From Rubripirellula sp. (GTDB taxonomy: Bacteria > Planctomycetota > Planctomycetia > Pirellulales > Pirellulaceae): a stretch of 64,000 nt of DNA. The notes under the pieces were generated by a model that made no database searches, had not been told where the DNA came from, and worked only from the letters and a program-made list of their open reading frames with translations. Numbering within the stretch: the first letter of the stretch is position 1; each line of letters begins with the position of its first letter. The stretch spans positions 7,456,001 to 7,520,000 of the forward strand of contig OZ244207.1 in NCBI GenBank assembly GCA_965216875.1, given 5' to 3'. The position numbers and the translations under genes were made by a program. Below, piece by piece: positions 1 through 64,000 of the stretch.

Positions 1-764
1 GGATGGTCGGTTCGTGTGCGCTTGCCGTCTGGGTGAAACGCTCCACTGGTCGGTTGCATCGACTCATTCTGGATTGCGGTCGCCCCTCTGACGTGGCGAC
101 GGCGGAAGTGAAAGAGCTAAATGAACAACGTGAGTCGATCGAACACAATCCGCCACGCGTTTGGTTGATTGACGCAGTCGTCTCACCCATGCTTGTTGGC
201 ACGGGGCACCGCGCGAAGATTGTGTTTCCGGAGTCGCTGTGGAATCACCTGGATGATGAATCCCGACGGTTACTCTTAGCGCACGAACTTGAACATTGGT
301 ATCGCCGAGATTCGCTCGTACGGTATCTGGAAGCAATCGCTTGGATTGTGCTCTGGTGGCACCCGTTGGTATGGATCGCTCGTTCACGCATCGAAGAGTG
401 CGAAGAACGATGCTGTGACCTTGCGGCGTCGGGACGTTGTGAACAGTCACCACGTCGATACGCGGAAGCGATCCTTGTCACGCTCGACTTTTTGTCAGAG
501 CCGGCGACTTGGCAGACTCAGCTGTCCCGCCGTCCGATGGCAAGCACGATCGGTCGCGTTCCGCAAATCGAACAGCGTTTGCGTGAAATCATGTCGAACA
601 CAAGTCGCGGCCACATCGGGCGATCGAGCTGGATTGTGATTGTGTTGGTCCTATTCGCGTTGCCGCTGCACCCCGCGCTTGTGATGAGCCAAAAGGTGAC
701 GCAACCGGTTCAGTCCTCAGTTGTTATGGGCAGCGAGTCAAATATCGACGTCGATCAACGTTGA
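1..764 (+). CDS. M56 family (BlaR1-like) metallopeptidase, 5'-truncated by the window edge
   Basis: LAHELEHWYRRD zinc motif, WWHPLVW and EECEERCCD motifs typical of peptidase M56; the frame is open from the start of the window. Confidence 0.88.
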   Translation, partial: MVGSCALAVWVKRSTGRLHRLILDCGRPSDVATAEVKELNEQRESIEHNPPRVWLIDAVVSPMLVGTGHRAKIVFPESLWNHLDDESRRLLLAHELEHWYRRDSLVRYLEAIAWIVLWWHPLVWIARSRIEECEERCCDLAASGRCEQSPRRYAEAILVTLDFLSEPATWQTQLSRRPMASTIGRVPQIEQRLREIMSNTSRGHIGRSSWIVIVLVLFALPLHPALVMSQKVTQPVQSSVVMGSESNIDVDQR

Positions 765-788
765 GCTTCGGGCATGCAGTGTTGCGAC

Positions 789-2702
789 CTAAGTATTGAA
801 ATTTGATCGGAAGACTGCGAAGTCAAATAGATCGATGATCCCATCGCCATTGGAGTCGAACTCGGAGCGGTATCGGCTCTCTTGTTCTGTTGCTGCGTAG
901 GCCTGTCGAAACTGGGCAAAATCAAAGAGATCCACACGGCCAGACCCGTCCACGTCGCCGTACTTGCGAAAGAACTGATCGGCTTGGTCATCGCCAAAGA
1001 CAAAGTCTTGCCCAATGTCTCCATTGCCTGTTCCATCGAGCGCGACGCCATCTGATGAAACGGCGCTGGCATCGATGGAAAGTTCATATTGGCCATCGGC
1101 TAAAGAGCCGGTTGCGGTCACTGATGAGCCCGGCAGGAACGTAAGGGTGACGACGGTTTTCCCATCGATCTGTTCAATCTGGCTTTCTGTCGCCACCGTC
1201 TCGCCGGTGGTCTTGTTCATGATCGTAAATGGTGACCCATTGGATAGAACAAGCTGGACGATCTGGTTAAAAACGATGGTGATTTCGTCGACCGATGATC
1301 GTTGAACGTCGCCCTGGTTGATGATTACCTCGTCGACAACGGCTGGTTGCACGGAGGGTTTTTCGTAGGCACCGATATCGTGCGCTGTGCCTTGTGGACG
1401 TTGGTTTCCTTCACGGTCAATGTCGACCCCGACGATCGCAACGCCGCTGTCAATCAGCGATGAATGGTTGGCGAGTCGGTAGTCTCGATTTGCCGCATCG
1501 GCGAAATCCGCTGCAGTCGCCAGCACATTGCTTGGGTCGGAAGCCACCGATGGGATCGACCCAACGAATGCATTGTTGCGCAAGTCCCAGCTACCTGTGC
1601 CGCCGCTGCCGCCTGCAAATTGAAGCATCGTGTCGATGCCGTCTCCAAAGGTTGTGTTGTATACCTGCAGGTTGGCGAGGTCATCTTCGGCGCGAATCGC
1701 TTTGTCAACGTCATAGACCACGGCGTTGGCAATGGTCACGTCGGCATTACCCCGCGTCCCTCTCAATCGAAATGCGATTTCACTGTCATAGACCGTGATT
1801 CCATCAAAAACCGCTTCGATCTTTTCTTTCATGTTGAAGACGGCTTTGTTGTTGATGTATCCGTCCTGCACCCAGCCGTGGGCAACGACATCACGAATCG
1901 TGATTTTCATTCGTTCAACGGATTCCCAACCCGACTTGACCATTTTGGTGTCGACAGCGTTCTCGCCGGGGCGCTCGCCCGCGTTCCACTCGTTAAAGGC
2001 TTCGGCCAGCGGGCCCGTCCAAAAGTGACTCCCTTCGATCAGGATGTCCGTCGTGATGGTGGTGTTGCGATCCGGGTCGGCTTGAAAAGAGTCCCCCGAA
2101 ACGTGGTGGACTTCGGTGTTGCGAATGGTCAAGCCGCGCGTGTCGGTCGCAACGATCCCATGTGCATCCACTTGGTTGGTGAAAGAACCTGCCAAAAAGT
2201 GGTGAATCAACAGACCGTCGATCACCAATCCATCGGCATCATTGGCATCGATTCCGTCATTGGCACCATTGCGAACGATCATGTCTTTCAACATGACGCC
2301 TGGGGCACGAACGATGACGGCGTCGCCCGATTGTTTGTTGTGGTCGACGATGATATCGAAAAGGTGAGTATGGCTGCCGTTGATCCGCAGTCGATTTAGA
2401 ATCGGTGCGTCGCCTTGACCGTACGTCTGGACCAGGATCGGGTTGGCCGCATTGCCGCTAAAGTCTTGTTCCCAATACTCGTTCCAAGCCGAGCCGCGTT
2501 TGAGCAAAACAACATCACCGGGCAAGAGCGTCTGCTGCTCGAGTCGTGCGATGGAAGCCCACGCTTCGGTTTCGCTTGTTCCCGTACTGGTGTCGTCGCC
2601 ATCAACCTGGCTTACGTAATAGGTCGCAAGGAGTCGCCGCCCCTCGAGCGATTCAAGCTTCAACCGGCGGTGGCGACCGAAAGGTCTTTTCGATTGGTTC
2701 AT
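789..2702 (-). CDS. Secreted right-handed parallel beta-helix protein (pectin-lyase-like fold) with planctomycete N-terminal motif and C-terminal dockerin-like EF-hand pair
   Basis: N-terminal RRLKLESLEGRRLLA; ATYYVS...GDD...AW start of the beta-helix domain; choice-of-anchor-Q-like DYRL...IDSG...DIGAYE; C-terminal DVDGSGRVDLFDF / DSNGDGIIDLFDF repeats. Confidence 0.75.
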   Translation of the reverse strand: MNQSKRPFGRHRRLKLESLEGRRLLATYYVSQVDGDDTSTGTSETEAWASIARLEQQTLLPGDVVLLKRGSAWNEYWEQDFSGNAANPILVQTYGQGDAPILNRLRINGSHTHLFDIIVDHNKQSGDAVIVRAPGVMLKDMIVRNGANDGIDANDADGLVIDGLLIHHFLAGSFTNQVDAHGIVATDTRGLTIRNTEVHHVSGDSFQADPDRNTTITTDILIEGSHFWTGPLAEAFNEWNAGERPGENAVDTKMVKSGWESVERMKITIRDVVAHGWVQDGYINNKAVFNMKEKIEAVFDGITVYDSEIAFRLRGTRGNADVTIANAVVYDVDKAIRAEDDLANLQVYNTTFGDGIDTMLQFAGGSGGTGSWDLRNNAFVGSIPSVASDPSNVLATAADFADAANRDYRLANHSSLIDSGVAIVGVDIDREGNQRPQGTAHDIGAYEKPSVQPAVVDEVIINQGDVQRSSVDEITIVFNQIVQLVLSNGSPFTIMNKTTGETVATESQIEQIDGKTVVTLTFLPGSSVTATGSLADGQYELSIDASAVSSDGVALDGTGNGDIGQDFVFGDDQADQFFRKYGDVDGSGRVDLFDFAQFRQAYAATEQESRYRSEFDSNGDGIIDLFDFAVFRSNFNT

Positions 2703-2831
2703 CTAGGAATCCCGTGTTTTGGCTTGCAATCACTCTATCCCAAACGCCCGATGGGCGTGGTTTTGGGGTTAGAGTTTGGTTTTCCTGGGATGGTTCCACC
2801 GCAGAAAACCAGATTGCGGGGATTCGCCGCA

Positions 2832-4616
2832 CTACGGTCTCAATTGGCCGATCGCAAAGAGAAGTTCAAGCTGAGCGCGGTTGTAGTTGCTGACCGCGGC
2901 GGTTCGGTCCGCGAGGCTGCCAGCCCGCGCGACAATTGCCTGCAATAGCTCGATCGGCAGTCCTTCGTCGGCCCGGATGCGTTTTAGGTTTCGCTGATAG
3001 CTTGCTTCGGCTTTTGCCAACGCGTCTTCGGCAGTCGCGATTTGGCTTCGGTAGTTTTGGACGTTTTCATACGCCTGGACAACTTCGGCGGTGATGGCGT
3101 CCTTCAGGTCAGCCATCTCGATGCGCTGCTGCTGTAACTGGCTGCCTGCTCGGGTGCGGTTTGCGGCAACACCCAGCCCCATGCTGTCGAGTTGCCAAAT
3201 CGCTTGAAGATCGACGTCACTACGGCTGGCTTGGTTGTCGAGATTTGATCCTTGGCCGCCTCCAAAACTGCCGCCGCTCGCAGCCATGGTCACTGACGGG
3301 ATCCAAGGTTCGACCTGCGCTTTTTTGACGGCAAGGCAAAGGCCTGCGATTCGATGCGACAACTCTATGATCTCTGGACGCCGGCAAAGTGCCGTCGAGA
3401 TGTAGGTGTTGACGTCCCCTTCAAGCCGGTCCAGTTCGATGGGGACAATCACTTGGTCGGCTGGATGCAAAGAGAATCGCGGGTCGAGTCGCAGACGCCG
3501 CGACAAGCCTGCCGACCGCACGCGAAGGCTACGTTTCGCATCTTGCAATCGTTGAGATAGCCGGGCCTTTTCTGTTGCGGCGCGATCGACGTCCGCTTGC
3601 GCACCGGCGCCCGCCTTGGCGAAGGTTTCGGTCAGGTGCAAGAGTTCGGTTGCTGCATCGATGGCGGCTTGGGCGTCGGCAACCTGTCCAGCGGCTTCGA
3701 CCAAATCGACATAGGCAACGCCCGCGTCACGCAGCGCTTCTGCCTTTGCGGCAAACACGCCTGCGTTTTCGGCGGACAGATTGCGCGATGCGATCTTCGG
3801 TTCAAAGAAGGCGTCCGCCAACGCCAAGTCGGCGAACAATCGAAACGGGCCTCCGCTACCGCCGGCGACCGGCGCACCAAAGGTCGCACCACCTCCGACG
3901 AAGAGCGAGTTTCGCGATGCTTCGATGACGTTTCCGTCCGAGGCTTGGACGCGACCATCATGTTTGTTCCAGCCAACGCCAAGTTGCAAGGTGGGAAGCC
4001 AGAGGGCACGAGCCTGAAGCAAGTCCGCGTGCGCCTCGACCGTTCGTTGTCGTGCGAGCTGAATCGTCCACGCATTGGCGCCGGCCATGCCAAGGGCACT
4101 TCCCAAGTCAATCGTTTGTTCCGTCATCGCAATGGATGAGGACTCGATTGGTTGCGGTAAAGGGACATCACGCAACTGGGTATCACGTAATTGGGCATCA
4201 CGGGCGATCTGCTGAGGATTCGCCAAAGCCATCGGGTCCGTGTCGACGGTCGCCGGTGCGATGGTGTTAGCGTTGAGCTCGATTGGCGGTGTCAGATCGT
4301 TCGTGTCTTTGGCAAGCAAGTCGCGTCCATTAATGATGTCGCTTGCCGAGGCGATCGTCAGTTCGGGGCGTGCAGCGGTGCGGTGGGAAACGGTGTGGAC
4401 CCTTGGCTTCTGGACATTCAGGTTGACCACTCGTTCCTCCGCTTCCACGCTCGCCGAGGACCATGGATTCAATTGGCGAAGCCCACGGATCGGATTTCCG
4501 ACCTGGCATCCCGCGATGGGGACGAGCAATAACGCGGCGATGATTTGGCGACGACTCCGGCTGTGCGTGGAGCCTCGTTTCGCTTTGAGTCGTGTCATCT
4601 GCATGCTTCCCTGCAT
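2832..4616 (-). CDS. TolC family outer membrane efflux lipoprotein
   Basis: Lipobox-like LLLVPIAGC, two helical OEP-like repeats, C-terminal YNRAQLELLFAIG; lies downstream of the MFP and RND genes. Confidence 0.85.
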   Translation of the reverse strand: MQGSMQMTRLKAKRGSTHSRSRRQIIAALLLVPIAGCQVGNPIRGLRQLNPWSSASVEAEERVVNLNVQKPRVHTVSHRTAARPELTIASASDIINGRDLLAKDTNDLTPPIELNANTIAPATVDTDPMALANPQQIARDAQLRDTQLRDVPLPQPIESSSIAMTEQTIDLGSALGMAGANAWTIQLARQRTVEAHADLLQARALWLPTLQLGVGWNKHDGRVQASDGNVIEASRNSLFVGGGATFGAPVAGGSGGPFRLFADLALADAFFEPKIASRNLSAENAGVFAAKAEALRDAGVAYVDLVEAAGQVADAQAAIDAATELLHLTETFAKAGAGAQADVDRAATEKARLSQRLQDAKRSLRVRSAGLSRRLRLDPRFSLHPADQVIVPIELDRLEGDVNTYISTALCRRPEIIELSHRIAGLCLAVKKAQVEPWIPSVTMAASGGSFGGGQGSNLDNQASRSDVDLQAIWQLDSMGLGVAANRTRAGSQLQQQRIEMADLKDAITAEVVQAYENVQNYRSQIATAEDALAKAEASYQRNLKRIRADEGLPIELLQAIVARAGSLADRTAAVSNYNRAQLELLFAIGQLRP

Positions 4617-4687
4617 GAGCGTTCATGTTGAGGTGCGTGTGGCGTCAAGCGTCGATCCATCAAACGCATTGACTTGCTTGGTCGCGA

Positions 4688-5707
4688 CTATCTGCTGGTG
4701 TTGGTCTTGATCGTTGCCGACCCGTACTGCCCACTCAGCAGCGGGTAGCGTTTTGTCGATTCGTCGTATTTGTTTTGGATGTCCACTTCGACTCGCATCG
4801 TTCGCGTTTTCAAGCTGAGCGATTGGCCGATTCGGCTAACCCTTAGGGCACCACCGTCGGGGGCGGCCGCTTTGTCCGCGTTGGCGAACTGTGAAAGGGT
4901 AACGGCGTCGCCAAGATTGACTTGCGATGCTTCGGCTGCGGGTACGGTGACGACACCGCGCAAAGTGTCCACCTTTTCAATCACTAGCAGAGGCGAGCCT
5001 GTTCCCGCGTTCTGACTGACCAACCGACCTGGATCGACACTCCTGGAGGTAATCAGTCCAGCGAAGGGAGCTCGGATTTGCCGCAGTTGATCTTGGGCAA
5101 CCGCGTGAGCCAACTGTGCTTTGGCAACCTCGATTCCGGAGCTTGCAAATTCAACTTCGTTCTTCGCTGCTGCGACGGCAGCTTCGGCCGCAGAGACGTC
5201 TGCCTCGATTTTGGTCACTGCCGCCTCGACAGCTAGAAGAGCGTATTGGGCCTCATCAAGTTTTTCTTTCTGCACCGCGCCGCCCTGGACCAACAAGGCG
5301 TAGCGATCTCGTTCACTCGTGCGTAGCTGTTTCAGCGCGGCTTGTTCATCGCGAGCTGCACCCGCTTGACGCAGTTTTGCCTGAGCGACCAGCACAGCAC
5401 CTTTGGCAACGGACAGGTTTGCTTCTGCTTGTCGCACCATTTGCTCGCGCCGTCGTACTTCCGCTTCAAGTTCGGGGGCATCGAGGGTGACGAGCGTCTG
5501 CCCCATTTCAACGCGATCGCCAATGTCGACATGCACTTCGCGTACATAGCCTTCGATGCGCGCGTGCAGCTCTGTTTTTTGGTCTGCCATCAGCGTCATG
5601 GGCAATCGAATCTCGCTTCGCTGAGCCAACACGGTGGCATGGCAGCACAGCGATACAATGATCGCCAGGCATACGGTATTCGGGTTGAATCTTGAGCACG
5701 TGGGCAT
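4688..5707 (-). CDS. RND efflux periplasmic adaptor (membrane fusion protein)
   Basis: Split biotinyl-lipoyl motifs ARIEGYVREVHVDIGDRV and IRAPFAGLI around a long coiled coil; starts 2 bp after the RND stop. Confidence 0.9.
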   Translation of the reverse strand: MPTCSRFNPNTVCLAIIVSLCCHATVLAQRSEIRLPMTLMADQKTELHARIEGYVREVHVDIGDRVEMGQTLVTLDAPELEAEVRRREQMVRQAEANLSVAKGAVLVAQAKLRQAGAARDEQAALKQLRTSERDRYALLVQGGAVQKEKLDEAQYALLAVEAAVTKIEADVSAAEAAVAAAKNEVEFASSGIEVAKAQLAHAVAQDQLRQIRAPFAGLITSRSVDPGRLVSQNAGTGSPLLVIEKVDTLRGVVTVPAAEASQVNLGDAVTLSQFANADKAAAPDGGALRVSRIGQSLSLKTRTMRVEVDIQNKYDESTKRYPLLSGQYGSATIKTNTSR

Positions 5708-5709
5708 CG

Positions 5710-8700
5710 CTAAACCACCGGTGAAGGCTGGGCATCAGGGTTCGACAATTCTGCAGTAGGATCCGAATCAGACGATTCAGGCTTCCGCTTCATCATCACG
5801 TACAAGCAGGGCACAACGACCAACGACAAAACGGTGGCGCCAATCACACCACCAATGATCGCACGGGCGAGCGGCGCATTCGTGCTGCTTCCCCCAAAGC
5901 CAATCGCCATCGGCAAAAGGGCAAGCCAGGTTGTCAGCGACGTCATCAAAATGGGACGCATGCGTACGACCGCGGCATCAATCACCGCCTCGGTCACCGA
6001 AAGCCCTTCGCTCAGTCGGCGATTGGCAAAGTCGACCAACACAATCGAGTACTCGACGACGATGCCAACCATCATGACGATCCCCATTAGTGCCGGCACG
6101 GACAAATGGGTTCGTGTGATGAATAGCAACGCCATCACACCGATGTAGCCAAGCGGAACGGTCAACAAGACGATCAACGGATCGGTAAACGATCGAAATT
6201 GGACAACCATCACCAAGTAGACCAAGACCGCTGCGATCACCAAGCCGACGGTAAGCTGCGAGAACGAGTCACGCATCAATCGAACTTCGCCCATCATGCG
6301 ATAGCTCATGCCGTTGTATTTCTCGGCGCCCAGCATCGAAATGGGCCCGCGATCATCGCTCGTGACGGTCACGGCAAGGCGGTCATCTCCTTCTAGTCGA
6401 GATTCGATTTCGGAAACGACGCTGCCAACATCGTACCCAGGCAACACGCCGGCATAGACGTCGGTCACACGTGAAATGTTTCGATGATGCACCACCGCAG
6501 GGCCGGTTGTGCGACGGATTTTGGCGACACTTCCAAGTCGTCTTGCCGTGGTCGCGTCTTCACCGCCCATGATGGAGATGTCACGAATGGTCTGTTCACT
6601 GTTGAGGTCCTCTTCGCGATATTGGACCCCAAAGAAATAGTGATTGCCTTTGTTCTTATCGATCCAGAACGTCGGCTCGAAGTTGATCGAGCTGTTGGTG
6701 GCGGCGACGAGGTTGGTCATGACATCTTTCGGCGTCACTTGCATGCGCGCCGCCAGTTCGCGATCCATTTCCACCTCCAAGGCTGGATAGTCGATCCGCT
6801 GTGCCACTCGCACGTCGGTGGCACCGGGAACTTCGGCAGCCGTGTCGCGAATGATACCGGCGATCTCTTGAGCGATTTCAAGATCGCTGCATTGGACTTG
6901 GAAATGAATCGGTGCTGGCTCGCCCATGTTGAGGGCTGCGGTCAACATGCCGCCGGTGTCGTACGCGATCTCGACGTCACGGAATTTCTCGGCAAGACGC
7001 TGACGAAGCTCGACAACGTAGTCGTTGGCGGCCTTGGTCGAAGTCTTGTCCTTGAGTTGAAGCAACATGAACGCATCCATCGGTCCGTTGTTGGGCGTGT
7101 AGGCTGCGGGCCAATCCATCAACACACCGATGTTTGAGATCAACAACTGCAATGATGAATCGGGGTGTTGCTCGGCTGATGGATCGATCGCGAACCCAGG
7201 ATCGGGCTCGCCAATCAGATCGATGATTTCGGATTCAATTTCAGCCAACACTTTTTCGGTGGTCTCGATACGCGTGCCCGACGGCAGTCGCACGTACATG
7301 GTCACCTGGCCACTGTCGACACTCGGGAATAACTCCTGGCCATGTCGCATGGTCATGATGACCGCAAACGCAAACGCAGCCACCGCGCCTCCAACCACCA
7401 TCCAACGCGCGCTGAGGACTCGCCGTAGGATTCCCCCAAACCAAGCCCCTGCAGCATCGACGCTGTTGTCTTCTTTCTTGCTCGCCGACGCTGGCAACAA
7501 ATAAGCGCAATAGGCGGGGACGAGCGTGATCGAAAGCAAGAACGACGCAAAGATGGCAACGACCGCTGCTGTTGCGAGCGGCGCGAACAAGAAACGTGTT
7601 AGCCCAGATAGAAAGATCACTGGCAAGAACACGACCGCAAAGGTCAGTGTCGAAACGGCGATTGGGCCCAGCACTTCACTGGTTCCGTCGGCTGCCGCAT
7701 TCATTGGCGTTTTGCCCATGCGCACGTGCCGCACGATGTTCTCAAGCACGACAATCGACTGGTCGACAAGGATCCCGATCGCCAACGCCAGTCCGCCAAG
7801 CGTCATTGCATTGATCGAATCACCGGTAAAGAACATCACCAGGAAAGAGGCGATGATCGCCAGTGGGATGGCGACCAGGACGACAAGTGTTAGGCGAATG
7901 CTTCTCAAGAAAACCAGGACCACCAGTCCCGCCAAGATCGCACCGAGTGTCCCGGCGATCTCCAAGCTTTGAATCGAAGCTCGCACACCGACCGATTGGT
8001 CCATTGCAACACTCAGGACGAGCGATTTCATCTTGGGGTCTTCGCGCCGCTCGTTCTTGAGCCGCACCAGAATCGTAGAGAGTTGCGTGTTGATGCGGTC
8101 AACGATCTCGATCGTGTTTGCACCCGGTTGGCGATAGATAGGAATGTAAACTTGCCGTGCGCCGTTGATGCGGACGATGTTTGATTGGATCTGTGATGCA
8201 TTCTTGACTTCACCGACGTCTCGCATCAGCACGGGGACACCATCGACGACTTTGATCGGTGTGTCGTTCAGCTCATCGATCTTTTCAGGAATTGCATTGG
8301 TGAAGATCTGCAGATCTTGCTCGCCAATCTTGATGCTGCCAGCAGGAATCAAGACGTTCTGCTTGCGAAGGGCGGCTTGAACCTCCATCAAGCTCAAACC
8401 GTACGCTTCCAGTTTTTCCGCATCGACATAAGCGAGGATCCGACGCAACTTTCCGCCGTAGACCGCTGGTGCAATGACGCCGCGTATCGACTGCAATTTG
8501 TTTCGCAATTCGTAGTAGGCAATGTCGTACAACTCCTGCTCGTTCATGTCAGGGTTGCTGACGACCACCAAGCAAAGTGGCACACTTGCCGTTGGGTCAA
8601 ACGGCATGACCATTGGCGGGATCGTGCCGGGTGGCAAATAGAACATGTCGCTCATCGCGTACGATGAGACCTGCGCCATCGCCTCGGCCATCGTGTTGTC

Positions 8701-8985
8701 TTCGGTAAAGAAGTCCTTCACAACGCAGACGCCCTGCATCGCTTTGGCTTCTTGGTGTTCGATCCCAACCGATTGAGCCGTCCAACGTTGCAGCCGGCTC
8801 ATGATGTCCTTTTCCATCACCTCGGGAGGCATGCCAGGATAGAAGCAGACGATTTGGACGGCAGGTGTTTCGAATTGTGGTAGCAGGTCGGCGGGGATGC
8901 GGGTGTAGGAATAGCCACCAAGCACGACCGTCATGAGGGCGGCAACGATGATCAGGTGCGGTTTCCGTAAGATGGAACGCATCAT
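5710..8985 (-). CDS. RND efflux permease (AcrB/CusA superfamily)
   Basis: About 1090 aa with 12-TM pattern, GILVDQSIVVLENI and RMRPILMTSL motifs; start moved to ATG 8985 (MMRSILRKPH); the ORF track starts at 9069. Confidence 0.93.
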   Translation of the reverse strand: MMRSILRKPHLIIVAALMTVVLGGYSYTRIPADLLPQFETPAVQIVCFYPGMPPEVMEKDIMSRLQRWTAQSVGIEHQEAKAMQGVCVVKDFFTEDNTMAEAMAQVSSYAMSDMFYLPPGTIPPMVMPFDPTASVPLCLVVVSNPDMNEQELYDIAYYELRNKLQSIRGVIAPAVYGGKLRRILAYVDAEKLEAYGLSLMEVQAALRKQNVLIPAGSIKIGEQDLQIFTNAIPEKIDELNDTPIKVVDGVPVLMRDVGEVKNASQIQSNIVRINGARQVYIPIYRQPGANTIEIVDRINTQLSTILVRLKNERREDPKMKSLVLSVAMDQSVGVRASIQSLEIAGTLGAILAGLVVLVFLRSIRLTLVVLVAIPLAIIASFLVMFFTGDSINAMTLGGLALAIGILVDQSIVVLENIVRHVRMGKTPMNAAADGTSEVLGPIAVSTLTFAVVFLPVIFLSGLTRFLFAPLATAAVVAIFASFLLSITLVPAYCAYLLPASASKKEDNSVDAAGAWFGGILRRVLSARWMVVGGAVAAFAFAVIMTMRHGQELFPSVDSGQVTMYVRLPSGTRIETTEKVLAEIESEIIDLIGEPDPGFAIDPSAEQHPDSSLQLLISNIGVLMDWPAAYTPNNGPMDAFMLLQLKDKTSTKAANDYVVELRQRLAEKFRDVEIAYDTGGMLTAALNMGEPAPIHFQVQCSDLEIAQEIAGIIRDTAAEVPGATDVRVAQRIDYPALEVEMDRELAARMQVTPKDVMTNLVAATNSSINFEPTFWIDKNKGNHYFFGVQYREEDLNSEQTIRDISIMGGEDATTARRLGSVAKIRRTTGPAVVHHRNISRVTDVYAGVLPGYDVGSVVSEIESRLEGDDRLAVTVTSDDRGPISMLGAEKYNGMSYRMMGEVRLMRDSFSQLTVGLVIAAVLVYLVMVVQFRSFTDPLIVLLTVPLGYIGVMALLFITRTHLSVPALMGIVMMVGIVVEYSIVLVDFANRRLSEGLSVTEAVIDAAVVRMRPILMTSLTTWLALLPMAIGFGGSSTNAPLARAIIGGVIGATVLSLVVVPCLYVMMKRKPESSDSDPTAELSNPDAQPSPVV

Positions 8986-9280
8986 GTGGCTCGTAAAGAG
9001 GTTCTGTGGGCGCGTAGTCCGACCCCGCGAGTCGTCTCGACCTTCTCTGTAGGGATCGAATCGACACAACCGTTACGGCCAGTCTTTTCCGACCAATCGG
9101 ACTGGTCGAGGTACGTGAAAGACGGCGATTCTAACCGATTGAGATAAGCTGTATCGGTTATGCCGGTATTGCGATCACAAGGCGCGACGAGGATGTTTGC
9201 GCGCTCGGATGCCACAGCTCGGTGAGAGCTTGAGCCGCTTGAGAGGTGAATGAGCGAACGCCAAGAAGATCTTTCCTGGC

Positions 9281-12200
9281 TTAAGCTTCGGACCGTGACT
9301 CGGGGATTTCGATCCGACCGCGCACGTCGCGAAGCTCACGAAGGATCTCAGGGATCAAGTCAAAGTCTTCGTCTCGGCTTGATCGTTCAATGGTTCCGGC
9401 CAACGTGGCGAGTGATGAGAAACCACAGCTTGCTGCGGATCCCTTCAAGGCATGAGCCAGATCAATGAGCTGTTGCGAGTCGTTTGCGGCCAATGCTGTT
9501 TCGATCACTTCGAATCGCGCGTCAAGTTGGTCGACAAATCGCACAACGATTTCGCGGAATTTTGGCTTCTCGATTGGCAAGGTTGAAAAGACTGGCTCGC
9601 TGTCGGATGGGTTCGACTGATTCACGCTCGGCACCTCAGTTTGGTGTGGTTGCTCGGTCTTTGGACTCGGACTTGCAGCAGGGGCTTCGCTTTGTGTGTT
9701 GGTATCCCCCGGTAGGATAACCTCAGCAAGTGGCCGGACGCCACCGATTTCGATTCGGGGCAGCATCGACCGGATCTGTTCGATGCGTTTTCCCGCGTCC
9801 GCAGTTTTGCCATCGCGGGCATGGTGTTCGAGTTGTTTGGCAGGTTCCATCAGCTCCATCAAGCCGACATTCGGTCCAGAACCTTTCAACCAATGAGCAA
9901 GATCGGCGAGTTGCTTGAAGTCGCCATGATCAAGTGCCACGCTCATCTCAGAAACCTTCATTGGCAGTCGGCCGACGAATTCCTGAACGATAGACTGGAA
10001 GGTCGAGCCACGCTCAGCCAGCATCGACCGAATCGGACTGCTCGCTTCGCACTCGTTCGATGGGGCGTTGGACGCATCCGTTCGCTGCTCGGCGCTGCCG
10101 TTTCCGCTCACCCCGATTTCACTGCCGCTCGACTTGGCCGAAGGGGCCGAAGGGGCCGACTTGGCGGAAGGGGCGGAGGGGGCCGCTTCGACGTTGGTGC
10201 TGCCAGCGGCCACGCCGGCAACTTCGCTTAGGGTGGCGATCAGTTTGTCGAATTCGATTGGCTTGCTTAAGAACCCACTGCATCCCGCATCGAGACACTG
10301 GTCTTCGGCTTCGTGCATGGCGTGTGCGGTCAGCGCAACGATAGGGCGATCGTAGCCCATCTCGCGAAGTTTGCGTGTCGCCGTGTAGCCATCCATCACG
10401 GGCATTTGCATGTCCATCAGCACGACGTCGAATGCTTTGGATGTGGCCAATTCAATCGCTTCGACACCGTTGATCGCGGATTCGTACTTCGCGCCGATTT
10501 CGGTCAGAATCAAACCGAGCAGGTCACGGTTTTCGTCGCCGTCGTCAACAAGCAATACGTTCAGTTCCGGCAGCTTTACAGAAAGTGGACCGGCCTCTTC
10601 TTCAGCGACTTGCAGGTCTTCGTCGGTCGGGCGAATCATTGCGACGCCATCAATCGCTCCGGCGTCCACGGTCACAACAAAGACGCTGCCGACGCCTGGT
10701 TCGGAATGAACAACGATTCCGCCGCCGAGGGCTTCCGCGAATCGCTTGCTGATTGAGAGTCCGAGGCCAGTGCCTCCGAAGCGCCGCGTCACGGTGGCGT
10801 CCGCCTGCGAAAACGGATCGAAGATCTTATTGGCCGCTTCTTGCGTCATACCAATACCAGTGTCGACCACTTGGAAGACGATTTGGTTTTGGCCGTGTTC
10901 GATTTGAAACTTGGTGATCACACGAACGCCACCCTTCTCGGTGAACTTGATCGCGTTGCCAACCAAATTCGTCAGGATCTGGCGGATTCTCGCCGGATCG
11001 CTCTGAATCGTTGCCGGAATGTCGGATTCGAATTGGTAGTCGAGCCAGATCCCTTTCTCCTCGGCCCTCACATTCATGACCGTGATCACGTCGGCAACGA
11101 CCTGGTGAGCAGCGCAGTCAATCTGTTCGACTTCGAGGCCTCCCGCTTCCACCTTCGACAGGTCCAAGATGTCGTTGATCAGATTCAACAAATGCGTGCC
11201 GCTTGAGTGAATCGTGTTAAGGTGTTTCTGTCGCTTTCCTTCGTCCTGTTCAATGTCGCGGCGCAAGACTTCGGTGAAACCGAGAATCGCATTCATCGGT
11301 GTGCGAATTTCGTGACTCATGTTAGCAAGGAAGCTCGTTTTTGCTTCGTTTGCCGCCTCGGCGCTTTCCTTGGCTTCGCTTAGTTGTTGCTTGGTGCGTT
11401 CGAGTTCGGAAACGTCATCAAGGCTGATGAGCACACCTTGCGCGGCGCCACCCGAACCGATCACAGGTGAACAGCTGACCTGAAAGATGGCGTCATCACG
11501 TCCGCCGCGTTTGTAGGCAATGATTTCACCCAGCACGCTTTGACCCGACTTGAGAACGCGTGTCCAAGGGAATTCTTTTTCCTCTCCCGTTAGCGCCCAA
11601 GGCAGTTCAGACGCTTCCATGCCGACCATCTGCTGCGGTGTCCGATTAATGGACTCGGCAAGCGATCGGTTAGCGAGCACGATCTTTGATCTACGGTCGA
11701 TCACCAACAAACCGTCACCAAGCGTATCTAGCGCATTACGAACGCGTCCCGGAACGGCACCGGTCGGGTCGATATGGTTGAGCATCTTGCGGAGGTAGAG
11801 GTAGAAGACCAACCAGCTGAACAAGCCCATCATGATCACGAGGCGATTGCTCGGCTGGTCCAACATCCCCATCCAACCACGACGCACGAGTGGTTTGTAG
11901 CAAATTTCGACGCGTCCCCAGTCGGCGCCGCCAGCATGCAGCGGCACGTAAACTTGGCGGTCATCGGAGACTTCGACGGTTGTGTCCCAGAGTGCCTGGT
12001 GATCGCCGACGACCGCAATCAGTTCGCCATCTCGACGACGAATTGCGCCACTCAAGATTTCGTCGTTGCGCTCGACCACTGATTCGAGTAGGCCTTCCAT
12101 GCGGTGAATGTCACGCTGCAAAATCACTGGACGGATTTGCAATGCGACGAGTTCGCTAATCGCACAGCGTCCCCACATCGCAGTCTTACGATGGTCTGGC

Positions 12201-12292
12201 AGCAAGCCAGCCATATTCAAAACAAGCAACATGGTGACAACCAGTGTCGCCATGCCCATTGCCATTCGCGCTTTGGCGGAAAGCCGAAACAT
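9281..12292 (-). CDS. Hybrid sensor histidine kinase (2 TM, PAS, HisKA, HATPase, REC, two Hpt domains)
   Basis: FLANMSHEIRTPMN H-box, NLVGNAIKFT, GGTGLGL, REC VLMDMQMP, Hpt motifs LAHWLKGSG and LAHALKGSA. Confidence 0.93.
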   Translation of the reverse strand: MFRLSAKARMAMGMATLVVTMLLVLNMAGLLPDHRKTAMWGRCAISELVALQIRPVILQRDIHRMEGLLESVVERNDEILSGAIRRRDGELIAVVGDHQALWDTTVEVSDDRQVYVPLHAGGADWGRVEICYKPLVRRGWMGMLDQPSNRLVIMMGLFSWLVFYLYLRKMLNHIDPTGAVPGRVRNALDTLGDGLLVIDRRSKIVLANRSLAESINRTPQQMVGMEASELPWALTGEEKEFPWTRVLKSGQSVLGEIIAYKRGGRDDAIFQVSCSPVIGSGGAAQGVLISLDDVSELERTKQQLSEAKESAEAANEAKTSFLANMSHEIRTPMNAILGFTEVLRRDIEQDEGKRQKHLNTIHSSGTHLLNLINDILDLSKVEAGGLEVEQIDCAAHQVVADVITVMNVRAEEKGIWLDYQFESDIPATIQSDPARIRQILTNLVGNAIKFTEKGGVRVITKFQIEHGQNQIVFQVVDTGIGMTQEAANKIFDPFSQADATVTRRFGGTGLGLSISKRFAEALGGGIVVHSEPGVGSVFVVTVDAGAIDGVAMIRPTDEDLQVAEEEAGPLSVKLPELNVLLVDDGDENRDLLGLILTEIGAKYESAINGVEAIELATSKAFDVVLMDMQMPVMDGYTATRKLREMGYDRPIVALTAHAMHEAEDQCLDAGCSGFLSKPIEFDKLIATLSEVAGVAAGSTNVEAAPSAPSAKSAPSAPSAKSSGSEIGVSGNGSAEQRTDASNAPSNECEASSPIRSMLAERGSTFQSIVQEFVGRLPMKVSEMSVALDHGDFKQLADLAHWLKGSGPNVGLMELMEPAKQLEHHARDGKTADAGKRIEQIRSMLPRIEIGGVRPLAEVILPGDTNTQSEAPAASPSPKTEQPHQTEVPSVNQSNPSDSEPVFSTLPIEKPKFREIVVRFVDQLDARFEVIETALAANDSQQLIDLAHALKGSAASCGFSSLATLAGTIERSSRDEDFDLIPEILRELRDVRGRIEIPESRSEA
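10131..10184. repeat. 27-bp tandem duplication encoding APSAPSAKS twice in the kinase linker
   Basis: gacttggccgaaggggccgaaggggcc followed by gacttggcggaaggggcggagggggcc. Confidence 0.85.
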
Positions 12293-12743
12293 CTTGCGTG
12301 TCGCGCCGTTCTAAATGTTGCCCCAAATTCAACGGCTCGAGAGTGCCCCGCAAGCCATGCAAGAGGTTTCCAATCGACAACGACAAAAGATGCTCACAGG
12401 AAACCTCAGTTGAAACTTAGGCCGCAGGGAACATGGGCACGCGCAAGGAAGCGGCCATCGAGTCAAACATGTTGCCGTGTCGTCCGAATGATCCCGTCAA
12501 TCGGATTGTGCCTGTCGTAGGTTGCCAGCGTCCAACCCCCAACACAGGTGCGCGGCTTGTCGAGAAAGGGACCGGTGTTCCGGTTAGGCAAGCTTGGCAA
12601 CACCTAGCGTCTACCAAAGCGGGATGATCATCGTTTTCGGGATGATGTGATTATTCCAGTTGGCCGGTCGTGCCGATCGTCCCAACTAGCGGTGCGCTGT
12701 CACCGGCTGGAAAAAACACCAAGATCCTCTTCAGAAAACTGCT

Positions 12744-14867
12744 GTGAAACTCGCAGGTCAGCTTCGTCGTCTCTCGCTCCGTACCTTGGTTGCGGCGTTT
12801 GCCGCTGCGCATTTCACGACCGCAGCATCCGCACAGTCGCCCCTTTCCTTTGATGAACTCTCACGCAAATATCCACTGACCTACAACCGTGCCACGACCG
12901 CAACCCCTTTGGGCATCAAGGGCACTTTGACCCAAGCAAGATTGGCTGGCGGGCTTCGTGCCGAAACGAGCACGCCCGGTGGAGTTGATGGTGTGTTGCA
13001 AGAAACACTACAGGAGATGAGCCGCAAGGGCGTCACCCATCCGGCGGCCGAATTCGAATTGGTCGGCGACCCACACGAGCCAATCGAAGAAGTCTTGATT
13101 GCGCCCGTCGGCCAAATCGATCCCTACTCGACCATTCCGCCCGCGGTTTCACATGGTCCCTACGATTGCCGTCTCGAGCCCTATCGATCGCGAGCCTACG
13201 AACTCGATGCACTCGGCGATCGTGACACGCTGCCGGCGCCGGTTGCCGGTGACCTGCGAATGTGGTGGGACGAGGCGATGGCCAAACCGATGGGGATCAG
13301 CAATGAATCTCTGCCGATCGATATCGCTAACCTGACGCAGGTGACGATCCAGTCTTCGCCATTGGTCCAAGGCATTTTGACTGAACCGCAAATCATGCGG
13401 AACGATATGGTGATCGCGGATGCGGAGTTTGATTCACTTGCGTTCGTCGAGGCCAAGTTTGCGGACACGAACGAACCGGTTGGCAGCACGCTCACAACGG
13501 GCGACAACTCGAATCGATTTCGCGATCACACCTTTTCATCATCGCTTGGGATTCGCAAAAAGACGCGTCGAGGGGCATCTCTCGAACTGGCGCAAAAGGG
13601 CGGATACCAAGACAACAACTCGACGTTCCTCGTACCCAATCCGCAAGGCACAACGCGATTGGAGTTGAATTTCACGCAGCCACTCTTGAAAGATGGTGGT
13701 CGCGCTGTCAATCACACTCGTGTGCTGCTTGCACAACTGGATATCAAGTTGGCCGAAGCCGAGGTGCGAGCCGACCTCGAGAAACACCTCGTCGATGTCA
13801 CTCGCGCCTATTGGGAACTGTATCAGGCACGCGCGGAATGGTTGCAACGCAATCGTTTGCTCGAAGGTGCCAAAACGTTGCATGACATTTTGATCGCACG
13901 CGACGGAGTCGATTCGCTCCAACGCCAGGTGTTGCGCGCCCGCGCCGCAGTCACGAGCCGCCGAAGCGATTTGGTGCGAGCAGAGACCCGGATTCGCAAC
14001 GCCCAAGCGCAGTTGCGTCTTTTGTCGGGTAGTCCCCAACTGATCCAATCACGGCGTTGGGAACTGACACCACAAGACCAGCCGCTTGCCCTGTCGGTTC
14101 AGGTTTCGACGCGCGATGCGACGGTCCAGGCGCTCGACAATCGTCCCGATATCGCCAAAGCGATTCGCAACATTCAAGCCGTCTCCGCACGTGTGGGTGC
14201 CGCCAAGAATCAGGTCCTGCCGCGATTGGATCTGATCCTAAGTACCTATGTGGCCGGTCTTGAGAACAAGACGGATGTTTTTGGTGCCTGGGTCAATCAA
14301 TTTGCGGATGGCCGACCGAGTTACGCAGCCGGCTTTTTGTTTGAAGTTCCACTTGGCAACCGTGCAAGCCGCGCACGATTGGAACGGAACAAATGGGAAA
14401 TGGCTCGGGCCATGCATGAGTTCCAACAGACCATGGAAGTCGTGTTTGCTGACGTCGAGATCGCTGTTCGCGAAACACAGACGACCTATGAGGAGATGTC
14501 GACGAAGCGCCGAGCGATCGAAGCGGCCCAGAAAGAAGTCGCTTATTTGGAGCAACGTTGGCGATTGTTGCCCGATCCGAATGAGTCCGCAGTCTTGTTG
14601 ATTGAAGATCTTTTGGATGCGCAAGAACGTTTGGCTGATGAAGAACGCGCCTTCACCTCTTCGCAAGTCGCTTACGCGATGTCTTGGGTTCAGCTGCGAC
14701 GATCAATGGGAGTCTTGCTGCAAATCGATGACTCCTTCGTCGCCCCTATGCCCGAGATGGTTGAATCGGTGCCCGTGGGATCTCCCGCTGCCATGCCTTC
14801 CGCTCAAGTTGCTGATGCCCCCGCTACATCATCAAACGCGTGGTCCAATTCGCGGGCGGTGCAATGA
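12744..14867 (+). CDS. TolC family outer membrane protein
   Basis: Signal peptide, long N-terminal extension, OEP repeats (FTQPLLK, ALDNRPDI, LPRLDL, FEVPLGNR); stop overlaps the next start (ATGA). Confidence 0.88.
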   Translation: MKLAGQLRRLSLRTLVAAFAAAHFTTAASAQSPLSFDELSRKYPLTYNRATTATPLGIKGTLTQARLAGGLRAETSTPGGVDGVLQETLQEMSRKGVTHPAAEFELVGDPHEPIEEVLIAPVGQIDPYSTIPPAVSHGPYDCRLEPYRSRAYELDALGDRDTLPAPVAGDLRMWWDEAMAKPMGISNESLPIDIANLTQVTIQSSPLVQGILTEPQIMRNDMVIADAEFDSLAFVEAKFADTNEPVGSTLTTGDNSNRFRDHTFSSSLGIRKKTRRGASLELAQKGGYQDNNSTFLVPNPQGTTRLELNFTQPLLKDGGRAVNHTRVLLAQLDIKLAEAEVRADLEKHLVDVTRAYWELYQARAEWLQRNRLLEGAKTLHDILIARDGVDSLQRQVLRARAAVTSRRSDLVRAETRIRNAQAQLRLLSGSPQLIQSRRWELTPQDQPLALSVQVSTRDATVQALDNRPDIAKAIRNIQAVSARVGAAKNQVLPRLDLILSTYVAGLENKTDVFGAWVNQFADGRPSYAAGFLFEVPLGNRASRARLERNKWEMARAMHEFQQTMEVVFADVEIAVRETQTTYEEMSTKRRAIEAAQKEVAYLEQRWRLLPDPNESAVLLIEDLLDAQERLADEERAFTSSQVAYAMSWVQLRRSMGVLLQIDDSFVAPMPEMVESVPVGSPAAMPSAQVADAPATSSNAWSNSRAVQ

Positions 14868-16861
14868 TCTGGCGTTGGTGGGAAAGTACGTCAACCAAAC
14901 GTGACGATGTGGACCGGACGGCATTAGCTCGGTCGAAACGGCGACGCTTATCCAAGCCGGGTCTGATCGAGCAGGTGATTGATCAATCGAGACAGGTTGC
15001 GATGTCGCTGCGTGAAAGCTCGCACGAGGCATTGTCCAAACACACCGAACAATTGAGGCATTTTTCAGGATCGAAAGAGACCGAATTGGCTCAGATGTGG
15101 TCGCTCGCCGCCGGCGGAGTGATCGAGGCGATCCGCCAGTGTCACGGAATCGAACTCTTTGACGTCCAGATTCGCGCCGGGGTCATTGTGTCGGCCGGTG
15201 CCGTTGCCGAAATGCAAACGGGTGAGGGGAAGACTTATTCGGCGGCACTTCCGGCCTACGTCCAAGCGCTCGCGGGGCGTGGCGTGCACGTGGCAACGCC
15301 CAATCAATATCTGGCCGGTCGTGACCATGGAAAGCTACAGCCGGTTTTCGAGCGTCTCGGTATGACGGTTGGCTTGCTTGACGATCAAGCGAAACCGCAT
15401 GAAACCAAGGCTGCCTACGATTGCGACATCACCTATGGACCTGGACACGCCTTCGGGTTCGACTACTTACGTGACCAGCTTACGTTGTCGCCGTCCCAAC
15501 CCGGGCAGGTTGATGCTCCTCGATTGGGAATCAAAACGCTCCAACGCGTCACGGGGTGTTCACCCGAATCTCGTTTGCTGCAGCGAGGTTTGTACGCATC
15601 GATCATTGACGAAGTCGATCATGTTCTTTTGGACGATGCGGTTTCACCGCTGCTGCTGAGCGCGAGCGGCAAAGACGAAGCCATGGACGCTGCCGTTCAC
15701 CAAGCGGCGTGCCAACTCGCGAGTGAATTAGATGAACCCGAGTGTTACACGATCAATGGTGGTTCCGCTTCGCTGACCGACGAGGGTTTCGCCCGGGTCT
15801 ATGCAGATGAAACGATGGCCGTTCACGATCGGCTTATTCGACCCTGGCACGAGTACGTCGTCTTGGCGCTACGCGCCCGCCACGTTTTGCGACGCGATGT
15901 TGACTACGTGGTTCGCGACGACGACATCCAGATCATTGATTCATCCACGGGGCGTATTTTTGAAGACCGAACCTGGTCTGAAGGGTTGCATCAAGCGATC
16001 CAGGCGATCGAAGGTTTGCGCGTCACCACCGAAACGCTTGCGATGGCACGAATCACTCGACAACGTTTCTATCGCTACTACGAATCGCTTGGTGGGATGA
16101 CCGGGACGGCAACCGGGTGCGAACGAGAGTTCGCATCGGTCTACGGTTTGCCGGTCATGGAAGTGCCACTGCGTGTCCCGTCGCGGCGCAGGTTGTTTAA
16201 GGACTACGTGTGCGCCACGCGAGCCGAGAAAATCGCGGCCATCGTCGAAGAGACGGTCGATCTTCATGAGCAAGGCCGCGCGGTGTTGATCGGCACGCTC
16301 AATATCGCTGAAAGCTTGAACGTCGCCAGCGAACTTGCACAACAGGGGCTGGTTTACCAGCTGCTCAATGGCGTCCAGGATGCTGACGAAGCATCGATCG
16401 TCGAAGTGGCCGGGCAACCGGGGGCGATTACGGTTGCAACCAATCTTGCCGGACGTGGAACGGATATCTCGCTAGCCGAATCGGTTTCCCAAGCCGGTGG
16501 TCTGCACGTGATCGTTACCGAAAAACATTCCTTGTCGCGAGTTGATCGGCAACTGATCGGTCGCTGCGCTCGCTGTGGCGATCCAGGCACGGCTCGAGTC
16601 TACCTGTCGGCTGAAGACGAGTTGATTGAAAAACACGCTCCGTGGATTGGTCGGGCAATTCGTCGCCGCTGCGCGTCCGTCGCATCAGGGGGCGCGCCGC
16701 CATTCGAACAAGGCGAATTGGACGGACGTTTGTCGTCGGCGCAAAAGAGCCTTCAACGGGGTGAATCGGCGCAGCGATGGAACCTGCTGCAAGCCGATCA
16801 GCGAAACGAACAATTACTTAACAAGACGTCGTCGTCCCCAAGTGGATGTTGGCAGTTGTAA
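14864..16861 (+). CDS. secA: Short accessory SecA paralogue (SecA DEAD motor and preprotein cross-linking domain, lacking most of the C-terminal wing/scaffold)
   Basis: AEMQTGEGKT Walker A, IIDEVD, GMTGTA, VATNLAGRGTDI, RVDRQLIGRCARCGDPG; only about 665 aa; ATG 14864 overlaps the TolC stop. Confidence 0.9.
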   Translation: MIWRWWESTSTKRDDVDRTALARSKRRRLSKPGLIEQVIDQSRQVAMSLRESSHEALSKHTEQLRHFSGSKETELAQMWSLAAGGVIEAIRQCHGIELFDVQIRAGVIVSAGAVAEMQTGEGKTYSAALPAYVQALAGRGVHVATPNQYLAGRDHGKLQPVFERLGMTVGLLDDQAKPHETKAAYDCDITYGPGHAFGFDYLRDQLTLSPSQPGQVDAPRLGIKTLQRVTGCSPESRLLQRGLYASIIDEVDHVLLDDAVSPLLLSASGKDEAMDAAVHQAACQLASELDEPECYTINGGSASLTDEGFARVYADETMAVHDRLIRPWHEYVVLALRARHVLRRDVDYVVRDDDIQIIDSSTGRIFEDRTWSEGLHQAIQAIEGLRVTTETLAMARITRQRFYRYYESLGGMTGTATGCEREFASVYGLPVMEVPLRVPSRRRLFKDYVCATRAEKIAAIVEETVDLHEQGRAVLIGTLNIAESLNVASELAQQGLVYQLLNGVQDADEASIVEVAGQPGAITVATNLAGRGTDISLAESVSQAGGLHVIVTEKHSLSRVDRQLIGRCARCGDPGTARVYLSAEDELIEKHAPWIGRAIRRRCASVASGGAPPFEQGELDGRLSSAQKSLQRGESAQRWNLLQADQRNEQLLNKTSSSPSGCWQL

Positions 16862-16864
16862 TCG

Positions 16865-17797
16865 ATGGAACGGGATGCCATGCAAACGAAATATCGGCTG
16901 ATAGCCCTGTCGCTCTGTTGCTTTGCGGCGACGTTACCATGCGCGTTGCCTGCCGAGGAACTTGAGGCGTTCACCGAACCCTACAAACGCGTTGCCATTC
17001 CTGCTGCGGAAGTCGGTGTCATTGACCGAGTGTTGGTGTCCGAAGGCGACTCCGTTTCCAAAAAGCAGATGCTTGCGCGATTGGACGACCGCGTGCTGCA
17101 GGCCACCTTGCTTGTCGCGCAAGCAGCCAAAGATGCGCTTGGCAATCGACAGGCCGCAGAAGCAGACTTGAAGATGCGCACCCAACAACTTGAGAGCTAT
17201 CGCCAACTGCGCGCTCGTGGAAACGCAACGCAGCGAGAGCTGGAACGGGCCGAGGCGGATCATTTGCAGTCGCAATCTCGCCTGCAAGCGGTCAACGAGG
17301 AACTTGAAGTCAGGCGTCTTGAGTATGAGCGAGTGAAGGCGCAGATCAACCAACGACGCATTGAGTCGCCCATCGAAGGCGTGGTGGTCGAAATCGAGAA
17401 AGAAGAAGGCGAGTTCGTGTCGCCCACCGACCCCGTCGTGATGCACATTGTCCAGCTCAAGATGCTTAAGGCCGTCTTTTCAGCACCGATGTCCTCCGTT
17501 TCGGCACGCGGTCGAAAGGCCTTGCGTCCAGGTCAAACTGTCAAGGTTGTCGTTGGTCCTCAAGAACGTGTTTGTGAGGGCGTGATCGAATTCGTGTCGC
17601 CGGTCGCAGATGCCCAGAGCGCGACGGTCCGCGTCAAGATTCGCATTCCGAACGAAGAGGGCATCGTCCAAAGTGGCGCGGTCTGTCGTTGGGACATGAC
17701 TTCCGCGGCCCCCGTTGAACGGTTAGGACAAAACGTTGAACGGCTCGGACAAAACGTTCAACGATTGGGGCAAGGGGCCAACTCACAGACCAAGTAG
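16865..17797 (+). CDS. HlyD/RND-type periplasmic adaptor
   Basis: Signal peptide, GVIDRVLVSEGDSV and IESPIEGVV lipoyl halves, coiled coil, IEFVSPVAD. Confidence 0.88.
   Translation: MERDAMQTKYRLIALSLCCFAATLPCALPAEELEAFTEPYKRVAIPAAEVGVIDRVLVSEGDSVSKKQMLARLDDRVLQATLLVAQAAKDALGNRQAAEADLKMRTQQLESYRQLRARGNATQRELERAEADHLQSQSRLQAVNEELEVRRLEYERVKAQINQRRIESPIEGVVVEIEKEEGEFVSPTDPVVMHIVQLKMLKAVFSAPMSSVSARGRKALRPGQTVKVVVGPQERVCEGVIEFVSPVADAQSATVRVKIRIPNEEGIVQSGAVCRWDMTSAAPVERLGQNVERLGQNVQRLGQGANSQTK
17714..17776. repeat. Three 21-bp tandem repeats encoding VERLGQN VERLGQN VQRLGQG
   Basis: gttgaacggttaggacaaaac / gttgaacggctcggacaaaac / gttcaacgattggggcaaggg. Confidence 0.85.
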
Positions 17798-17818
17798 GGC
17801 AGGTCGAGATGACCATGC

Positions 17819-19375
17819 TTGCTAGGTGAAACGCAAAAAGTTCAGCAAGTGGATAATGGTGACGGCAAATTGCATGATCCGTCGATTCTGGTTGGTTCAG
17901 GCCAATTTCAGGTCCCGGTCGTTGCTGGAAACACGTCAACCAATCAGGCTGACAACACGGCCAATCCGACAGCACACAACGGGCAACAAACGACAGGCGA
18001 ATCGGAGCTTGTCGTTCGTGCCGAGCAGGCGGAGTTAACCGCCCTCGTCTTGGCGACGATCGTCGAAATCCACTGCGAGATGGATGGAGCGGCGAATCTT
18101 GAGAATGCCGCCGCCGCAGCAGCGCACGCAGTGCGCGATCAGCTTGCAGGAAAATGCGTGTTGGTGGGGTGGAAATCGGAGGACTCAGCAGGCATCAAAC
18201 TCGTTGCTCAGGCTGGGAGTGGTCCGCCCCTATCGCAAGAAGTACATCGGCTTGCCGAAGCAGCGTGCGAAGAAGTGCTGGCTCGAGGCACGTTAACGAT
18301 TTGGCCGGCACAGAAGCACGCGAGCCGTCATGCGTTGATGGCGGTGTCGCAATTTGGTCGTCGTGTTCATTGCGAATCGATGGTCGCAGCACCTTTGACC
18401 GCTGGTCGAGATGGTCGGGCCGGTGTCTTGATTGCGGTCGACTGTGAGTTTCCAGCTGTGGCCGAGCGTCTGATCGACGGACTTCGAGATCCACTCGGTT
18501 CAAAACTGGACGCGTATGCAGAGCAGCGCCCCAGTCGAATTGAATCGCTCGTTCGGCAAACCGTGAATCTGTTTCGTGGCGAACGACGCAAGTTCTTTTC
18601 GCTCGCGTTGACGGCGATCACCTTGTTGATGGTTTTGCCAGTGCGATACCGCATTTCAGGAAGCTGTGAATTGCAACCGGTTCAACGACGGTTTGTCGCA
18701 GCGCCCTTTGACGGTCCTCTCAAAGCAGCGATGGTGCGCCCCGGCGATCTCGTGCTCGAAGAACAGTTGTTGGCAACGATCAATCCGAGAGAGATCGAAT
18801 ACAAGCTTGCCGGCGTTCGCGCAGACCTTTCGAGAGCCCAGCAAGAGCAAAAAGGAATGATGGCCGACCACGACATCGCGGGCAGCAAACTCGCCGCACT
18901 CGAGTCGGCGCGACTGCGATACGAAAAAGAACTGCTCGAATACCAACGTTCCCACCTCGAGATCCGCAGTCCGATCCGCGGCATCGTGGTGAGCGGTGAT
19001 TTGGAAGAAGCGGAAGGCACTCCGCTTTCTCGCGGTGAAACATTGTTCGAGATTGCCCCGCTTGGCCAGATGGTTGTCGAAGTGGCCATCCCGGAAGAAG
19101 ACTTCCCGCATGTTCGGCGCGGGATGCCCGTCGACTTTTATGTTTACTCGCTGCCCAATCGAAAGCTGTCGGGGACACTTCAGCGAATTCATCCCCGTGC
19201 CGAATTGCGCGACCATGACAATGTTTTCATCGGCGAAGTGTTCGTTAGCGATCCTCGAAACCTCTTGCGGCCCGGAATGCGCGGCAAAGCGACCATCACT
19301 GGCGATCGTCACTCGCTCGGTTGGAATCTATTTCACAAGGCATACCACGCCGTTCGAACCTCACTCGTGCTCTAG
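17819..19375 (+). CDS. HlyD-family adaptor with an N-terminal cytoplasmic (GAF-like) domain and one TM helix
   Basis: TM FFSLALTAITLLMVLP, VAAPFDG...VRPGDLV, IRSPIRGIV, LRPGMRG; start codon uncertain (TTG). Confidence 0.8.
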   Translation: MLGETQKVQQVDNGDGKLHDPSILVGSGQFQVPVVAGNTSTNQADNTANPTAHNGQQTTGESELVVRAEQAELTALVLATIVEIHCEMDGAANLENAAAAAAHAVRDQLAGKCVLVGWKSEDSAGIKLVAQAGSGPPLSQEVHRLAEAACEEVLARGTLTIWPAQKHASRHALMAVSQFGRRVHCESMVAAPLTAGRDGRAGVLIAVDCEFPAVAERLIDGLRDPLGSKLDAYAEQRPSRIESLVRQTVNLFRGERRKFFSLALTAITLLMVLPVRYRISGSCELQPVQRRFVAAPFDGPLKAAMVRPGDLVLEEQLLATINPREIEYKLAGVRADLSRAQQEQKGMMADHDIAGSKLAALESARLRYEKELLEYQRSHLEIRSPIRGIVVSGDLEEAEGTPLSRGETLFEIAPLGQMVVEVAIPEEDFPHVRRGMPVDFYVYSLPNRKLSGTLQRIHPRAELRDHDNVFIGEVFVSDPRNLLRPGMRGKATITGDRHSLGWNLFHKAYHAVRTSLVL

Positions 19376-19381
19376 GCTGGT

Positions 19382-21532
19382 ATGTCGACGCGGGATCCAA
19401 ACACGATCGATCTGACTCAGGCGACACTTCGGTTGGCCGACGATATCGTTGTGTGGCCCGTGTCCGAACGTGGTCAGACCGTCTATCGCATCGAGATTCC
19501 TTCGTTGCACAAGTTCTTTCGCGTCGGCTACGAAGAGTACGTGTTCATTTCACTGCTGGATGGCAAGACGACACTTGCCCAAGCGTGCGGGTTGGCGGCT
19601 CGGCAACTCGGAAGCGATGCGCCGACCTCCAAACAAGCGGATTCGATACAGCGTTGGTTGCTACAGAATGGTCTTGCCTATTTGCCGCAAGATGCGCCAC
19701 CGGTTCGTGATACGCGATTACAGGCAACGGGCCATCGCACGTGGGCAAACCTCAATCCGTTTTGGATGAAATTCTCGTTGCCCGCCAGTCAACGCGTGCT
19801 CGCGCCGCTCGCGAAACGATTGAAGTTCCTTTTCAATCCGTTGTTGGTCAGCGTTGGGTTGGCGGTTATCGCAGCGGCGATCTTTATTCTTTGCGTGAAC
19901 TGGAAGTCGTTTTCCGAAAGCGCAAAGGAGATCATCAGTCTGAACAATTGGGCATGGCTGTTGGGCACCTGGGTCGCACTCAAGGTCGTCCATGAGTTGG
20001 CGCACGCGATTGCTTGTTATCGGCACGGCGGCGTTGTTCGCGAATCGGGTGTTGTGCTGGTGCTGTTCGCCCCGTTGGCCTATGTGGACGTGACCAGTTG
20101 TTGGCGTATGAACTCGCGTTGGGCGCGAATCGCCGTAGCGGCGGCAGGTATGTACGTCGAGTTGGTGATCGCCGCACTGGCAATCATTGCATGGACATTC
20201 GTCGACTCGGCGAGCACCAAGTTCTTTCTCTACAACTTAGTGCTCTCGGCCGGACTGTCGACCGTGTTGTTCAACGCGAACGCCTTGATGAGGTTCGATG
20301 GTTACTTCATTTTAGCCGACCTGATCGATGTTCCGAACTTGTATGCCGAAGGGTCACAGTCGGTGCGTCGGATCGCACGACGATTGGTGCTGGGGCTGCC
20401 CTCCGGGAAGACTCACTTGGTGGGATGGCGGCGGCATTTAGCAACGGCCTATGGTTTTGCATCGTGCATTTGGCGAGTGACCATTTGCGTCACCTTGGCG
20501 ATCACGGCCGCGACGATGTTCGCTGGCGCCGGGATTGCCATCGCGGCATTGGGTGTGGTGATGTGGTTGGGCAAACCGACTCGGCAAGTGTGGACCACAA
20601 TGAGTGACCTTTACCGCCAGGACCGCGCACGCTTTGTTCGTGCTTTGGTCGTGAGTAGCGGATTGCTCGGCGGCGGATGGTTGTTGTTTTGGAAAATCCC
20701 ACTGCCCACCGCTGTCCACGCGCCGACGGTTGCGATGTATCGCCCAGAGACGATTGTCCGCAGCCAGGCGACGGGCTTCATACGCGCCGTCCACGTACAC
20801 AACCAGCAAGAGGTCAAGCAAGGTGACCTGTTGATCGAGTTGGAAAATCGCGAACTCGTCAAGCAATACCAACAGCTCAAGCTGACCATCGAGCAAAACG
20901 AAATCCGGCTCCGCAAAGCAGCGGGTGACCAGGATCCATCGTTGCAGTGGGTGCTCAAGCAGAATCGCGTGGCACTTGACGAACAATTGGATCAACTCCA
21001 ACCGCAGGTCGATGGATTGAGCGTACTCGCACCGCGAGACGGTTTTGTTGTCCAGCGTGATTTAGCGATGAAGGTCAACAGCTACGTCCACGAAGGTGAC
21101 GCATTGCTTGTGGTGGCAAGCCATGGCGATAAAGAGCTGATCGCACTGGTTGATCAGGATTCGATTGACCAAGTCCGCTCGAGCATTGGCACAAAGGTTC
21201 CCATTCGAACGGCAAGCTATGAGGTGGCGCAAGGCACCTTGGGGCGGATCGAGCCTCGCGGCACGTTGCGATTGCCCAATCCGTCGCTGGCGGCGGCCGA
21301 AGGAGGTCCGCTTGAGGTGCGGCGGGTCGACGAAGCTGGCCTTGGCGATCAAGCCTACCAACTATTGACGCCCCATTTTCAAGCTCGGCTCGAGGTCAGC
21401 CCCGACGTTGCTCAAGAGATTCCGGCGGGGATGCGAATGACGACGATGTTGGGTTACCAAAATGATCCCATGGCAACGCGAATCAAGAAAACGGTTCGTC
21501 GGCTTTGGCATGAAGCCAACCAGCAGCAGTGA
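19382..21532 (+). CDS. Site-2 protease (M50) family membrane protein fused to an N-terminal PqqD-like domain and a C-terminal HlyD domain
   Basis: HELAH zinc motif, NALMRFDGY motif, several TM helices, C-terminal lipoyl/coiled-coil region (VRSQATGFI, VLAPRDGFV); N-terminal ISLLDGKTTL. Confidence 0.82.
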   Translation: MSTRDPNTIDLTQATLRLADDIVVWPVSERGQTVYRIEIPSLHKFFRVGYEEYVFISLLDGKTTLAQACGLAARQLGSDAPTSKQADSIQRWLLQNGLAYLPQDAPPVRDTRLQATGHRTWANLNPFWMKFSLPASQRVLAPLAKRLKFLFNPLLVSVGLAVIAAAIFILCVNWKSFSESAKEIISLNNWAWLLGTWVALKVVHELAHAIACYRHGGVVRESGVVLVLFAPLAYVDVTSCWRMNSRWARIAVAAAGMYVELVIAALAIIAWTFVDSASTKFFLYNLVLSAGLSTVLFNANALMRFDGYFILADLIDVPNLYAEGSQSVRRIARRLVLGLPSGKTHLVGWRRHLATAYGFASCIWRVTICVTLAITAATMFAGAGIAIAALGVVMWLGKPTRQVWTTMSDLYRQDRARFVRALVVSSGLLGGGWLLFWKIPLPTAVHAPTVAMYRPETIVRSQATGFIRAVHVHNQQEVKQGDLLIELENRELVKQYQQLKLTIEQNEIRLRKAAGDQDPSLQWVLKQNRVALDEQLDQLQPQVDGLSVLAPRDGFVVQRDLAMKVNSYVHEGDALLVVASHGDKELIALVDQDSIDQVRSSIGTKVPIRTASYEVAQGTLGRIEPRGTLRLPNPSLAAAEGGPLEVRRVDEAGLGDQAYQLLTPHFQARLEVSPDVAQEIPAGMRMTTMLGYQNDPMATRIKKTVRRLWHEANQQQ

Positions 21533-21583
21533 TCGTCGCACGCCGCTTGATCGGCGCACCTGTTCTCAAATCCGCCATGTCGC

Positions 21584-22606
21584 TTAGGAGAGCGCGGCGC
21601 GATCTTCCAACGCCGAACGTACCTCGGCAAATTGCTCGGCGTTGCGTTCGAAAGCATCCACAACGGCCGGGTCAAATTGCTTGCCGCGTTCGGCAATGAT
21701 CATCTCGCAAACCTGCTCGTGGCAATAGGCATCCTTGTAGACGCGTTTGGACGCAAGAGCGTCGTAAACATCGGCAAGCGAGACGATGCGACCGCAGAGC
21801 GGAATGTCTTGGCCAGAGAGTCCGTGAGGGTAGCCGCGACCATCCCAACGTTCGTGATGGGATTCGGCGATATCACGAGCGACGGTCAAAAAGCTCGCTT
21901 CGGGATGGGCGTCCAGTGTCGCCGAAAGCGTTTCTCCGCCGATGATCGTATGCTCCTTCATCTTTTCGTATTCTTCATCGGTCAGTGACGACGTCTTGTG
22001 AAGGATCTCGTCGGGGATGCCCACTTTGCCAATGTCGTGAAGCGGGCTGGTCGAGTAGATCGCCTCGATGTAGTCGCCATCGATCTGGTCTTGATAGGGA
22101 CCGTTTTGCGAAAGGTCCACGGCGAGCAGTCGACTGTATTCACGGACGCGTTCGAGGTGCGCACCCGTTTCGGCATCGCGTGTTTCGGCGATGTTCGCGA
22201 GTGCCAAAATGGTCACATCGCGGTTTTCGAGTGACAGCACACGTTCGCCCACACGCAGTCGCACGCACAGTTCGGCAGGTTCGACGGGCTTGATGATCAT
22301 ATCGTCGGCGCCCGCATCAAGCGCCGCGACGGTGTCGTCGGTCGAGTTCCGCGCCGTGACGAGAATGATGTAGATGTAGCGGCCATAGTGCCTTGACCGG
22401 ATGGCTCGACAGAGTTCAAGGCCGGACATTTCAGGCATGTTCCAGTCCGAGACCACCAATCGGTAGTTTCCGGTTCGAAGCATGACGAGCGCTTGGTCGC
22501 CGTCGTCGGCACAATCGACTTCGTAACCAGCTTCAATCAACATGTCAGCGTGCAGTTCTTGGATGATGGGATCATCATCCACAACCAATACTCTTGAGTT
22601 CTTCAT
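21584..22606 (-). CDS. Response regulator with HD-GYP c-di-GMP phosphodiesterase domain (RpfG-like)
   Basis: REC VLVVDDD...VSDWNMP; LHDIGK, HHERWDGRGYP, DVYDAL. Confidence 0.93.
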   Translation of the reverse strand: MKNSRVLVVDDDPIIQELHADMLIEAGYEVDCADDGDQALVMLRTGNYRLVVSDWNMPEMSGLELCRAIRSRHYGRYIYIILVTARNSTDDTVAALDAGADDMIIKPVEPAELCVRLRVGERVLSLENRDVTILALANIAETRDAETGAHLERVREYSRLLAVDLSQNGPYQDQIDGDYIEAIYSTSPLHDIGKVGIPDEILHKTSSLTDEEYEKMKEHTIIGGETLSATLDAHPEASFLTVARDIAESHHERWDGRGYPHGLSGQDIPLCGRIVSLADVYDALASKRVYKDAYCHEQVCEMIIAERGKQFDPAVVDAFERNAEQFAEVRSALEDRAALS

Positions 22607-22615
22607 TGTCTTCTT

Positions 22616-25600
22616 TTACCCCACGGCTTCCGTCTGGCAGAGGTCGGTATCCAACTGCGTTGATTCAACGTATTTGTTAAAGCGGTCGATTTGTCGCCCC
22701 AAGGAATCGAGCGTTGATGTTGCGTCATCGCCGAGTTCCGCTTGTTCACCAAGGTCTTGCAGCGTGGCGGCATCCTGTTCGATGGCTTCGGCTCCAAGCG
22801 ACGCGGCGACGCCCTTGAGGGCGTGAGCACGCTGTTTGAACCCTTCGGCGTCGGCATCCGCGAGGCACCGTTCCAGTTCGGCCATGTCGTCGCCGAGGCG
22901 AGAATGCAAACGGTCAATCAGCTTCTTTGCCAACGGCTGTTTTCCGTTGCAGCGTTGCAAGAGCGATTCGACATCCAAGACCCGGAACGCGTGTTGGGCG
23001 TCGGATGACTCGTCCGTTTGAACCGCATCTGACGCTTCAGTGGTCGCAGATTCTTGGTCCTGCGGTTGGCTGGGAGTCAGTGCAAGATTTTGCGGCGAAT
23101 CGGAGTCGACCTGAGCCTGCGATCGATCTTGCGCAATGCACCGCTTGATCGTGTCGACCAATTGATCAGCCTGTAGCGGCTTGCTTAGGTAGTCGTTCAT
23201 TCCCGCGTCAAGACAACGCCGGCGTTCGCCCGGCATTGCGTTGGCAGTAAGCGCGACGATCGGAATAGGACGGGAGGCCTTTTTGTTTGATTCGATCTGA
23301 CGAATGATGCGAGTCGCTTCCATGCCGTCCATTTCAGGCATGTGCCAATCCATCAAAACCAAGTCATACTGTTTGCGCTTGACCATTTCGACCGCTTCGC
23401 GGCCGTTGTCGGCAACGTCGCACTGATAACCAAGCTGCGAGAGCATTTCGGTGACAACCATTTGGTTGATCTCTTGGTCCTCGGCCAAAAGGATGTTGCC
23501 ACGGTTTTTGGGTGTGTCCTCTTGCTTCGCTGCGTAACGTTTGGTCCGCTTTTCACCGGTCAGGCACTGCAACAGTTCTTTGGCTCGCACGGGCTTTTCG
23601 ATGAAGTCGTCGAACCCGTCATCGCAGAGTTCTTCGACACTTCGACAATGACCAAGTGGGACCATTGCCGTCAATTTGGTGGGCGAACTATCGCGTTCGT
23701 TGCTGAACACGTGAGCGAGTGAGGTCGCGGAATCGTCGGTGAGTGCGGCGTCCACCAACGCGAGATGATAGGGCACATCACTCGCTTTGGCCTTGCGTAG
23801 TGCGACCAGGGCATCGATCGGGTCGGCGACCACGTCAGCTTCAAGACCCCAGTCAATCAAACGCATCCGAAGCGATTCGCAGACCGCTTGGCTGTCATCG
23901 ACGACAAGGACTTTTGTGCCTTGGATGCCCTCGGGCAATTTGAGCGTTTCGATGGTTGATGATTCGAGTTTGGCAAGCGTGACCGTGAATGCGAACACCG
24001 AACCTTCACCCAGGACACTGGTCACTCCGATGTGACCGCCCATCATTTCGCAAAGTTGTTTGCAGATTCCCAGGCCCAGTCCTGTTCCGCCGTAACGTCG
24101 CGTGGTCGATGCATCCGCTTGTGTAAAGGCTTCGAAAACTCGATCGAGCTGCTCTTCAGGGATTCCGATGCCTGTATCGCGAACTTGGAATTGAACGCAT
24201 ACCGATTCGTCGGTCTCTTCTTGTTTGACCACGCGAACATGGATCTCGCCCTGCTCAGTGAATTTGATCGCGTTGTTGGTCAAGTTATTCAAGATCTGAG
24301 CCAGTCGGCCGGGGTCACCCGAGACTGACATCGGGATCGATGGGTCGATCGAGCAGATCAATTCGACTCCTTCACGACATCGGTGGGCAACCGTGCTGAT
24401 GACCGATTCGATCATGTGAATTGGATGAAACTCAATGTGCTCGAGCTCAAGTTTGCCAGCTTCGATCTTTGAAAAGTCGAGGACTTCGTTGACCAAATGA
24501 AGTAGGGAAACGCCTGAGTATTGAGCGGCTTCGGCGTATTTCGCCTGCTGGCGATCAAGATCCGTTTTGAGCAACAGTTCATTCAGGCCGATCACACCAT
24601 TGAGTGGTGTTCGGAGTTCATGTGAAATGTTGGCCAAAAACTCACTCTTAGCTCGGCTAGCCAGCTCGGCTTCGGCGCGGGCCTGTTCGAGTTGTTCGTT
24701 GTATGCGGTCAGTTGTTGTTGCGTTTGCTTGAGCGTTGCAATGGTGCCATTGAGTTCGCGCGTGCGATCGGCCACCTTTTGTTCGAGATTCGCATTCAGA
24801 TCCGTGATCGTTTGATGGTTCGATTCCATGTGCGCAACCATTAAGTTGAATTGGCGCGCAAGCCGGTCGATCTCGTCGTTCCCAGTGGGCAACAGCCGCC
24901 GAGAGAGATCGCCTTTTCCAACCAAGTCCATCGCTTTGACCAAGTTGGCAACGCGGTAGGCAATCGAGTCACCTACCACGGTTGAGTAGACGACTCCCAA
25001 GACGATAGCGGTGATCGTGATGAACACACTGTGTGTGCGCAGCGCGTCGATCGCTTGTTCTTGGGTTTCGGGATGGTTGATCATCTCCGAAGCGCGTTGG
25101 CTGGCAACGGTGCCAATCATCAACGCCGTTGTGGCGATGATCAGCGTGAAGCAGAGACGCATGCGGAAACGAAGCTTACCGGGTCGTACTTTTTCGTAAT
25201 TGATCGCCACGCCGCGGCGGAGCAGGAATCGAATCACCGCCTTCATGCAGTGTTCGACGGCAAAGAAGTGCGACATCAACGCCATCGATATCGCAATGAA
25301 GACCGCAACCGTGATGCTGCCCATGATCATCACCGACGCGCCGTCGACGACTTTCAACACGATAAGGACGGGAAGCCAAGTCGACGCGGGGACCAACCAT
25401 GCTTCGTTGCGATGATGACGCGATGAGAATTCGACCGCTTCGCGACCAGCATGGTCACCAAGTTCTTGGTCAACCTCGTCGCCCCGAGTCAATCGCTTGA
25501 TTGCTTCACGCAGATGGCGAGTTTCCCACTGGGAAAGTAGCAACGTCAATGCGCAGGCAACTGCCGTCACAATCGCACTGGTGATGCGGAAGTGCATCCG

Positions 25601-25783
25601 CGTCTCGTGCGGGATCTCCATCGTGAATTCGACGTAGTAGATCACCAACAAGCCGCCCGAGATTCCGAACAGCCGTGTGGCGATCATCATCACCAGAATG
25701 AAATGGTGCCCCAAGTCCTCGAGCCATCGATCGACCCGCGAAGGGCGCTCGATGAGTTCGGCAGTCGGATTGCTTGAGGTCAT
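22616..25783 (-). CDS. Hybrid sensor histidine kinase (about 6 TM, HAMP, HisKA, HATPase, REC, REC, Hpt), RpfC-like
   Basis: Six hydrophobic segments, HAMP GDLSRRL...[32 protein letters not shown], two REC domains, AHALKG Hpt; 9 bp upstream of the HD-GYP gene. Confidence 0.92.
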
Positions 25784-25900
25784 GAATGTGCCAGGGGATG
25801 GCGTAGTGGGGACATTTTGGGGATGTCAGGTGGGCAAACATCATCAACGCAAAAAGTGATGTGCTTTGGCTCGCGTCCCGACTTGTGGCCTACCCTTGCA

Positions 25901-25925
25901 GTGTGGTTGGGTCTGGGAACCACAC
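25901..25925. promoter_or_regulatory. Perfect 8-9-8 inverted repeat in the divergent intergenic region (candidate operator or hairpin)
   Basis: GTGTGGTT-gggtctggg-AACCACAC. Confidence 0.35.
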
Positions 25926-26061
25926 CCCCGAGGGTTGCGGCAATGACGCTTGAAACGGTTGCCAACGCCATCGCATCGGATTGCCAATGCTCGGCATTCG
26001 TCGTGGGAACGCGGACCGAAAGGAAAATAGGTCACCGCGCATCGTGAGCAAGCCAACCGGG

Positions 26062-26085
26062 ATCAAAGAGATAACAGTCTTTGAT
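26062..26085. promoter_or_regulatory. Perfect 8-8-8 inverted repeat in the divergent intergenic region (candidate operator)
   Basis: ATCAAAGA-gataacag-TCTTTGAT. Confidence 0.35.
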
Positions 26086-26317
26086 AGCAATTCGTAAGGA
26101 GTAGCGATTGCGTTGAATCGTCCGGTTTTTTCGATTCTGAGCTCAAGTATCGGTTAGATAGCGTACGACGGTTAATGACAGAGACGAGCCGCTCCCCACA
26201 CGGTTCGTGCGCTCCGATGTTGTCGGGCACTGCTGCGCGAGTTCTGTGGGGCGAGGAAACGGCGGCAATGATTCGTTCGTCAACAACACGACACATTGCA
26301 ACAGGCTGGCATGGGCG

Positions 26318-27448
26318 ATGCGTAACCTTGCATTCTTGGGGCTCATTCTGATTAGTTCGCTGGCACCCGTTTGGGGCCAGGAGCTGGTTGACCTATCGAT
26401 CGACGATCTTCATTTGGCGTCTTCTCTCGAGGATGCGGCATCGGAATCTGAGTTTGTTGACTTCGTTGCCTGCGAGTTCGATCAGTGCGACACCTGTAGC
26501 GGGGTATCGTGTCGATGTTCAAAGCGTTTTCGCGACCGTTTACATGGCAGCGTTGAAACGCTCATCGTGCGTCCTCACTTTAGTGAAGCGGTTGCTTATG
26601 CAGCGGGGTCACAGACGGCCACAACGTTTAACATTGGCGCTCGGCCTATCAAATTTGATTACCGAGGTGGTATTCGCGCAATGTTTGGTCTCGACCTTGC
26701 GCGTCACTCCGATTCACTGCGCTTCACCTACTCCTACTTGCGAGGGGATGTTTCGATAAGCAGCGCGAACCTGGCGGCCAACGAATTCATTGTGGATCCT
26801 TTTGGAAACGTTGTTGGGTCGGTCACGATCGTTGATCCATCGGACGCGCGCTTTGGGACGACGATAACTGGGGGGGATGCGATTCAAACGCGATCGACCG
26901 TCGACGTTGATGTGTATGACATCGACTTTCACCGCATCTGGGGTGACGATCGGTGTTGGGAGGTTGCGCTCGACGCGGGTATCCGCATTGCGAACGTCAA
27001 ACAGACGTATCATTCGCTGGCAACAGCCGGCGCAACAACCGCCGGGTTTGGCTCGTTTTTCGCGGAATTTACGGGCGCTGGGCCACATTTGGGACTGCGT
27101 GGCACGCGTGCAGTTGGAGCGAAAAAACGACTCGCGTTTTACGGATCAACCCACACTGCGCTGATGCTTGGTGACTATGACGTTGTTTCGGGAAACAACA
27201 TTGGGGGTGGGGCGTTTGTTGCAAACCAAGACAACAACCAGCGTCGTACCATTGCAACGATTGAAACGGAACTCGGCGCGCGTTGGCGTGTTGGTTCGCG
27301 TTTAGATCTTGCCGCAGGATGGTTGTTTCACTTCTGGAATGACATGGGTGTAAGCGGCGGAACATTCAGCGGACTCTTCAACGGCGCTGATGATTCAAAC
27401 AACATGACGTTCGACGGCGCGTTTGTTCGCGCAGAGTTTCGTCACTGA
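26318..27448 (+). CDS. Outer membrane beta-barrel protein (Lpg1974/BBP7-like planctomycete porin)
   Basis: Signal peptide from ATG 26318 (MRNLAFLGLIL...), Cys-rich N-terminal patch, alternating beta strands, FTGAGPHLG, C-terminal FDGAFVRAEFRH. Confidence 0.75.
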   Translation: MRNLAFLGLILISSLAPVWGQELVDLSIDDLHLASSLEDAASESEFVDFVACEFDQCDTCSGVSCRCSKRFRDRLHGSVETLIVRPHFSEAVAYAAGSQTATTFNIGARPIKFDYRGGIRAMFGLDLARHSDSLRFTYSYLRGDVSISSANLAANEFIVDPFGNVVGSVTIVDPSDARFGTTITGGDAIQTRSTVDVDVYDIDFHRIWGDDRCWEVALDAGIRIANVKQTYHSLATAGATTAGFGSFFAEFTGAGPHLGLRGTRAVGAKKRLAFYGSTHTALMLGDYDVVSGNNIGGGAFVANQDNNQRRTIATIETELGARWRVGSRLDLAAGWLFHFWNDMGVSGGTFSGLFNGADDSNNMTFDGAFVRAEFRH

Positions 27449-27806
27449 TTTTAAAACGTTAACAATTAGAGAAACTCGCCGTATCTCTACTAAGCGAGTT
27501 GCGCCCCACCCGCCGAAAATTTCTTTCGCGACTTTCCGCAAATGTGTTGGCATGTCGCGCGCCTTTGGCGTTCAATCGGTGTAACAAACAGCGTCCGTGC
27601 ACGAAACGGTAACGCGGTTTGATCCGGTTATGGGGCACGCAGGTGTGTTGATCCAACACATCTGATCCATGAACCGCCAGTGGTTTCCCTTGCCCTGTGA
27701 TCGGTGTGACCTAGCTTTTAGCTGGTGATGTTCGAAGCGAATCGATTACATCACGTGTGCTGAAACCGAGGCACATTGCGCACTCCCACACGCAAGGTAC
27801 GACTAA

Positions 27807-28901
27807 TTGACAGCGCCCAGCACAGAAACCACGCGACCGGCTGGCATGGATGCAAGCACCTCGCAATCGGAACCATTGACCATGCTCTCGCAAGTAAGTG
27901 AGTTGGTTGATGAGGAACTCGCCAGCGTCGACTGGAGTCAAACCTTTGACCTCTCGGCCGATCGAATTGAACGGGAAGTGACTGCGCTCGAGAAGGTGCG
28001 GTTGAGCGACGAGATTGAGTATTGGGTGAACCGATACGGCGAGGTCGGCGAGCGTCATCCCTATTTGTGGGCTTGGTGTCGACAAGGGGTCGAGCTGACC
28101 ACGTTGGACAGCGTCCAAGACGAACACTTCGACAGGGTGTGTGACACCAAGCTGCTGGGCGTCATGTTTGACGTGCTTGTCGATGACGTCGCAGATCAAG
28201 GTGGTGACAAGGAGCTGCTTGATCAGCTGATCGCGATCACCACGGGGACTTGTCACGCTCCGAATACTGGTAATGAACAGACAGACGCGTACGTGACGCT
28301 CGCCATCGATGTTTGGCAGGAGATTCAACGACGCGTCCACTCGTTGGCTCGCCACGCCGAGTTCGCCGATGTGCTCGCCTACGACTACGCACAGTTGATG
28401 AATGCGATGCGGTATTCGCATCTGCTCAACAAGACGCCGTCGATGTTGAATCTGGCTGAACACGATCTGTACTTGCCTCATAACATGCACATGATGGTTT
28501 CCGCCACAATCGACTTGATGGCCTCGCCTAGCTTCGACGCCAGCGAAATCGGGCGGCTTCGCGAGGCGATTTGGCATTCTCAATACATGGGGCGAATTGG
28601 AAATCTCGTTACCACATGGAAACGCGAATTGCACGAGGGCGATTACACCAGTGGTGTGTTTGCTCATGCGGTGATTCATGGGCAACTTTCACTTGACCAA
28701 CTACGGGGTGGCGACCGAGAAACCGTGGCTCGTTCCATCGTTAACGGTGGACACGAAGATCATTTTTTAGCGAAGTGGCAGCAACATCGTCGCGATTTGA
28801 TCGGACTGCAAAAGGCGATCGAGTCAGTTGACTTGAAGCCGCTCATCGAGGGGCTTCAACGATTGATCTGTTTGCACTTGGCTAGCCGCGGGCGCAAGTA
28901 A
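27807..28901 (+). CDS. Class I terpene synthase / isoprenoid-synthase-fold protein
   Basis: Asp-rich FDVLVDDVAD (DDxxD) and an NSE/DTE-like GNLVTTWKRELHEGD about 150 aa downstream; all-helical composition; alternative start ATG 27846. Confidence 0.7.
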   Translation: MTAPSTETTRPAGMDASTSQSEPLTMLSQVSELVDEELASVDWSQTFDLSADRIEREVTALEKVRLSDEIEYWVNRYGEVGERHPYLWAWCRQGVELTTLDSVQDEHFDRVCDTKLLGVMFDVLVDDVADQGGDKELLDQLIAITTGTCHAPNTGNEQTDAYVTLAIDVWQEIQRRVHSLARHAEFADVLAYDYAQLMNAMRYSHLLNKTPSMLNLAEHDLYLPHNMHMMVSATIDLMASPSFDASEIGRLREAIWHSQYMGRIGNLVTTWKRELHEGDYTSGVFAHAVIHGQLSLDQLRGGDRETVARSIVNGGHEDHFLAKWQQHRRDLIGLQKAIESVDLKPLIEGLQRLICLHLASRGRK

Positions 28902-28913
28902 AGGAGACCCAAC

Positions 28914-29894
28914 ATGAAGATCATGCTTGCAGCACCGCGCGGTTTCTGTGCCGGTGTCAGGATGGCAACCGAGAGCCTGAAGAGGGCTCTCGATCTTTAC
29001 GGCGCCCCCGTCTTGGTTTATCACGAAATCGTCCACAACAATTGGATCGTCGACCAATTCGAAAATGCTGGTGTCGTCTTTATCAACGACATCAATGAAG
29101 CACCACGCGGAAGTGTCGTGATGTTCAGCGCTCACGGGGTTGCACCCGAGATTCGACAACGTGCTGCTGAGCTTGAGTTGACCACGATCGATGCGACCTG
29201 CCCACTGGTGCGTAAAGTGCACGACGAAGCAACTCGCTTCTCGCAGCAGGGCTTTACCGTCTTTTTGATTGGGCACGCTGGTCACGACGAAGTGGTCGGC
29301 ACGCTCGGCATTTCTGATCGTATCCACTTGGTCGAATCGATCGATGACGTCGATCAACTCACGGCAGAAGATCCCAGTAAGACCGCGTATGTAATGCAGA
29401 CGACGCTGAGCGTTGATGATTCGCAGAGAATCGTCGATCGTTTGCGTGAGCGTTTTCCGAGTGTCGTCGCGCCACCGAAGCAGGACATCTGCTACGCGAC
29501 TCAGAATCGCCAAGAAGCGGTCCGCGAGCTCGGACATGAGGCGGATGTCGTCTTGGTGGTAGGCAGCACGACAAGTTCTAACAGCACTCGTCTGAAGGAG
29601 CTTGGCGCCAGTCTCGGGCGTCCTGCCTATTTGGTAGATGGCCCCGACGACATTGATCTGAATTGGTTCACAGGCGATGAAACCGTGTTGATCACAGCGG
29701 GAGCGAGCGCACCGGAAATCTTGACGCAGCGCTGCGTCGACCGCTTGGTCAAAGCGTTCGGTGCGTCGGTCGAGGAACGTTTGCTGCGGGTCGAGCACGC
29801 GCAGTTTCCGTTGCCCATTGAGCTTCGCGAAGCGGCGGCTGCGAAGGGCTACTCCCTGGACGCGACCAACACGAGCTCGAACCTGCTTGTCTGA
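28914..29894 (+). CDS. ispH: 4-hydroxy-3-methylbut-2-enyl diphosphate reductase
   Basis: APRGFCAGV, HEIVHN, FSAHG, DATCPLV, GHDEV, DICYATQNRQ, SSNS, TAGASAPE; AAGGAG RBS in the 12-bp gap after the previous stop. Confidence 0.97.
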   Translation: MKIMLAAPRGFCAGVRMATESLKRALDLYGAPVLVYHEIVHNNWIVDQFENAGVVFINDINEAPRGSVVMFSAHGVAPEIRQRAAELELTTIDATCPLVRKVHDEATRFSQQGFTVFLIGHAGHDEVVGTLGISDRIHLVESIDDVDQLTAEDPSKTAYVMQTTLSVDDSQRIVDRLRERFPSVVAPPKQDICYATQNRQEAVRELGHEADVVLVVGSTTSSNSTRLKELGASLGRPAYLVDGPDDIDLNWFTGDETVLITAGASAPEILTQRCVDRLVKAFGASVEERLLRVEHAQFPLPIELREAAAAKGYSLDATNTSSNLLV

Positions 29895-29916
29895 GTCTCG
29901 TTAATGGTTCTCTTGC

Positions 29917-29998
29917 CCGTAGCTACCTTCGTCAGAAGGTGGACTGGGTTGGTAACCTGTCTCCATCACCGACAACGCTCTGGCGAGCGTAGCTACGG
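29917..29998. repeat. GTAG-type REP doublet (REPIN-like), copy 1
   Basis: GTAG-CTACCTTC-gtca-GAAGGTGG, 30-bp spacer, then inverted CAACGCTC-tggc-GAGCGTAG-CTAC; near-identical copy at 52126-52204. Confidence 0.85.
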
Positions 29999-30027
29999 TG
30001 CTTGTTCAAGGTCGCTCTCGACTACCC

Positions 30028-30056
30028 CACGCTCTAGCGAGCGTTGCTTGCTACGG
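30028..30056. repeat. Degenerate solo REP of the same family
   Basis: cacgctctagcgagcgttgcttgctacgg resembles caacgctctggcgagcgtagctacgg. Confidence 0.65.
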
Positions 30057-30393
30057 CGTCTCGAAGTTCGGCCCCCAGACGTCTCTGCGGCTGATTCTCA
30101 CGTCGTTGATAAGAGGTTCGGATTAGCTGGACCTCGCACGCCTCTGTTGGCGTGTCAGCCTCCCCATCGCTACCGCTGCGAGGGGATTAAGCTGCAACGG
30201 TTAGGTTTGCGTCGCGGTCGCTGCTTTTGCGATCTCAAGCGACCGCAGTGATCAATCCGATTCCAGTTGCTAGACACGCGTCAATACCTGCAGCACGCCT
30301 ACCGTCTGAAGAGTCAGCCGAGGCTGTGTAATCAGGTATGAACCTCCCACACCCCAACCTAAGCCGCAAACTTTACATGATCGCACAGGTTCC

Positions 30394-31692
30394 ATGAATC
30401 AATACCGTTTCAAGTCTGTTGTCGTCTGCCTGACGCTATTGGCGAGCATGCCGACCCTTGCACATCGAGCACACGCGGACGGTGTCATTCGGGACGGTCT
30501 TGGCGCGATATCCATCGGGCGTGGCGGTACGAACATTGGACATTCGGACAATGTCGCGATCGTGCTTGAAAACCCTGCGGGCATGGTCAACATTGCCAGC
30601 GAAAAGATGGGTGGGATTGGTGTCGAACTGTTGCGAACCGACATCGACTATTCCGACCCGATGAACAACACGAGTGCGGAAGTCCAGGTCTACCCTGTCG
30701 GTCAAGTTGGCTATGTCAAACGGGACCCAATGGGACTCTGGGCGGTCGGATTTGGCGTCTTCGCACCCGCTGGATTTGGTGCAGAATGGAACGTCAACCA
30801 CGCGGTGTTTGGCCCGCAACGTCAAAAGTCGTTCGGCGCGTTGATCAAGATTCTGCCGGGATTCTCGGTTCGCATGACAGAGAAGCTTTCCGTTGGTGCG
30901 GGACTTGGCGTCGCGGTCAGTCGTACGGAACTGAGCGGTCCGTTTCACTTGCAAAGTGGACCACCGCCCTTGCCCGGTGCACCAACGTTGCTTGACATGG
31001 AAGCGACCGGAGCGGCGCTCGCGTGGAATGTGGGATTGCAGTATCAGCTGTCCGACAAAACGACTCTTGGCCTTTCCTATGTTGGCGAAACCGACGTCGA
31101 GCACTCAGGTGATGCGACAGCAACCGTTCCAATTCCTGGGTTCGGTTTGCAGACCGGTGATTTCGACGCTGATGTCAACCTTGCTTGGCCGCGGTCACTC
31201 GGGATCGGGCTGGTTCATTCACCTTGTTGTCATCATCGGTTCTCGGTCGATGCGATCTGGTATGACTGGTCCAGCGCCTTTGACGACGTCGAATTGACAT
31301 TGTCGAATCCATCGAACCCGATCTTCCTCGGTGTGTTGGGGAATTCGTTCACGGACCTGTTTCCACTTCGCTGGCGAGATTCGGTGTCGGTCCGAACCGG
31401 GTATGAGCACTTCTTTGGCAATGACAAAGTGCTGCGTACGGGGTATGTCTACCATCGAAACCCGATTCCCGACGCGACGCTTACCAATTACATCCCTGCG
31501 ATTCTCGAGCACGCGTTCTCGGTCGGCTATGGCCAGAAGGTCTGCGGCTGGAATGTGGATTTGGCGTACCAGTTCTCTTGGGGTGCTTCGCGGTCCGTGG
31601 GAACGAGCGCCATTCTTGGTGGCGACTTCGACAACAGCAGCGTCGACGCCGAAGCTCATTGGTTTGCGATCAACGTCCAGCATCGACATTGA
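30394..31692 (+). CDS. FadL/OmpP1/TodX family outer membrane channel for hydrophobic molecules
   Basis: Signal peptide ending AHA, hatch-domain GAISIGRGG...ENPAG (NPA motif), GFGVFAPAG, WRDSVSVRTGYE beta strands. Confidence 0.87.
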   Translation: MNQYRFKSVVVCLTLLASMPTLAHRAHADGVIRDGLGAISIGRGGTNIGHSDNVAIVLENPAGMVNIASEKMGGIGVELLRTDIDYSDPMNNTSAEVQVYPVGQVGYVKRDPMGLWAVGFGVFAPAGFGAEWNVNHAVFGPQRQKSFGALIKILPGFSVRMTEKLSVGAGLGVAVSRTELSGPFHLQSGPPPLPGAPTLLDMEATGAALAWNVGLQYQLSDKTTLGLSYVGETDVEHSGDATATVPIPGFGLQTGDFDADVNLAWPRSLGIGLVHSPCCHHRFSVDAIWYDWSSAFDDVELTLSNPSNPIFLGVLGNSFTDLFPLRWRDSVSVRTGYEHFFGNDKVLRTGYVYHRNPIPDATLTNYIPAILEHAFSVGYGQKVCGWNVDLAYQFSWGASRSVGTSAILGGDFDNSSVDAEAHWFAINVQHRH

Positions 31693-31896
31693 TCCCGACG
31701 CCCGTATCAATGACTCAATCGAACGATGGTTCGATTGCGTAGACATGCGTCCAACAACTGCGGGTGAATCTTGATCAATTTGTTGTGATCGTGCGGTCGC
31801 GTAGATATAACCAGATTGGTATTCCGAGCTTACTGATCGTGTGTTTGGAATCACGCAACCGAGACGAAGCAGCATTGATTGACGAGACGACCTGTT

Positions 31897-34365
31897 ATGA
31901 AACGCTCATATACCTTCGGCGGCAAGACCGTCGAGTTGGAAGCGGTCCCCGATATGTTGGGCGTTCGCTTCAGCGAACCGGCGCCCTACAGCGCCCGAGC
32001 CGCGGCGGTACGCGGCCCTGAGTTTGGCGAGTTTGAAAAACGGACCGAATTGCCTCGTGAGAAATTCACGATCTTCAAAGTCTCGCCTTCGCCAGTCGAT
32101 CCAGAAAAGCGGTTGGCCGCTGCGGCCGCAACGGTGTCACGTTCGAAAGCGGTCGAACGCGTCTCACCTATCTTTGCTGTAGGCGATGCTTATGCGATGG
32201 CGACCGAGCGGTTGTTGGTTGGGTTCACCAGCGCCAAAGCATCGAAAGACTTCATCGACGATTTTGAAGAGGTGATTTCAAAGGAAGGCAACGAGTACGT
32301 CGTGCGGCTTGCCAGTGACGCCGACCCGTTCAAGTCCGCTGCGGATCTGATGGAATATGAAGGTGTCGAATACGCTGAGCCTGACTTTGTCAATTTTGGC
32401 TCGCACCTGCCGCGGCGTGTGATGCGTTCGAGCGATGACAAAAAGGGCACCGGTTCGTCGGAAGTCGACCAGTATGCCATTCGCATCACGCAGGCCGTCG
32501 AAGCTTGGCAGTTGCAGAAGGGAGACCCCAAGATTCGTATCGCGATCCTCGACGAAGGTGTTGATACCGGACACGAGGATTTGGCATCGATCATCGTTGG
32601 TAACTACGACGGCGTTGATGATGACGATTTTCAAGAGCCGAAAGATTGGGATGCGCATGGCACGGCGTGCGCAGGTTTGGCGGCGGCAAGACATGACAAC
32701 GAAATCGGGGTCAAAGGAATCGGCGGTGGTTGTTCAATTCTAGCGGTTCGAATCGCATACTCTGCGAGTCGAGGTGCCAACTGGACGACACGCAATTCTT
32801 GGATCGCTCGCGCGATCGATTGGTCATGGAGGAATGACGCCGACGTGTTGAGCAATAGTTGGGGCGGCGGAACGCCATCAGCTGCGATTGCCAATGCGTT
32901 CCACCGTGCACGCAGTAAAGGACGAGGTGGTAAAGGCGCCGTGTTGGTGATGGCTGCAGGCAACGCCAATCGCTTGCACGATTTTCCGAGCAGCTTGGAC
33001 GAAGTGTTGACGGTTTCGGCAAGCAACGAATACGACGAACCCAAGACGCCCACCAGTCGTGATGGCGAACGTTGGTGGGGATCGAGTTATGGCCCGAAAG
33101 TTGATGTTGCCGCGCCGGGCGTACACAACGCGACCACCGATAACTCTGGCCCGCGCGGTTACAACCGTGTCCATGGCGAGGCCGGGAACTACACCCCTGC
33201 GTTCAATGGCACGTCTTCGTCGACTCCCATTGTTGCGGGGGCGATCGGGTTAGTGCTTTCGGCAAACCCTGATCTAACCGAGGCGGAGGTTCGCGACATC
33301 ATCCGCAACTCTGCCGACAAGGTTGGAGACATTCCCTATGTCAACGGTCGCAATGATCGCATGGGGCACGGACGGCTCAACGTGCTGCGGGCCGTCAAGA
33401 TGGCCAAGGAAACCGAGGATCGGGTTGTCCCGACAGGGCTGCATGCACCGGTGACCAACGAGGTTGGAGATTCCGAAGCGGAGGTCACCCTGATCGCGGT
33501 CAAGCACGCGACGGTTGGCTCGGCGGCGACCGATGGCCATCACGAATCCGACGGTCAGGAGTCGCTGCCGCAAGAGAAAGCGCGGGGCGCTGGAAAGCTA
33601 GCACCACCGCCGGCTCCGCAAGCACCTGACATTAGCGGACTTCAAGACATTGCGACGGCGTCCTACATCGACATGCCGTCGCCAGAAACCGTTCATGGTG
33701 TTGACGATCGTCGACGGATCAAATCGACAAAAAACTATCCATGGCGGGCGACGGCATCGTTGGTCATCACCGCGCGTGACGATTCGTCATGGATCGGAAC
33801 GGGGTGGTTCATCGGACCGAACACGTTGGTCACAGCAGGACATTGTGTCTATATCCACCGACCAGAGCGTCCCGAACGTCATGGTTTTGTCAAACGCATC
33901 GTTGTGATCCCGGGCCGCAATGAGAATGAAATGCCGTACGGTTCCGCGGCGTCCGAAACGTTCTTCTCAGTCAAAGGTTGGACGGAACATGGACGAAGCG
34001 ACTTTGATTATGGGGCGATCAAGATCTCGACGGGTCTTGGTGACAAGGTTGGTACCTTGGGCTTCGGTGTTTTCGGGCGTGACGATCTGATGAGTGTCAC
34101 CGGTAACATTGCCGGCTACCCGGGGGACAAGGAAAAGGGCACGCTTTGGTATGACCACAACCGGGTCGCGCGCGTGTCGGATCGCAAGATCTATTACGAC
34201 ATCGACACCGCGGGCGGGCAAAGTGGTGCTGCCGTTTACAAGTTCGAAGATGGCCAACGCATTGCGTTTGGGATTCACGCCTATGGGGGCGCGATCAATA
34301 ATTCGGCGACGCGTATCACGACACCCGTTTTTCAGAATCTGACCAATTGGAACGAGGACGATTGA
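31897..34365 (+). CDS. S8 subtilase fused to a C-terminal V8/glutamyl-endopeptidase-like (S1B) protease
   Basis: S8 triad AILDEG, HGTACAG, GTSSSTP; trypsin-like triad TAGHC, DYG, GGQSG; no obvious signal peptide; alternative TTG start 31879. Confidence 0.9.
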   Translation: MKRSYTFGGKTVELEAVPDMLGVRFSEPAPYSARAAAVRGPEFGEFEKRTELPREKFTIFKVSPSPVDPEKRLAAAAATVSRSKAVERVSPIFAVGDAYAMATERLLVGFTSAKASKDFIDDFEEVISKEGNEYVVRLASDADPFKSAADLMEYEGVEYAEPDFVNFGSHLPRRVMRSSDDKKGTGSSEVDQYAIRITQAVEAWQLQKGDPKIRIAILDEGVDTGHEDLASIIVGNYDGVDDDDFQEPKDWDAHGTACAGLAAARHDNEIGVKGIGGGCSILAVRIAYSASRGANWTTRNSWIARAIDWSWRNDADVLSNSWGGGTPSAAIANAFHRARSKGRGGKGAVLVMAAGNANRLHDFPSSLDEVLTVSASNEYDEPKTPTSRDGERWWGSSYGPKVDVAAPGVHNATTDNSGPRGYNRVHGEAGNYTPAFNGTSSSTPIVAGAIGLVLSANPDLTEAEVRDIIRNSADKVGDIPYVNGRNDRMGHGRLNVLRAVKMAKETEDRVVPTGLHAPVTNEVGDSEAEVTLIAVKHATVGSAATDGHHESDGQESLPQEKARGAGKLAPPPAPQAPDISGLQDIATASYIDMPSPETVHGVDDRRRIKSTKNYPWRATASLVITARDDSSWIGTGWFIGPNTLVTAGHCVYIHRPERPERHGFVKRIVVIPGRNENEMPYGSAASETFFSVKGWTEHGRSDFDYGAIKISTGLGDKVGTLGFGVFGRDDLMSVTGNIAGYPGDKEKGTLWYDHNRVARVSDRKIYYDIDTAGGQSGAAVYKFEDGQRIAFGIHAYGGAINNSATRITTPVFQNLTNWNEDD

Positions 34366-34637
34366 TGCCGGATCTTTGGTCGCTCAACCTTTGCGTTGTC
34401 GATCCCCAAGGTGGCCCCGTCGAGATGGCCGCCGTAAGTATTTCCGCGTCGTCACATCCGGTTGCCGATGTCGCCGCGTGTACCTCGGCGTCCGGTCGGG
34501 TTGCCATCGATGTGCCGTCGAGTGGTCGCTACACGATCACCATCGTCGCCGACAAGGGACGACGAGCCTCGGTTGAGGTGGAAGCGGTGACCGACGATGC
34601 GATCACCACCATCGCTCTCGATGATGGTGAGGAATGA
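34365..34637 (+). CDS. Small acidic beta-sandwich protein (carboxypeptidase-regulatory-like/prealbumin-like), coupled to the protease gene
   Basis: TGATG stop/start overlap at 34363-34367; VVDPQGGPV...TSASGR...GRYTITI pattern. Confidence 0.65.
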   Translation: MPDLWSLNLCVVDPQGGPVEMAAVSISASSHPVADVAACTSASGRVAIDVPSSGRYTITIVADKGRRASVEVEAVTDDAITTIALDDGEE

Positions 34638-34658
34638 TGGCGGGGGCGTTGCTGTCAA

Positions 34659-36116
34659 TCAAGCGATGACGTCGTGGATCGGTTCGACTTCTTCGACGCC
34701 AACAAGTTTCTGGTCCAATCCGCTATAGAAGTAGGAAAGGTGGTTGGGGTCGAGGCCAAGTTGGTGCAGGACGGTCGCGTGCATGTTTTTGACATGCAAT
34801 GGGTTTTCGACAGCACGAGAACCGAGTTCATCCGTGGTGCCGTAGCTAACGCCGCCCTTGATGCCGCCGCCAGCCATCCACATGGTGAAACCGTACGCGT
34901 TGTGGTCCCGACCGGAGCCTTTCGCGTATTCGGCGGTCGGTTGGCGACCGAATTCGCCACCCCAGACGACCAGTGTTTCGTCCAACATGCCGCGCTGCTT
35001 TAGGTCGGCAAGCAAGCCGGCGATGGGCAGGTCCGTATTTCCGGCGTGTTTGTTGTGATTGACTTCAAGGTCACCGTGGGCGTCCCAGTTGTCATCGTTG
35101 TGGGCGCCGCCACTATAGAGTTGGATGAATCGCACGCCCCGTTCAACGAGTCGTCGTGCCATCAAGCAGCGTGTTCCAAAGTCTTTGGTGCGGTCCTTGT
35201 TGATTCCGTACAAGTCGAGGGTTTTGGCGTCTTCCTGCGAAAGGTCGACGGCTTCGGGAGCAGTTGATTGCATGTTGAACGCAAGTTCGTAACTCGCAAT
35301 GCGTGAGGCCAAGTCACTGTTACCATCGCGTGTCGATAAATGACGTTGGTTCGCGTTTTGAATCGAATCGATCAATTCGCGTTGGACTCCGCTAGGCAGG
35401 TCACTCGGAGGAGCCAAGTCGAGAATGGGCGCACCCTTGCTTCGGAAGACTGTTCCCTGGTAGGTCGCTGGCATGTAGCCGCTGCTCCAGTTCTTGGCGC
35501 CACTGATCGGACCACCGCTAGGGTCGAGCATGACGACAAAACCAGGAAGGTTTTCGTTGACGCTGCCCAGGCCGTAGTTGACCCAAGAGCCGAGCGCTGG
35601 CGATCCGGACAGAATGCGTCCGCTGTTCATCATCAGCATCGCCGAACCATGAATCGGGGAATCGGCGGTCATCGAGTGAAGGAATGCGATGTCGTCAACG
35701 TGCTGGGCGACATTGGGAAACAGCGAACTGACCCATTTGCCACATTGGCCGTATTGTTTGAAATCCCAACGAGGTTCGACGATCCGTCCTGAGTCACGAT
35801 GGCCACCACGGCCATGCGTTTTGACTTTGACCGTCTTACCGTCCATCCCTTTCATGATCGGCTTGCGATCAAAAGTGTCGATGTGACTTGGGCCACCGTA
35901 CATGAATAAGAAGATCACCGACTTCGCTTTGGGTGCGAAATGGGGTGGCTTGGCTGCCAAGGGACTTGTCCACTCGGACTCCGCGGCGGATGCGTTGCCA
36001 AAGAAACCGTCGCCCGCGAGCATCGACGTGAGCGCTGCGGCACCAAAACCTCCGCCAGTTTGCCAGAGGAACTCGCGTCGCGTGCGTCCGCAAAAGTCTC
36101 GTCGCTTCTTGGTCAT
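34659..36116 (-). CDS. DUF1501 domain protein with Tat signal
   Basis: TRREFL Tat motif, AKSVIFLFMYGGPSHIDTFD, ARRLVERGVRF, WDAH, WGGEFGR; start moved to ATG 36116. Confidence 0.93.
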   Translation of the reverse strand: MTKKRRDFCGRTRREFLWQTGGGFGAAALTSMLAGDGFFGNASAAESEWTSPLAAKPPHFAPKAKSVIFLFMYGGPSHIDTFDRKPIMKGMDGKTVKVKTHGRGGHRDSGRIVEPRWDFKQYGQCGKWVSSLFPNVAQHVDDIAFLHSMTADSPIHGSAMLMMNSGRILSGSPALGSWVNYGLGSVNENLPGFVVMLDPSGGPISGAKNWSSGYMPATYQGTVFRSKGAPILDLAPPSDLPSGVQRELIDSIQNANQRHLSTRDGNSDLASRIASYELAFNMQSTAPEAVDLSQEDAKTLDLYGINKDRTKDFGTRCLMARRLVERGVRFIQLYSGGAHNDDNWDAHGDLEVNHNKHAGNTDLPIAGLLADLKQRGMLDETLVVWGGEFGRQPTAEYAKGSGRDHNAYGFTMWMAGGGIKGGVSYGTTDELGSRAVENPLHVKNMHATVLHQLGLDPNHLSYFYSGLDQKLVGVEEVEPIHDVIA

Positions 36117-36174
36117 CTTGATCTCAATCGGGAAGGGCGTTGTGGTGGTTGGGTCTTTTGGAGGGGCCAGCGGT

Positions 36175-38637
36175 TCAATCAAGGAACAGGAATTCGTTCC
36201 AGTTCATAACGGTCATGCAGTAGAGTTGGGTCGCGCGGTCACGGGGCACTTGGTGTGTGGTTTCCAGTTGCTTGATCAACTTGCTGCCTTCGGCAACTTC
36301 CGCGTCGGTCGCTTCTCGTGAAAGGACGGCTCGAACGGTGCGGCGGACCACTTGTTCATTCTCGAGTTCGTTGGCGCCCATTGATTCGGCCAAACGCTTG
36401 GCTTGTTGGTGAATGAAGTCACCATTCAACATCGCGAGTGCTTGGCCTGGTTGCAGCGTTGCAAACCGTTCTTCGCACGTCAGGTCGGGGTCTGGGAAAT
36501 CGAAGGCGGAAAGCAAAGGTGTCAGCAGCGAACGTTTGACGTGGATATAGACACTTCTGCGATTGCGATCTTGTTCGGAAGAGTTACCCCACCCGGCACC
36601 GGGACGGGATTGGCCGGCCAAAACTTCACGCGACAACTGTGGGTAGAAACTTGGACCGTAGACCTTTCGGTTGAGCGTTCCGTTGACGGCCAAAACCGAA
36701 TCGCGAACCTCCTCGGCGCTGAGCCGACGGGGGTTGAATCGCCAAAACAAATCGTTTCCAGGATCGATTGCTTGTCCGTCTTCGCGGTTTGCCGACGACA
36801 TTTGGTAGGCGTTGCTGGTCATGATCAACTTGTGCAATCCTTTCAGACGCCAGCCGTTGTCGATCAAGCGATGGCCGAGCCAATCGAGCAATTCGGGATG
36901 CGTCGGCGGCGTGCCTCCGAATCCAAAGTTGTTGCTGCTGCGGACGATCCCTCGCCCAAAGTGGAATTGCCAGACACGGTTGGCCATCACACGAGCGGTT
37001 AGCAAGTTGTCGTCGCTGGCAACCCACTCGGCCAAGACACGGCGGCGGCCGGAGGACTTGGCGTCATCATCGCGATCGGGAATATCGGGAGTTTGACCGC
37101 CGAAGATCTCAGGGAACTTTGGTTGAACTTCGTCACGTGGCGAATGCGGGTTGCCTCGGAAAAGCAACTTCGTGACCCGCGGTTGCGGTTCGCATCGAGC
37201 GAGCCCCATGACCATCTCTCTGGCCGGCAAGCGTTTCGCTTCTTCAAGGATGCTCGCGAGTTGTTTCTTAAGATCCTGGTACTCGGTCCATTGAACCTTG
37301 CTGAGGTGGTCTTTGAGTTTTTCCTTGAGAACTCGGTTGCGATCCCGTTTGGGGCCTTCGGTAGCGCGCTGGTCGGGAGCATCCATTTTCTTGATGCCTT
37401 CCTGTTCCAGTTTTCGAATCAGCGTTTCGGTTTCGCGCTTGCGGTGATCGTTGTCCTGGTACTTCTGGTTCAATTCGTCGCTCGAAACGTCGATTTGATT
37501 GTTCGAGCGTTGATTCCCACGCGTGCCCCACGGCGTCACATCTGCCATGAAAGCCAGCAGACTGTAGTAGTCCTTCTGTGGGATCGGATCGATCTTATGG
37601 TCGTGACAGCGTGAGCAATTGATGGTCAGACCAAGGAAGGCCTGCCCCGTCGTCATGACGATATCGTCCATGTTGTCGTAAAGTGACAACAAAGGATCGG
37701 CCGGTTCGTCGTCCCAGATGCCAAGGCGGTAGTAACCCGTTGCGGTCAATGTCTCGATCGTGACATCGTCAAGTTCGTCGCCGGCAAGCTGTTCTTTGAT
37801 GAAGGTGGAGTACGGTTTGTCTTCATTGAATGACTTGATCACATAGTCGCGATACTTGAACGCGTTCGGTTTTGGGCCGTCTCGCTCATAGGAATTGGTT
37901 TCGGCATAGCGAACAAGGTCCAGCCAGTGTCGCCCCCAGCGTTCACCGTAGTGATCTGATTCGAGCAGCTCGTCGATGAGCTTCTCGTAGGCATCCGGGT
38001 CGGTGTCGTTGACAAAGTCGTGCACCTGCTGGGCCGTCGGTGGCAACCCTGTCAAATCGTAATAGGCTCGTCGAATGAGCGTTGTTTTGTCGGCGCGGCT
38101 ATTGGGTTTCAGGCCAGCGGTCGACATGTCGGCATAAACAAACGCGTCGATCGGGTGCTTGCTCCAAGCGTCGTTGTCGACTGGCGGTGGTTCACGGTCG
38201 AGCATCGGTTCAAACGCCCAGTGCTTGCTCCAATTGGCGCCTTGGGTGATCCATTGGGTAAGGACTGCGATCTCTTTTTCCGACAACGGGTCACCCTCGG
38301 GCGGCATCCTTTCGAATTCGTCTTCGGACCGAATCCGCGCGATCATCGCACTCGCCTCGGGCTTGCCGGGAACGATGGCGGGATCACCCGAGTCGGTTTC
38401 AGCGAGGGCGTTTTCGCGACTGGTGAAACGCAGACTTCCTTCGGCATCGTCGGGGCCGTGACAGGCAAAGCAACGCTTGGCCAAGATCGGCTGGACCTGT
38501 TTGATGAAGTCGATCTCAGCGCCGGTCGGATCGGCTCCGGCAACTGGAGTGACCGCGACGGAAGTGATAAGGGATGACATCAACGCGATGGTGAGAGCCG
38601 TGCGTCGATACAGCGTGGGTAGAAAGATTGGTTTCAT
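36175..38637 (-). CDS. Planctomycete cytochrome c / DUF1549 / DUF1553 (PSD1) protein
   Basis: CFACH and CSRCH haem motifs, HWAF, YGERWGRHWLD, TARVMANRVWQFHFGRG, PTHPELLDWL; start probably ATG 38637. Confidence 0.93.
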   Translation of the reverse strand: MKPIFLPTLYRRTALTIALMSSLITSVAVTPVAGADPTGAEIDFIKQVQPILAKRCFACHGPDDAEGSLRFTSRENALAETDSGDPAIVPGKPEASAMIARIRSEDEFERMPPEGDPLSEKEIAVLTQWITQGANWSKHWAFEPMLDREPPPVDNDAWSKHPIDAFVYADMSTAGLKPNSRADKTTLIRRAYYDLTGLPPTAQQVHDFVNDTDPDAYEKLIDELLESDHYGERWGRHWLDLVRYAETNSYERDGPKPNAFKYRDYVIKSFNEDKPYSTFIKEQLAGDELDDVTIETLTATGYYRLGIWDDEPADPLLSLYDNMDDIVMTTGQAFLGLTINCSRCHDHKIDPIPQKDYYSLLAFMADVTPWGTRGNQRSNNQIDVSSDELNQKYQDNDHRKRETETLIRKLEQEGIKKMDAPDQRATEGPKRDRNRVLKEKLKDHLSKVQWTEYQDLKKQLASILEEAKRLPAREMVMGLARCEPQPRVTKLLFRGNPHSPRDEVQPKFPEIFGGQTPDIPDRDDDAKSSGRRRVLAEWVASDDNLLTARVMANRVWQFHFGRGIVRSSNNFGFGGTPPTHPELLDWLGHRLIDNGWRLKGLHKLIMTSNAYQMSSANREDGQAIDPGNDLFWRFNPRRLSAEEVRDSVLAVNGTLNRKVYGPSFYPQLSREVLAGQSRPGAGWGNSSEQDRNRRSVYIHVKRSLLTPLLSAFDFPDPDLTCEERFATLQPGQALAMLNGDFIHQQAKRLAESMGANELENEQVVRRTVRAVLSREATDAEVAEGSKLIKQLETTHQVPRDRATQLYCMTVMNWNEFLFLD

Positions 38638-38968
38638 CGCGAAGCTTGGTGGGGCTCTTCGGGACAGGTGCAGTGCCGATGATGGCTTCGTTGGCGGGTG
38701 TTGCGGCAAGGGTAAGCTGTTGCAGCAATCGGATGCGAGGCAGTCCCAAGGGGTGAATCGCGATCCGCTCGATCACCACCATTGTGACACGCAGCGAAGG
38801 CGTCGCCAATGAGAACAAGCGTTCTTTTACTGAGATATGTTCCACACGAATCATGCGCAATTGTTGATAAAGGTCGTGTTTTATCTCGTGTTTGATGTTA
38901 GTCTTGATGCTGGCGTTGAGAAATATTCTTCCAAGCCGGCTTCGTCTCTTTGGGGAGGATCATCAACA

Positions 38969-40159
38969 TTGTCGACCGCTGAAACCGACCTGCCCTTAAC
39001 CGTCAACGCCACGAAAAGGCCGCACGTTTTGTTGATGATCGAGACGACCACGTCATTCGGACGCGGTGTTCTCGAAGGCATCGGACGCTATCTCGTTGAA
39101 CACCCGCCCTGGTCGGTCCAGCTCGATCTGCGTGAATTGCAAACCACGGCCCCCGCGTGGCTCGATCGTTGGGAGGGTGATGGAATCATCACTCGGACGG
39201 CGACACCCGAAATGGTCGAGTTGATTGATCGACTTGGGATTCCCACAGTGAACCTGACCGACATTTACGGTCGACAAGATTTGCCATCGATCTGGAATGA
39301 CCATGATGCGATCGGTCGTGCCGCCGCCATGCATTTTCTAGAACTCGGTTTGACCCAATTCGCCTACTGTGGGTTTAGCGACCATCACTGGTCCAAACTG
39401 CGTCACACCGGTTTCAAGGACAAACTGGCCGAGCATGGTTACGAGTGCGCCAGTCACGCGTCGGACTGGGCTTTGGCCAAGCACACCGGTTGGGAAGACC
39501 AGCAAGAGCAGATCGTGGGTTGGCTACACGATCTTCCGAAACCGATTGGTGTGATGGCGTGCAATGATTTTCGCGGACAACATGTGTTGGAAGCATGTCG
39601 AACGGAAAAGATCGCTGTGCCAGAACAGGTTGCGGTGTTGGGCGTCGATAATGACCACGTGGTTTGCGACTTTTGTCAACCACCGCTGACAAGTGTCATT
39701 CCTGCTGCCGAACGCATTGGGTTTGAAGCGGCCGGAATGCTAAGCAGGTTGATGAACGGCGAAGAGATGCCAAGTGATCATGTCACTATCCAACCGCTCG
39801 GCATCGCGTCGCGACAGTCGACCGACTTGTTGGCGATTGACGACGGCAGTGTTGCCGCGGCACTCAAAATCATTCGCGACCGAGCTTGCCAAGGTCTGAC
39901 TGTTGATCAAGTGCTACGTGAGGTGCCCATCGCACGCAGTTCGCTCGAGCGTCGGTTTCGCAAATACGTCGGCCGTTCGCCTCAGGCCGAGATTCGCGAC
40001 GTCCAACTGAAGAAGGCTCGGCGTTTGCTGCGCGATACAGATTTGCCGCTCGCCCAAATCGCATCACTCACCGGCTTCAAGCATTCCGAGTACTTCAGCG
40101 TTGTCTTCAAACGCGAAGTCGGCACAACGCCGGGACGGTATCGGCTAGGCAGCCGTTGA
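38969..40159 (+). CDS. XylR-type transcriptional regulator (periplasmic-binding-protein-like domain plus AraC HTH)
   Basis: DGII, LPKPIGVMACND, VLGVDND, SLERRF, FSVVFKREVGTTPGRYR; TTG 38969 follows a GGAGGA RBS; divergent from the DUF1553/DUF1501 pair. Confidence 0.9.
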   Translation: MSTAETDLPLTVNATKRPHVLLMIETTTSFGRGVLEGIGRYLVEHPPWSVQLDLRELQTTAPAWLDRWEGDGIITRTATPEMVELIDRLGIPTVNLTDIYGRQDLPSIWNDHDAIGRAAAMHFLELGLTQFAYCGFSDHHWSKLRHTGFKDKLAEHGYECASHASDWALAKHTGWEDQQEQIVGWLHDLPKPIGVMACNDFRGQHVLEACRTEKIAVPEQVAVLGVDNDHVVCDFCQPPLTSVIPAAERIGFEAAGMLSRLMNGEEMPSDHVTIQPLGIASRQSTDLLAIDDGSVAAALKIIRDRACQGLTVDQVLREVPIARSSLERRFRKYVGRSPQAEIRDVQLKKARRLLRDTDLPLAQIASLTGFKHSEYFSVVFKREVGTTPGRYRLGSR

Positions 40160-40237
40160 GATTCCTGTTTGGAATTCCCACTCGATCAAAGGCGGTGTTG
40201 CCAGCGCTGACGGTTGCGGCGGGCACAGTCCGGATGG

Positions 40238-42259
40238 TTATGCCGACATCTTCACGCTGCCGCAGAGGCTTTGGTAGAAGCGATTGCGGCCAATCAGTTC
40301 GTGGTGTTTGCCAACGTCCGACACTTCGCCACTTTCAATCACAACGATTCGATCGGCCATAGCAAGGCTCGTGGGGCGATGAGTGATCATGATGCCGGTA
40401 CGCCCAACAAGGAACTTTTCGAGGGCTTGATGAATCAACTGTTCGCTCTCGAGGTCAATCTGACTGGTTGCTTCATCCAAGATCAAGATGTCAGGGTTCC
40501 TCAGGAAGGCTCTTGCCAAAGCGATGCGTTGCATTTGACCGCCAGAGAGTCGCATTCCGCCGGCACCCAAAACGGTTTTGTATCCGTCGGGTGTCTTGCG
40601 ACGAATGAACTCGTCCGCAAAGGCGAGTTTCGCCGCACGCACCACCGCGTGTGAGTCGGCACCGGGTGTGCCATAGCGAATGTTGTTTTCAATCGTGTCG
40701 TCAAACAAAACGGTTCGCTGGGTCACCAACGCGATTCGGCGGCGCAAGTCGCGAATCCGCAATTGATCAATCGCGGCGTCATCAAGGCTGATTTGACCGC
40801 CTTGCGGATCGTCAAATCGACAGAGCAGGCTCACGAGCGTGCTCTTGCCACAACCGTTGGGGCCGACAACCGCAATCGTTTCACCATGTTCGATCGACAG
40901 GTCAATCCCGCGCAAGACCATTGGCCCCGAGGGGTATTGATAGGTGAGGTCGCTAAATTGAATTCGCTTGTGTGGTCGTGGCGTGTCGATCGCAACTTCG
41001 GGGTCGCGAACGCGGACCGGTTGGTCGATCACTTCGTAAACGCGAGTCGTGGCGGCGATTCCGCGTTGCAGGCCGCTCCATACATCGGTCAGCTTCCGGG
41101 CGGGATCCGAGGCACCAATCAAGAAGCCAAAAAAGGCGAGGACCTGGCCAACTTCAAGCGGTTTGTCGCTCATGCGTAGTCCGAACAGGTGCGTCTGCTC
41201 GTTGACGATCAAGTAACCACCGGCAAGGATCGCCAAACCGACCGTGATCATGCCCAACATCTCGCTGCTGCTTCGAGCAAGCGTGTTGTAGAAGGACATC
41301 TTCATCGATTTACGGAAGTAAGCTTGAATACCGCGGTTGAATTTGGCGCGTTCGAAGGCTTGTGTGTTGAAGGCTTTGACGACTCGGATTCCAGCAAAGG
41401 AATCGGTCAACATGCCGTACAACTGGCTCATCTCTTCCATCGCTCTTCGACTGGCTCGTCGAATCGCACGGCTGAGGTGATGCATGACCAGCGCAACGAC
41501 CGGTGTGACCACGAGTACCAGCAACAACAGACGCGGGCAAACATAGAAGGCCAAACCCAAACAAACCGCCATCTTAAGCGGTTCGCGAATCAATCGCCCT
41601 AGCAGCACGGTTAGCCCGGCGGAGACGTTGGCGATGTCGTTGGTCAACCGCGCCGTCAATGCCGCGGAACCGTTTTCGCCAAACGAATCGAGATCAAGGT
41701 GCAGGGCTTTGCGGAAGAATATCGAACGCAGTTCAACTGACGTTCGCTCGGAGACATACTGCACCATCAGCATGTTGCACATCAGCGCGACAAGCTTGAT
41801 GGCTGTCCCGCCGACCAAGATCGCCACAATCAAAACCAAAGTCCCGAACGCACCCTCTGGCGCATACTCGTTGATGGTGGGCTGGGCCATTTTGAGGTAG
41901 TGGACCGACTCGGTGATCGCGGTCTTGGTCACTTCGGCCGATTCGATCTGCCGTTTCAGGCCGCGCTTGGTTGCCTCATCGGCGACCTTCATTTCGGCGG
42001 TCAGCCTGGCAACCTCATCATCGATGTTTGCCACTTTTTCAGCGGAATCAGCAATCCGTTTTTCGGTGTACGCCGGAATGCTGTCGCCCTTAAAGACCAC
42101 TTCGACAAGTGGATAGAGCGTTCCAATATTCGCCCCCCAAAGAAGGGCGATCGTCAGCGAGGTGAACAGGATTCCGCCGAGCGCCCAGCGGCGACGAGCG
42201 GCGATCCTGAGAATTCGCGAGAAACTAGTCATCAGTGTCGGGTCATCCTTGACGTACAC
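40238..42259 (-). CDS. ABC exporter, fused permease/ATPase (MsbA-like)
   Basis: TM domain plus GPNGCGKS Walker A, LSGGQ signature, ILILDEATS Walker B. Confidence 0.93.
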   Translation of the reverse strand: MYVKDDPTLMTSFSRILRIAARRRWALGGILFTSLTIALLWGANIGTLYPLVEVVFKGDSIPAYTEKRIADSAEKVANIDDEVARLTAEMKVADEATKRGLKRQIESAEVTKTAITESVHYLKMAQPTINEYAPEGAFGTLVLIVAILVGGTAIKLVALMCNMLMVQYVSERTSVELRSIFFRKALHLDLDSFGENGSAALTARLTNDIANVSAGLTVLLGRLIREPLKMAVCLGLAFYVCPRLLLLVLVVTPVVALVMHHLSRAIRRASRRAMEEMSQLYGMLTDSFAGIRVVKAFNTQAFERAKFNRGIQAYFRKSMKMSFYNTLARSSSEMLGMITVGLAILAGGYLIVNEQTHLFGLRMSDKPLEVGQVLAFFGFLIGASDPARKLTDVWSGLQRGIAATTRVYEVIDQPVRVRDPEVAIDTPRPHKRIQFSDLTYQYPSGPMVLRGIDLSIEHGETIAVVGPNGCGKSTLVSLLCRFDDPQGGQISLDDAAIDQLRIRDLRRRIALVTQRTVLFDDTIENNIRYGTPGADSHAVVRAAKLAFADEFIRRKTPDGYKTVLGAGGMRLSGGQMQRIALARAFLRNPDILILDEATSQIDLESEQLIHQALEKFLVGRTGIMITHRPTSLAMADRIVVIESGEVSDVGKHHELIGRNRFYQSLCGSVKMSA

Positions 42260-42857
42260 GTCGCCTCAAGCAACCGAGTTGTTGTCCCCTTTTTGCCGAG
42301 GAAACACGCGTTGGATTGAGGTGGTTGTCCGGTCATGTCAGGGTTTCCCCCGGTCAGGCCGGACGCTGAGTCAGCCGGTTGGCTGAAGGGTCATGCGTCT
42401 TTTAGCGGAATCGGCCCTGCGCAATCCAGCCGAATTATTGATAGCAACGCTTGGGTCAGGGAAACCCTGGCAACCATGAGGACGAATGCTAGCGATTATG
42501 CCGGCGATCGGGATTGAGCGTAGCGAAAGTGAAGCCGGGCTGGGATAGAACCCGGCCATGAGCGGCTGCGTCATTTTTGCGCCCTAGAGTTGTGCGTCGC
42601 AGGTCCCACGAACTGTTCCGGCTTGGATTCTCCAACCAACGGTCGCTGGGATTTCCCTACTTCACGGCCGCTTGGATTTGAAACCGGCGGTTGTTTGGGA
42701 TCGACAGACCACCATCGACCACGTCACGAACTTTCTTGACTCGGCAGCTAAGGGGCAGCCGCGCCAGAGAAGGAGCAGCGTCGTCACATTTCGTCGCGTT
42801 CCATCTGGACGCGTGATGAGGTGCGATGGGAGTGCAAATGCAACACGGGCAGAATTA

Positions 42858-43808
42858 ATGAGTCAATCGGGCAATCAATCCGACAGGCGGGCTACACGTA
42901 CGCTTCGGAAGGGGCTGGTGTTTTTTACCGTCACCTGTTTGGTCGCGACGGTGGGCTACGTCCTCGCTGGATGGAGCTGGATTGACGCCGCCTACATGGT
43001 GACGATCACCATCTTTGGCGTCGGCTACGGCGAAGTACAGCCAGTCGAAACGCTGCCGATGAAAGCCTTTACCATCGGTGTCATTTTCTCGGGTTGTTCT
43101 TCGCTGATTTACGTGATTGGCGGCATTGTCCAAATCTTGGCCGAAGGAGAAATCGAGCGAGTCATGGGTGTACGAACACGATCCAAAGAAATCGCATCGC
43201 TAACCGACCACACCATCATCTGTGGCTACGGTCGCATCGGCCGCTTGTTGGCCGCCGAAATGCGAGAAATGGGGGAACCTCTTGTCGTACTTGATCGGCA
43301 ACCGGAACGGGTTCAGCAGGCCATCGACGACGGCTATTTGGCGTTGGATGGCAACTGCGTTGAAGACGAGACGCTTCAACGGGCCGGCATCTTCCGCGCA
43401 CGTGTCTTGGCAAGTGTGCTTCCGGATGACGCGACCAATGTTTTCATCACGCTGACCGCGCGTGGCATGAGTGAAGCGATTCGCATCATCTCGCGTGCCG
43501 AATCTCCCTTCACCGAAAGCAAGCTGATTCGTAGTGGAGCCAACCACGTGGTGATGCCCGCGGCGATTGGCGCGGTGCGAGCAGCACAGCTGGCGACCGC
43601 GGACACCGATGACGAAGCGTTACCAGAAAACCGCTATCGAATGCTCCACACTTCGGCACACAAACACCGGTCGAATAACGAAGTTGACGCCGAACGGGAA
43701 GTGCTCGCCGACCTGGATCAACTCGCAGAAGCTGCATCCGATCTGTCGCGAAACGTTGCCGATCAAGATGCCAAGCAAATCATGATGCAAGAACAGGGCG
43801 TCGAATAA
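42858..43808 (+). CDS. 2-TM potassium channel family protein with TrkA-N (RCK) domain
   Basis: Pore segment ITIFGVGYGEV, HTIICGYGRIG Rossmann motif; start moved to ATG 42858. Confidence 0.88.
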   Translation: MSQSGNQSDRRATRTLRKGLVFFTVTCLVATVGYVLAGWSWIDAAYMVTITIFGVGYGEVQPVETLPMKAFTIGVIFSGCSSLIYVIGGIVQILAEGEIERVMGVRTRSKEIASLTDHTIICGYGRIGRLLAAEMREMGEPLVVLDRQPERVQQAIDDGYLALDGNCVEDETLQRAGIFRARVLASVLPDDATNVFITLTARGMSEAIRIISRAESPFTESKLIRSGANHVVMPAAIGAVRAAQLATADTDDEALPENRYRMLHTSAHKHRSNNEVDAEREVLADLDQLAEAASDLSRNVADQDAKQIMMQEQGVE

Positions 43809-43832
43809 GATCGAGCTCCAGAGGACAAAAAG

Positions 43833-43871
43833 AAACGGCCGAGGCAACTCAATGGTTGCCTCGGCCGTTTT
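43833..43871. terminator. Bidirectional intrinsic terminator between convergent genes
   Basis: AAACGGCCGAGGCAAC-tcaatg-GTTGCCTCGGCCGTTT, a perfect 16-bp stem with A-rich and T-rich flanks. Confidence 0.85.
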
Positions 43872-43895
43872 GCGTTATTGGCGTTTGCGGGTCGA

Positions 43896-44414
43896 TCAAT
43901 GACTGAGGTTCAACGTCACATCAACGACGATCTCGCCAGTGATCAGCGAGGGACGCGATGACGATTCAAGTGTTCCGCTGATCCCCGACGTGATGCCTGT
44001 ACCACCAGAGAGCTGGCCGGTACTAACGATGTCAATCTCAAGCGTGTTCAGGTCAATCCCCGTCACGCAGGATTGATTGTCGGTGATGAACGTGCCGAGC
44101 GGGCAGAGATCATGACCGATCGTGAACACACCGACGCCCGAGGCGGCGTTGAACCCGAGTGCTGCGGCAGCGGTTGGGTCACAGTTGGGATCAATGGCTG
44201 GATACGACAGGTCTTCGTAGCTACCAATCTTTTGCCCATCCAAGAATCCGCCGACGACGAACAAGTCGCCTTCGACGATGAAACGACCTTGAGCATCCGG
44301 AATAAGCGTTCCGACGATTTGCAAATTGATTTGCGGGTTCGCAGCTTCGGCATTGGTGCCAAAGCAAAGGCTAAAGACCGCGACAGTTGCCAACAGAAGA
44401 TTGCGAAATTTCAT
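43896..44414 (-). CDS. Secreted hypothetical protein, possibly dirigent/allene-oxide-cyclase-like barrel
   Basis: Signal peptide MKFRNLLLATVAVFSLCFGTNAEA from ATG 44414; C-terminal GQLSGGTGITSGISG. Confidence 0.6.
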   Translation of the reverse strand: MKFRNLLLATVAVFSLCFGTNAEAANPQINLQIVGTLIPDAQGRFIVEGDLFVVGGFLDGQKIGSYEDLSYPAIDPNCDPTAAAALGFNAASGVGVFTIGHDLCPLGTFITDNQSCVTGIDLNTLEIDIVSTGQLSGGTGITSGISGTLESSSRPSLITGEIVVDVTLNLSH

Positions 44415-44638
44415 GAGCACAGTCCTAGAAATCGTTACGAGTGGGTGAAGCGCAGGTGAACATCCATGCCGAAGCGAGCGCAGAAACAAATCACTAACGG
44501 CTGTTGGGGCAGGAGGGATGATAGTGGTCGTAACGATTGGATCAAGAAAAATGCGCTGCAATCAGCGCGCAAATTTCGGCAGAGGGCCAGCCAGACTCCC
44601 CCGCAGTGCGGTGCTCTGATGAGGGATGACAACGCGCG

Positions 44639-44666
44639 ATGAGCGGGAAGACGCTAGCCGCCGATC
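44639..44666. repeat. Intact TGAG-type palindromic repeat (REP-like)
   Basis: atgagcgggaagacgctagccgccgatc matches the reconstructed empty site of the insertion at 44746-44973. Confidence 0.6.
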
Positions 44667-44760
44667 CTGTAAGCTCGAGAAGAAGCCACGAATCAAACGA
44701 ATCCCACGAATCGGATCGTCGTTCGTGGGCGCCGCACGCGCGCCAATGAGCGGCAAGGCG

Positions 44761-44964
44761 CTAGTGCTACGGATTGCAATTGCGCTTGCACCAGCAGAAA
44801 TCCTTGCCGAAGTTCACACGACTGAGCCGCGATCGCGTAAGCGGCCGGGCCTTAATCGCCTTCACACTCGTTGTGTGGCAAGGGCCCGAGGCCTGACGGC
44901 CAGCGGCTCACGGGCACTACCCAACCTGCTCCGGTGGCACCGAGATTGCAATCCGCAGCATTAG
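44761..44964. mobile_element. About 200-bp non-autonomous MITE-like element with terminal inverted repeats and a TA/TAG target duplication
   Basis: ctagtgctacggattgcaat (44761-44780) and attgcaatccgcagcattag (44945-44964) are inverted repeats matching at 18/20; removing the element restores atgagcggcaaggcgctagccgccggtc. Confidence 0.7.
44823..44910. repeat. Inverted REP-like doublet nested inside the MITE
   Basis: tgagccgc...cgc-gtaa-gcg...gggc and the inverted gccc...ggcc-tgac-ggcc...gcggctca. Confidence 0.6.
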
Positions 44965-45065
44965 CCGCCGGTCTTGCAAACCAAAACGGAGGGATTGCCC
45001 GATCGCGTCGGGATAGGGAACGGGACTCGTGGCCTCGTCCACTACCAAGGGAGCGGCTTCAATAG

Positions 45066-47429
45066 CTACCGAGCAAACCGGGGGTCAACGTGAACCGGCG
45101 GGAACCAATTCTCGTTTCCAGCACTTTGGCCTTTTGAGATGCGGATGGTGGACGCAGCGGAGACCGGTGGCTGAGCGCGTTGCTGCGTCTGAGGCGGAGG
45201 GGGAACCGGCAACGGTTGTGGTGCCGGTACGGCTTGAGGTTGCGGTACGGCTTGAGGTTGCGGTACGGCCTGAGGTTGCGGCGCAAGCGTTGGCTGTGAC
45301 GGAACGTTGTAGGGGGACCGATTCGCGCTACCGCCATAGGGCTGCGGCGTCACCTGTTGGTGGTTGTGGCCGTTTGCGTCCGCGCCCTGGTAGGGATGAT
45401 TGCTGTCGTATTCCATCCCCCATTGGCCCATCATCTCGAGTGCCTCACTTCCGCGGTTCACGCGCGGGCGAGGGTGATGATTCGGGCAGTTCTTGTCGTG
45501 GCAATAGGGCGACTGGGGATAGGTCACCGCGTGCGGGATCTGGTCAAGCTGTTTGTTTGCAGTGCATGCTGCGTAGGCTTCTCGTGGTGTTCCCGCATAG
45601 AAGGGTGTGACCAATTCCGGTTTGAGGAAAACGATCAACTCACTTTCGCGAACTTCGGTGTCATGGCTGCGGAAGAGTTTGCCGACATACTTCCAATCTT
45701 TCAAATAGGGCACTCCTCGAACGGATTCGACGATGCTCTTTTGACGAAGCCCACCCAGGACAAACGTTTGTCCGTTTCCGACGCGAACCGTTGTGTCCGC
45801 TTTGCGGCTGTCGATCACGGGGCCGGTCGAAGTGATTTCTGCGACGACACTGTATTCGGGTTGAACCTGCAACTCGATGGTCCCATCACGACTGATTCGC
45901 GGCGTGACATTGAGAATGATTCCAGCTTCTTCGAATTCAGTCTGTGTGAAGACCGCGTTCGAGTTTTCAACAGGGTTGGCGCCGACGATTGGGATCTTGC
46001 GCACGATGCGAATCGACGCCTGACGACGATCGCCCACGGTAATCGAGGGGTCGGCAAGAAGCTTTGCCTCGCTGCTGTTGTCGAGGGCTTCCAAAAAGAC
46101 GGTGGCTTCCAAACGGTCAGAAACGGTTCGGAAACCGGCGCTCGTTCCGCCGGTTGTCGTGAGGTCCGTTGCGAATGTATAGAACTGGCTCACGGCCGAG
46201 GAGACATCCTCGAGCGCTTCGTTTTGTGCATTGGCCAGAGCACGCAAGTCGCGTGAAAAATTGACGCCGAGTTTTTCGATTTCGCCGAGACCGACATCAT
46301 AGATCATGGCAGTGATGCGGACTTGTTGTCGCGGCTTGTCCAGTTGCATGATCGCTTCTTTGGCAATGCGAAGCTGCTCGGCGCTTCCCTTAACCATGAT
46401 TCGGTTTTCTTCGGGATAGACAGCCACGATGACCGATTCGCCGAGAGCCGATCGAAGCGGCTCGCCCATCTCTTCGGCGTTGGTGTATTGAGGGCTGAAG
46501 TAGGCGATCCCATCGGCAACGATGGCAGTGCTTGGACTGGCGACGACGGCTGAGTTTTGACCCGTTGCTCCACCCGGAATGCTTGCGGCAGCGTTGCCGG
46601 GCGAGATCTCGGCAAACAGTTGTTTGACGCGAGCCACTCGTTCTTGTGAATCGACCACCAAGACCGATCCCGTGCCAACGCGCCGAATCTGACCGCGTTC
46701 GCTGAGCAGCAATTGTGCTGCTTCGAGTGTTGTTTCCGGTTCGGTCAACGTTTGCGGCAACCGAATCATCTCAGAAACGAAGTTCGGGTCGTCTGCGCCT
46801 ACTTCGTCGATTGGCAGGACGATCAGGCTGCTGCCGGTTTGGCGGTAGCTGTAACCGGTCGCGGTCAGCGCAGCGGAAAGCACTTCGCGAAGTGGCGCGT
46901 TGTGAAATGCTCCGCTCACTTCACCGGTCACGTTTTCTCCGGCGACAATATTGATCTGCCAAAGATCGCTGAGCAGGAAGACAACTTCCGAGAGTGGCGT
47001 CTTGCGAAAGGTCACACTTCCGCGACGATCGAGCGCTTCGGCGATCGACTTGGGTCTTGGCAGTTGGGTTGATTCACCGCCGCCGGGTGTTTGATTCACG
47101 CGGCCCGGAGTCGCGTTGGCGTTTGGGTTTTGCGGCAGCACAGCAACCAGAGGTGACCGACTGGCATCGATCAGACGGGCATGTGGACGCACCAGCGTGG
47201 AGTTTGCCAGCGTGGAGTTTATTGGAGCGGGTGTATGCGCGAGAGGCCGCGCCGAAACGTCGATGGCATCCAGACGCGGAGGAGCCGCTTGGATAGAAAG
47301 GGGTTCAAAGATCTGGGCGCAAACCACGAAAACCGCAAGCGATCCGGCAAACAGCCGAGCCCCAAGTCGATGCGGTTGTTGATAACGTGGTTTAGCTTGG
47401 ATGCCTTCCATGGCAATCTCGCTGAACAA
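45066..47429 (-). CDS. Secretin (GspD/PilQ family) with STN-like N-domain and Pro/Gln-rich tail
   Basis: SVTFRKTPLSEV, LDKPRQQVRITA, AKLLADPSI, GIILNVTPRI, GVPYLKD...VGKLFRS, ELIVFLKP. Confidence 0.92.
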   Translation of the reverse strand: MFSEIAMEGIQAKPRYQQPHRLGARLFAGSLAVFVVCAQIFEPLSIQAAPPRLDAIDVSARPLAHTPAPINSTLANSTLVRPHARLIDASRSPLVAVLPQNPNANATPGRVNQTPGGGESTQLPRPKSIAEALDRRGSVTFRKTPLSEVVFLLSDLWQINIVAGENVTGEVSGAFHNAPLREVLSAALTATGYSYRQTGSSLIVLPIDEVGADDPNFVSEMIRLPQTLTEPETTLEAAQLLLSERGQIRRVGTGSVLVVDSQERVARVKQLFAEISPGNAAASIPGGATGQNSAVVASPSTAIVADGIAYFSPQYTNAEEMGEPLRSALGESVIVAVYPEENRIMVKGSAEQLRIAKEAIMQLDKPRQQVRITAMIYDVGLGEIEKLGVNFSRDLRALANAQNEALEDVSSAVSQFYTFATDLTTTGGTSAGFRTVSDRLEATVFLEALDNSSEAKLLADPSITVGDRRQASIRIVRKIPIVGANPVENSNAVFTQTEFEEAGIILNVTPRISRDGTIELQVQPEYSVVAEITSTGPVIDSRKADTTVRVGNGQTFVLGGLRQKSIVESVRGVPYLKDWKYVGKLFRSHDTEVRESELIVFLKPELVTPFYAGTPREAYAACTANKQLDQIPHAVTYPQSPYCHDKNCPNHHPRPRVNRGSEALEMMGQWGMEYDSNHPYQGADANGHNHQQVTPQPYGGSANRSPYNVPSQPTLAPQPQAVPQPQAVPQPQAVPAPQPLPVPPPPQTQQRAQPPVSAASTIRISKGQSAGNENWFPPVHVDPRFAR
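45225..45281. repeat. Three 18-bp tandem repeats encoding PQPQAV in the secretin tail
   Basis: cggtacggcttgaggttg twice, then cggtacggcctgaggttg. Confidence 0.9.
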
Positions 47430-47446
47430 TATGCTGCAGGATTTCG

Positions 47447-48109
47447 CTAACGCAAAGTTTGCGTGCCTACCCGTGCGAAATCTTCTTCAAACTCTTCGTC
47501 CTCGGGACGAGCTTCGCGCTCGCCTAGCCCATACAACACCAACTGGATTTCGAGAGTCACGGGTGACTCAACCACTCCGGTCGGACTTGCCGTCAAGCCG
47601 CTGAGCGTCATCAGCCATCCTTGGCCTTCGATTTCAGCGATTACCTGACGCACGGTTTCGAGCGAGCCATCGGCTTGCATTTCCACCGTGTGGGTATGGA
47701 GAACGAAGTTCGACTCCTCTCCATAAAAAGGCATCGTGTCGTGTCGCGGGTCATCCCCCTCGATCGCCCACGGTCGGGTCTCTACGTCGCCAATTTCCAG
47801 ACGTCGCAGTCGCCCCCCGGCATCGCGAACGATTCGAACCAGCCGTTCACGGATGTCGTTCTTTTCCGTGGGGTTGGTCGAACGGTGCGAGAGTGATTCC
47901 AGCTCTGAGCCAAGCTTTGAATCGATCCGAGTCAGTTGTAAGTCACGTGTTTGGTTTGCGACCAATCGTGCTTCCAGTTCGACAAACTCGTTCGCTTCGC
48001 GGCGAAGCCTGAGATACTCATCGACCCACGGGATTCCTATCAAGATGATCGCAAGCAAACTTCCGCTGGCTACGATTGCTCGGGTCGCCCGATTGTTACG
48101 GTTATTCAT
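47447..48109 (-). CDS. PilO/GspM-like bitopic membrane protein
   Basis: N-terminal TM, coiled coil, ferredoxin-like C-terminal pattern (VEMQADGS...LTAS...LEIQL); sits between the PilM/N-like gene and the secretin. Confidence 0.65.
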   Translation of the reverse strand: MNNRNNRATRAIVASGSLLAIILIGIPWVDEYLRLRREANEFVELEARLVANQTRDLQLTRIDSKLGSELESLSHRSTNPTEKNDIRERLVRIVRDAGGRLRRLEIGDVETRPWAIEGDDPRHDTMPFYGEESNFVLHTHTVEMQADGSLETVRQVIAEIEGQGWLMTLSGLTASPTGVVESPVTLEIQLVLYGLGEREARPEDEEFEEDFARVGTQTLR

Positions 48110-49613
48110 ATTGTGTTCTCAATTCCGCCCGCTCTGGCGACAACGTGGTCAACCGGATCACAAACCGCGTCCCGCCCGTTTCTCCATCGGGGCTGGTTCC
48201 CTTGAGAGCGACCTGTGTGATTCCTGGCATGAATCGAAGCGATTCGACCAGCTCGTAGACGGCCGCCTCGTCAATCACGGTGCCATCGAGGCGGATCACC
48301 CCTTCGGCTTCCACACGGAATTCGTTCAGCTTGCCCGTATCCGGCAAACTTTGCGTGATCCAACCGAGCAGACGATTGAAGTCTTCCTGAACTTGCTTTT
48401 CGTCGATCTCGCGCAGATAACCGACCAAGCGACGTTTGCCGCTCAAGTCGTTAAACCTTATCTGTGTTGCCTCAAAGGCCGTTTCCATTTTGATTCGCTG
48501 ATCGGCAACCTGAGCCGCTCGGGAACGTTCGCCCGAAACGAGTCCAAACGAAATGCACAGCACGAGCGCCGCTGCAATGGCAGGCCACCCTGCACTGAGC
48601 AACCGGATGTGCCAGGGAAGTTCGGGTGCACGTCGTACCTCCGAAAGCATGTCAGGCACTTCGTCTTCGTCGACTTCAACCAACAGCGGCAGGACACTTG
48701 CCACGGCGGGGACATAACTGGAGTCCTCTTGCCCCGATTGAAGCACATAGACTTCGGGCATTTCGGGGACGTTGAGGATTTCGGGTTCAATGCCAGCTTC
48801 ACCGAAGGCTTCGGCGGCACGCTGTAGTTTTTCGCCAGAGCCGCACATCAACAGCCGTTCGAGTTCGCCTGAGGTGATGCGGCGATGGCGATGGCAGAAT
48901 CGTTTCAGCCGCGCAAGGTGCCCTTCGAGTGCATCGCGAAAGCCTTGTTCGGTCGTTGCGGCAGCCGGGCGGTAATCAAGCAACATCCGCCCGTTGTGAG
49001 TGATCCCAACGTCCCATTGCTGGCCCGTTCCATCGGCAATCATGATGGGCTTGCCCTGGCCGATGTTGGCCAAGCCGACCATCCGAGCGACGCCAACCAA
49101 CGAGGGTTCGACCCACGCGATTTCGACGTCGACTGTTCGCAGCGAGTCATAAATCAGCTGGATCAAATTGCGATTGACCACGCCAGTGACGGCATAGTCG
49201 ACGCTGGCTTCAACGCGCGTTCGAGCCACGCCGGTGACTTTTTCGCCAGGACCGAGCTGCAAATAGCGTGGAATGCGATCGGCCAACGTTGCAAGTTCGT
49301 GATCGACTTCGTCAATCGAACCCATCGCTGCGCGAATGACGCAGAAATCGCCGTCGAGTGAAACGGCCACTCGTCCCCGCCTCATATCGTGCCGTTCGGC
49401 GAGCGTGGCCAAGGCTTCGGCGAGGAGGTGATTGCCGGTAGGGGAAAGCCATCCTGATTCACTGCTGCAGCGAATGTCGTCGATTTCGAGCCGATATCGG
49501 CCGCCCTTGGTGGGCGTTGCAACGGCAACCTGCAGCAAATGACTTTCGATTCGCAGGCCAAACAGCCTCGAATTCCCGTCGTTTGAAGCGTTGCGAAACG
49601 GCAGCTGGCGCAT
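48102..49613 (-). CDS. PilM-PilN fusion (GspL-like) protein
   Basis: Actin-like N-terminal part (FGLRIE, VAVSL, LLMCGSG), then TM, coiled coil and PilN-like ITQSLPD...IRLDG...LVESL. Confidence 0.7.
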   Translation of the reverse strand: MRQLPFRNASNDGNSRLFGLRIESHLLQVAVATPTKGGRYRLEIDDIRCSSESGWLSPTGNHLLAEALATLAERHDMRRGRVAVSLDGDFCVIRAAMGSIDEVDHELATLADRIPRYLQLGPGEKVTGVARTRVEASVDYAVTGVVNRNLIQLIYDSLRTVDVEIAWVEPSLVGVARMVGLANIGQGKPIMIADGTGQQWDVGITHNGRMLLDYRPAAATTEQGFRDALEGHLARLKRFCHRHRRITSGELERLLMCGSGEKLQRAAEAFGEAGIEPEILNVPEMPEVYVLQSGQEDSSYVPAVASVLPLLVEVDEDEVPDMLSEVRRAPELPWHIRLLSAGWPAIAAALVLCISFGLVSGERSRAAQVADQRIKMETAFEATQIRFNDLSGKRRLVGYLREIDEKQVQEDFNRLLGWITQSLPDTGKLNEFRVEAEGVIRLDGTVIDEAAVYELVESLRFMPGITQVALKGTSPDGETGGTRFVIRLTTLSPERAELRTQYE

Positions 49614-49849
49614 CGAATTTCCCCTGAATTCAAACTTAGGTCACGATCCTTGTTGCGGGAATCCGAACGGCTGGTTTGCCGCTTCCCGCAATCCAGTCGC
49701 TTCGGCTGTAGTGCTGGTTCCGGTTGCGCCGAATACTCCACCTGTGCGTCGTCCAGGGGAAATGATGCAAACCGCACGAAGATTTCGTCGATTCCTCACA
49801 GCAGTCAAACCCGGAATACACGTTACTGCTTTCAATCGGCCGGTTCTTA

Positions 49850-50767
49850 ATGTTTGATGCCCCTATCGCATTGATCATCTTCAATCGCCCTGATTCGGTA
49901 CGCCGTAGTTTTGCGCGGATCCGGCAAGCTCGTCCGAGCAAGCTCTTCATCATTAGTGATGCACCGCGCGAGCAACGCGAGGGTGAAGCCGCACTCGTCC
50001 AGCAGTCGCGCGAGATCGCAGAGCAGGTCGATTGGCAATGTGACGTTCGCAAGATTTATGCGAGCACCAACCTTGGGTGCAAAAGGCGAATTAGCAGTGG
50101 GATTAGCGAGGCGCTCGATGAGGTCGACCGGCTGATCATCATTGAAGATGATTGTGTCGCCGATCCATCATTCTTTACGTATGCAAGCACCTTGCTCGAT
50201 CGCTACGCAGACGACCATCGTGTGATGTCGGTGGGCGGGAACAATTTTCAACAAGGCATCAATCGCACCCGCCACAGCTACTACTTCTCGAAGTACTCGC
50301 ATTGTTGGGGTTGGGCGACTTGGCGTCGTGCGTGGCAAACCTTCGATTTGAAGATGTCCGCCTGGCCTCAGTTTCGTGATGCGGGGCATTTGGCTTCCTA
50401 CTGTCGCAACCAACGCGAGTCCGATTATTGGTCTGCGATCTTTGACCGTTGCTACGCTGGAGAAATCGACAGTTGGGCATACCCCTGGCTGTTAACCTGC
50501 TGGATGCATCACGGCCTCGCGACCATTCCGCGTGAGAACTTGGTTCGCAATATCGGCTTTGGTGCCGACGCAACGCATACGAAAGACCTCGAGAGCCAAT
50601 ACGCACAACTCGCCGAAGGTTCCCTTGGCGAGTTGACGCATCCGGCCTCCATTTACCGTCACGCGGTTGCCGACGCCTTTACCGACGACACACTCTTTAG
50701 TCGTCAAAGACGCAGCCGAATCAAACGCCTCGTCAGCGTTTTGCCACGGCTCTCACGCGCTGCTTAG
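49850..50767 (+). CDS. GT-A fold glycosyltransferase (nucleotide-diphospho-sugar transferase)
   Basis: PIALIIFNRPD, NLGC, IIIEDDC, WGWATWRRAW, NLVRNIGFG. Confidence 0.88.
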   Translation: MFDAPIALIIFNRPDSVRRSFARIRQARPSKLFIISDAPREQREGEAALVQQSREIAEQVDWQCDVRKIYASTNLGCKRRISSGISEALDEVDRLIIIEDDCVADPSFFTYASTLLDRYADDHRVMSVGGNNFQQGINRTRHSYYFSKYSHCWGWATWRRAWQTFDLKMSAWPQFRDAGHLASYCRNQRESDYWSAIFDRCYAGEIDSWAYPWLLTCWMHHGLATIPRENLVRNIGFGADATHTKDLESQYAQLAEGSLGELTHPASIYRHAVADAFTDDTLFSRQRRSRIKRLVSVLPRLSRAA

Positions 50768-50848
50768 TCAAGCGACCTGCGGATGTATCCGCGGTACAAT
50801 TGGGACCGGCTTGCGTTTCCCGTTCCAAAACTCGTGCGGCGACAATCG

Positions 50849-52066
50849 ATGAGTGCGACGATTCAATGTTCGCAATGTGGCCAATTGCTGGCTCTGCCCC
50901 CAAATTTTCAGGGTGGCAGCGTCGCATGTCCAAAGTGCAATTCGGTCATCCCAGTACAAGTGCAACCAACTGCTGCACCTGTTCAGGCACCGCTCGCAAC
51001 GCCGCCCGTACCCCGGCCACAACCAACCTACCGGTCTCAACCAGCACCTCGACCTCAGCAGCGATCGGCGGGCGGTAAGAAGAGTGGCGTCCCCAAGGTC
51101 GTTTGGATTTTGGGTGGCGTGTTCGGAGGCTTTCTGCTGATCGGACTGATTTGTGTTGGTGCCATCGCCATGCTGATTCATCAGGCAACGCGAGTCGATC
51201 CACAGTACGCCGGCAAAAGCCTCATCGAGGGACGCGGAACTTTTAAGACCAGCTTGATCCGTCGCGACCGCGATCGCACGCCACCCGAGACACCACCGGA
51301 GAATCTCTTTCGGCTCGTCCGTTATCCGGCTGAGCATGGGCCGACACCCGCCTATCTCGGCGTGGATGCAGCGGGCACTCAGAAACGCCCAGCGATGATT
51401 TGGTTGTTTGGTGGATTCAGCAACGGGATCGGTTCCACCGCATGGGATCCTGCCACTCCCGACAACGATCAATCGGCCTCCGCCTTTCGAAACGCTGGAT
51501 TGATCATGATGTATCCAGCACTTCGCGGCGGAAGTGGTGCACCTGGGAACATGGAAGGCATGTATGGCGAGGTGGACGACGTCTTGCGGGCCGCCGAATA
51601 CCTTGCCAACCAGCCCGGAGTCGATCCGCAGCGCATCTATCTAGGCGGTCACAGCACGGGCGGCTCGTTGGCAATGTTATGCGCCGCTGCATCGCCCGAA
51701 ACCTTCCGAGCCGTTTTTGCCTTTGGTCCCGTTGATCGGCTTTCGGGATACGGGCAAGAGTCGTTGCCCTACAGCATTCGCAACGACAAAGAATGTGAAC
51801 TACGCGATCCCATCAAATGGTTGCACGCGATGCACACGCCGACGTTTGTCATCGAAGGGACGCAGGGCAACATTAGCTGTATCCACAGCATGCGAATGGC
51901 ATCCAAGACCGATCAGGTTCGGTTGCTCGATGTTCGTGGCGCCGACCACTTCAACATTCTTGGGCCGATTACAAAAGTGGTCGCCGGAAAGGTGGCTGCC
52001 GATACCGGTCCAACGTGCAACATTGAAATCAGCACCGACGAGCTGAACCGAGCCTTTCGTAGGTAG
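50849..52066 (+). CDS. Membrane-anchored alpha/beta hydrolase (S9-like) with N-terminal zinc ribbon
   Basis: CSQC...CPKC, Pro-rich linker, one TM, GHSTGG nucleophile elbow, GADHF; start moved to ATG 50849. Confidence 0.85.
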   Translation: MSATIQCSQCGQLLALPPNFQGGSVACPKCNSVIPVQVQPTAAPVQAPLATPPVPRPQPTYRSQPAPRPQQRSAGGKKSGVPKVVWILGGVFGGFLLIGLICVGAIAMLIHQATRVDPQYAGKSLIEGRGTFKTSLIRRDRDRTPPETPPENLFRLVRYPAEHGPTPAYLGVDAAGTQKRPAMIWLFGGFSNGIGSTAWDPATPDNDQSASAFRNAGLIMMYPALRGGSGAPGNMEGMYGEVDDVLRAAEYLANQPGVDPQRIYLGGHSTGGSLAMLCAAASPETFRAVFAFGPVDRLSGYGQESLPYSIRNDKECELRDPIKWLHAMHTPTFVIEGTQGNISCIHSMRMASKTDQVRLLDVRGADHFNILGPITKVVAGKVAADTGPTCNIEISTDELNRAFRR

Positions 52067-52125
52067 GCCCTGTTCTCGCGGAGGCAGAGGGGGACGCTCC
52101 TGCGGAGCTGCGTCCTCTCCACAGA

Positions 52126-52204
52126 CCGTAGCTACCTTCGCCAGAAGGTGGTTTGCATCGGTGACTGCTTTCCACTAACACAACGCTCTGGCGAGCGTAG
52201 CTAC
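52126..52204. repeat. GTAG-type REP doublet (REPIN-like), copy 2
   Basis: Left arm 23/24 identical and right arm 24/24 identical to 29919-29996; 29-bp diverged spacer. Confidence 0.85.
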
Positions 52205-52207
52205 ACC

Positions 52208-52280
52208 GTTTGTAGTTCAGCCTTTGGACGCCTTTACGCGGTTTGCGAGAAGATTCCGGCTAAAGCTCGGTACTACGAAC
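52208..52280. repeat. Second-family GTAG REP doublet
   Basis: gtttGTAGttcagcctttgg ... ccggctaaagctcggtaCTACgaac, an imperfect inverted pair. Confidence 0.6.
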
Positions 52281-52291
52281 TCCCGATTTCG

Positions 52292-53089
52292 CTACGCAGC
52301 TAATCGCTTACGAACGTGCCTTTCACGGCGTGCCGGTCCGCCGATCGGAGTCTTGTCGACAATGCGTTGAACCTTACCTTGCCAACGCTTGAGACCGCGC
52401 GGTTTGTCTTTCCAGCGGTACTCCATTTCCAAATCGATCGTCGCATAAACGTAATCGTTGGTGCGCCAAACTGACTCGTAGTGCAGATGGCTGAGTTGAC
52501 CGCCGAGGTCGGCAGCGAGCTGCAGGAATTCTTGCGGACCAATGGTCTCATCAACAATCTGCAATCCTTGCGGTTCGTTGTCGTGCAGGTATTGCTGGTG
52601 CAGGTAGCTGGGGCAAGTCACGATCAAACGTGCCGAGTCCGACATCGACTGACGCAGGTTCGCGTGGAATTCCGGACGCGATTTCGCTGGGATGTGTTCA
52701 TAAACATCCAACAACGTGACGACATCGAAGGGGCCACCTTGCACCGGTTGTGTGAGGTCGCTTACTGCGAATTGGGCCTCAATGGCTGGCCCGAACAATT
52801 GGGACGCCATCGCGATGTTCTGTGGACTGATGTCGACACCGACTGCTTTGAGGTCGGGACGATGGTGGCAAAGTCGATTTGTGGTTTCGCCAACACCGCA
52901 ACCAACTTCGAGCAGCGATGACGCATGTTCAGGCAATTTGCTGGCTGCGAACGCCAGTGCATGTTCAATTCTGGGATTTCCAGAAACGTAGCCACTGACG
53001 AGCTTCTTGCTGAACTCATCATAGAAACCTGCGATCTGAGTCGTTGTGACGTCAGATGATTCCGATTGTTGCGGTTTTGACGGCGACAT
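52292..53089 (-). CDS. Class I SAM-dependent methyltransferase
   Basis: LLEVGCGVG motif I, GVDIS, FDVVTLLDVYEHI. Confidence 0.9.
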   Translation of the reverse strand: MSPSKPQQSESSDVTTTQIAGFYDEFSKKLVSGYVSGNPRIEHALAFAASKLPEHASSLLEVGCGVGETTNRLCHHRPDLKAVGVDISPQNIAMASQLFGPAIEAQFAVSDLTQPVQGGPFDVVTLLDVYEHIPAKSRPEFHANLRQSMSDSARLIVTCPSYLHQQYLHDNEPQGLQIVDETIGPQEFLQLAADLGGQLSHLHYESVWRTNDYVYATIDLEMEYRWKDKPRGLKRWQGKVQRIVDKTPIGGPARRERHVRKRLAA

Positions 53090-53334
53090 GGGGTCCTTCC
53101 CGTGTGTGGATTGCTTCCAGATTGGTCGTATAGGTCAACGGCCCCATTGCTCGCAAGGTCGTTTTCATCGACCACGATCCAAAAGGGCATCGACGCGTCG
53201 AAAGACCACGTCGCACAAGATTGCGGTGCAGCAAATTGCAACTACGATCGAGGGCATCCGGGCAGGCTATTTCGGGGACGCCCGTTCGTGCAATTCATCT
53301 GACGCGTGCACCTTCTTTTACTCGGCAAAACGCC

Positions 53335-56300
53335 ATGCTTCGCAAACCCCACTCGCGCCGCCAGCGACGGCCTATTCACAAGAATCCATCTTGGACGCTT
53401 TCGACGCTTGAGCCGCGTCTGATGTTGGCGGCGGATGCGGGCGTTGCAACGGCCTCGGCGTGCCACGGCGAAATGACAGTTGGGCAAAACGCCGTGGCGT
53501 CCGAAGTGGCACCGACCGTGGCCCAATCGGCCCCGGCAACCATCGTGTTTGTTGATAGCGCTGTATCCGATCTGGCGGAACTCGCCGCCACAAGCGGCGA
53601 CGCCGAACTTGTCCTGATCGACGCCGAGCGTGATGGCATCGACCAAATCACCAACCACTTAGCAACGCGACAGAACGTCCAGTCCATTCAAGTCGTTTCG
53701 CATGGCGCCTCAGGCCGGATTCAACTTGGCAACACGAACGTCGATACAAACACACTCAACGAACGCGCCGATCAAATTCGCAAGTGGCGTGGCGCTCTGT
53801 CACGCGATGCGGATCTCTTGATCTACGGGTGTGATGTTGCAGCGGATCAATCGGGTCAAGATTTTGTACGTCAGCTCGCGCGGCTGGCAGGTGCTGATGT
53901 GGGCGCATCGAGCGACCGCACGGCCAACGCACAGCAGCATGGTGATTGGGACCTGGAATTCTGTAGCGGAGTGATCGAGTCCGCACTCGCGATCTCTCCA
54001 GAGGCGATTGAAGCGTTTCGTGGTCATCTTGCGATCCAAATTCGCGCCGCAGGCACGACCGGCGAAGAACAGATGCAGCTGTTGATCGACGGCGTGTCCG
54101 TTCAAACTTGGAATGTGACCGGAACAGGCGCCTACGCTGGCCAGTACGACACCTATACCTACAACCAAGACGGAATCGACGTCGATCGGATTCGTGTCGC
54201 GTTTACGAACGACCTCTATTTGCCAGAGCAAAATTTCGATCGCAATTTGCGTGTCGATTGGATTCGTGTCGATGGTGTTCAATACGAAACGGAATCGGCC
54301 GACGTCTTTTCCACGGGAACGTGGATCAGCGGGGTGGGGATTCAGCCTGGGAATTGGCAATCCGAGTTTCTGCACACCGATGGCTATTTTCAATACACCG
54401 ACAATAGCGGTGGAACCAATGGAGGTTCGGTTTCGCTGACATCGTCGTCCGCATCGGTCGATGAAGACGCAGGAAGCATTACGCTCACACTTCAGAGAAG
54501 CGGCGGCAGCGACGGCTCGGCCGAAGTTTTCTTCCGCACCAACGCGGGCTCGGCGAACGCCGGGAGCGATTTCACGGCTCAAAACTCAAGTGTGGTGTTT
54601 GCCGACGGACAAACATCAGCATCCATCACGATTCAAATCTCTGACGACGCGACTGACGAAAGCGACGAATCGTTTCAGGTCGAATTGACCAGTGCCAACG
54701 GTGCGGACCTTGGCGGTACAATGGTCACGACGATCACCATCAATGATGACGACGTGACGGCGCCACCTCAGCCATCAGGTTTGATCGGCTACTGGGCTCT
54801 CAATGAGACGTCAGCCGGGACGATCGTTGACTCCTCGGGCACCGGAAACGACGGGCAAGCAATTAACTTTGCATCGCCCAACGGGCCAACCAACGACACC
54901 CCCGACGTCAATGGTTTCAATCCAGGGTCGTTTTCGTTTGACGGGAACAACGATTTCATCAACGTCGGACCCGATGAATCGCTGCGTTTGACGGAAGGGA
55001 CCTACACACAAACGGTTTGGATCAAACCGACCGACACCAGTAACAACTATCAAGGTGTCATTGGTTACCAAGCGGGCGGTGTCAACAGTCGCTATCCGTT
55101 CATCTATACCCGCAACGACATGATCTACGCAGGCTTTGGTGCGGGCGCCACCTGGAAAGGCGTCGTTGCTGATAACGCGTTGGACATCGGCCAGTGGAAT
55201 CACGTTGCCGTTACCTTTGACGGAACAACGATGGTGCTGATGGTGGATGGCGAAGTGGTTGGCACGAACAACAATTTTGGCGGCTCACTGCCGACAACTG
55301 CGACATCCCAGCTGAGCATTGGCAAGATCAATACCTACTTTGCAGGTCAGCTTGATGAAGTGCGGCTGTACGATCGCGCACTCAGCCAGAACGAAGTGGT
55401 CACGGTGATGAACGCCGCTGACCCGCCACCACCGCCGACATCAAGTCCCGGTCAGATCGGATTGGCGGCCACACAAGTTGCCGTCAACGAAAACGAGGGG
55501 ACGGTATCGATTGGTTTGCTGCGAACCGGCGGTGCAAGTGGACCGGCAGAAGTCTACTACACCACACAAGATGCTTCGGGCGAAGCAGGCGTCGACTATT
55601 TCGGTACGAGTGATGGTCGCGTTCAGTTTGCTGACGGGCAAGTCTTTGCTTCCATCAACATTCCGATCATCGACAACTTCGAACAAGACGGCGAAAAGAC
55701 GTTCCAGGTTTCTTTGTTCCGAGTTGATGGCGCTTCCCAAGGCGAGCCAAGAACGGCCACCGTCACCATTGTTGACGATGAGTCGGGTTCGGGGTTGATC
55801 GGCTATTGGAACTTGAATGAAACCGACGCTTCGGGGCCAATCGTTGATTCGTCTGGCCAGGGGAACAACGGGCAAGCGGTCGGTTTCAATTCGCCCTTCG
55901 GTCCAACCAACATCGCGCCAGACACAAACAGCCCGAACCCAGGTGCGTTTAGTTTCGATGGTTCAAATGACGCGATCGAAATTGCCGAGAACGAATCGCT
56001 GCGTCTGACCGAGGGCAAGTACAGTCAATCGGTTTGGGTCCGCCCGACGGCCAACGATGGCAAGTTCCACGGCGTGCTCGGCTATCAGTCTGGCGGGGTG
56101 AACTCGCGTTATCCCTTCATCTACACGCTCAATAACTCAGTCTATGCCGGGTTCGGCGCCGGCGCGACATGGAAAGGCGTCACTGCCAACGGCGTCATCT
56201 CGGTCGGCTCATGGAACCACATCGCGGTCAGCTTTGACGGTTCACGGATGGTCCTTTACGTCAACGGAGAAGTCGTCGGAACGAATGATGATTTCGGCGG

Positions 56301-57714
56301 GTCGCTGCCAACCACGGCGACGGCTCAATTGAGCATCGGGCGAGTGAACAATCAGTTCGTCGGCCAAATTGACGAAGTTCGTATGTGGGACCGAGCGATC
56401 AACGGGGGCGAAGTACAAGCCTTGATTGACGGTGCGACCCTTCCACCACCCAACGTCGTCGGCTATTTCACAACCGAAGCCCTGGCCAGTGGGTTCGTTC
56501 AGCCAACCACCGTAGAACGATTGCCTGATGGACGGTTCCTTGTGGCCGAACGTGCCGGCGTGATCAAGGTTGTCAACCAGGATGGCAGTGTGAATGCGAC
56601 GCCGCTGTTGGACATCAACGACGTCGTCAATCGTGTTGGTGTCGACCGAGGTGTGATGTCGATTGCGATTCCACCCGACTTTGCACAAACACGACAACTG
56701 TATGTCGCCTACACCTACGATCCACCGGAAGTCCAAGGACGCAGTGGTGATGGTGGCCCCGATGGCGAGGGGGCACGCGTCGCGCGTGTTTCGCGTTTTA
56801 CCGTCAATGAATCATGGACAGTCGCCGACCGAAACAGCGAAGTCGTCGTTGTCGGCAAGAACAGTCTTTACGAGTACATCGGGCAACCGAATCGCCGCCC
56901 GCTTCTTTCGGACCCTCAGTCGGGATTGGACGAAAACGGCAACTACATTCGTGACTTCATCGCCAGCGACGAACTGAGTCATACCGTTGGCGATATGGAA
57001 TTCGCATCCGATGGTTCGCTTATCATTTCCGTGGGCGATGGTGGGTCGTACGGCCGAGTCGATCCGGTGAACCTTCGCTCGCTCGACCTGAACAGCCTCA
57101 ACGGCAAGATTCTTCGAGTCGATCGCTGGACCGGTCTCGGGCTGAGCGACAATCCGTTTTACGATGGCGACCCGGGCAGCAACCAGAGTCGTGTCTACAG
57201 CTACGGACTGCGAAACCCATTCCGTTTCGCGATCAATCCAAACGATGGCGAGATCTTCATTGCCGATGTTGGTTGGCTGAACTGGGAAGAGATCAACACC
57301 GGTCGCGGCAAGAACTTCGGCTGGCCCGCCTACGAAGGTTTCGGTTTGACTGGCGGTTCACGCGGAAGCTATGCGTCGTTGCCAGAAGTGCAAGACTACT
57401 TGGCGACGAATCCAGAGATCACGCCGCCGATTTGGACACGCAGTCATAGTGCGGGCGCTCGTGCGATCATCATGGGCGACTTCATCCAAGGTGGTGACTA
57501 CCCGGCAAGTCTTCAGGGAGCGTTCTTGTTTACCGACATTGGCGACCGTGTGTTGCGTGCGGGGCGATTGGACAGTAACGGTCAATTGATTGACGTCGTT
57601 CCCGTTTCCTCAAGCGTCGGTTTCATCACCGATGTGATGCGTATGAGCGACGGCAGTCTCTACTACGTCGACTTCGCCTCCGGTACGCTCGGCAAGCTGG
57701 TTTTTAACAGCTAA
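53335..57714 (+). CDS. Large secreted multidomain protein: LEPRxLL-type motif, DUF4347, CBM60-like module, two Calx-beta + LamG units, PQQ-dependent glucose/sorbosone dehydrogenase
   Basis: TLEPRLMLA; IVFVD...VSHG...LLIYGCDVA...DWDLE (DUF4347); VAFTND...DRNLRVDWI (CBM); Calx-beta FADGQ; LamG WNHVAVTFDG; GSDH VAERAG, GKILR, YGLRNPFRF, ADVG; start moved to ATG 53335. Confidence 0.88.
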   Translation: MLRKPHSRRQRRPIHKNPSWTLSTLEPRLMLAADAGVATASACHGEMTVGQNAVASEVAPTVAQSAPATIVFVDSAVSDLAELAATSGDAELVLIDAERDGIDQITNHLATRQNVQSIQVVSHGASGRIQLGNTNVDTNTLNERADQIRKWRGALSRDADLLIYGCDVAADQSGQDFVRQLARLAGADVGASSDRTANAQQHGDWDLEFCSGVIESALAISPEAIEAFRGHLAIQIRAAGTTGEEQMQLLIDGVSVQTWNVTGTGAYAGQYDTYTYNQDGIDVDRIRVAFTNDLYLPEQNFDRNLRVDWIRVDGVQYETESADVFSTGTWISGVGIQPGNWQSEFLHTDGYFQYTDNSGGTNGGSVSLTSSSASVDEDAGSITLTLQRSGGSDGSAEVFFRTNAGSANAGSDFTAQNSSVVFADGQTSASITIQISDDATDESDESFQVELTSANGADLGGTMVTTITINDDDVTAPPQPSGLIGYWALNETSAGTIVDSSGTGNDGQAINFASPNGPTNDTPDVNGFNPGSFSFDGNNDFINVGPDESLRLTEGTYTQTVWIKPTDTSNNYQGVIGYQAGGVNSRYPFIYTRNDMIYAGFGAGATWKGVVADNALDIGQWNHVAVTFDGTTMVLMVDGEVVGTNNNFGGSLPTTATSQLSIGKINTYFAGQLDEVRLYDRALSQNEVVTVMNAADPPPPPTSSPGQIGLAATQVAVNENEGTVSIGLLRTGGASGPAEVYYTTQDASGEAGVDYFGTSDGRVQFADGQVFASINIPIIDNFEQDGEKTFQVSLFRVDGASQGEPRTATVTIVDDESGSGLIGYWNLNETDASGPIVDSSGQGNNGQAVGFNSPFGPTNIAPDTNSPNPGAFSFDGSNDAIEIAENESLRLTEGKYSQSVWVRPTANDGKFHGVLGYQSGGVNSRYPFIYTLNNSVYAGFGAGATWKGVTANGVISVGSWNHIAVSFDGSRMVLYVNGEVVGTNDDFGGSLPTTATAQLSIGRVNNQFVGQIDEVRMWDRAINGGEVQALIDGATLPPPNVVGYFTTEALASGFVQPTTVERLPDGRFLVAERAGVIKVVNQDGSVNATPLLDINDVVNRVGVDRGVMSIAIPPDFAQTRQLYVAYTYDPPEVQGRSGDGGPDGEGARVARVSRFTVNESWTVADRNSEVVVVGKNSLYEYIGQPNRRPLLSDPQSGLDENGNYIRDFIASDELSHTVGDMEFASDGSLIISVGDGGSYGRVDPVNLRSLDLNSLNGKILRVDRWTGLGLSDNPFYDGDPGSNQSRVYSYGLRNPFRFAINPNDGEIFIADVGWLNWEEINTGRGKNFGWPAYEGFGLTGGSRGSYASLPEVQDYLATNPEITPPIWTRSHSAGARAIIMGDFIQGGDYPASLQGAFLFTDIGDRVLRAGRLDSNGQLIDVVPVSSSVGFITDVMRMSDGSLYYVDFASGTLGKLVFNS

Positions 57715-57790
57715 TTGGACAACTCCACTTTTTGCGTCAAAGCACTTGCTTCTACCCCTGCTCGTGCTTTCCGCTCATCTTGCCGACCGC

Positions 57791-59320
57791 TCAAGGCTTA
57801 CTGCCCTGTGCGTGTTCCCCAGAATTCTGGCGGGCCCGGGCGATCACGTCGGTGATTCGTTGTGTTCGCTCTTCGGCCGTGAGGGCATAGTTGCCGATGG
57901 GCTGACCAGGTTTCAAAGGAACGATCCAGCTCTTGGATCCAAACGGGCCGGTGTCGACGCGACTGATGTCAACGTTCGGATCGATTAGGTATTGATAGGG
58001 ACGCCCATTTAGCGAGGCAATGGCATCACAGCGGATTTCGAAGTCTCGCAAGCCTTCTGCTTCAAGACTCGTACGCAACACCTTTGCGTAAGTGGCAATC
58101 ATTCGCGGTTCATCGCCGATATGAACTGCCTGTTTGCGATTCAAGTGAAGCGGGTTGAGGATTTCGTAGCGTCCATCGCTGTCGACAAGAAGGTAACGAA
58201 CGACGCCGTCGGTGGAATTGGATTTCATCCGCCAGGCAAACTTTTGCCCGAGCTTTGTCCAGTCAGTGTAGCCTTCGCAAAAATGATGGCGGAAAGGCAA
58301 CAAGACCTGCACGATCAGATAGACCAGCAGACCGGCGGCCACCCACGAATGCGCGCTTGTGACTGTGGTGTTCGTTTCGATCGGTGCGTCTACTTCGCTG
58401 TTGTTCTGTGAGTCGGGCGATCGACGTCGAAAATAGGCGACGACTTTCCTGGGGGTATTTGGTGGAAAGAATAAGAGCGTCGCCCCCAACATGAACCAGG
58501 GAAAGGTCCCGATGGTAAAGAGGAAATGGTTGGTGAGGTTAAAGCCTAGAATTAGGGGGATGACCCACAATCGCGTGCGACTAAAGAGCAACGCGACCGG
58601 GACAAGCAAGTCGAAGAGCAAACCGCCGTAGGCGAATCCCAACACAACAGCCGGAGTCTCGGCCATCTCAAGTGCCGTCGGTGTCGATGCGTGGTTGAGC
58701 AGGAATTTGTGCATCGGCTCGCCACGCAGCCAATCACCATTGATCTTGGTGATGCCCCCATAAAAGTAGGCGATGAAGAGATGGGCGCGAAGGATGAAAA
58801 CGTTCCAATACGGGCAGACTTCGTCGCGCACTCGCGGCTGGTCCCCGGATTGAGGCCGCAGCCATTTCGCAATTGACCAAGTCGCGTCCGCGCGACAAAA
58901 GATCATGAAAAACGTCAACAACACAAAGAGATAATAATGGTTGTTGTAGTTCACCTCGTCGATCAGAAAGACATGTGTGTAGGTCAAGAACAAGACTGTC
59001 GCCGAGACTCGGTACATGATCCCCGTCATCACACCAATCGCGGCAATCGCCTGAACGATGATCGCAACATGCATCAACCCTTCGGGCCAAGGGGCGACAA
59101 AACTAAAACCGGGGTACGTGAAATGGAAACTCTCGGCAGAGTAATGTGTTTGGGCTCTGGGCAGATGATACAAAGCCGCTTCGCAGGCCATCAAGAATCC
59201 GAACCAGATCCTGAAACAGGCCAAAGAAGAACCGTCGACGTTGCGGAACAATAGGTTCTGCCAGCGCGACCAAAGCGTCACTTCAGATGGCGACCGACCG
59301 CCGTCGTCCTCTTCAACCAT
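57791..59320 (-). CDS. HTTM domain protein, vitamin K-dependent gamma-carboxylase-like
   Basis: SLACFRIWFG, YNNHYYL, YFYGGITKINGDWLRG, IGTFPW, FAWRMK, SLNGRPYQYLIDPNVDI; start probably ATG 59320. Confidence 0.88.
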   Translation of the reverse strand: MVEEDDGGRSPSEVTLWSRWQNLLFRNVDGSSLACFRIWFGFLMACEAALYHLPRAQTHYSAESFHFTYPGFSFVAPWPEGLMHVAIIVQAIAAIGVMTGIMYRVSATVLFLTYTHVFLIDEVNYNNHYYLFVLLTFFMIFCRADATWSIAKWLRPQSGDQPRVRDEVCPYWNVFILRAHLFIAYFYGGITKINGDWLRGEPMHKFLLNHASTPTALEMAETPAVVLGFAYGGLLFDLLVPVALLFSRTRLWVIPLILGFNLTNHFLFTIGTFPWFMLGATLLFFPPNTPRKVVAYFRRRSPDSQNNSEVDAPIETNTTVTSAHSWVAAGLLVYLIVQVLLPFRHHFCEGYTDWTKLGQKFAWRMKSNSTDGVVRYLLVDSDGRYEILNPLHLNRKQAVHIGDEPRMIATYAKVLRTSLEAEGLRDFEIRCDAIASLNGRPYQYLIDPNVDISRVDTGPFGSKSWIVPLKPGQPIGNYALTAEERTQRITDVIARARQNSGEHAQGSKP

Positions 59321-59519
59321 TTGTCCCAAAACAACTCCGAGCCACTGAGATCCCGTCCCTGTCTGGCAGAACTGAATTTGACAACGGCTTGCCTGGACTG
59401 AACAACAAACCGGCATTCTCACTCAACCAGGTTGGATCAGCTATAGCTCATCGGGCCGGTGAGGAGAATCTTGTGGTTGAGTTCATGGTTTCTTAACGCA
59501 ACACTTGGAAAGCTGCGAG

Positions 59520-60338
59520 TCAGGCCGATCGGCGTCGTGGTTGATTGAGGTCGTAGCCGAATGCGGCCGCTTGGGGTGCGATCATGTCGCGATAGGTGCA
59601 GATGACACTTTCGGGAACCACCAGTTCCTTTTTGCCTGGTGGTTGGTACGCAACATCGACTTGGGCGCTGATGTCATGCGTCACGTTGAGTCCGAGAGTG
59701 GTGGCCAAGTCGTGGATCGATTTTGACTTGCTTTGAACAAAGTCCTCATAGCGAATCAACTCGAACGCTTCGGGTTGGTTCAAGTAGACATCCGCGGCAA
59801 CTTGCCAGCGTCGAGCCAAGATTTTGCCGCATCCCCATGAGGTCGACTCGGCGCCGTAAAGATGCGGGTCCTCAAACACTCCGCGCCAACCGTCGGAAAG
59901 TTGGTGGGTCACTTCGCTTGTCGCTGACAGATCCTCGGCCGACATCTTCAGACGTTCCGCGATGCTGCGAATGTTCTCGGTTGGTTCACGCACGACAAAC
60001 ACAAACGTCGCTTTGGGGAACACTTCGCGCAGCCCATCGAACAAAAACGTCAAATTCGGTTCTTTGACGAGTGCGTTTGAAAAGTCGCGGTAGCATTCGT
60101 TAACCGCAGAGGATAACGACGCTTCGCCGCGATGTAGCCGTTTAAAGTCTTCGCCCCAGAACGCCGAGATGTCGATCACATACGACAGACCGGTTGCTTT
60201 GCCCAGCAAGCTGGCGATCGCCGACGTTCCCGACTTTTGATTGCCAAGCACAATCACGGGTGAACGCTCTTCGGGGCAAAACCGACGACGTCCCATGAAA
60301 TGTCGCAAGCGATCGATTTGTTTGCTTAACTTCGACAC
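59520..60338 (-). CDS. Sulfotransferase family protein
   Basis: 5'-PSB motif LGNQKSGTS, VKEP, 3'-PB FVVREP...S, IRYEDF. Confidence 0.85.
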   Translation of the reverse strand: MSKLSKQIDRLRHFMGRRRFCPEERSPVIVLGNQKSGTSAIASLLGKATGLSYVIDISAFWGEDFKRLHRGEASLSSAVNECYRDFSNALVKEPNLTFLFDGLREVFPKATFVFVVREPTENIRSIAERLKMSAEDLSATSEVTHQLSDGWRGVFEDPHLYGAESTSWGCGKILARRWQVAADVYLNQPEAFELIRYEDFVQSKSKSIHDLATTLGLNVTHDISAQVDVAYQPPGKKELVVPESVICTYRDMIAPQAAAFGYDLNQPRRRSA

Positions 60339-60554
60339 GCCGATTCCCTTCGTTCCAATTGCATACGGTGCGGTCCAGGCGGACCTTCAGCCAGCTGCGT
60401 GGATCGTAGAAAAACGGTCGAATTGGCTGCAATGCCGTTTTTGAAGAACAGCAGGCTCAGGGACGCTGTTGAGACTTGTGTTCCAAAATCGCTGCCGCAC
60501 CAAGACTGCTCTGGACGCGTACAACGAGTCAGGTCAAACCAGCAGGGCAACGCC

Positions 60555-60941
60555 ATGAATCTCAATCAAGTCACCATTCCGTCCCATGATCTGGTCAGGT
60601 CCGTTGCGTTTTATCAGCAGCTTGGACTTCGGCTGATCGTCGATTCTGTTCCGCGGTATGCTCGGTTTGAGTGTCCCGACGGCGAGGCAACGTTTTCAAT
60701 TCATCGTGTGGAGGATCCCGTCAGAACATCTGGCCTAAGTATTTACTTCGAATGTGAAGACTTAGATGTCCGCGTTGCAGAACTGAAGGATCGAGGGATT
60801 GCCTTCGACCTCGATCCGGTTGACCAGCGATGGCTCTGGCGAGAAGCGCACCCTCGCGACCCCGATGGCAATCATCTGATCCTGTTCCACGCTGGCGAGA
60901 ATCGAAAGAACCCACCGTGGAGGATTGAAACCAGTCCGTAG
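60555..60941 (+). CDS. VOC (glyoxalase/bleomycin resistance) family protein
   Basis: MNLNQVTI...RSVAFYQQLG, IYFECEDLD, RDPDGN; start moved to ATG 60555. Confidence 0.92.
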   Translation: MNLNQVTIPSHDLVRSVAFYQQLGLRLIVDSVPRYARFECPDGEATFSIHRVEDPVRTSGLSIYFECEDLDVRVAELKDRGIAFDLDPVDQRWLWREAHPRDPDGNHLILFHAGENRKNPPWRIETSP

Positions 60942-61001
60942 CGTTTCAGCCTTAATCGGATTCCTGCAAGTTGATTGTCATCTCAATAGGATCAAATCGC
61001 G

Positions 61002-61409
61002 ATGCGTTTCTCATTGATCTCACTGGCCGTCCTGGTTCTCTTTTTCGCATTCGTATTCTTCTCGATCAGCAACTCAAGTTCGAGGTATTGGAGCGATTCG
61101 GTGAGGACGGTGTACGGACTTCTTTTCGCAAGTTCGATCGTCTACGCCTACGATCGTGGCAGCACACCTGCGATGGCCTTTGGCTTTACTGGCATGGTGA
61201 TCGCGTACTTTGCGTCGGGCTCCACATTCGGCTTTTCGCTGCTGCTCGAAAGCATGGGGCTGCTTGATCGATCGGTGATGGACAACCTTGCCGTTGTCGA
61301 GACGCTCAAACATCACCTCGCAGCGCTGGCTGCGTCGATTGCCGCATTGATTTGGAAGGGTCTGTCCCTTCGTGAGCGGTCTCGTCGCTTGATGGCCGCA
61401 GACGATTAG
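61002..61409 (+). CDS. Small hypothetical membrane protein
   Basis: MRFSL start typical of small planctomycete membrane proteins; about four hydrophobic segments. Confidence 0.6.
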   Translation: MRFSLISLAVLVLFFAFVFFSISNSSSRYWSDSVRTVYGLLFASSIVYAYDRGSTPAMAFGFTGMVIAYFASGSTFGFSLLLESMGLLDRSVMDNLAVVETLKHHLAALAASIAALIWKGLSLRERSRRLMAADD

Positions 61410-61448
61410 GTCCGCGGCAATCACTCGTCAAACTCGTTGGTTATGACG

Positions 61449-64000
61449 CTACTGTTGCCCGCTCAGGTCGATGGCGCCGCGGACAAGGTCTGTGAACTCG
61501 GCGCGAATTCCGTAGGGGTCGTCGCCCTTGGCTGCTTCGGCAACATCAAGCACATCACCGTAGGTCCAGTCCCCGGCGTATTGGCTGCCGCGCAGTTGCA
61601 TGCCAAAGGAAGCGACCGCCGCGGCGAAGCGAAAGTCATCGTCCGCTTTGTCGAAGGTGCTGCCATCGTCGGTGACGGGGTATTCCACACGCGAGCTTTC
61701 GGCTCCCTCTTCGACGATGTCATCGGGGCCGAGGTAACGCAGTTTCAAGTTCATCACCACGTCACTGTCGGCCGCTGGCGTCAGTTCGCGTTCGGTTTGG
61801 AACTTTGGTGGGTCGGCCTTCGGAGCAATGGTTTTGGCTCGCACGTCGGCGGGAACCAACTCGTAGAGAGCCGTCACAGCGTGGCCGGCACCAATTTCAC
61901 CAGCATCTTTGGTGTCGTCGTTGAAGTCTTCCTTGGCAAGGATTCGGTTTTCGTATCCGATCAATCGGTACGCGGACACGTGGACGGGATTGAATTCAAT
62001 CTGCAGCTTGACGTTCTTGGCGATGGTCACCAACGTGCCGCCAACTTGGTCGACCAAGACCTTCTTGGCTTCGGCTTCGCTATCGATGTAGGCGTAGTTG
62101 CCGTTGCCTTTGCCGGTGATGGTTTCAAGCATCGCGTCGTTGTGGTTGCCCATGCCGAAACCGAGGACGGAAAGGTAGATGCCATCTTTGGCTTCTCGTT
62201 CGACCATCCTCGTCAAGTCATCGGTGCTCGTGACGCCGACGTTAAAGTCGCCATCGGTGCAGAGGATCACGCGGTTGACACCACCTTCGATAAAGTTCTC
62301 GCGGGCTGTTTGGTAAGCCAACGCAATTCCTTGCGCACCGTTCGTGCTGCCGCTCGGGCGCAGGCGTTCGATTGCCGCTTCGAGCTTGTCGCGTTTCTTT
62401 GCCGACGTTGATCCGATCACCAAACCGGCTGAACCGGCGTAGGCAGTGATCGCGACTTTGTCTTTGCCGCGGAGTTGCTTGAGCAACAAACGCATGCCCT
62501 GTTTGACCAACGGCATTTTCGCCGACGCGTTCATCGATCCGCTGGTGTCGAGCAGGAAGACGAGGTTGCACGCTGGACGCTCGGCCTTTCGCATTGTCTT
62601 GCCTTTCAGTGCGATGCGGGCGAGCCTGTGCTTTTCATTCCAAGGGCAGGACGTGATTGCCGTTTGTGCCGCGAACGGATGCTCCGCATCGGCATCGGGC
62701 CCTTCGTAGCCATAATCAAAATAGTTGACCATCTCCTCGATGCGTACGGCACCTGGTTGTGGCAAGTGCTGTGAACGGACCAGGTAGTTGCGCACTTTGC
62801 TGTAGCTCGCGGTGTCGACGTCAACAGAAAACGTGCTCGTTTCCTGTTCGCTCACGCGTTTGAACTCATTCTCGACAATCACATCATGGCGATCGCCCGC
62901 CAGGCCCGGGCCAATGCCAAAGGGTTCGGTCGTGTCGAATTCGACTTTCTGACTGAGCGCGTCGAGTTCAAGTCCTTCGTTCGCATTTCGTCCCAGAGTT
63001 GTTCCTAAAGCAGTGTGGCGACGGACCGAGCGAGACGCTTTCGCGTCGACTCCGAGAGCAACCGATTGGTTGCCGCGGGCTTGGTTGCCAGCTTGGTTTG
63101 CGCTCATGAATTTCTTGAGCCGAGTGCTGGCTTTCGGATTGCCTTTGAGGGTGATCGTGCCTCCCTCAGGCACATACTCAATCTTTGCCTTCTGATTTCC
63201 TTGGCCACTGGACGGAGCCGGTTGAGCTTCCTTGGATTCCTCGCCAAAACGCATTCGCGCGCCACCTGCGAACCGCTGGCTGAGTTGGCCACCACGACCT
63301 TGTTGACCCTGGCTTTGCTGTTGTTTGTAGTAGAGTTCGACCGCGTCGCGTTGGGATTCCGGTAACGCTTGCTGAGCGAGGTCGAGATCGGTTCTGGCTT
63401 CGCCCTTAGGTGCGGATTCAGCAAGTGCACGGGCATATTCAGGTGACGCAGCGTAGCCGGGGGCAGCAAGCGCTTCGGGGCTCGTCGCCGGTCTTGCTGG
63501 GGCTGTTGGTTTGGGGGCCATCGGCGCGGGCGTTTGATTTGGCGCGGGGGCAGGAACGGCGAGACGGCCGCCACCAAAACCTCCGCTGCCTTGGCCAAAG
63601 CCGTCGGCGCCAGGCTGGGACCCGTTGCCGCCCGGTGCTGAACCGTCGGCAACCTGCATTGGGGCTTGTTGCCCAGAGCCCTGCTGCCCGGAGCCCCGTT
63701 GTCGGGAATTGGGTTGTGGGGAACCGGGTTGCGATGAATCCTGTTCACTTCCCGCAATCGACTTGCGTTTCAGGTTTCGGGGGGCACCGTCAAGTGACAT
63801 GCCGCCAAAGAGCGTTTGTGCTTGCTCTTGTTCACCGTTTGCCTGACCCCCTTGGTTTTCGCCGACGACTCGGCGTGCTTTGGAAGCTTCTTTGCTGCCG
63901 AATCCCAACTGAGCGGCGGGGGCCGGTTTGCCTTGACTCTCGCTTTGGGGACTCTCGTGCTTTGCGATATCGCTGGAGGGGCCGTTTTGGTTTTGCGAGC
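61449..64000 (-). CDS. YfbK-like VWA protein (vWF_A / VWA / DUF3520), 5'-truncated by the window edge
   Basis: STFSVDVDTASY, VRIEEMVNYF, MIDAS LLDTSGSM, TDGDFNVG, YRLIGYENR; the minus-strand frame has no stop between 63908 and 64000. Confidence 0.92.
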   Translation of the reverse strand, partial: SQNQNGPSSDIAKHESPQSESQGKPAPAAQLGFGSKEASKARRVVGENQGGQANGEQEQAQTLFGGMSLDGAPRNLKRKSIAGSEQDSSQPGSPQPNSRQRGSGQQGSGQQAPMQVADGSAPGGNGSQPGADGFGQGSGGFGGGRLAVPAPAPNQTPAPMAPKPTAPARPATSPEALAAPGYAASPEYARALAESAPKGEARTDLDLAQQALPESQRDAVELYYKQQQSQGQQGRGGQLSQRFAGGARMRFGEESKEAQPAPSSGQGNQKAKIEYVPEGGTITLKGNPKASTRLKKFMSANQAGNQARGNQSVALGVDAKASRSVRRHTALGTTLGRNANEGLELDALSQKVEFDTTEPFGIGPGLAGDRHDVIVENEFKRVSEQETSTFSVDVDTASYSKVRNYLVRSQHLPQPGAVRIEEMVNYFDYGYEGPDADAEHPFAAQTAITSCPWNEKHRLARIALKGKTMRKAERPACNLVFLLDTSGSMNASAKMPLVKQGMRLLLKQLRGKDKVAITAYAGSAGLVIGSTSAKKRDKLEAAIERLRPSGSTNGAQGIALAYQTARENFIEGGVNRVILCTDGDFNVGVTSTDDLTRMVEREAKDGIYLSVLGFGMGNHNDAMLETITGKGNGNYAYIDSEAEAKKVLVDQVGGTLVTIAKNVKLQIEFNPVHVSAYRLIGYENRILAKEDFNDDTKDAGEIGAGHAVTALYELVPADVRAKTIAPKADPPKFQTERELTPAADSDVVMNLKLRYLGPDDIVEEGAESSRVEYPVTDDGSTFDKADDDFRFAAAVASFGMQLRGSQYAGDWTYGDVLDVAEAAKGDDPYGIRAEFTDLVRGAIDLSGQQ

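Follow-up and report, generated by a model that had tools for sequence, protein, structure and literature searches.

A gene set of planctomycetes suggests a terpenoid signal made and sensed by these bacteria

Comparisons of gene content, gene distances and trees across planctomycete genomes indicate a tight evolutionary pairing between an enzyme with the class I terpene-synthase fold and a domain of six membrane helices (6TM) borne by histidine kinases. We consider it probable that the two form a cognate synthase–receptor pair for a diffusible isoprenoid signal, as encoded in the Rubripirellula sp. window described here (the whole stretch of DNA that was analysed, 64,000 nt). The fuller proposal, a terpenoid autoinducer system with clade-specific synthase–receptor pairs, new families of synthase and of intramembrane receptor, its own MEP supply and, in one lineage, a natural RibB-type DXP synthase, is put forward more tentatively, with a little under even confidence. 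If true, it would add a new chemical class to the signals exchanged between bacterial cells, provide the first role for a large terpene-synthase family that is invisible to Pfam (663 clusters at 50% identity) and put a name to a receptor family for a terpenoid; since synthase, channel, receptor and output can be cloned together, experiments could directly address why terpenes are emitted by bacteria. No description of a synthase–6TM system was found in a literature search that for the most part covered sources other than subscription journals.

The locus and its genes

A sequence-only reading of this DNA had claimed six genes on two divergent arms, and all six open reading frames are present and intact in the window, their domains being borne out by Pfam and the synthase fold by a structure model (Table 1). 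One public contig, which may be where this DNA comes from, covers the full window with no differences. On the plus arm, gaps of 358 nt between the barrel and synthase genes and of 499 nt between ispH and fadL mean that a single transcript for the arm is not required; the latter gap contains the REP-like repeat, whose family amounts to 308 blastn pieces genome-wide. The barrel ORF probably starts at the ATG at 26318, with an N-terminus that by eye resembles a signal peptide, and a barrel is found in 7 of the 56 loci that extend 8 kb or more downstream. The divergent arrangement of kinase and synthase is peculiar to this genome, its relatives having the kinase directly after the synthase. Predicted promoters and terminators were fewer than in shuffled sequence, and no convincing operator repeat was found in 25700-27900. 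Among four sequencing runs, contigs of one guessed to be RNA cover the synthase gene together with 205 nt ahead of its ORF, and two runs have no contigs over the synthase; such contigs are no measure of expression and do not allow genes to be ranked.

Table 1 Features of the locus, with positions in the window and the basis of each assignment
Feature	Position	Strand	Basis
REC-HD-GYP response regulator (RpfG architecture)	21584..22606	-	Pfam and motifs
Hybrid histidine kinase, 6TM-HAMP-HisKA-HATPase-REC-REC-Hpt	22616..25783	-	Pfam, motifs, NCBIfam
Six-helix membrane domain of the kinase, candidate receptor, about residues 15-265	24989..25741	-	Co-occurrence, tree tracking
Outer-membrane beta-barrel, PF05150-like, accessory member	26207..27448	+	Pfam
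Class I terpene-synthase-fold enzyme, candidate signal synthase	27807..28901	+	Fold, motifs
Cassette-dedicated second copy of IspH (HMBPP reductase)	28914..29894	+	Pfam, TIGR00216, tree
REP-like inverted repeat, not cassette-specific	29915..30000	.	Genome-wide repeat family
FadL/TodX-family outer-membrane channel, hydrophobic molecules	30394..31692	+	Pfam

On the minus arm, the earlier description of a 6TM-HAMP hybrid kinase with an intact REC-HD-GYP protein holds for both domains and catalytic residues. The kinase displays six hydrophobic segments, HAMP, HisKA (H388) and HATPase, followed by two REC domains (D678 and D812) and Hpt (H987); the end of strand 4 in the D678 domain looks atypical by eye, and the best NCBIfam model is BarA, below its cut-off. 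The motifs of the HD-GYP protein (D54, ETGAH, HDIGK, HTxxG, HHE, DGxGYP, ADxxDA and RxxK) are all present, and the protein is predicted to be an active c-di-GMP phosphodiesterase.

The synthase, the 6TM domain and their pairing

The putative synthase (339 aa with a start at 27882 in the database gene call) matches no Pfam or NCBIfam family, and PDB sequence searches with the protein, with a profile of its family and with a distant relative returned nothing significant. Its class I terpene-synthase fold, which had been claimed together with DDxxD and NSE-like motifs, is confirmed by a predicted model (pLDDT 94), for which VIA-align ranks terpene cyclases first (Z 22.1, rmsd 3.3, 279 aligned, 10-14% identity) and Foldseek returns class I terpene synthases (E 4e-5); catalysis is predicted. 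The DDVAD motif at 126-130 lies where a long helix of the model ends, with D126, D127 and D130 invariant in 78/78 family sequences, and the second motif, NLVTTWKRE at 266-274, retains N266, T270 and E274 in all 78. The canonical NSE/DTE motif reads (N/D)Dxx(S/T)xxxE, and where ND is usual this family has NL, position 267 being Leu in 65/78 sequences and never Asp. Class I terpene synthases also possess a C-terminal RY motif with a pyrophosphate-sensor Arg; by sequence, RG stands here in place of RY (SRG at 360-362, with R361 in 64/78 and then Gly). R263 is found in 77/78 sequences, R83 and H219 are invariant, and residue 115 is basic throughout (Lys in 71/78, Arg in 7/78). Assignment as a trans-isoprenyl diphosphate synthase (PF00348) was rejected, the protein having a single DDxxD motif and no Pfam match; the three PF00348 matches of the genome all lie elsewhere.

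The 6TM domain belongs to an unnamed family and occurs once in the genome. Hydropathy and the structure model support six transmembrane segments followed by HAMP, and HAMP is found in 18/18 members of the family. No Pfam sensor family matches the domain, its PDB sequence matches are to HAMP only, and a structure search left it without a clear counterpart in fold (highest Z 9.2, over HAMP), a result that does not imply a new fold. A complex prediction with two 6TM chains and the synthase, run without controls, scored 0.00 and bears on neither side.

Counting co-occurrence had been proposed as a check on the locus, and for the kinase the outcome is almost one to one: in a sample of 301 genomes from the order, 40 carry the synthase and 41 the 6TM domain, with an overlap of 40, although 35 of the 40 synthase-bearing genomes belong to two families and such kin are not independent. 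Both occur in the same 4 of 61 genomes in a second sample. Forty-nine of 51 synthase copies lie within 500 nt of a 6TM domain and 49 of 56 sensor copies within 500 nt of their partner, which holds also in genomes with two cassettes; three sensor copies have no adjacent synthase, in genomes that carry one elsewhere. These counts and distances rule out chance adjacency of common genes. Across three genome samples the 6TM domain was seen only alongside the synthase, with one exception at a contig end. Conversely, 5 of the 56 long loci (at least 8 kb downstream) have no 6TM domain; loci without the domain link the synthase to signalling through fusions to PilZ or cNMP domains, or in the company of a TonB receptor-YfiR-CHASE8 kinase set, a Ser/Thr-kinase-GAF-histidine kinase or a 7TM kinase.

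Tree distances of the synthase and the 6TM domain are correlated with a Spearman rho of 0.82 (78 pairs), compared to 0.35 for the kinase core (62 pairs), 0.52 for IspH (47 pairs) and 0.53 for FadL (34 pairs). Each 125-residue half of the 6TM domain taken separately gives a similar value (0.82 and 0.79, 75 pairs), whereas the 110 residues that follow on the HAMP side give 0.29 (75 pairs); part of this contrast can come from linkage, since in most loci no coding region lies closer to the synthase gene than that of the 6TM domain, and part from the lower information in conserved kinase domains.

Supply, output and alternative explanations

The cassette IspH (TIGR00216, 289 bits against a cut-off of 188) starts 12 nt behind the synthase, and its translation carries three Cys motifs that we take to be Fe-S ligands. 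It is a second copy, the other lying elsewhere in the genome at 58% identity. Local duplication of the housekeeping ispH finds no support, as cassette IspH proteins fall outside the housekeeping clade and nine housekeeping copies group together on a separate branch (97% SH-aLRT in a quick tree); two further copies that do not belong to cassettes also fall outside that branch in the quick tree. The channel (PF03349, 105 bits against a cut-off of 29.7) is found in 34 of the 56 loci with 8 kb or more of downstream sequence; in the co-occurrence check IspH and FadL are both frequent partners. Transport of p-cymene and, in rhizobia, of AHL signals is reported for FadL channels (PMC7728783). In relatives the synthase is fused to DXS, RibB or a geranylgeranyl-reductase-like domain, with IspG and P450 among the isoprenoid-related neighbours; 29 of 30 long synthase extensions aligned have no DXS motifs, and the DXS-like domain is predicted to be catalytically dead.

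A second RibB, altered and possibly a source of DXP, is found in many cassettes; it is absent from the window. In dxs-null E. coli a mutant RibB supplies DXP, with G108S and D113G as suppressors (PMC3424233). The cassette RibB is comparable in that it stands where other cassettes have DXS, but it keeps Gly and an acidic residue at the two positions and differs elsewhere. RibB occurs in 24/142 related loci, intact DXS in 14/142 and both together in 0/142, a separation that is not significant (p 0.065) in a set of incomplete and related loci, where one of the 14 DXS loci (L201) is probably a housekeeping ispA-dxs pair. If true, the altered RibB would represent a natural DXP route, so far known from laboratory suppressor mutants.

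The output side is variable. HD-GYP accompanies 17 of 18 cassettes with an Hpt-bearing kinase and 20 of the 51 sensor-bearing ones that extend 8 kb or more downstream, being missing from the other 31. HD-GYP is an optional output of the cassette, and the c-di-GMP output put forward in the earlier reading is one of several. Output domains behind the 6TM domain are exchanged freely among relatives, and they are kinases and HD-GYP rather than DNA-binding regulators; with no transcription factor in the cassette, there is no evident sign of the positive feedback that usually marks quorum sensing.

In the mechanism that we propose, the second IspH would feed IPP and DMAPP, as would DXS, IspG or an altered RibB in relatives, and the synthase with Mg2+ would ionise an allylic diphosphate to give a small hydrophobic terpenoid. 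A C10-C15 compound from housekeeping GPP or FPP is our leading guess, held with slightly better than even confidence; a C5 or DMAPP-derived product is a weaker though substantial second, and anything else is improbable. Were the product C5, the family would also be a long-sought bacterial hemiterpene synthase; it is a candidate for the bacterial isoprene synthase, described as still undiscovered in a 2018 review (PMC5864225). The product would leave the cell, re-enter through FadL by lateral diffusion and bind the 6TM domain within the membrane, whereupon HAMP would relay the signal to H388 and on through D812 and H987 to D54 of the HD-GYP protein, whose phosphorylation would change c-di-GMP in either direction. 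Other genomes would couple the same synthase–6TM pair to other outputs.

Direct contact would account for the co-evolution of synthase and 6TM domain no less well than ligand fit does, and the synthase-fold protein or its product could act solely inside the producer, as a membrane-bound metabolite that reports MEP flux or as a prenyl-diphosphate-binding partner that touches the membrane domain of the kinase. RpfC is reported to bind RpfF in the DSF system (PMC7912708), and the dead DXS-like domain on the synthase of many relatives could be a scaffold or metabolite sensor. We nevertheless regard such confinement to the producer as unlikely: the frequency of FadL implies passage of the outer membrane, precursor-supply genes have been recruited repeatedly, and the three sensors without an adjacent synthase are what one would predict of receptors whose ligand diffuses. 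Equally unlikely, in our view, is a terpenoid biosynthetic cluster for a defence compound or membrane lipid, with a linked two-component system sensing an unrelated cue. Tailoring genes do occur in some cassettes (P450 and SnoaL in L047, L048, L186 and L207, a flavoprotein in 10/107 loci), and distant family members reside in ordinary terpene clusters with a P450 or methyltransferase; however, most cassettes possess neither tailoring nor export genes, and neither the near-exclusive company of 6TM domain and synthase nor the free swapping of outputs other than DNA-binding regulators is what such a cluster would lead one to expect.

Prenyltransferases score only 3-4 Z units below the cyclases in VIA-align of the synthase model, and the N-prenyltransferase DabA, at Z 21.0, comes near them. 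The enzyme might accordingly join DMAPP or GPP to a non-terpenoid acceptor (an amino acid, nucleoside or peptide, compare DabA and ComQ), with the conjugate as the signal; basic residue 115 and the invariant R83 and H219, whose pocket position is inferred, could bind an anionic second substrate, and chain-elongating prenyl-diphosphate synthases are rarely nearby (4/142 loci). We think this very unlikely, as the synthase–kinase gap is often below 100 nt, which would hardly accommodate a peptide gene, and no acceptor-making gene recurs among neighbours of at least 140 aa.

Comparison with known systems

A diffusible terpenoid perceived by the 6TM domain is the reading that we prefer. The bacterial class I terpene synthases LrdC (6oh6), pimarane synthase (7e4o), T-muurolol synthase (9hqd) and 10-epi-cubebol synthase (7zrn) share the fold of the window protein (Z 21-22) and its DDxxD motif at 10-16% identity, and its second motif is NSE-like; in contrast to them, it has no Pfam match, carries NL for ND and RG for RY, and is found in a context of sensors and MEP genes.

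In the DSF/Rpf system of Xanthomonas the synthase gene has as neighbours the genes of a REC-HD-GYP regulator and of a membrane-bound hybrid kinase that carries REC and Hpt (PMC7912708). The sequence-only reading had transferred this synthase–sensor logic to an isoprenoid; as judged from co-occurrence and tree tracking the logic is the best reading, while the likeness to Rpf extends only to common modules, the hybrid kinase with REC and Hpt and the REC-HD-GYP regulator. The synthase has a terpene-synthase fold instead of that of a crotonase-like enoyl-CoA hydratase/thioesterase, and no RpfF-type Pfam family is present among the 35 window proteins scanned. Precursor genes belong to the MEP pathway and not to fatty-acid synthesis, FadL and IspH are included and HD-GYP is optional; the 6TM domain has no match to a Pfam sensor model and, as far as Pfam shows, shares no family with the RpfC sensor.

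The membrane domain itself resembles MASE10 (PF20970), a 6TM-HAMP sensor described on HD-GYP, cyclase and PP2C proteins, with conserved Cys, Ser and Trp in its periplasmic loops (bioRxiv 10.1101/2021.11.05.467447), in having six membrane helices and then HAMP. An Atlas feature score of 0.95 links it to a cluster in which 40% of the members carry MASE10; none of 18 members of the 6TM family matches PF20970 at E up to 1, and unlike MASE10 the domain sits on histidine kinases.

ComQXPA of Bacillus subtilis, with an isoprenoid-using enzyme next to a membrane histidine kinase and polymorphic specificity groups (PMC4008528), is alike in the adjacency of these two genes. ComQ prenylates the peptide ComX, whereas no such peptide was seen here among ORFs of at least 90 aa; the planctomycete cassette has a different sensor domain and different outputs, and resides in a Gram-negative host with an outer-membrane channel.

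Composition and occurrence of the cassette

All six genes that the sequence-only reading had assigned to an isoprenoid signalling locus were recovered as open reading frames by translation and Pfam scan. The genome is a single contig of 8.26 Mb, and relatives of the window's proteins carry planctomycete names. A genome search found neither synthase nor sensor in two congeneric genomes; in one, the genes flanking the cassette site lie ~5 kb apart and the cassette is missing, in the other the site is occupied by unrelated genes, and the cassette therefore represents an accessory block in this genome.

Synthase similarity alone served to pick 107 related loci (25, 2 and the best 80 of 101). Where a locus extends at least 8 kb downstream (36 loci), the sensor is present in 31, IspH in 23, FadL in 23, HD-GYP in 19 and RibB in 12 cases. 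Adding 40 hand-picked stretches from order-wide searches and removing duplicates gave 56 loci with sensor (51), IspH (42), FadL (34), HD-GYP (21), RibB (14) and barrel (7), labelled by BLAST with few queries that may miss diverged members; sensor, HD-GYP, IspH and FadL occur together in 14. Judged from these sequences, the cassette is real and conserved. One protein from a eukaryote collection (P0330) unites 6TM kinase, HD-GYP and IspG domains and is probably a bacterial cassette mis-called as a single gene.

Features of the window, of related loci from other genomes (L-handles) and of representative synthase-family proteins (P-handles)
Location	Strand	Feature	Remarks
9281-12292	-	PAS hybrid kinase with two Hpt domains	upstream of RND efflux set
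12744-21532	+	operon: TolC-like protein, short SecA-like ATPase, two HlyD proteins, M50 peptidase-HlyD fusion	M50 gene with five paralogues in genome
21584-22606	-	HD-GYP protein	
22616-25783	-	hybrid kinase	N-terminal 6TM sensor
26207-27448	+	barrel	
27807-28901	+	synthase	
28914-29894	+	IspH	
29915-30000		REP-like palindromic repeat	~300 blastn pieces genome-wide
30394-31692	+	FadL	
31879-34637	+	subtilase fused to trypsin-like domain, then small carboxypeptidase-regulatory-like protein	pair missing at matching site of a congener
57791-60338	-	vitamin K-dependent carboxylase-like HTTM protein	adjoins sulfotransferase
L022:5054-9083		ispH-kinase junction duplicated at contig end	resembles assembly artefact
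L023:8321-9073		second RibB (example)	adjoins or is fused to synthase
L019:9518-10954, L020:9590-10948, L024:9518-10927; P0204, P0231, P0266		PilZ-, REC-PilZ-, cNMP-domain synthase fusions	
L101:2704-9685, L102, L104, L110		TonB receptor-YfiR-CHASE8 kinase-hybrid kinase set	divergent from synthase; no sensor
P0125, P0127 and others; L082, L198-L204		synthase fused to 500-600-aa DXS-like domain without catalytic motifs (dead DXS)	frequent in two families within the order
L195, L197, L222		lone 6TM kinases, no adjoining synthase	cassette elsewhere in same genomes; L197 retains dead-DXS gene, synthase domain missing
L039-L044		four distant family members in each of two genomes, tandem or with P450, flavoprotein, methyltransferase	candidate terpene clusters

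Pairing and shared history of synthase and sensor

The synthase has zero matches by sequence in Pfam, NCBIfam or PDB; 505 homologues were found among 5262 candidates, and the family comprises 663 clusters at 50% identity. Its predicted structure is all-helical (pLDDT 94) and resembles class I terpenoid synthases in structure comparison, with which Foldseek agrees: LrdC is the best row (Z 22.1), followed by several cyclases (Z 21-22), the N-prenyltransferase DabA (Z 21.0) and prenyl-chain synthases (Z 19.4 and below), at 5-14% sequence identity throughout. The model thus bears out the fold proposed from sequence alone. D126, D127, D130, N266, T270 and E274 are invariant among the 78 distinct sensor-paired members. 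The canonical second metal motif has Asp where the synthase has Leu, and at the C-terminus the synthase carries an RG motif.

The 6TM sensor domain, single-copy in this genome, matched no named family by Pfam, PDB sequence or fold comparison; MASE10 serves as a lead only. Across a phylum sample of 401 genomes the synthase profile matches five and the sensor profile two, both adjoining a synthase; of the three synthase genomes without sensor, one has a different kinase beside the synthase and two contain distant members. Within an order sample of 301 genomes the synthase occurs in 40 and the sensor in 41, 40 being common to both; the locus of the sole sensor-only genome (78% complete) is cut at a contig end. 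These are not 40 independent events, because two families contribute 35 of them. When split matches are merged by hand, the sensor lies within 500 nt of 49 of 51 synthase copies, the exceptions being the window itself (2.1 kb, divergent) and one fragment. Conversely, 49 of 56 sensor copies have a synthase partner; the other seven are the window, two contig ends, one fragment and three lone sensors whose genomes carry a synthase at another site. The proposed co-occurrence holds for synthase and sensor; HD-GYP is an optional member among the long loci.

Between synthase and sensor domain, tree distances are correlated at rho 0.82 (78 pairs); against the synthase, the kinase core on the same polypeptide reaches 0.35 (62 pairs), IspH 0.52 (47 pairs) and FadL 0.53 (34 pairs). 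Twenty-three synthase splits are supported over 39 common loci, of which the sensor tree recovers 20, the core 14 and IspH 13. The sensor halves give 0.82 and 0.79, the next 110 residues 0.29 (75 pairs), and the output domains that follow vary between loci. Such tracking is the pattern expected of a cognate pair of synthase and receptor. Part of the contrast can be put down to linkage and unequal signal, although IspH and FadL, at a greater distance, track the synthase better than the kinase core does.

Proposed isoprenoid supply and signalling outputs

An N-terminal DXS-like region is present in 63 of 149 synthase representatives; among the 30 aligned, the longest or most typical, the DXS motifs are lost in 29 and kept in one. 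Intact DXS fusions were found in Phycisphaerae-type loci, and further fusions involve RibB (P0122), a geranylgeranyl-reductase-like domain (P0269) and a methyltransferase. The window's ispH is the second copy in its genome; all eight cassette-bearing genomes checked have two or three copies and two genomes without cassette one each, and in a quick tree nine housekeeping copies form a branch that excludes the cassette copies. No type 1 or 2 isomerase was found at cut-off in five cassette genomes, this one included, and therefore IspH would set the DMAPP:IPP ratio, which in plants is reported to differ among IspH enzymes (PMC7067565). A prenyl-chain synthase occurs in only 4 of 142 loci (BLAST with this genome's three enzymes).

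A stand-alone RibB, additional to the housekeeping RibBA, adjoins the synthase in 24 of the 142 related loci, the window having none. It retains the acidic loop, Cys, His and Glu motifs. A Thr common to all ten housekeeping copies is substituted in 20 of 22 cassette copies, by Pro in 19 and by Ala in one, and the residue after TG[IV]S is Pro in all 22 but in one of the ten housekeeping copies only. The substituted Thr aligns immediately behind loop 2, described in part of PMC5228156 as touching substrate phosphate and Mg2+. Point mutants of E. coli RibB are reported to yield DXP (sections of PMC3424233; PMC8227265); the two published substitutions were not found in cassette RibB, and mutual exclusion of RibB and DXS across loci is not significant (p 0.065). 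Cassette RibB is tentatively a candidate natural DXP-forming enzyme, an assignment we place slightly short of even chances.

HD-GYP accompanies 17 of 18 Hpt-bearing kinases versus 3 of 33 others, and 1 of 20 dead-DXS-fusion cassettes. Even in loci without sensor the synthase is still tied to signalling. PilZ fusions come from three contigs, proteobacterial-type or unclassified, and from several representatives, and elsewhere the synthase is fused to a cNMP-binding domain; the PilZ, REC-PilZ and cNMP fusions suggest that a terpene synthase is under second-messenger control. The TonB receptor-CHASE8 kinase set is a second transporter-plus-sensor pairing with the synthase, and other loci combine the synthase with a Ser/Thr-kinase-GAF kinase, HD-GYP and FadL, or with a 7TM kinase adjoining a polyprenyl synthase.

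Proposed mechanism and known systems

On balance, the cassette probably makes a small hydrophobic isoprenoid via its synthase, which would be taken up through the FadL channel and sensed within the membrane; FadL channels are reported to carry p-cymene and AHL signals (excerpts of PMC7728783). In this genome the relay would terminate at the intact HD-GYP protein, a predicted phosphodiesterase. Cyclase and transferase both fit the synthase model, and we consider it very unlikely that the signal is a prenylated non-terpenoid. Private or contact sensing is judged unlikely, and we give equally little weight to a regulated biosynthetic cluster, a reading that can be set beside the candidate terpene clusters of distant family members.

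The sequence-only reading likened the locus to Rpf. The cassette would work similarly to Rpf (as outlined in parts of PMC7912708) and to ComQXPA (likewise PMC4008528), but its synthase makes it a member of neither. No description of the synthase-sensor system was found in those portions of the literature searched, and the cassette would represent, as far as its predicted proteins indicate, a new form of synthase-sensor signalling with new chemistry.
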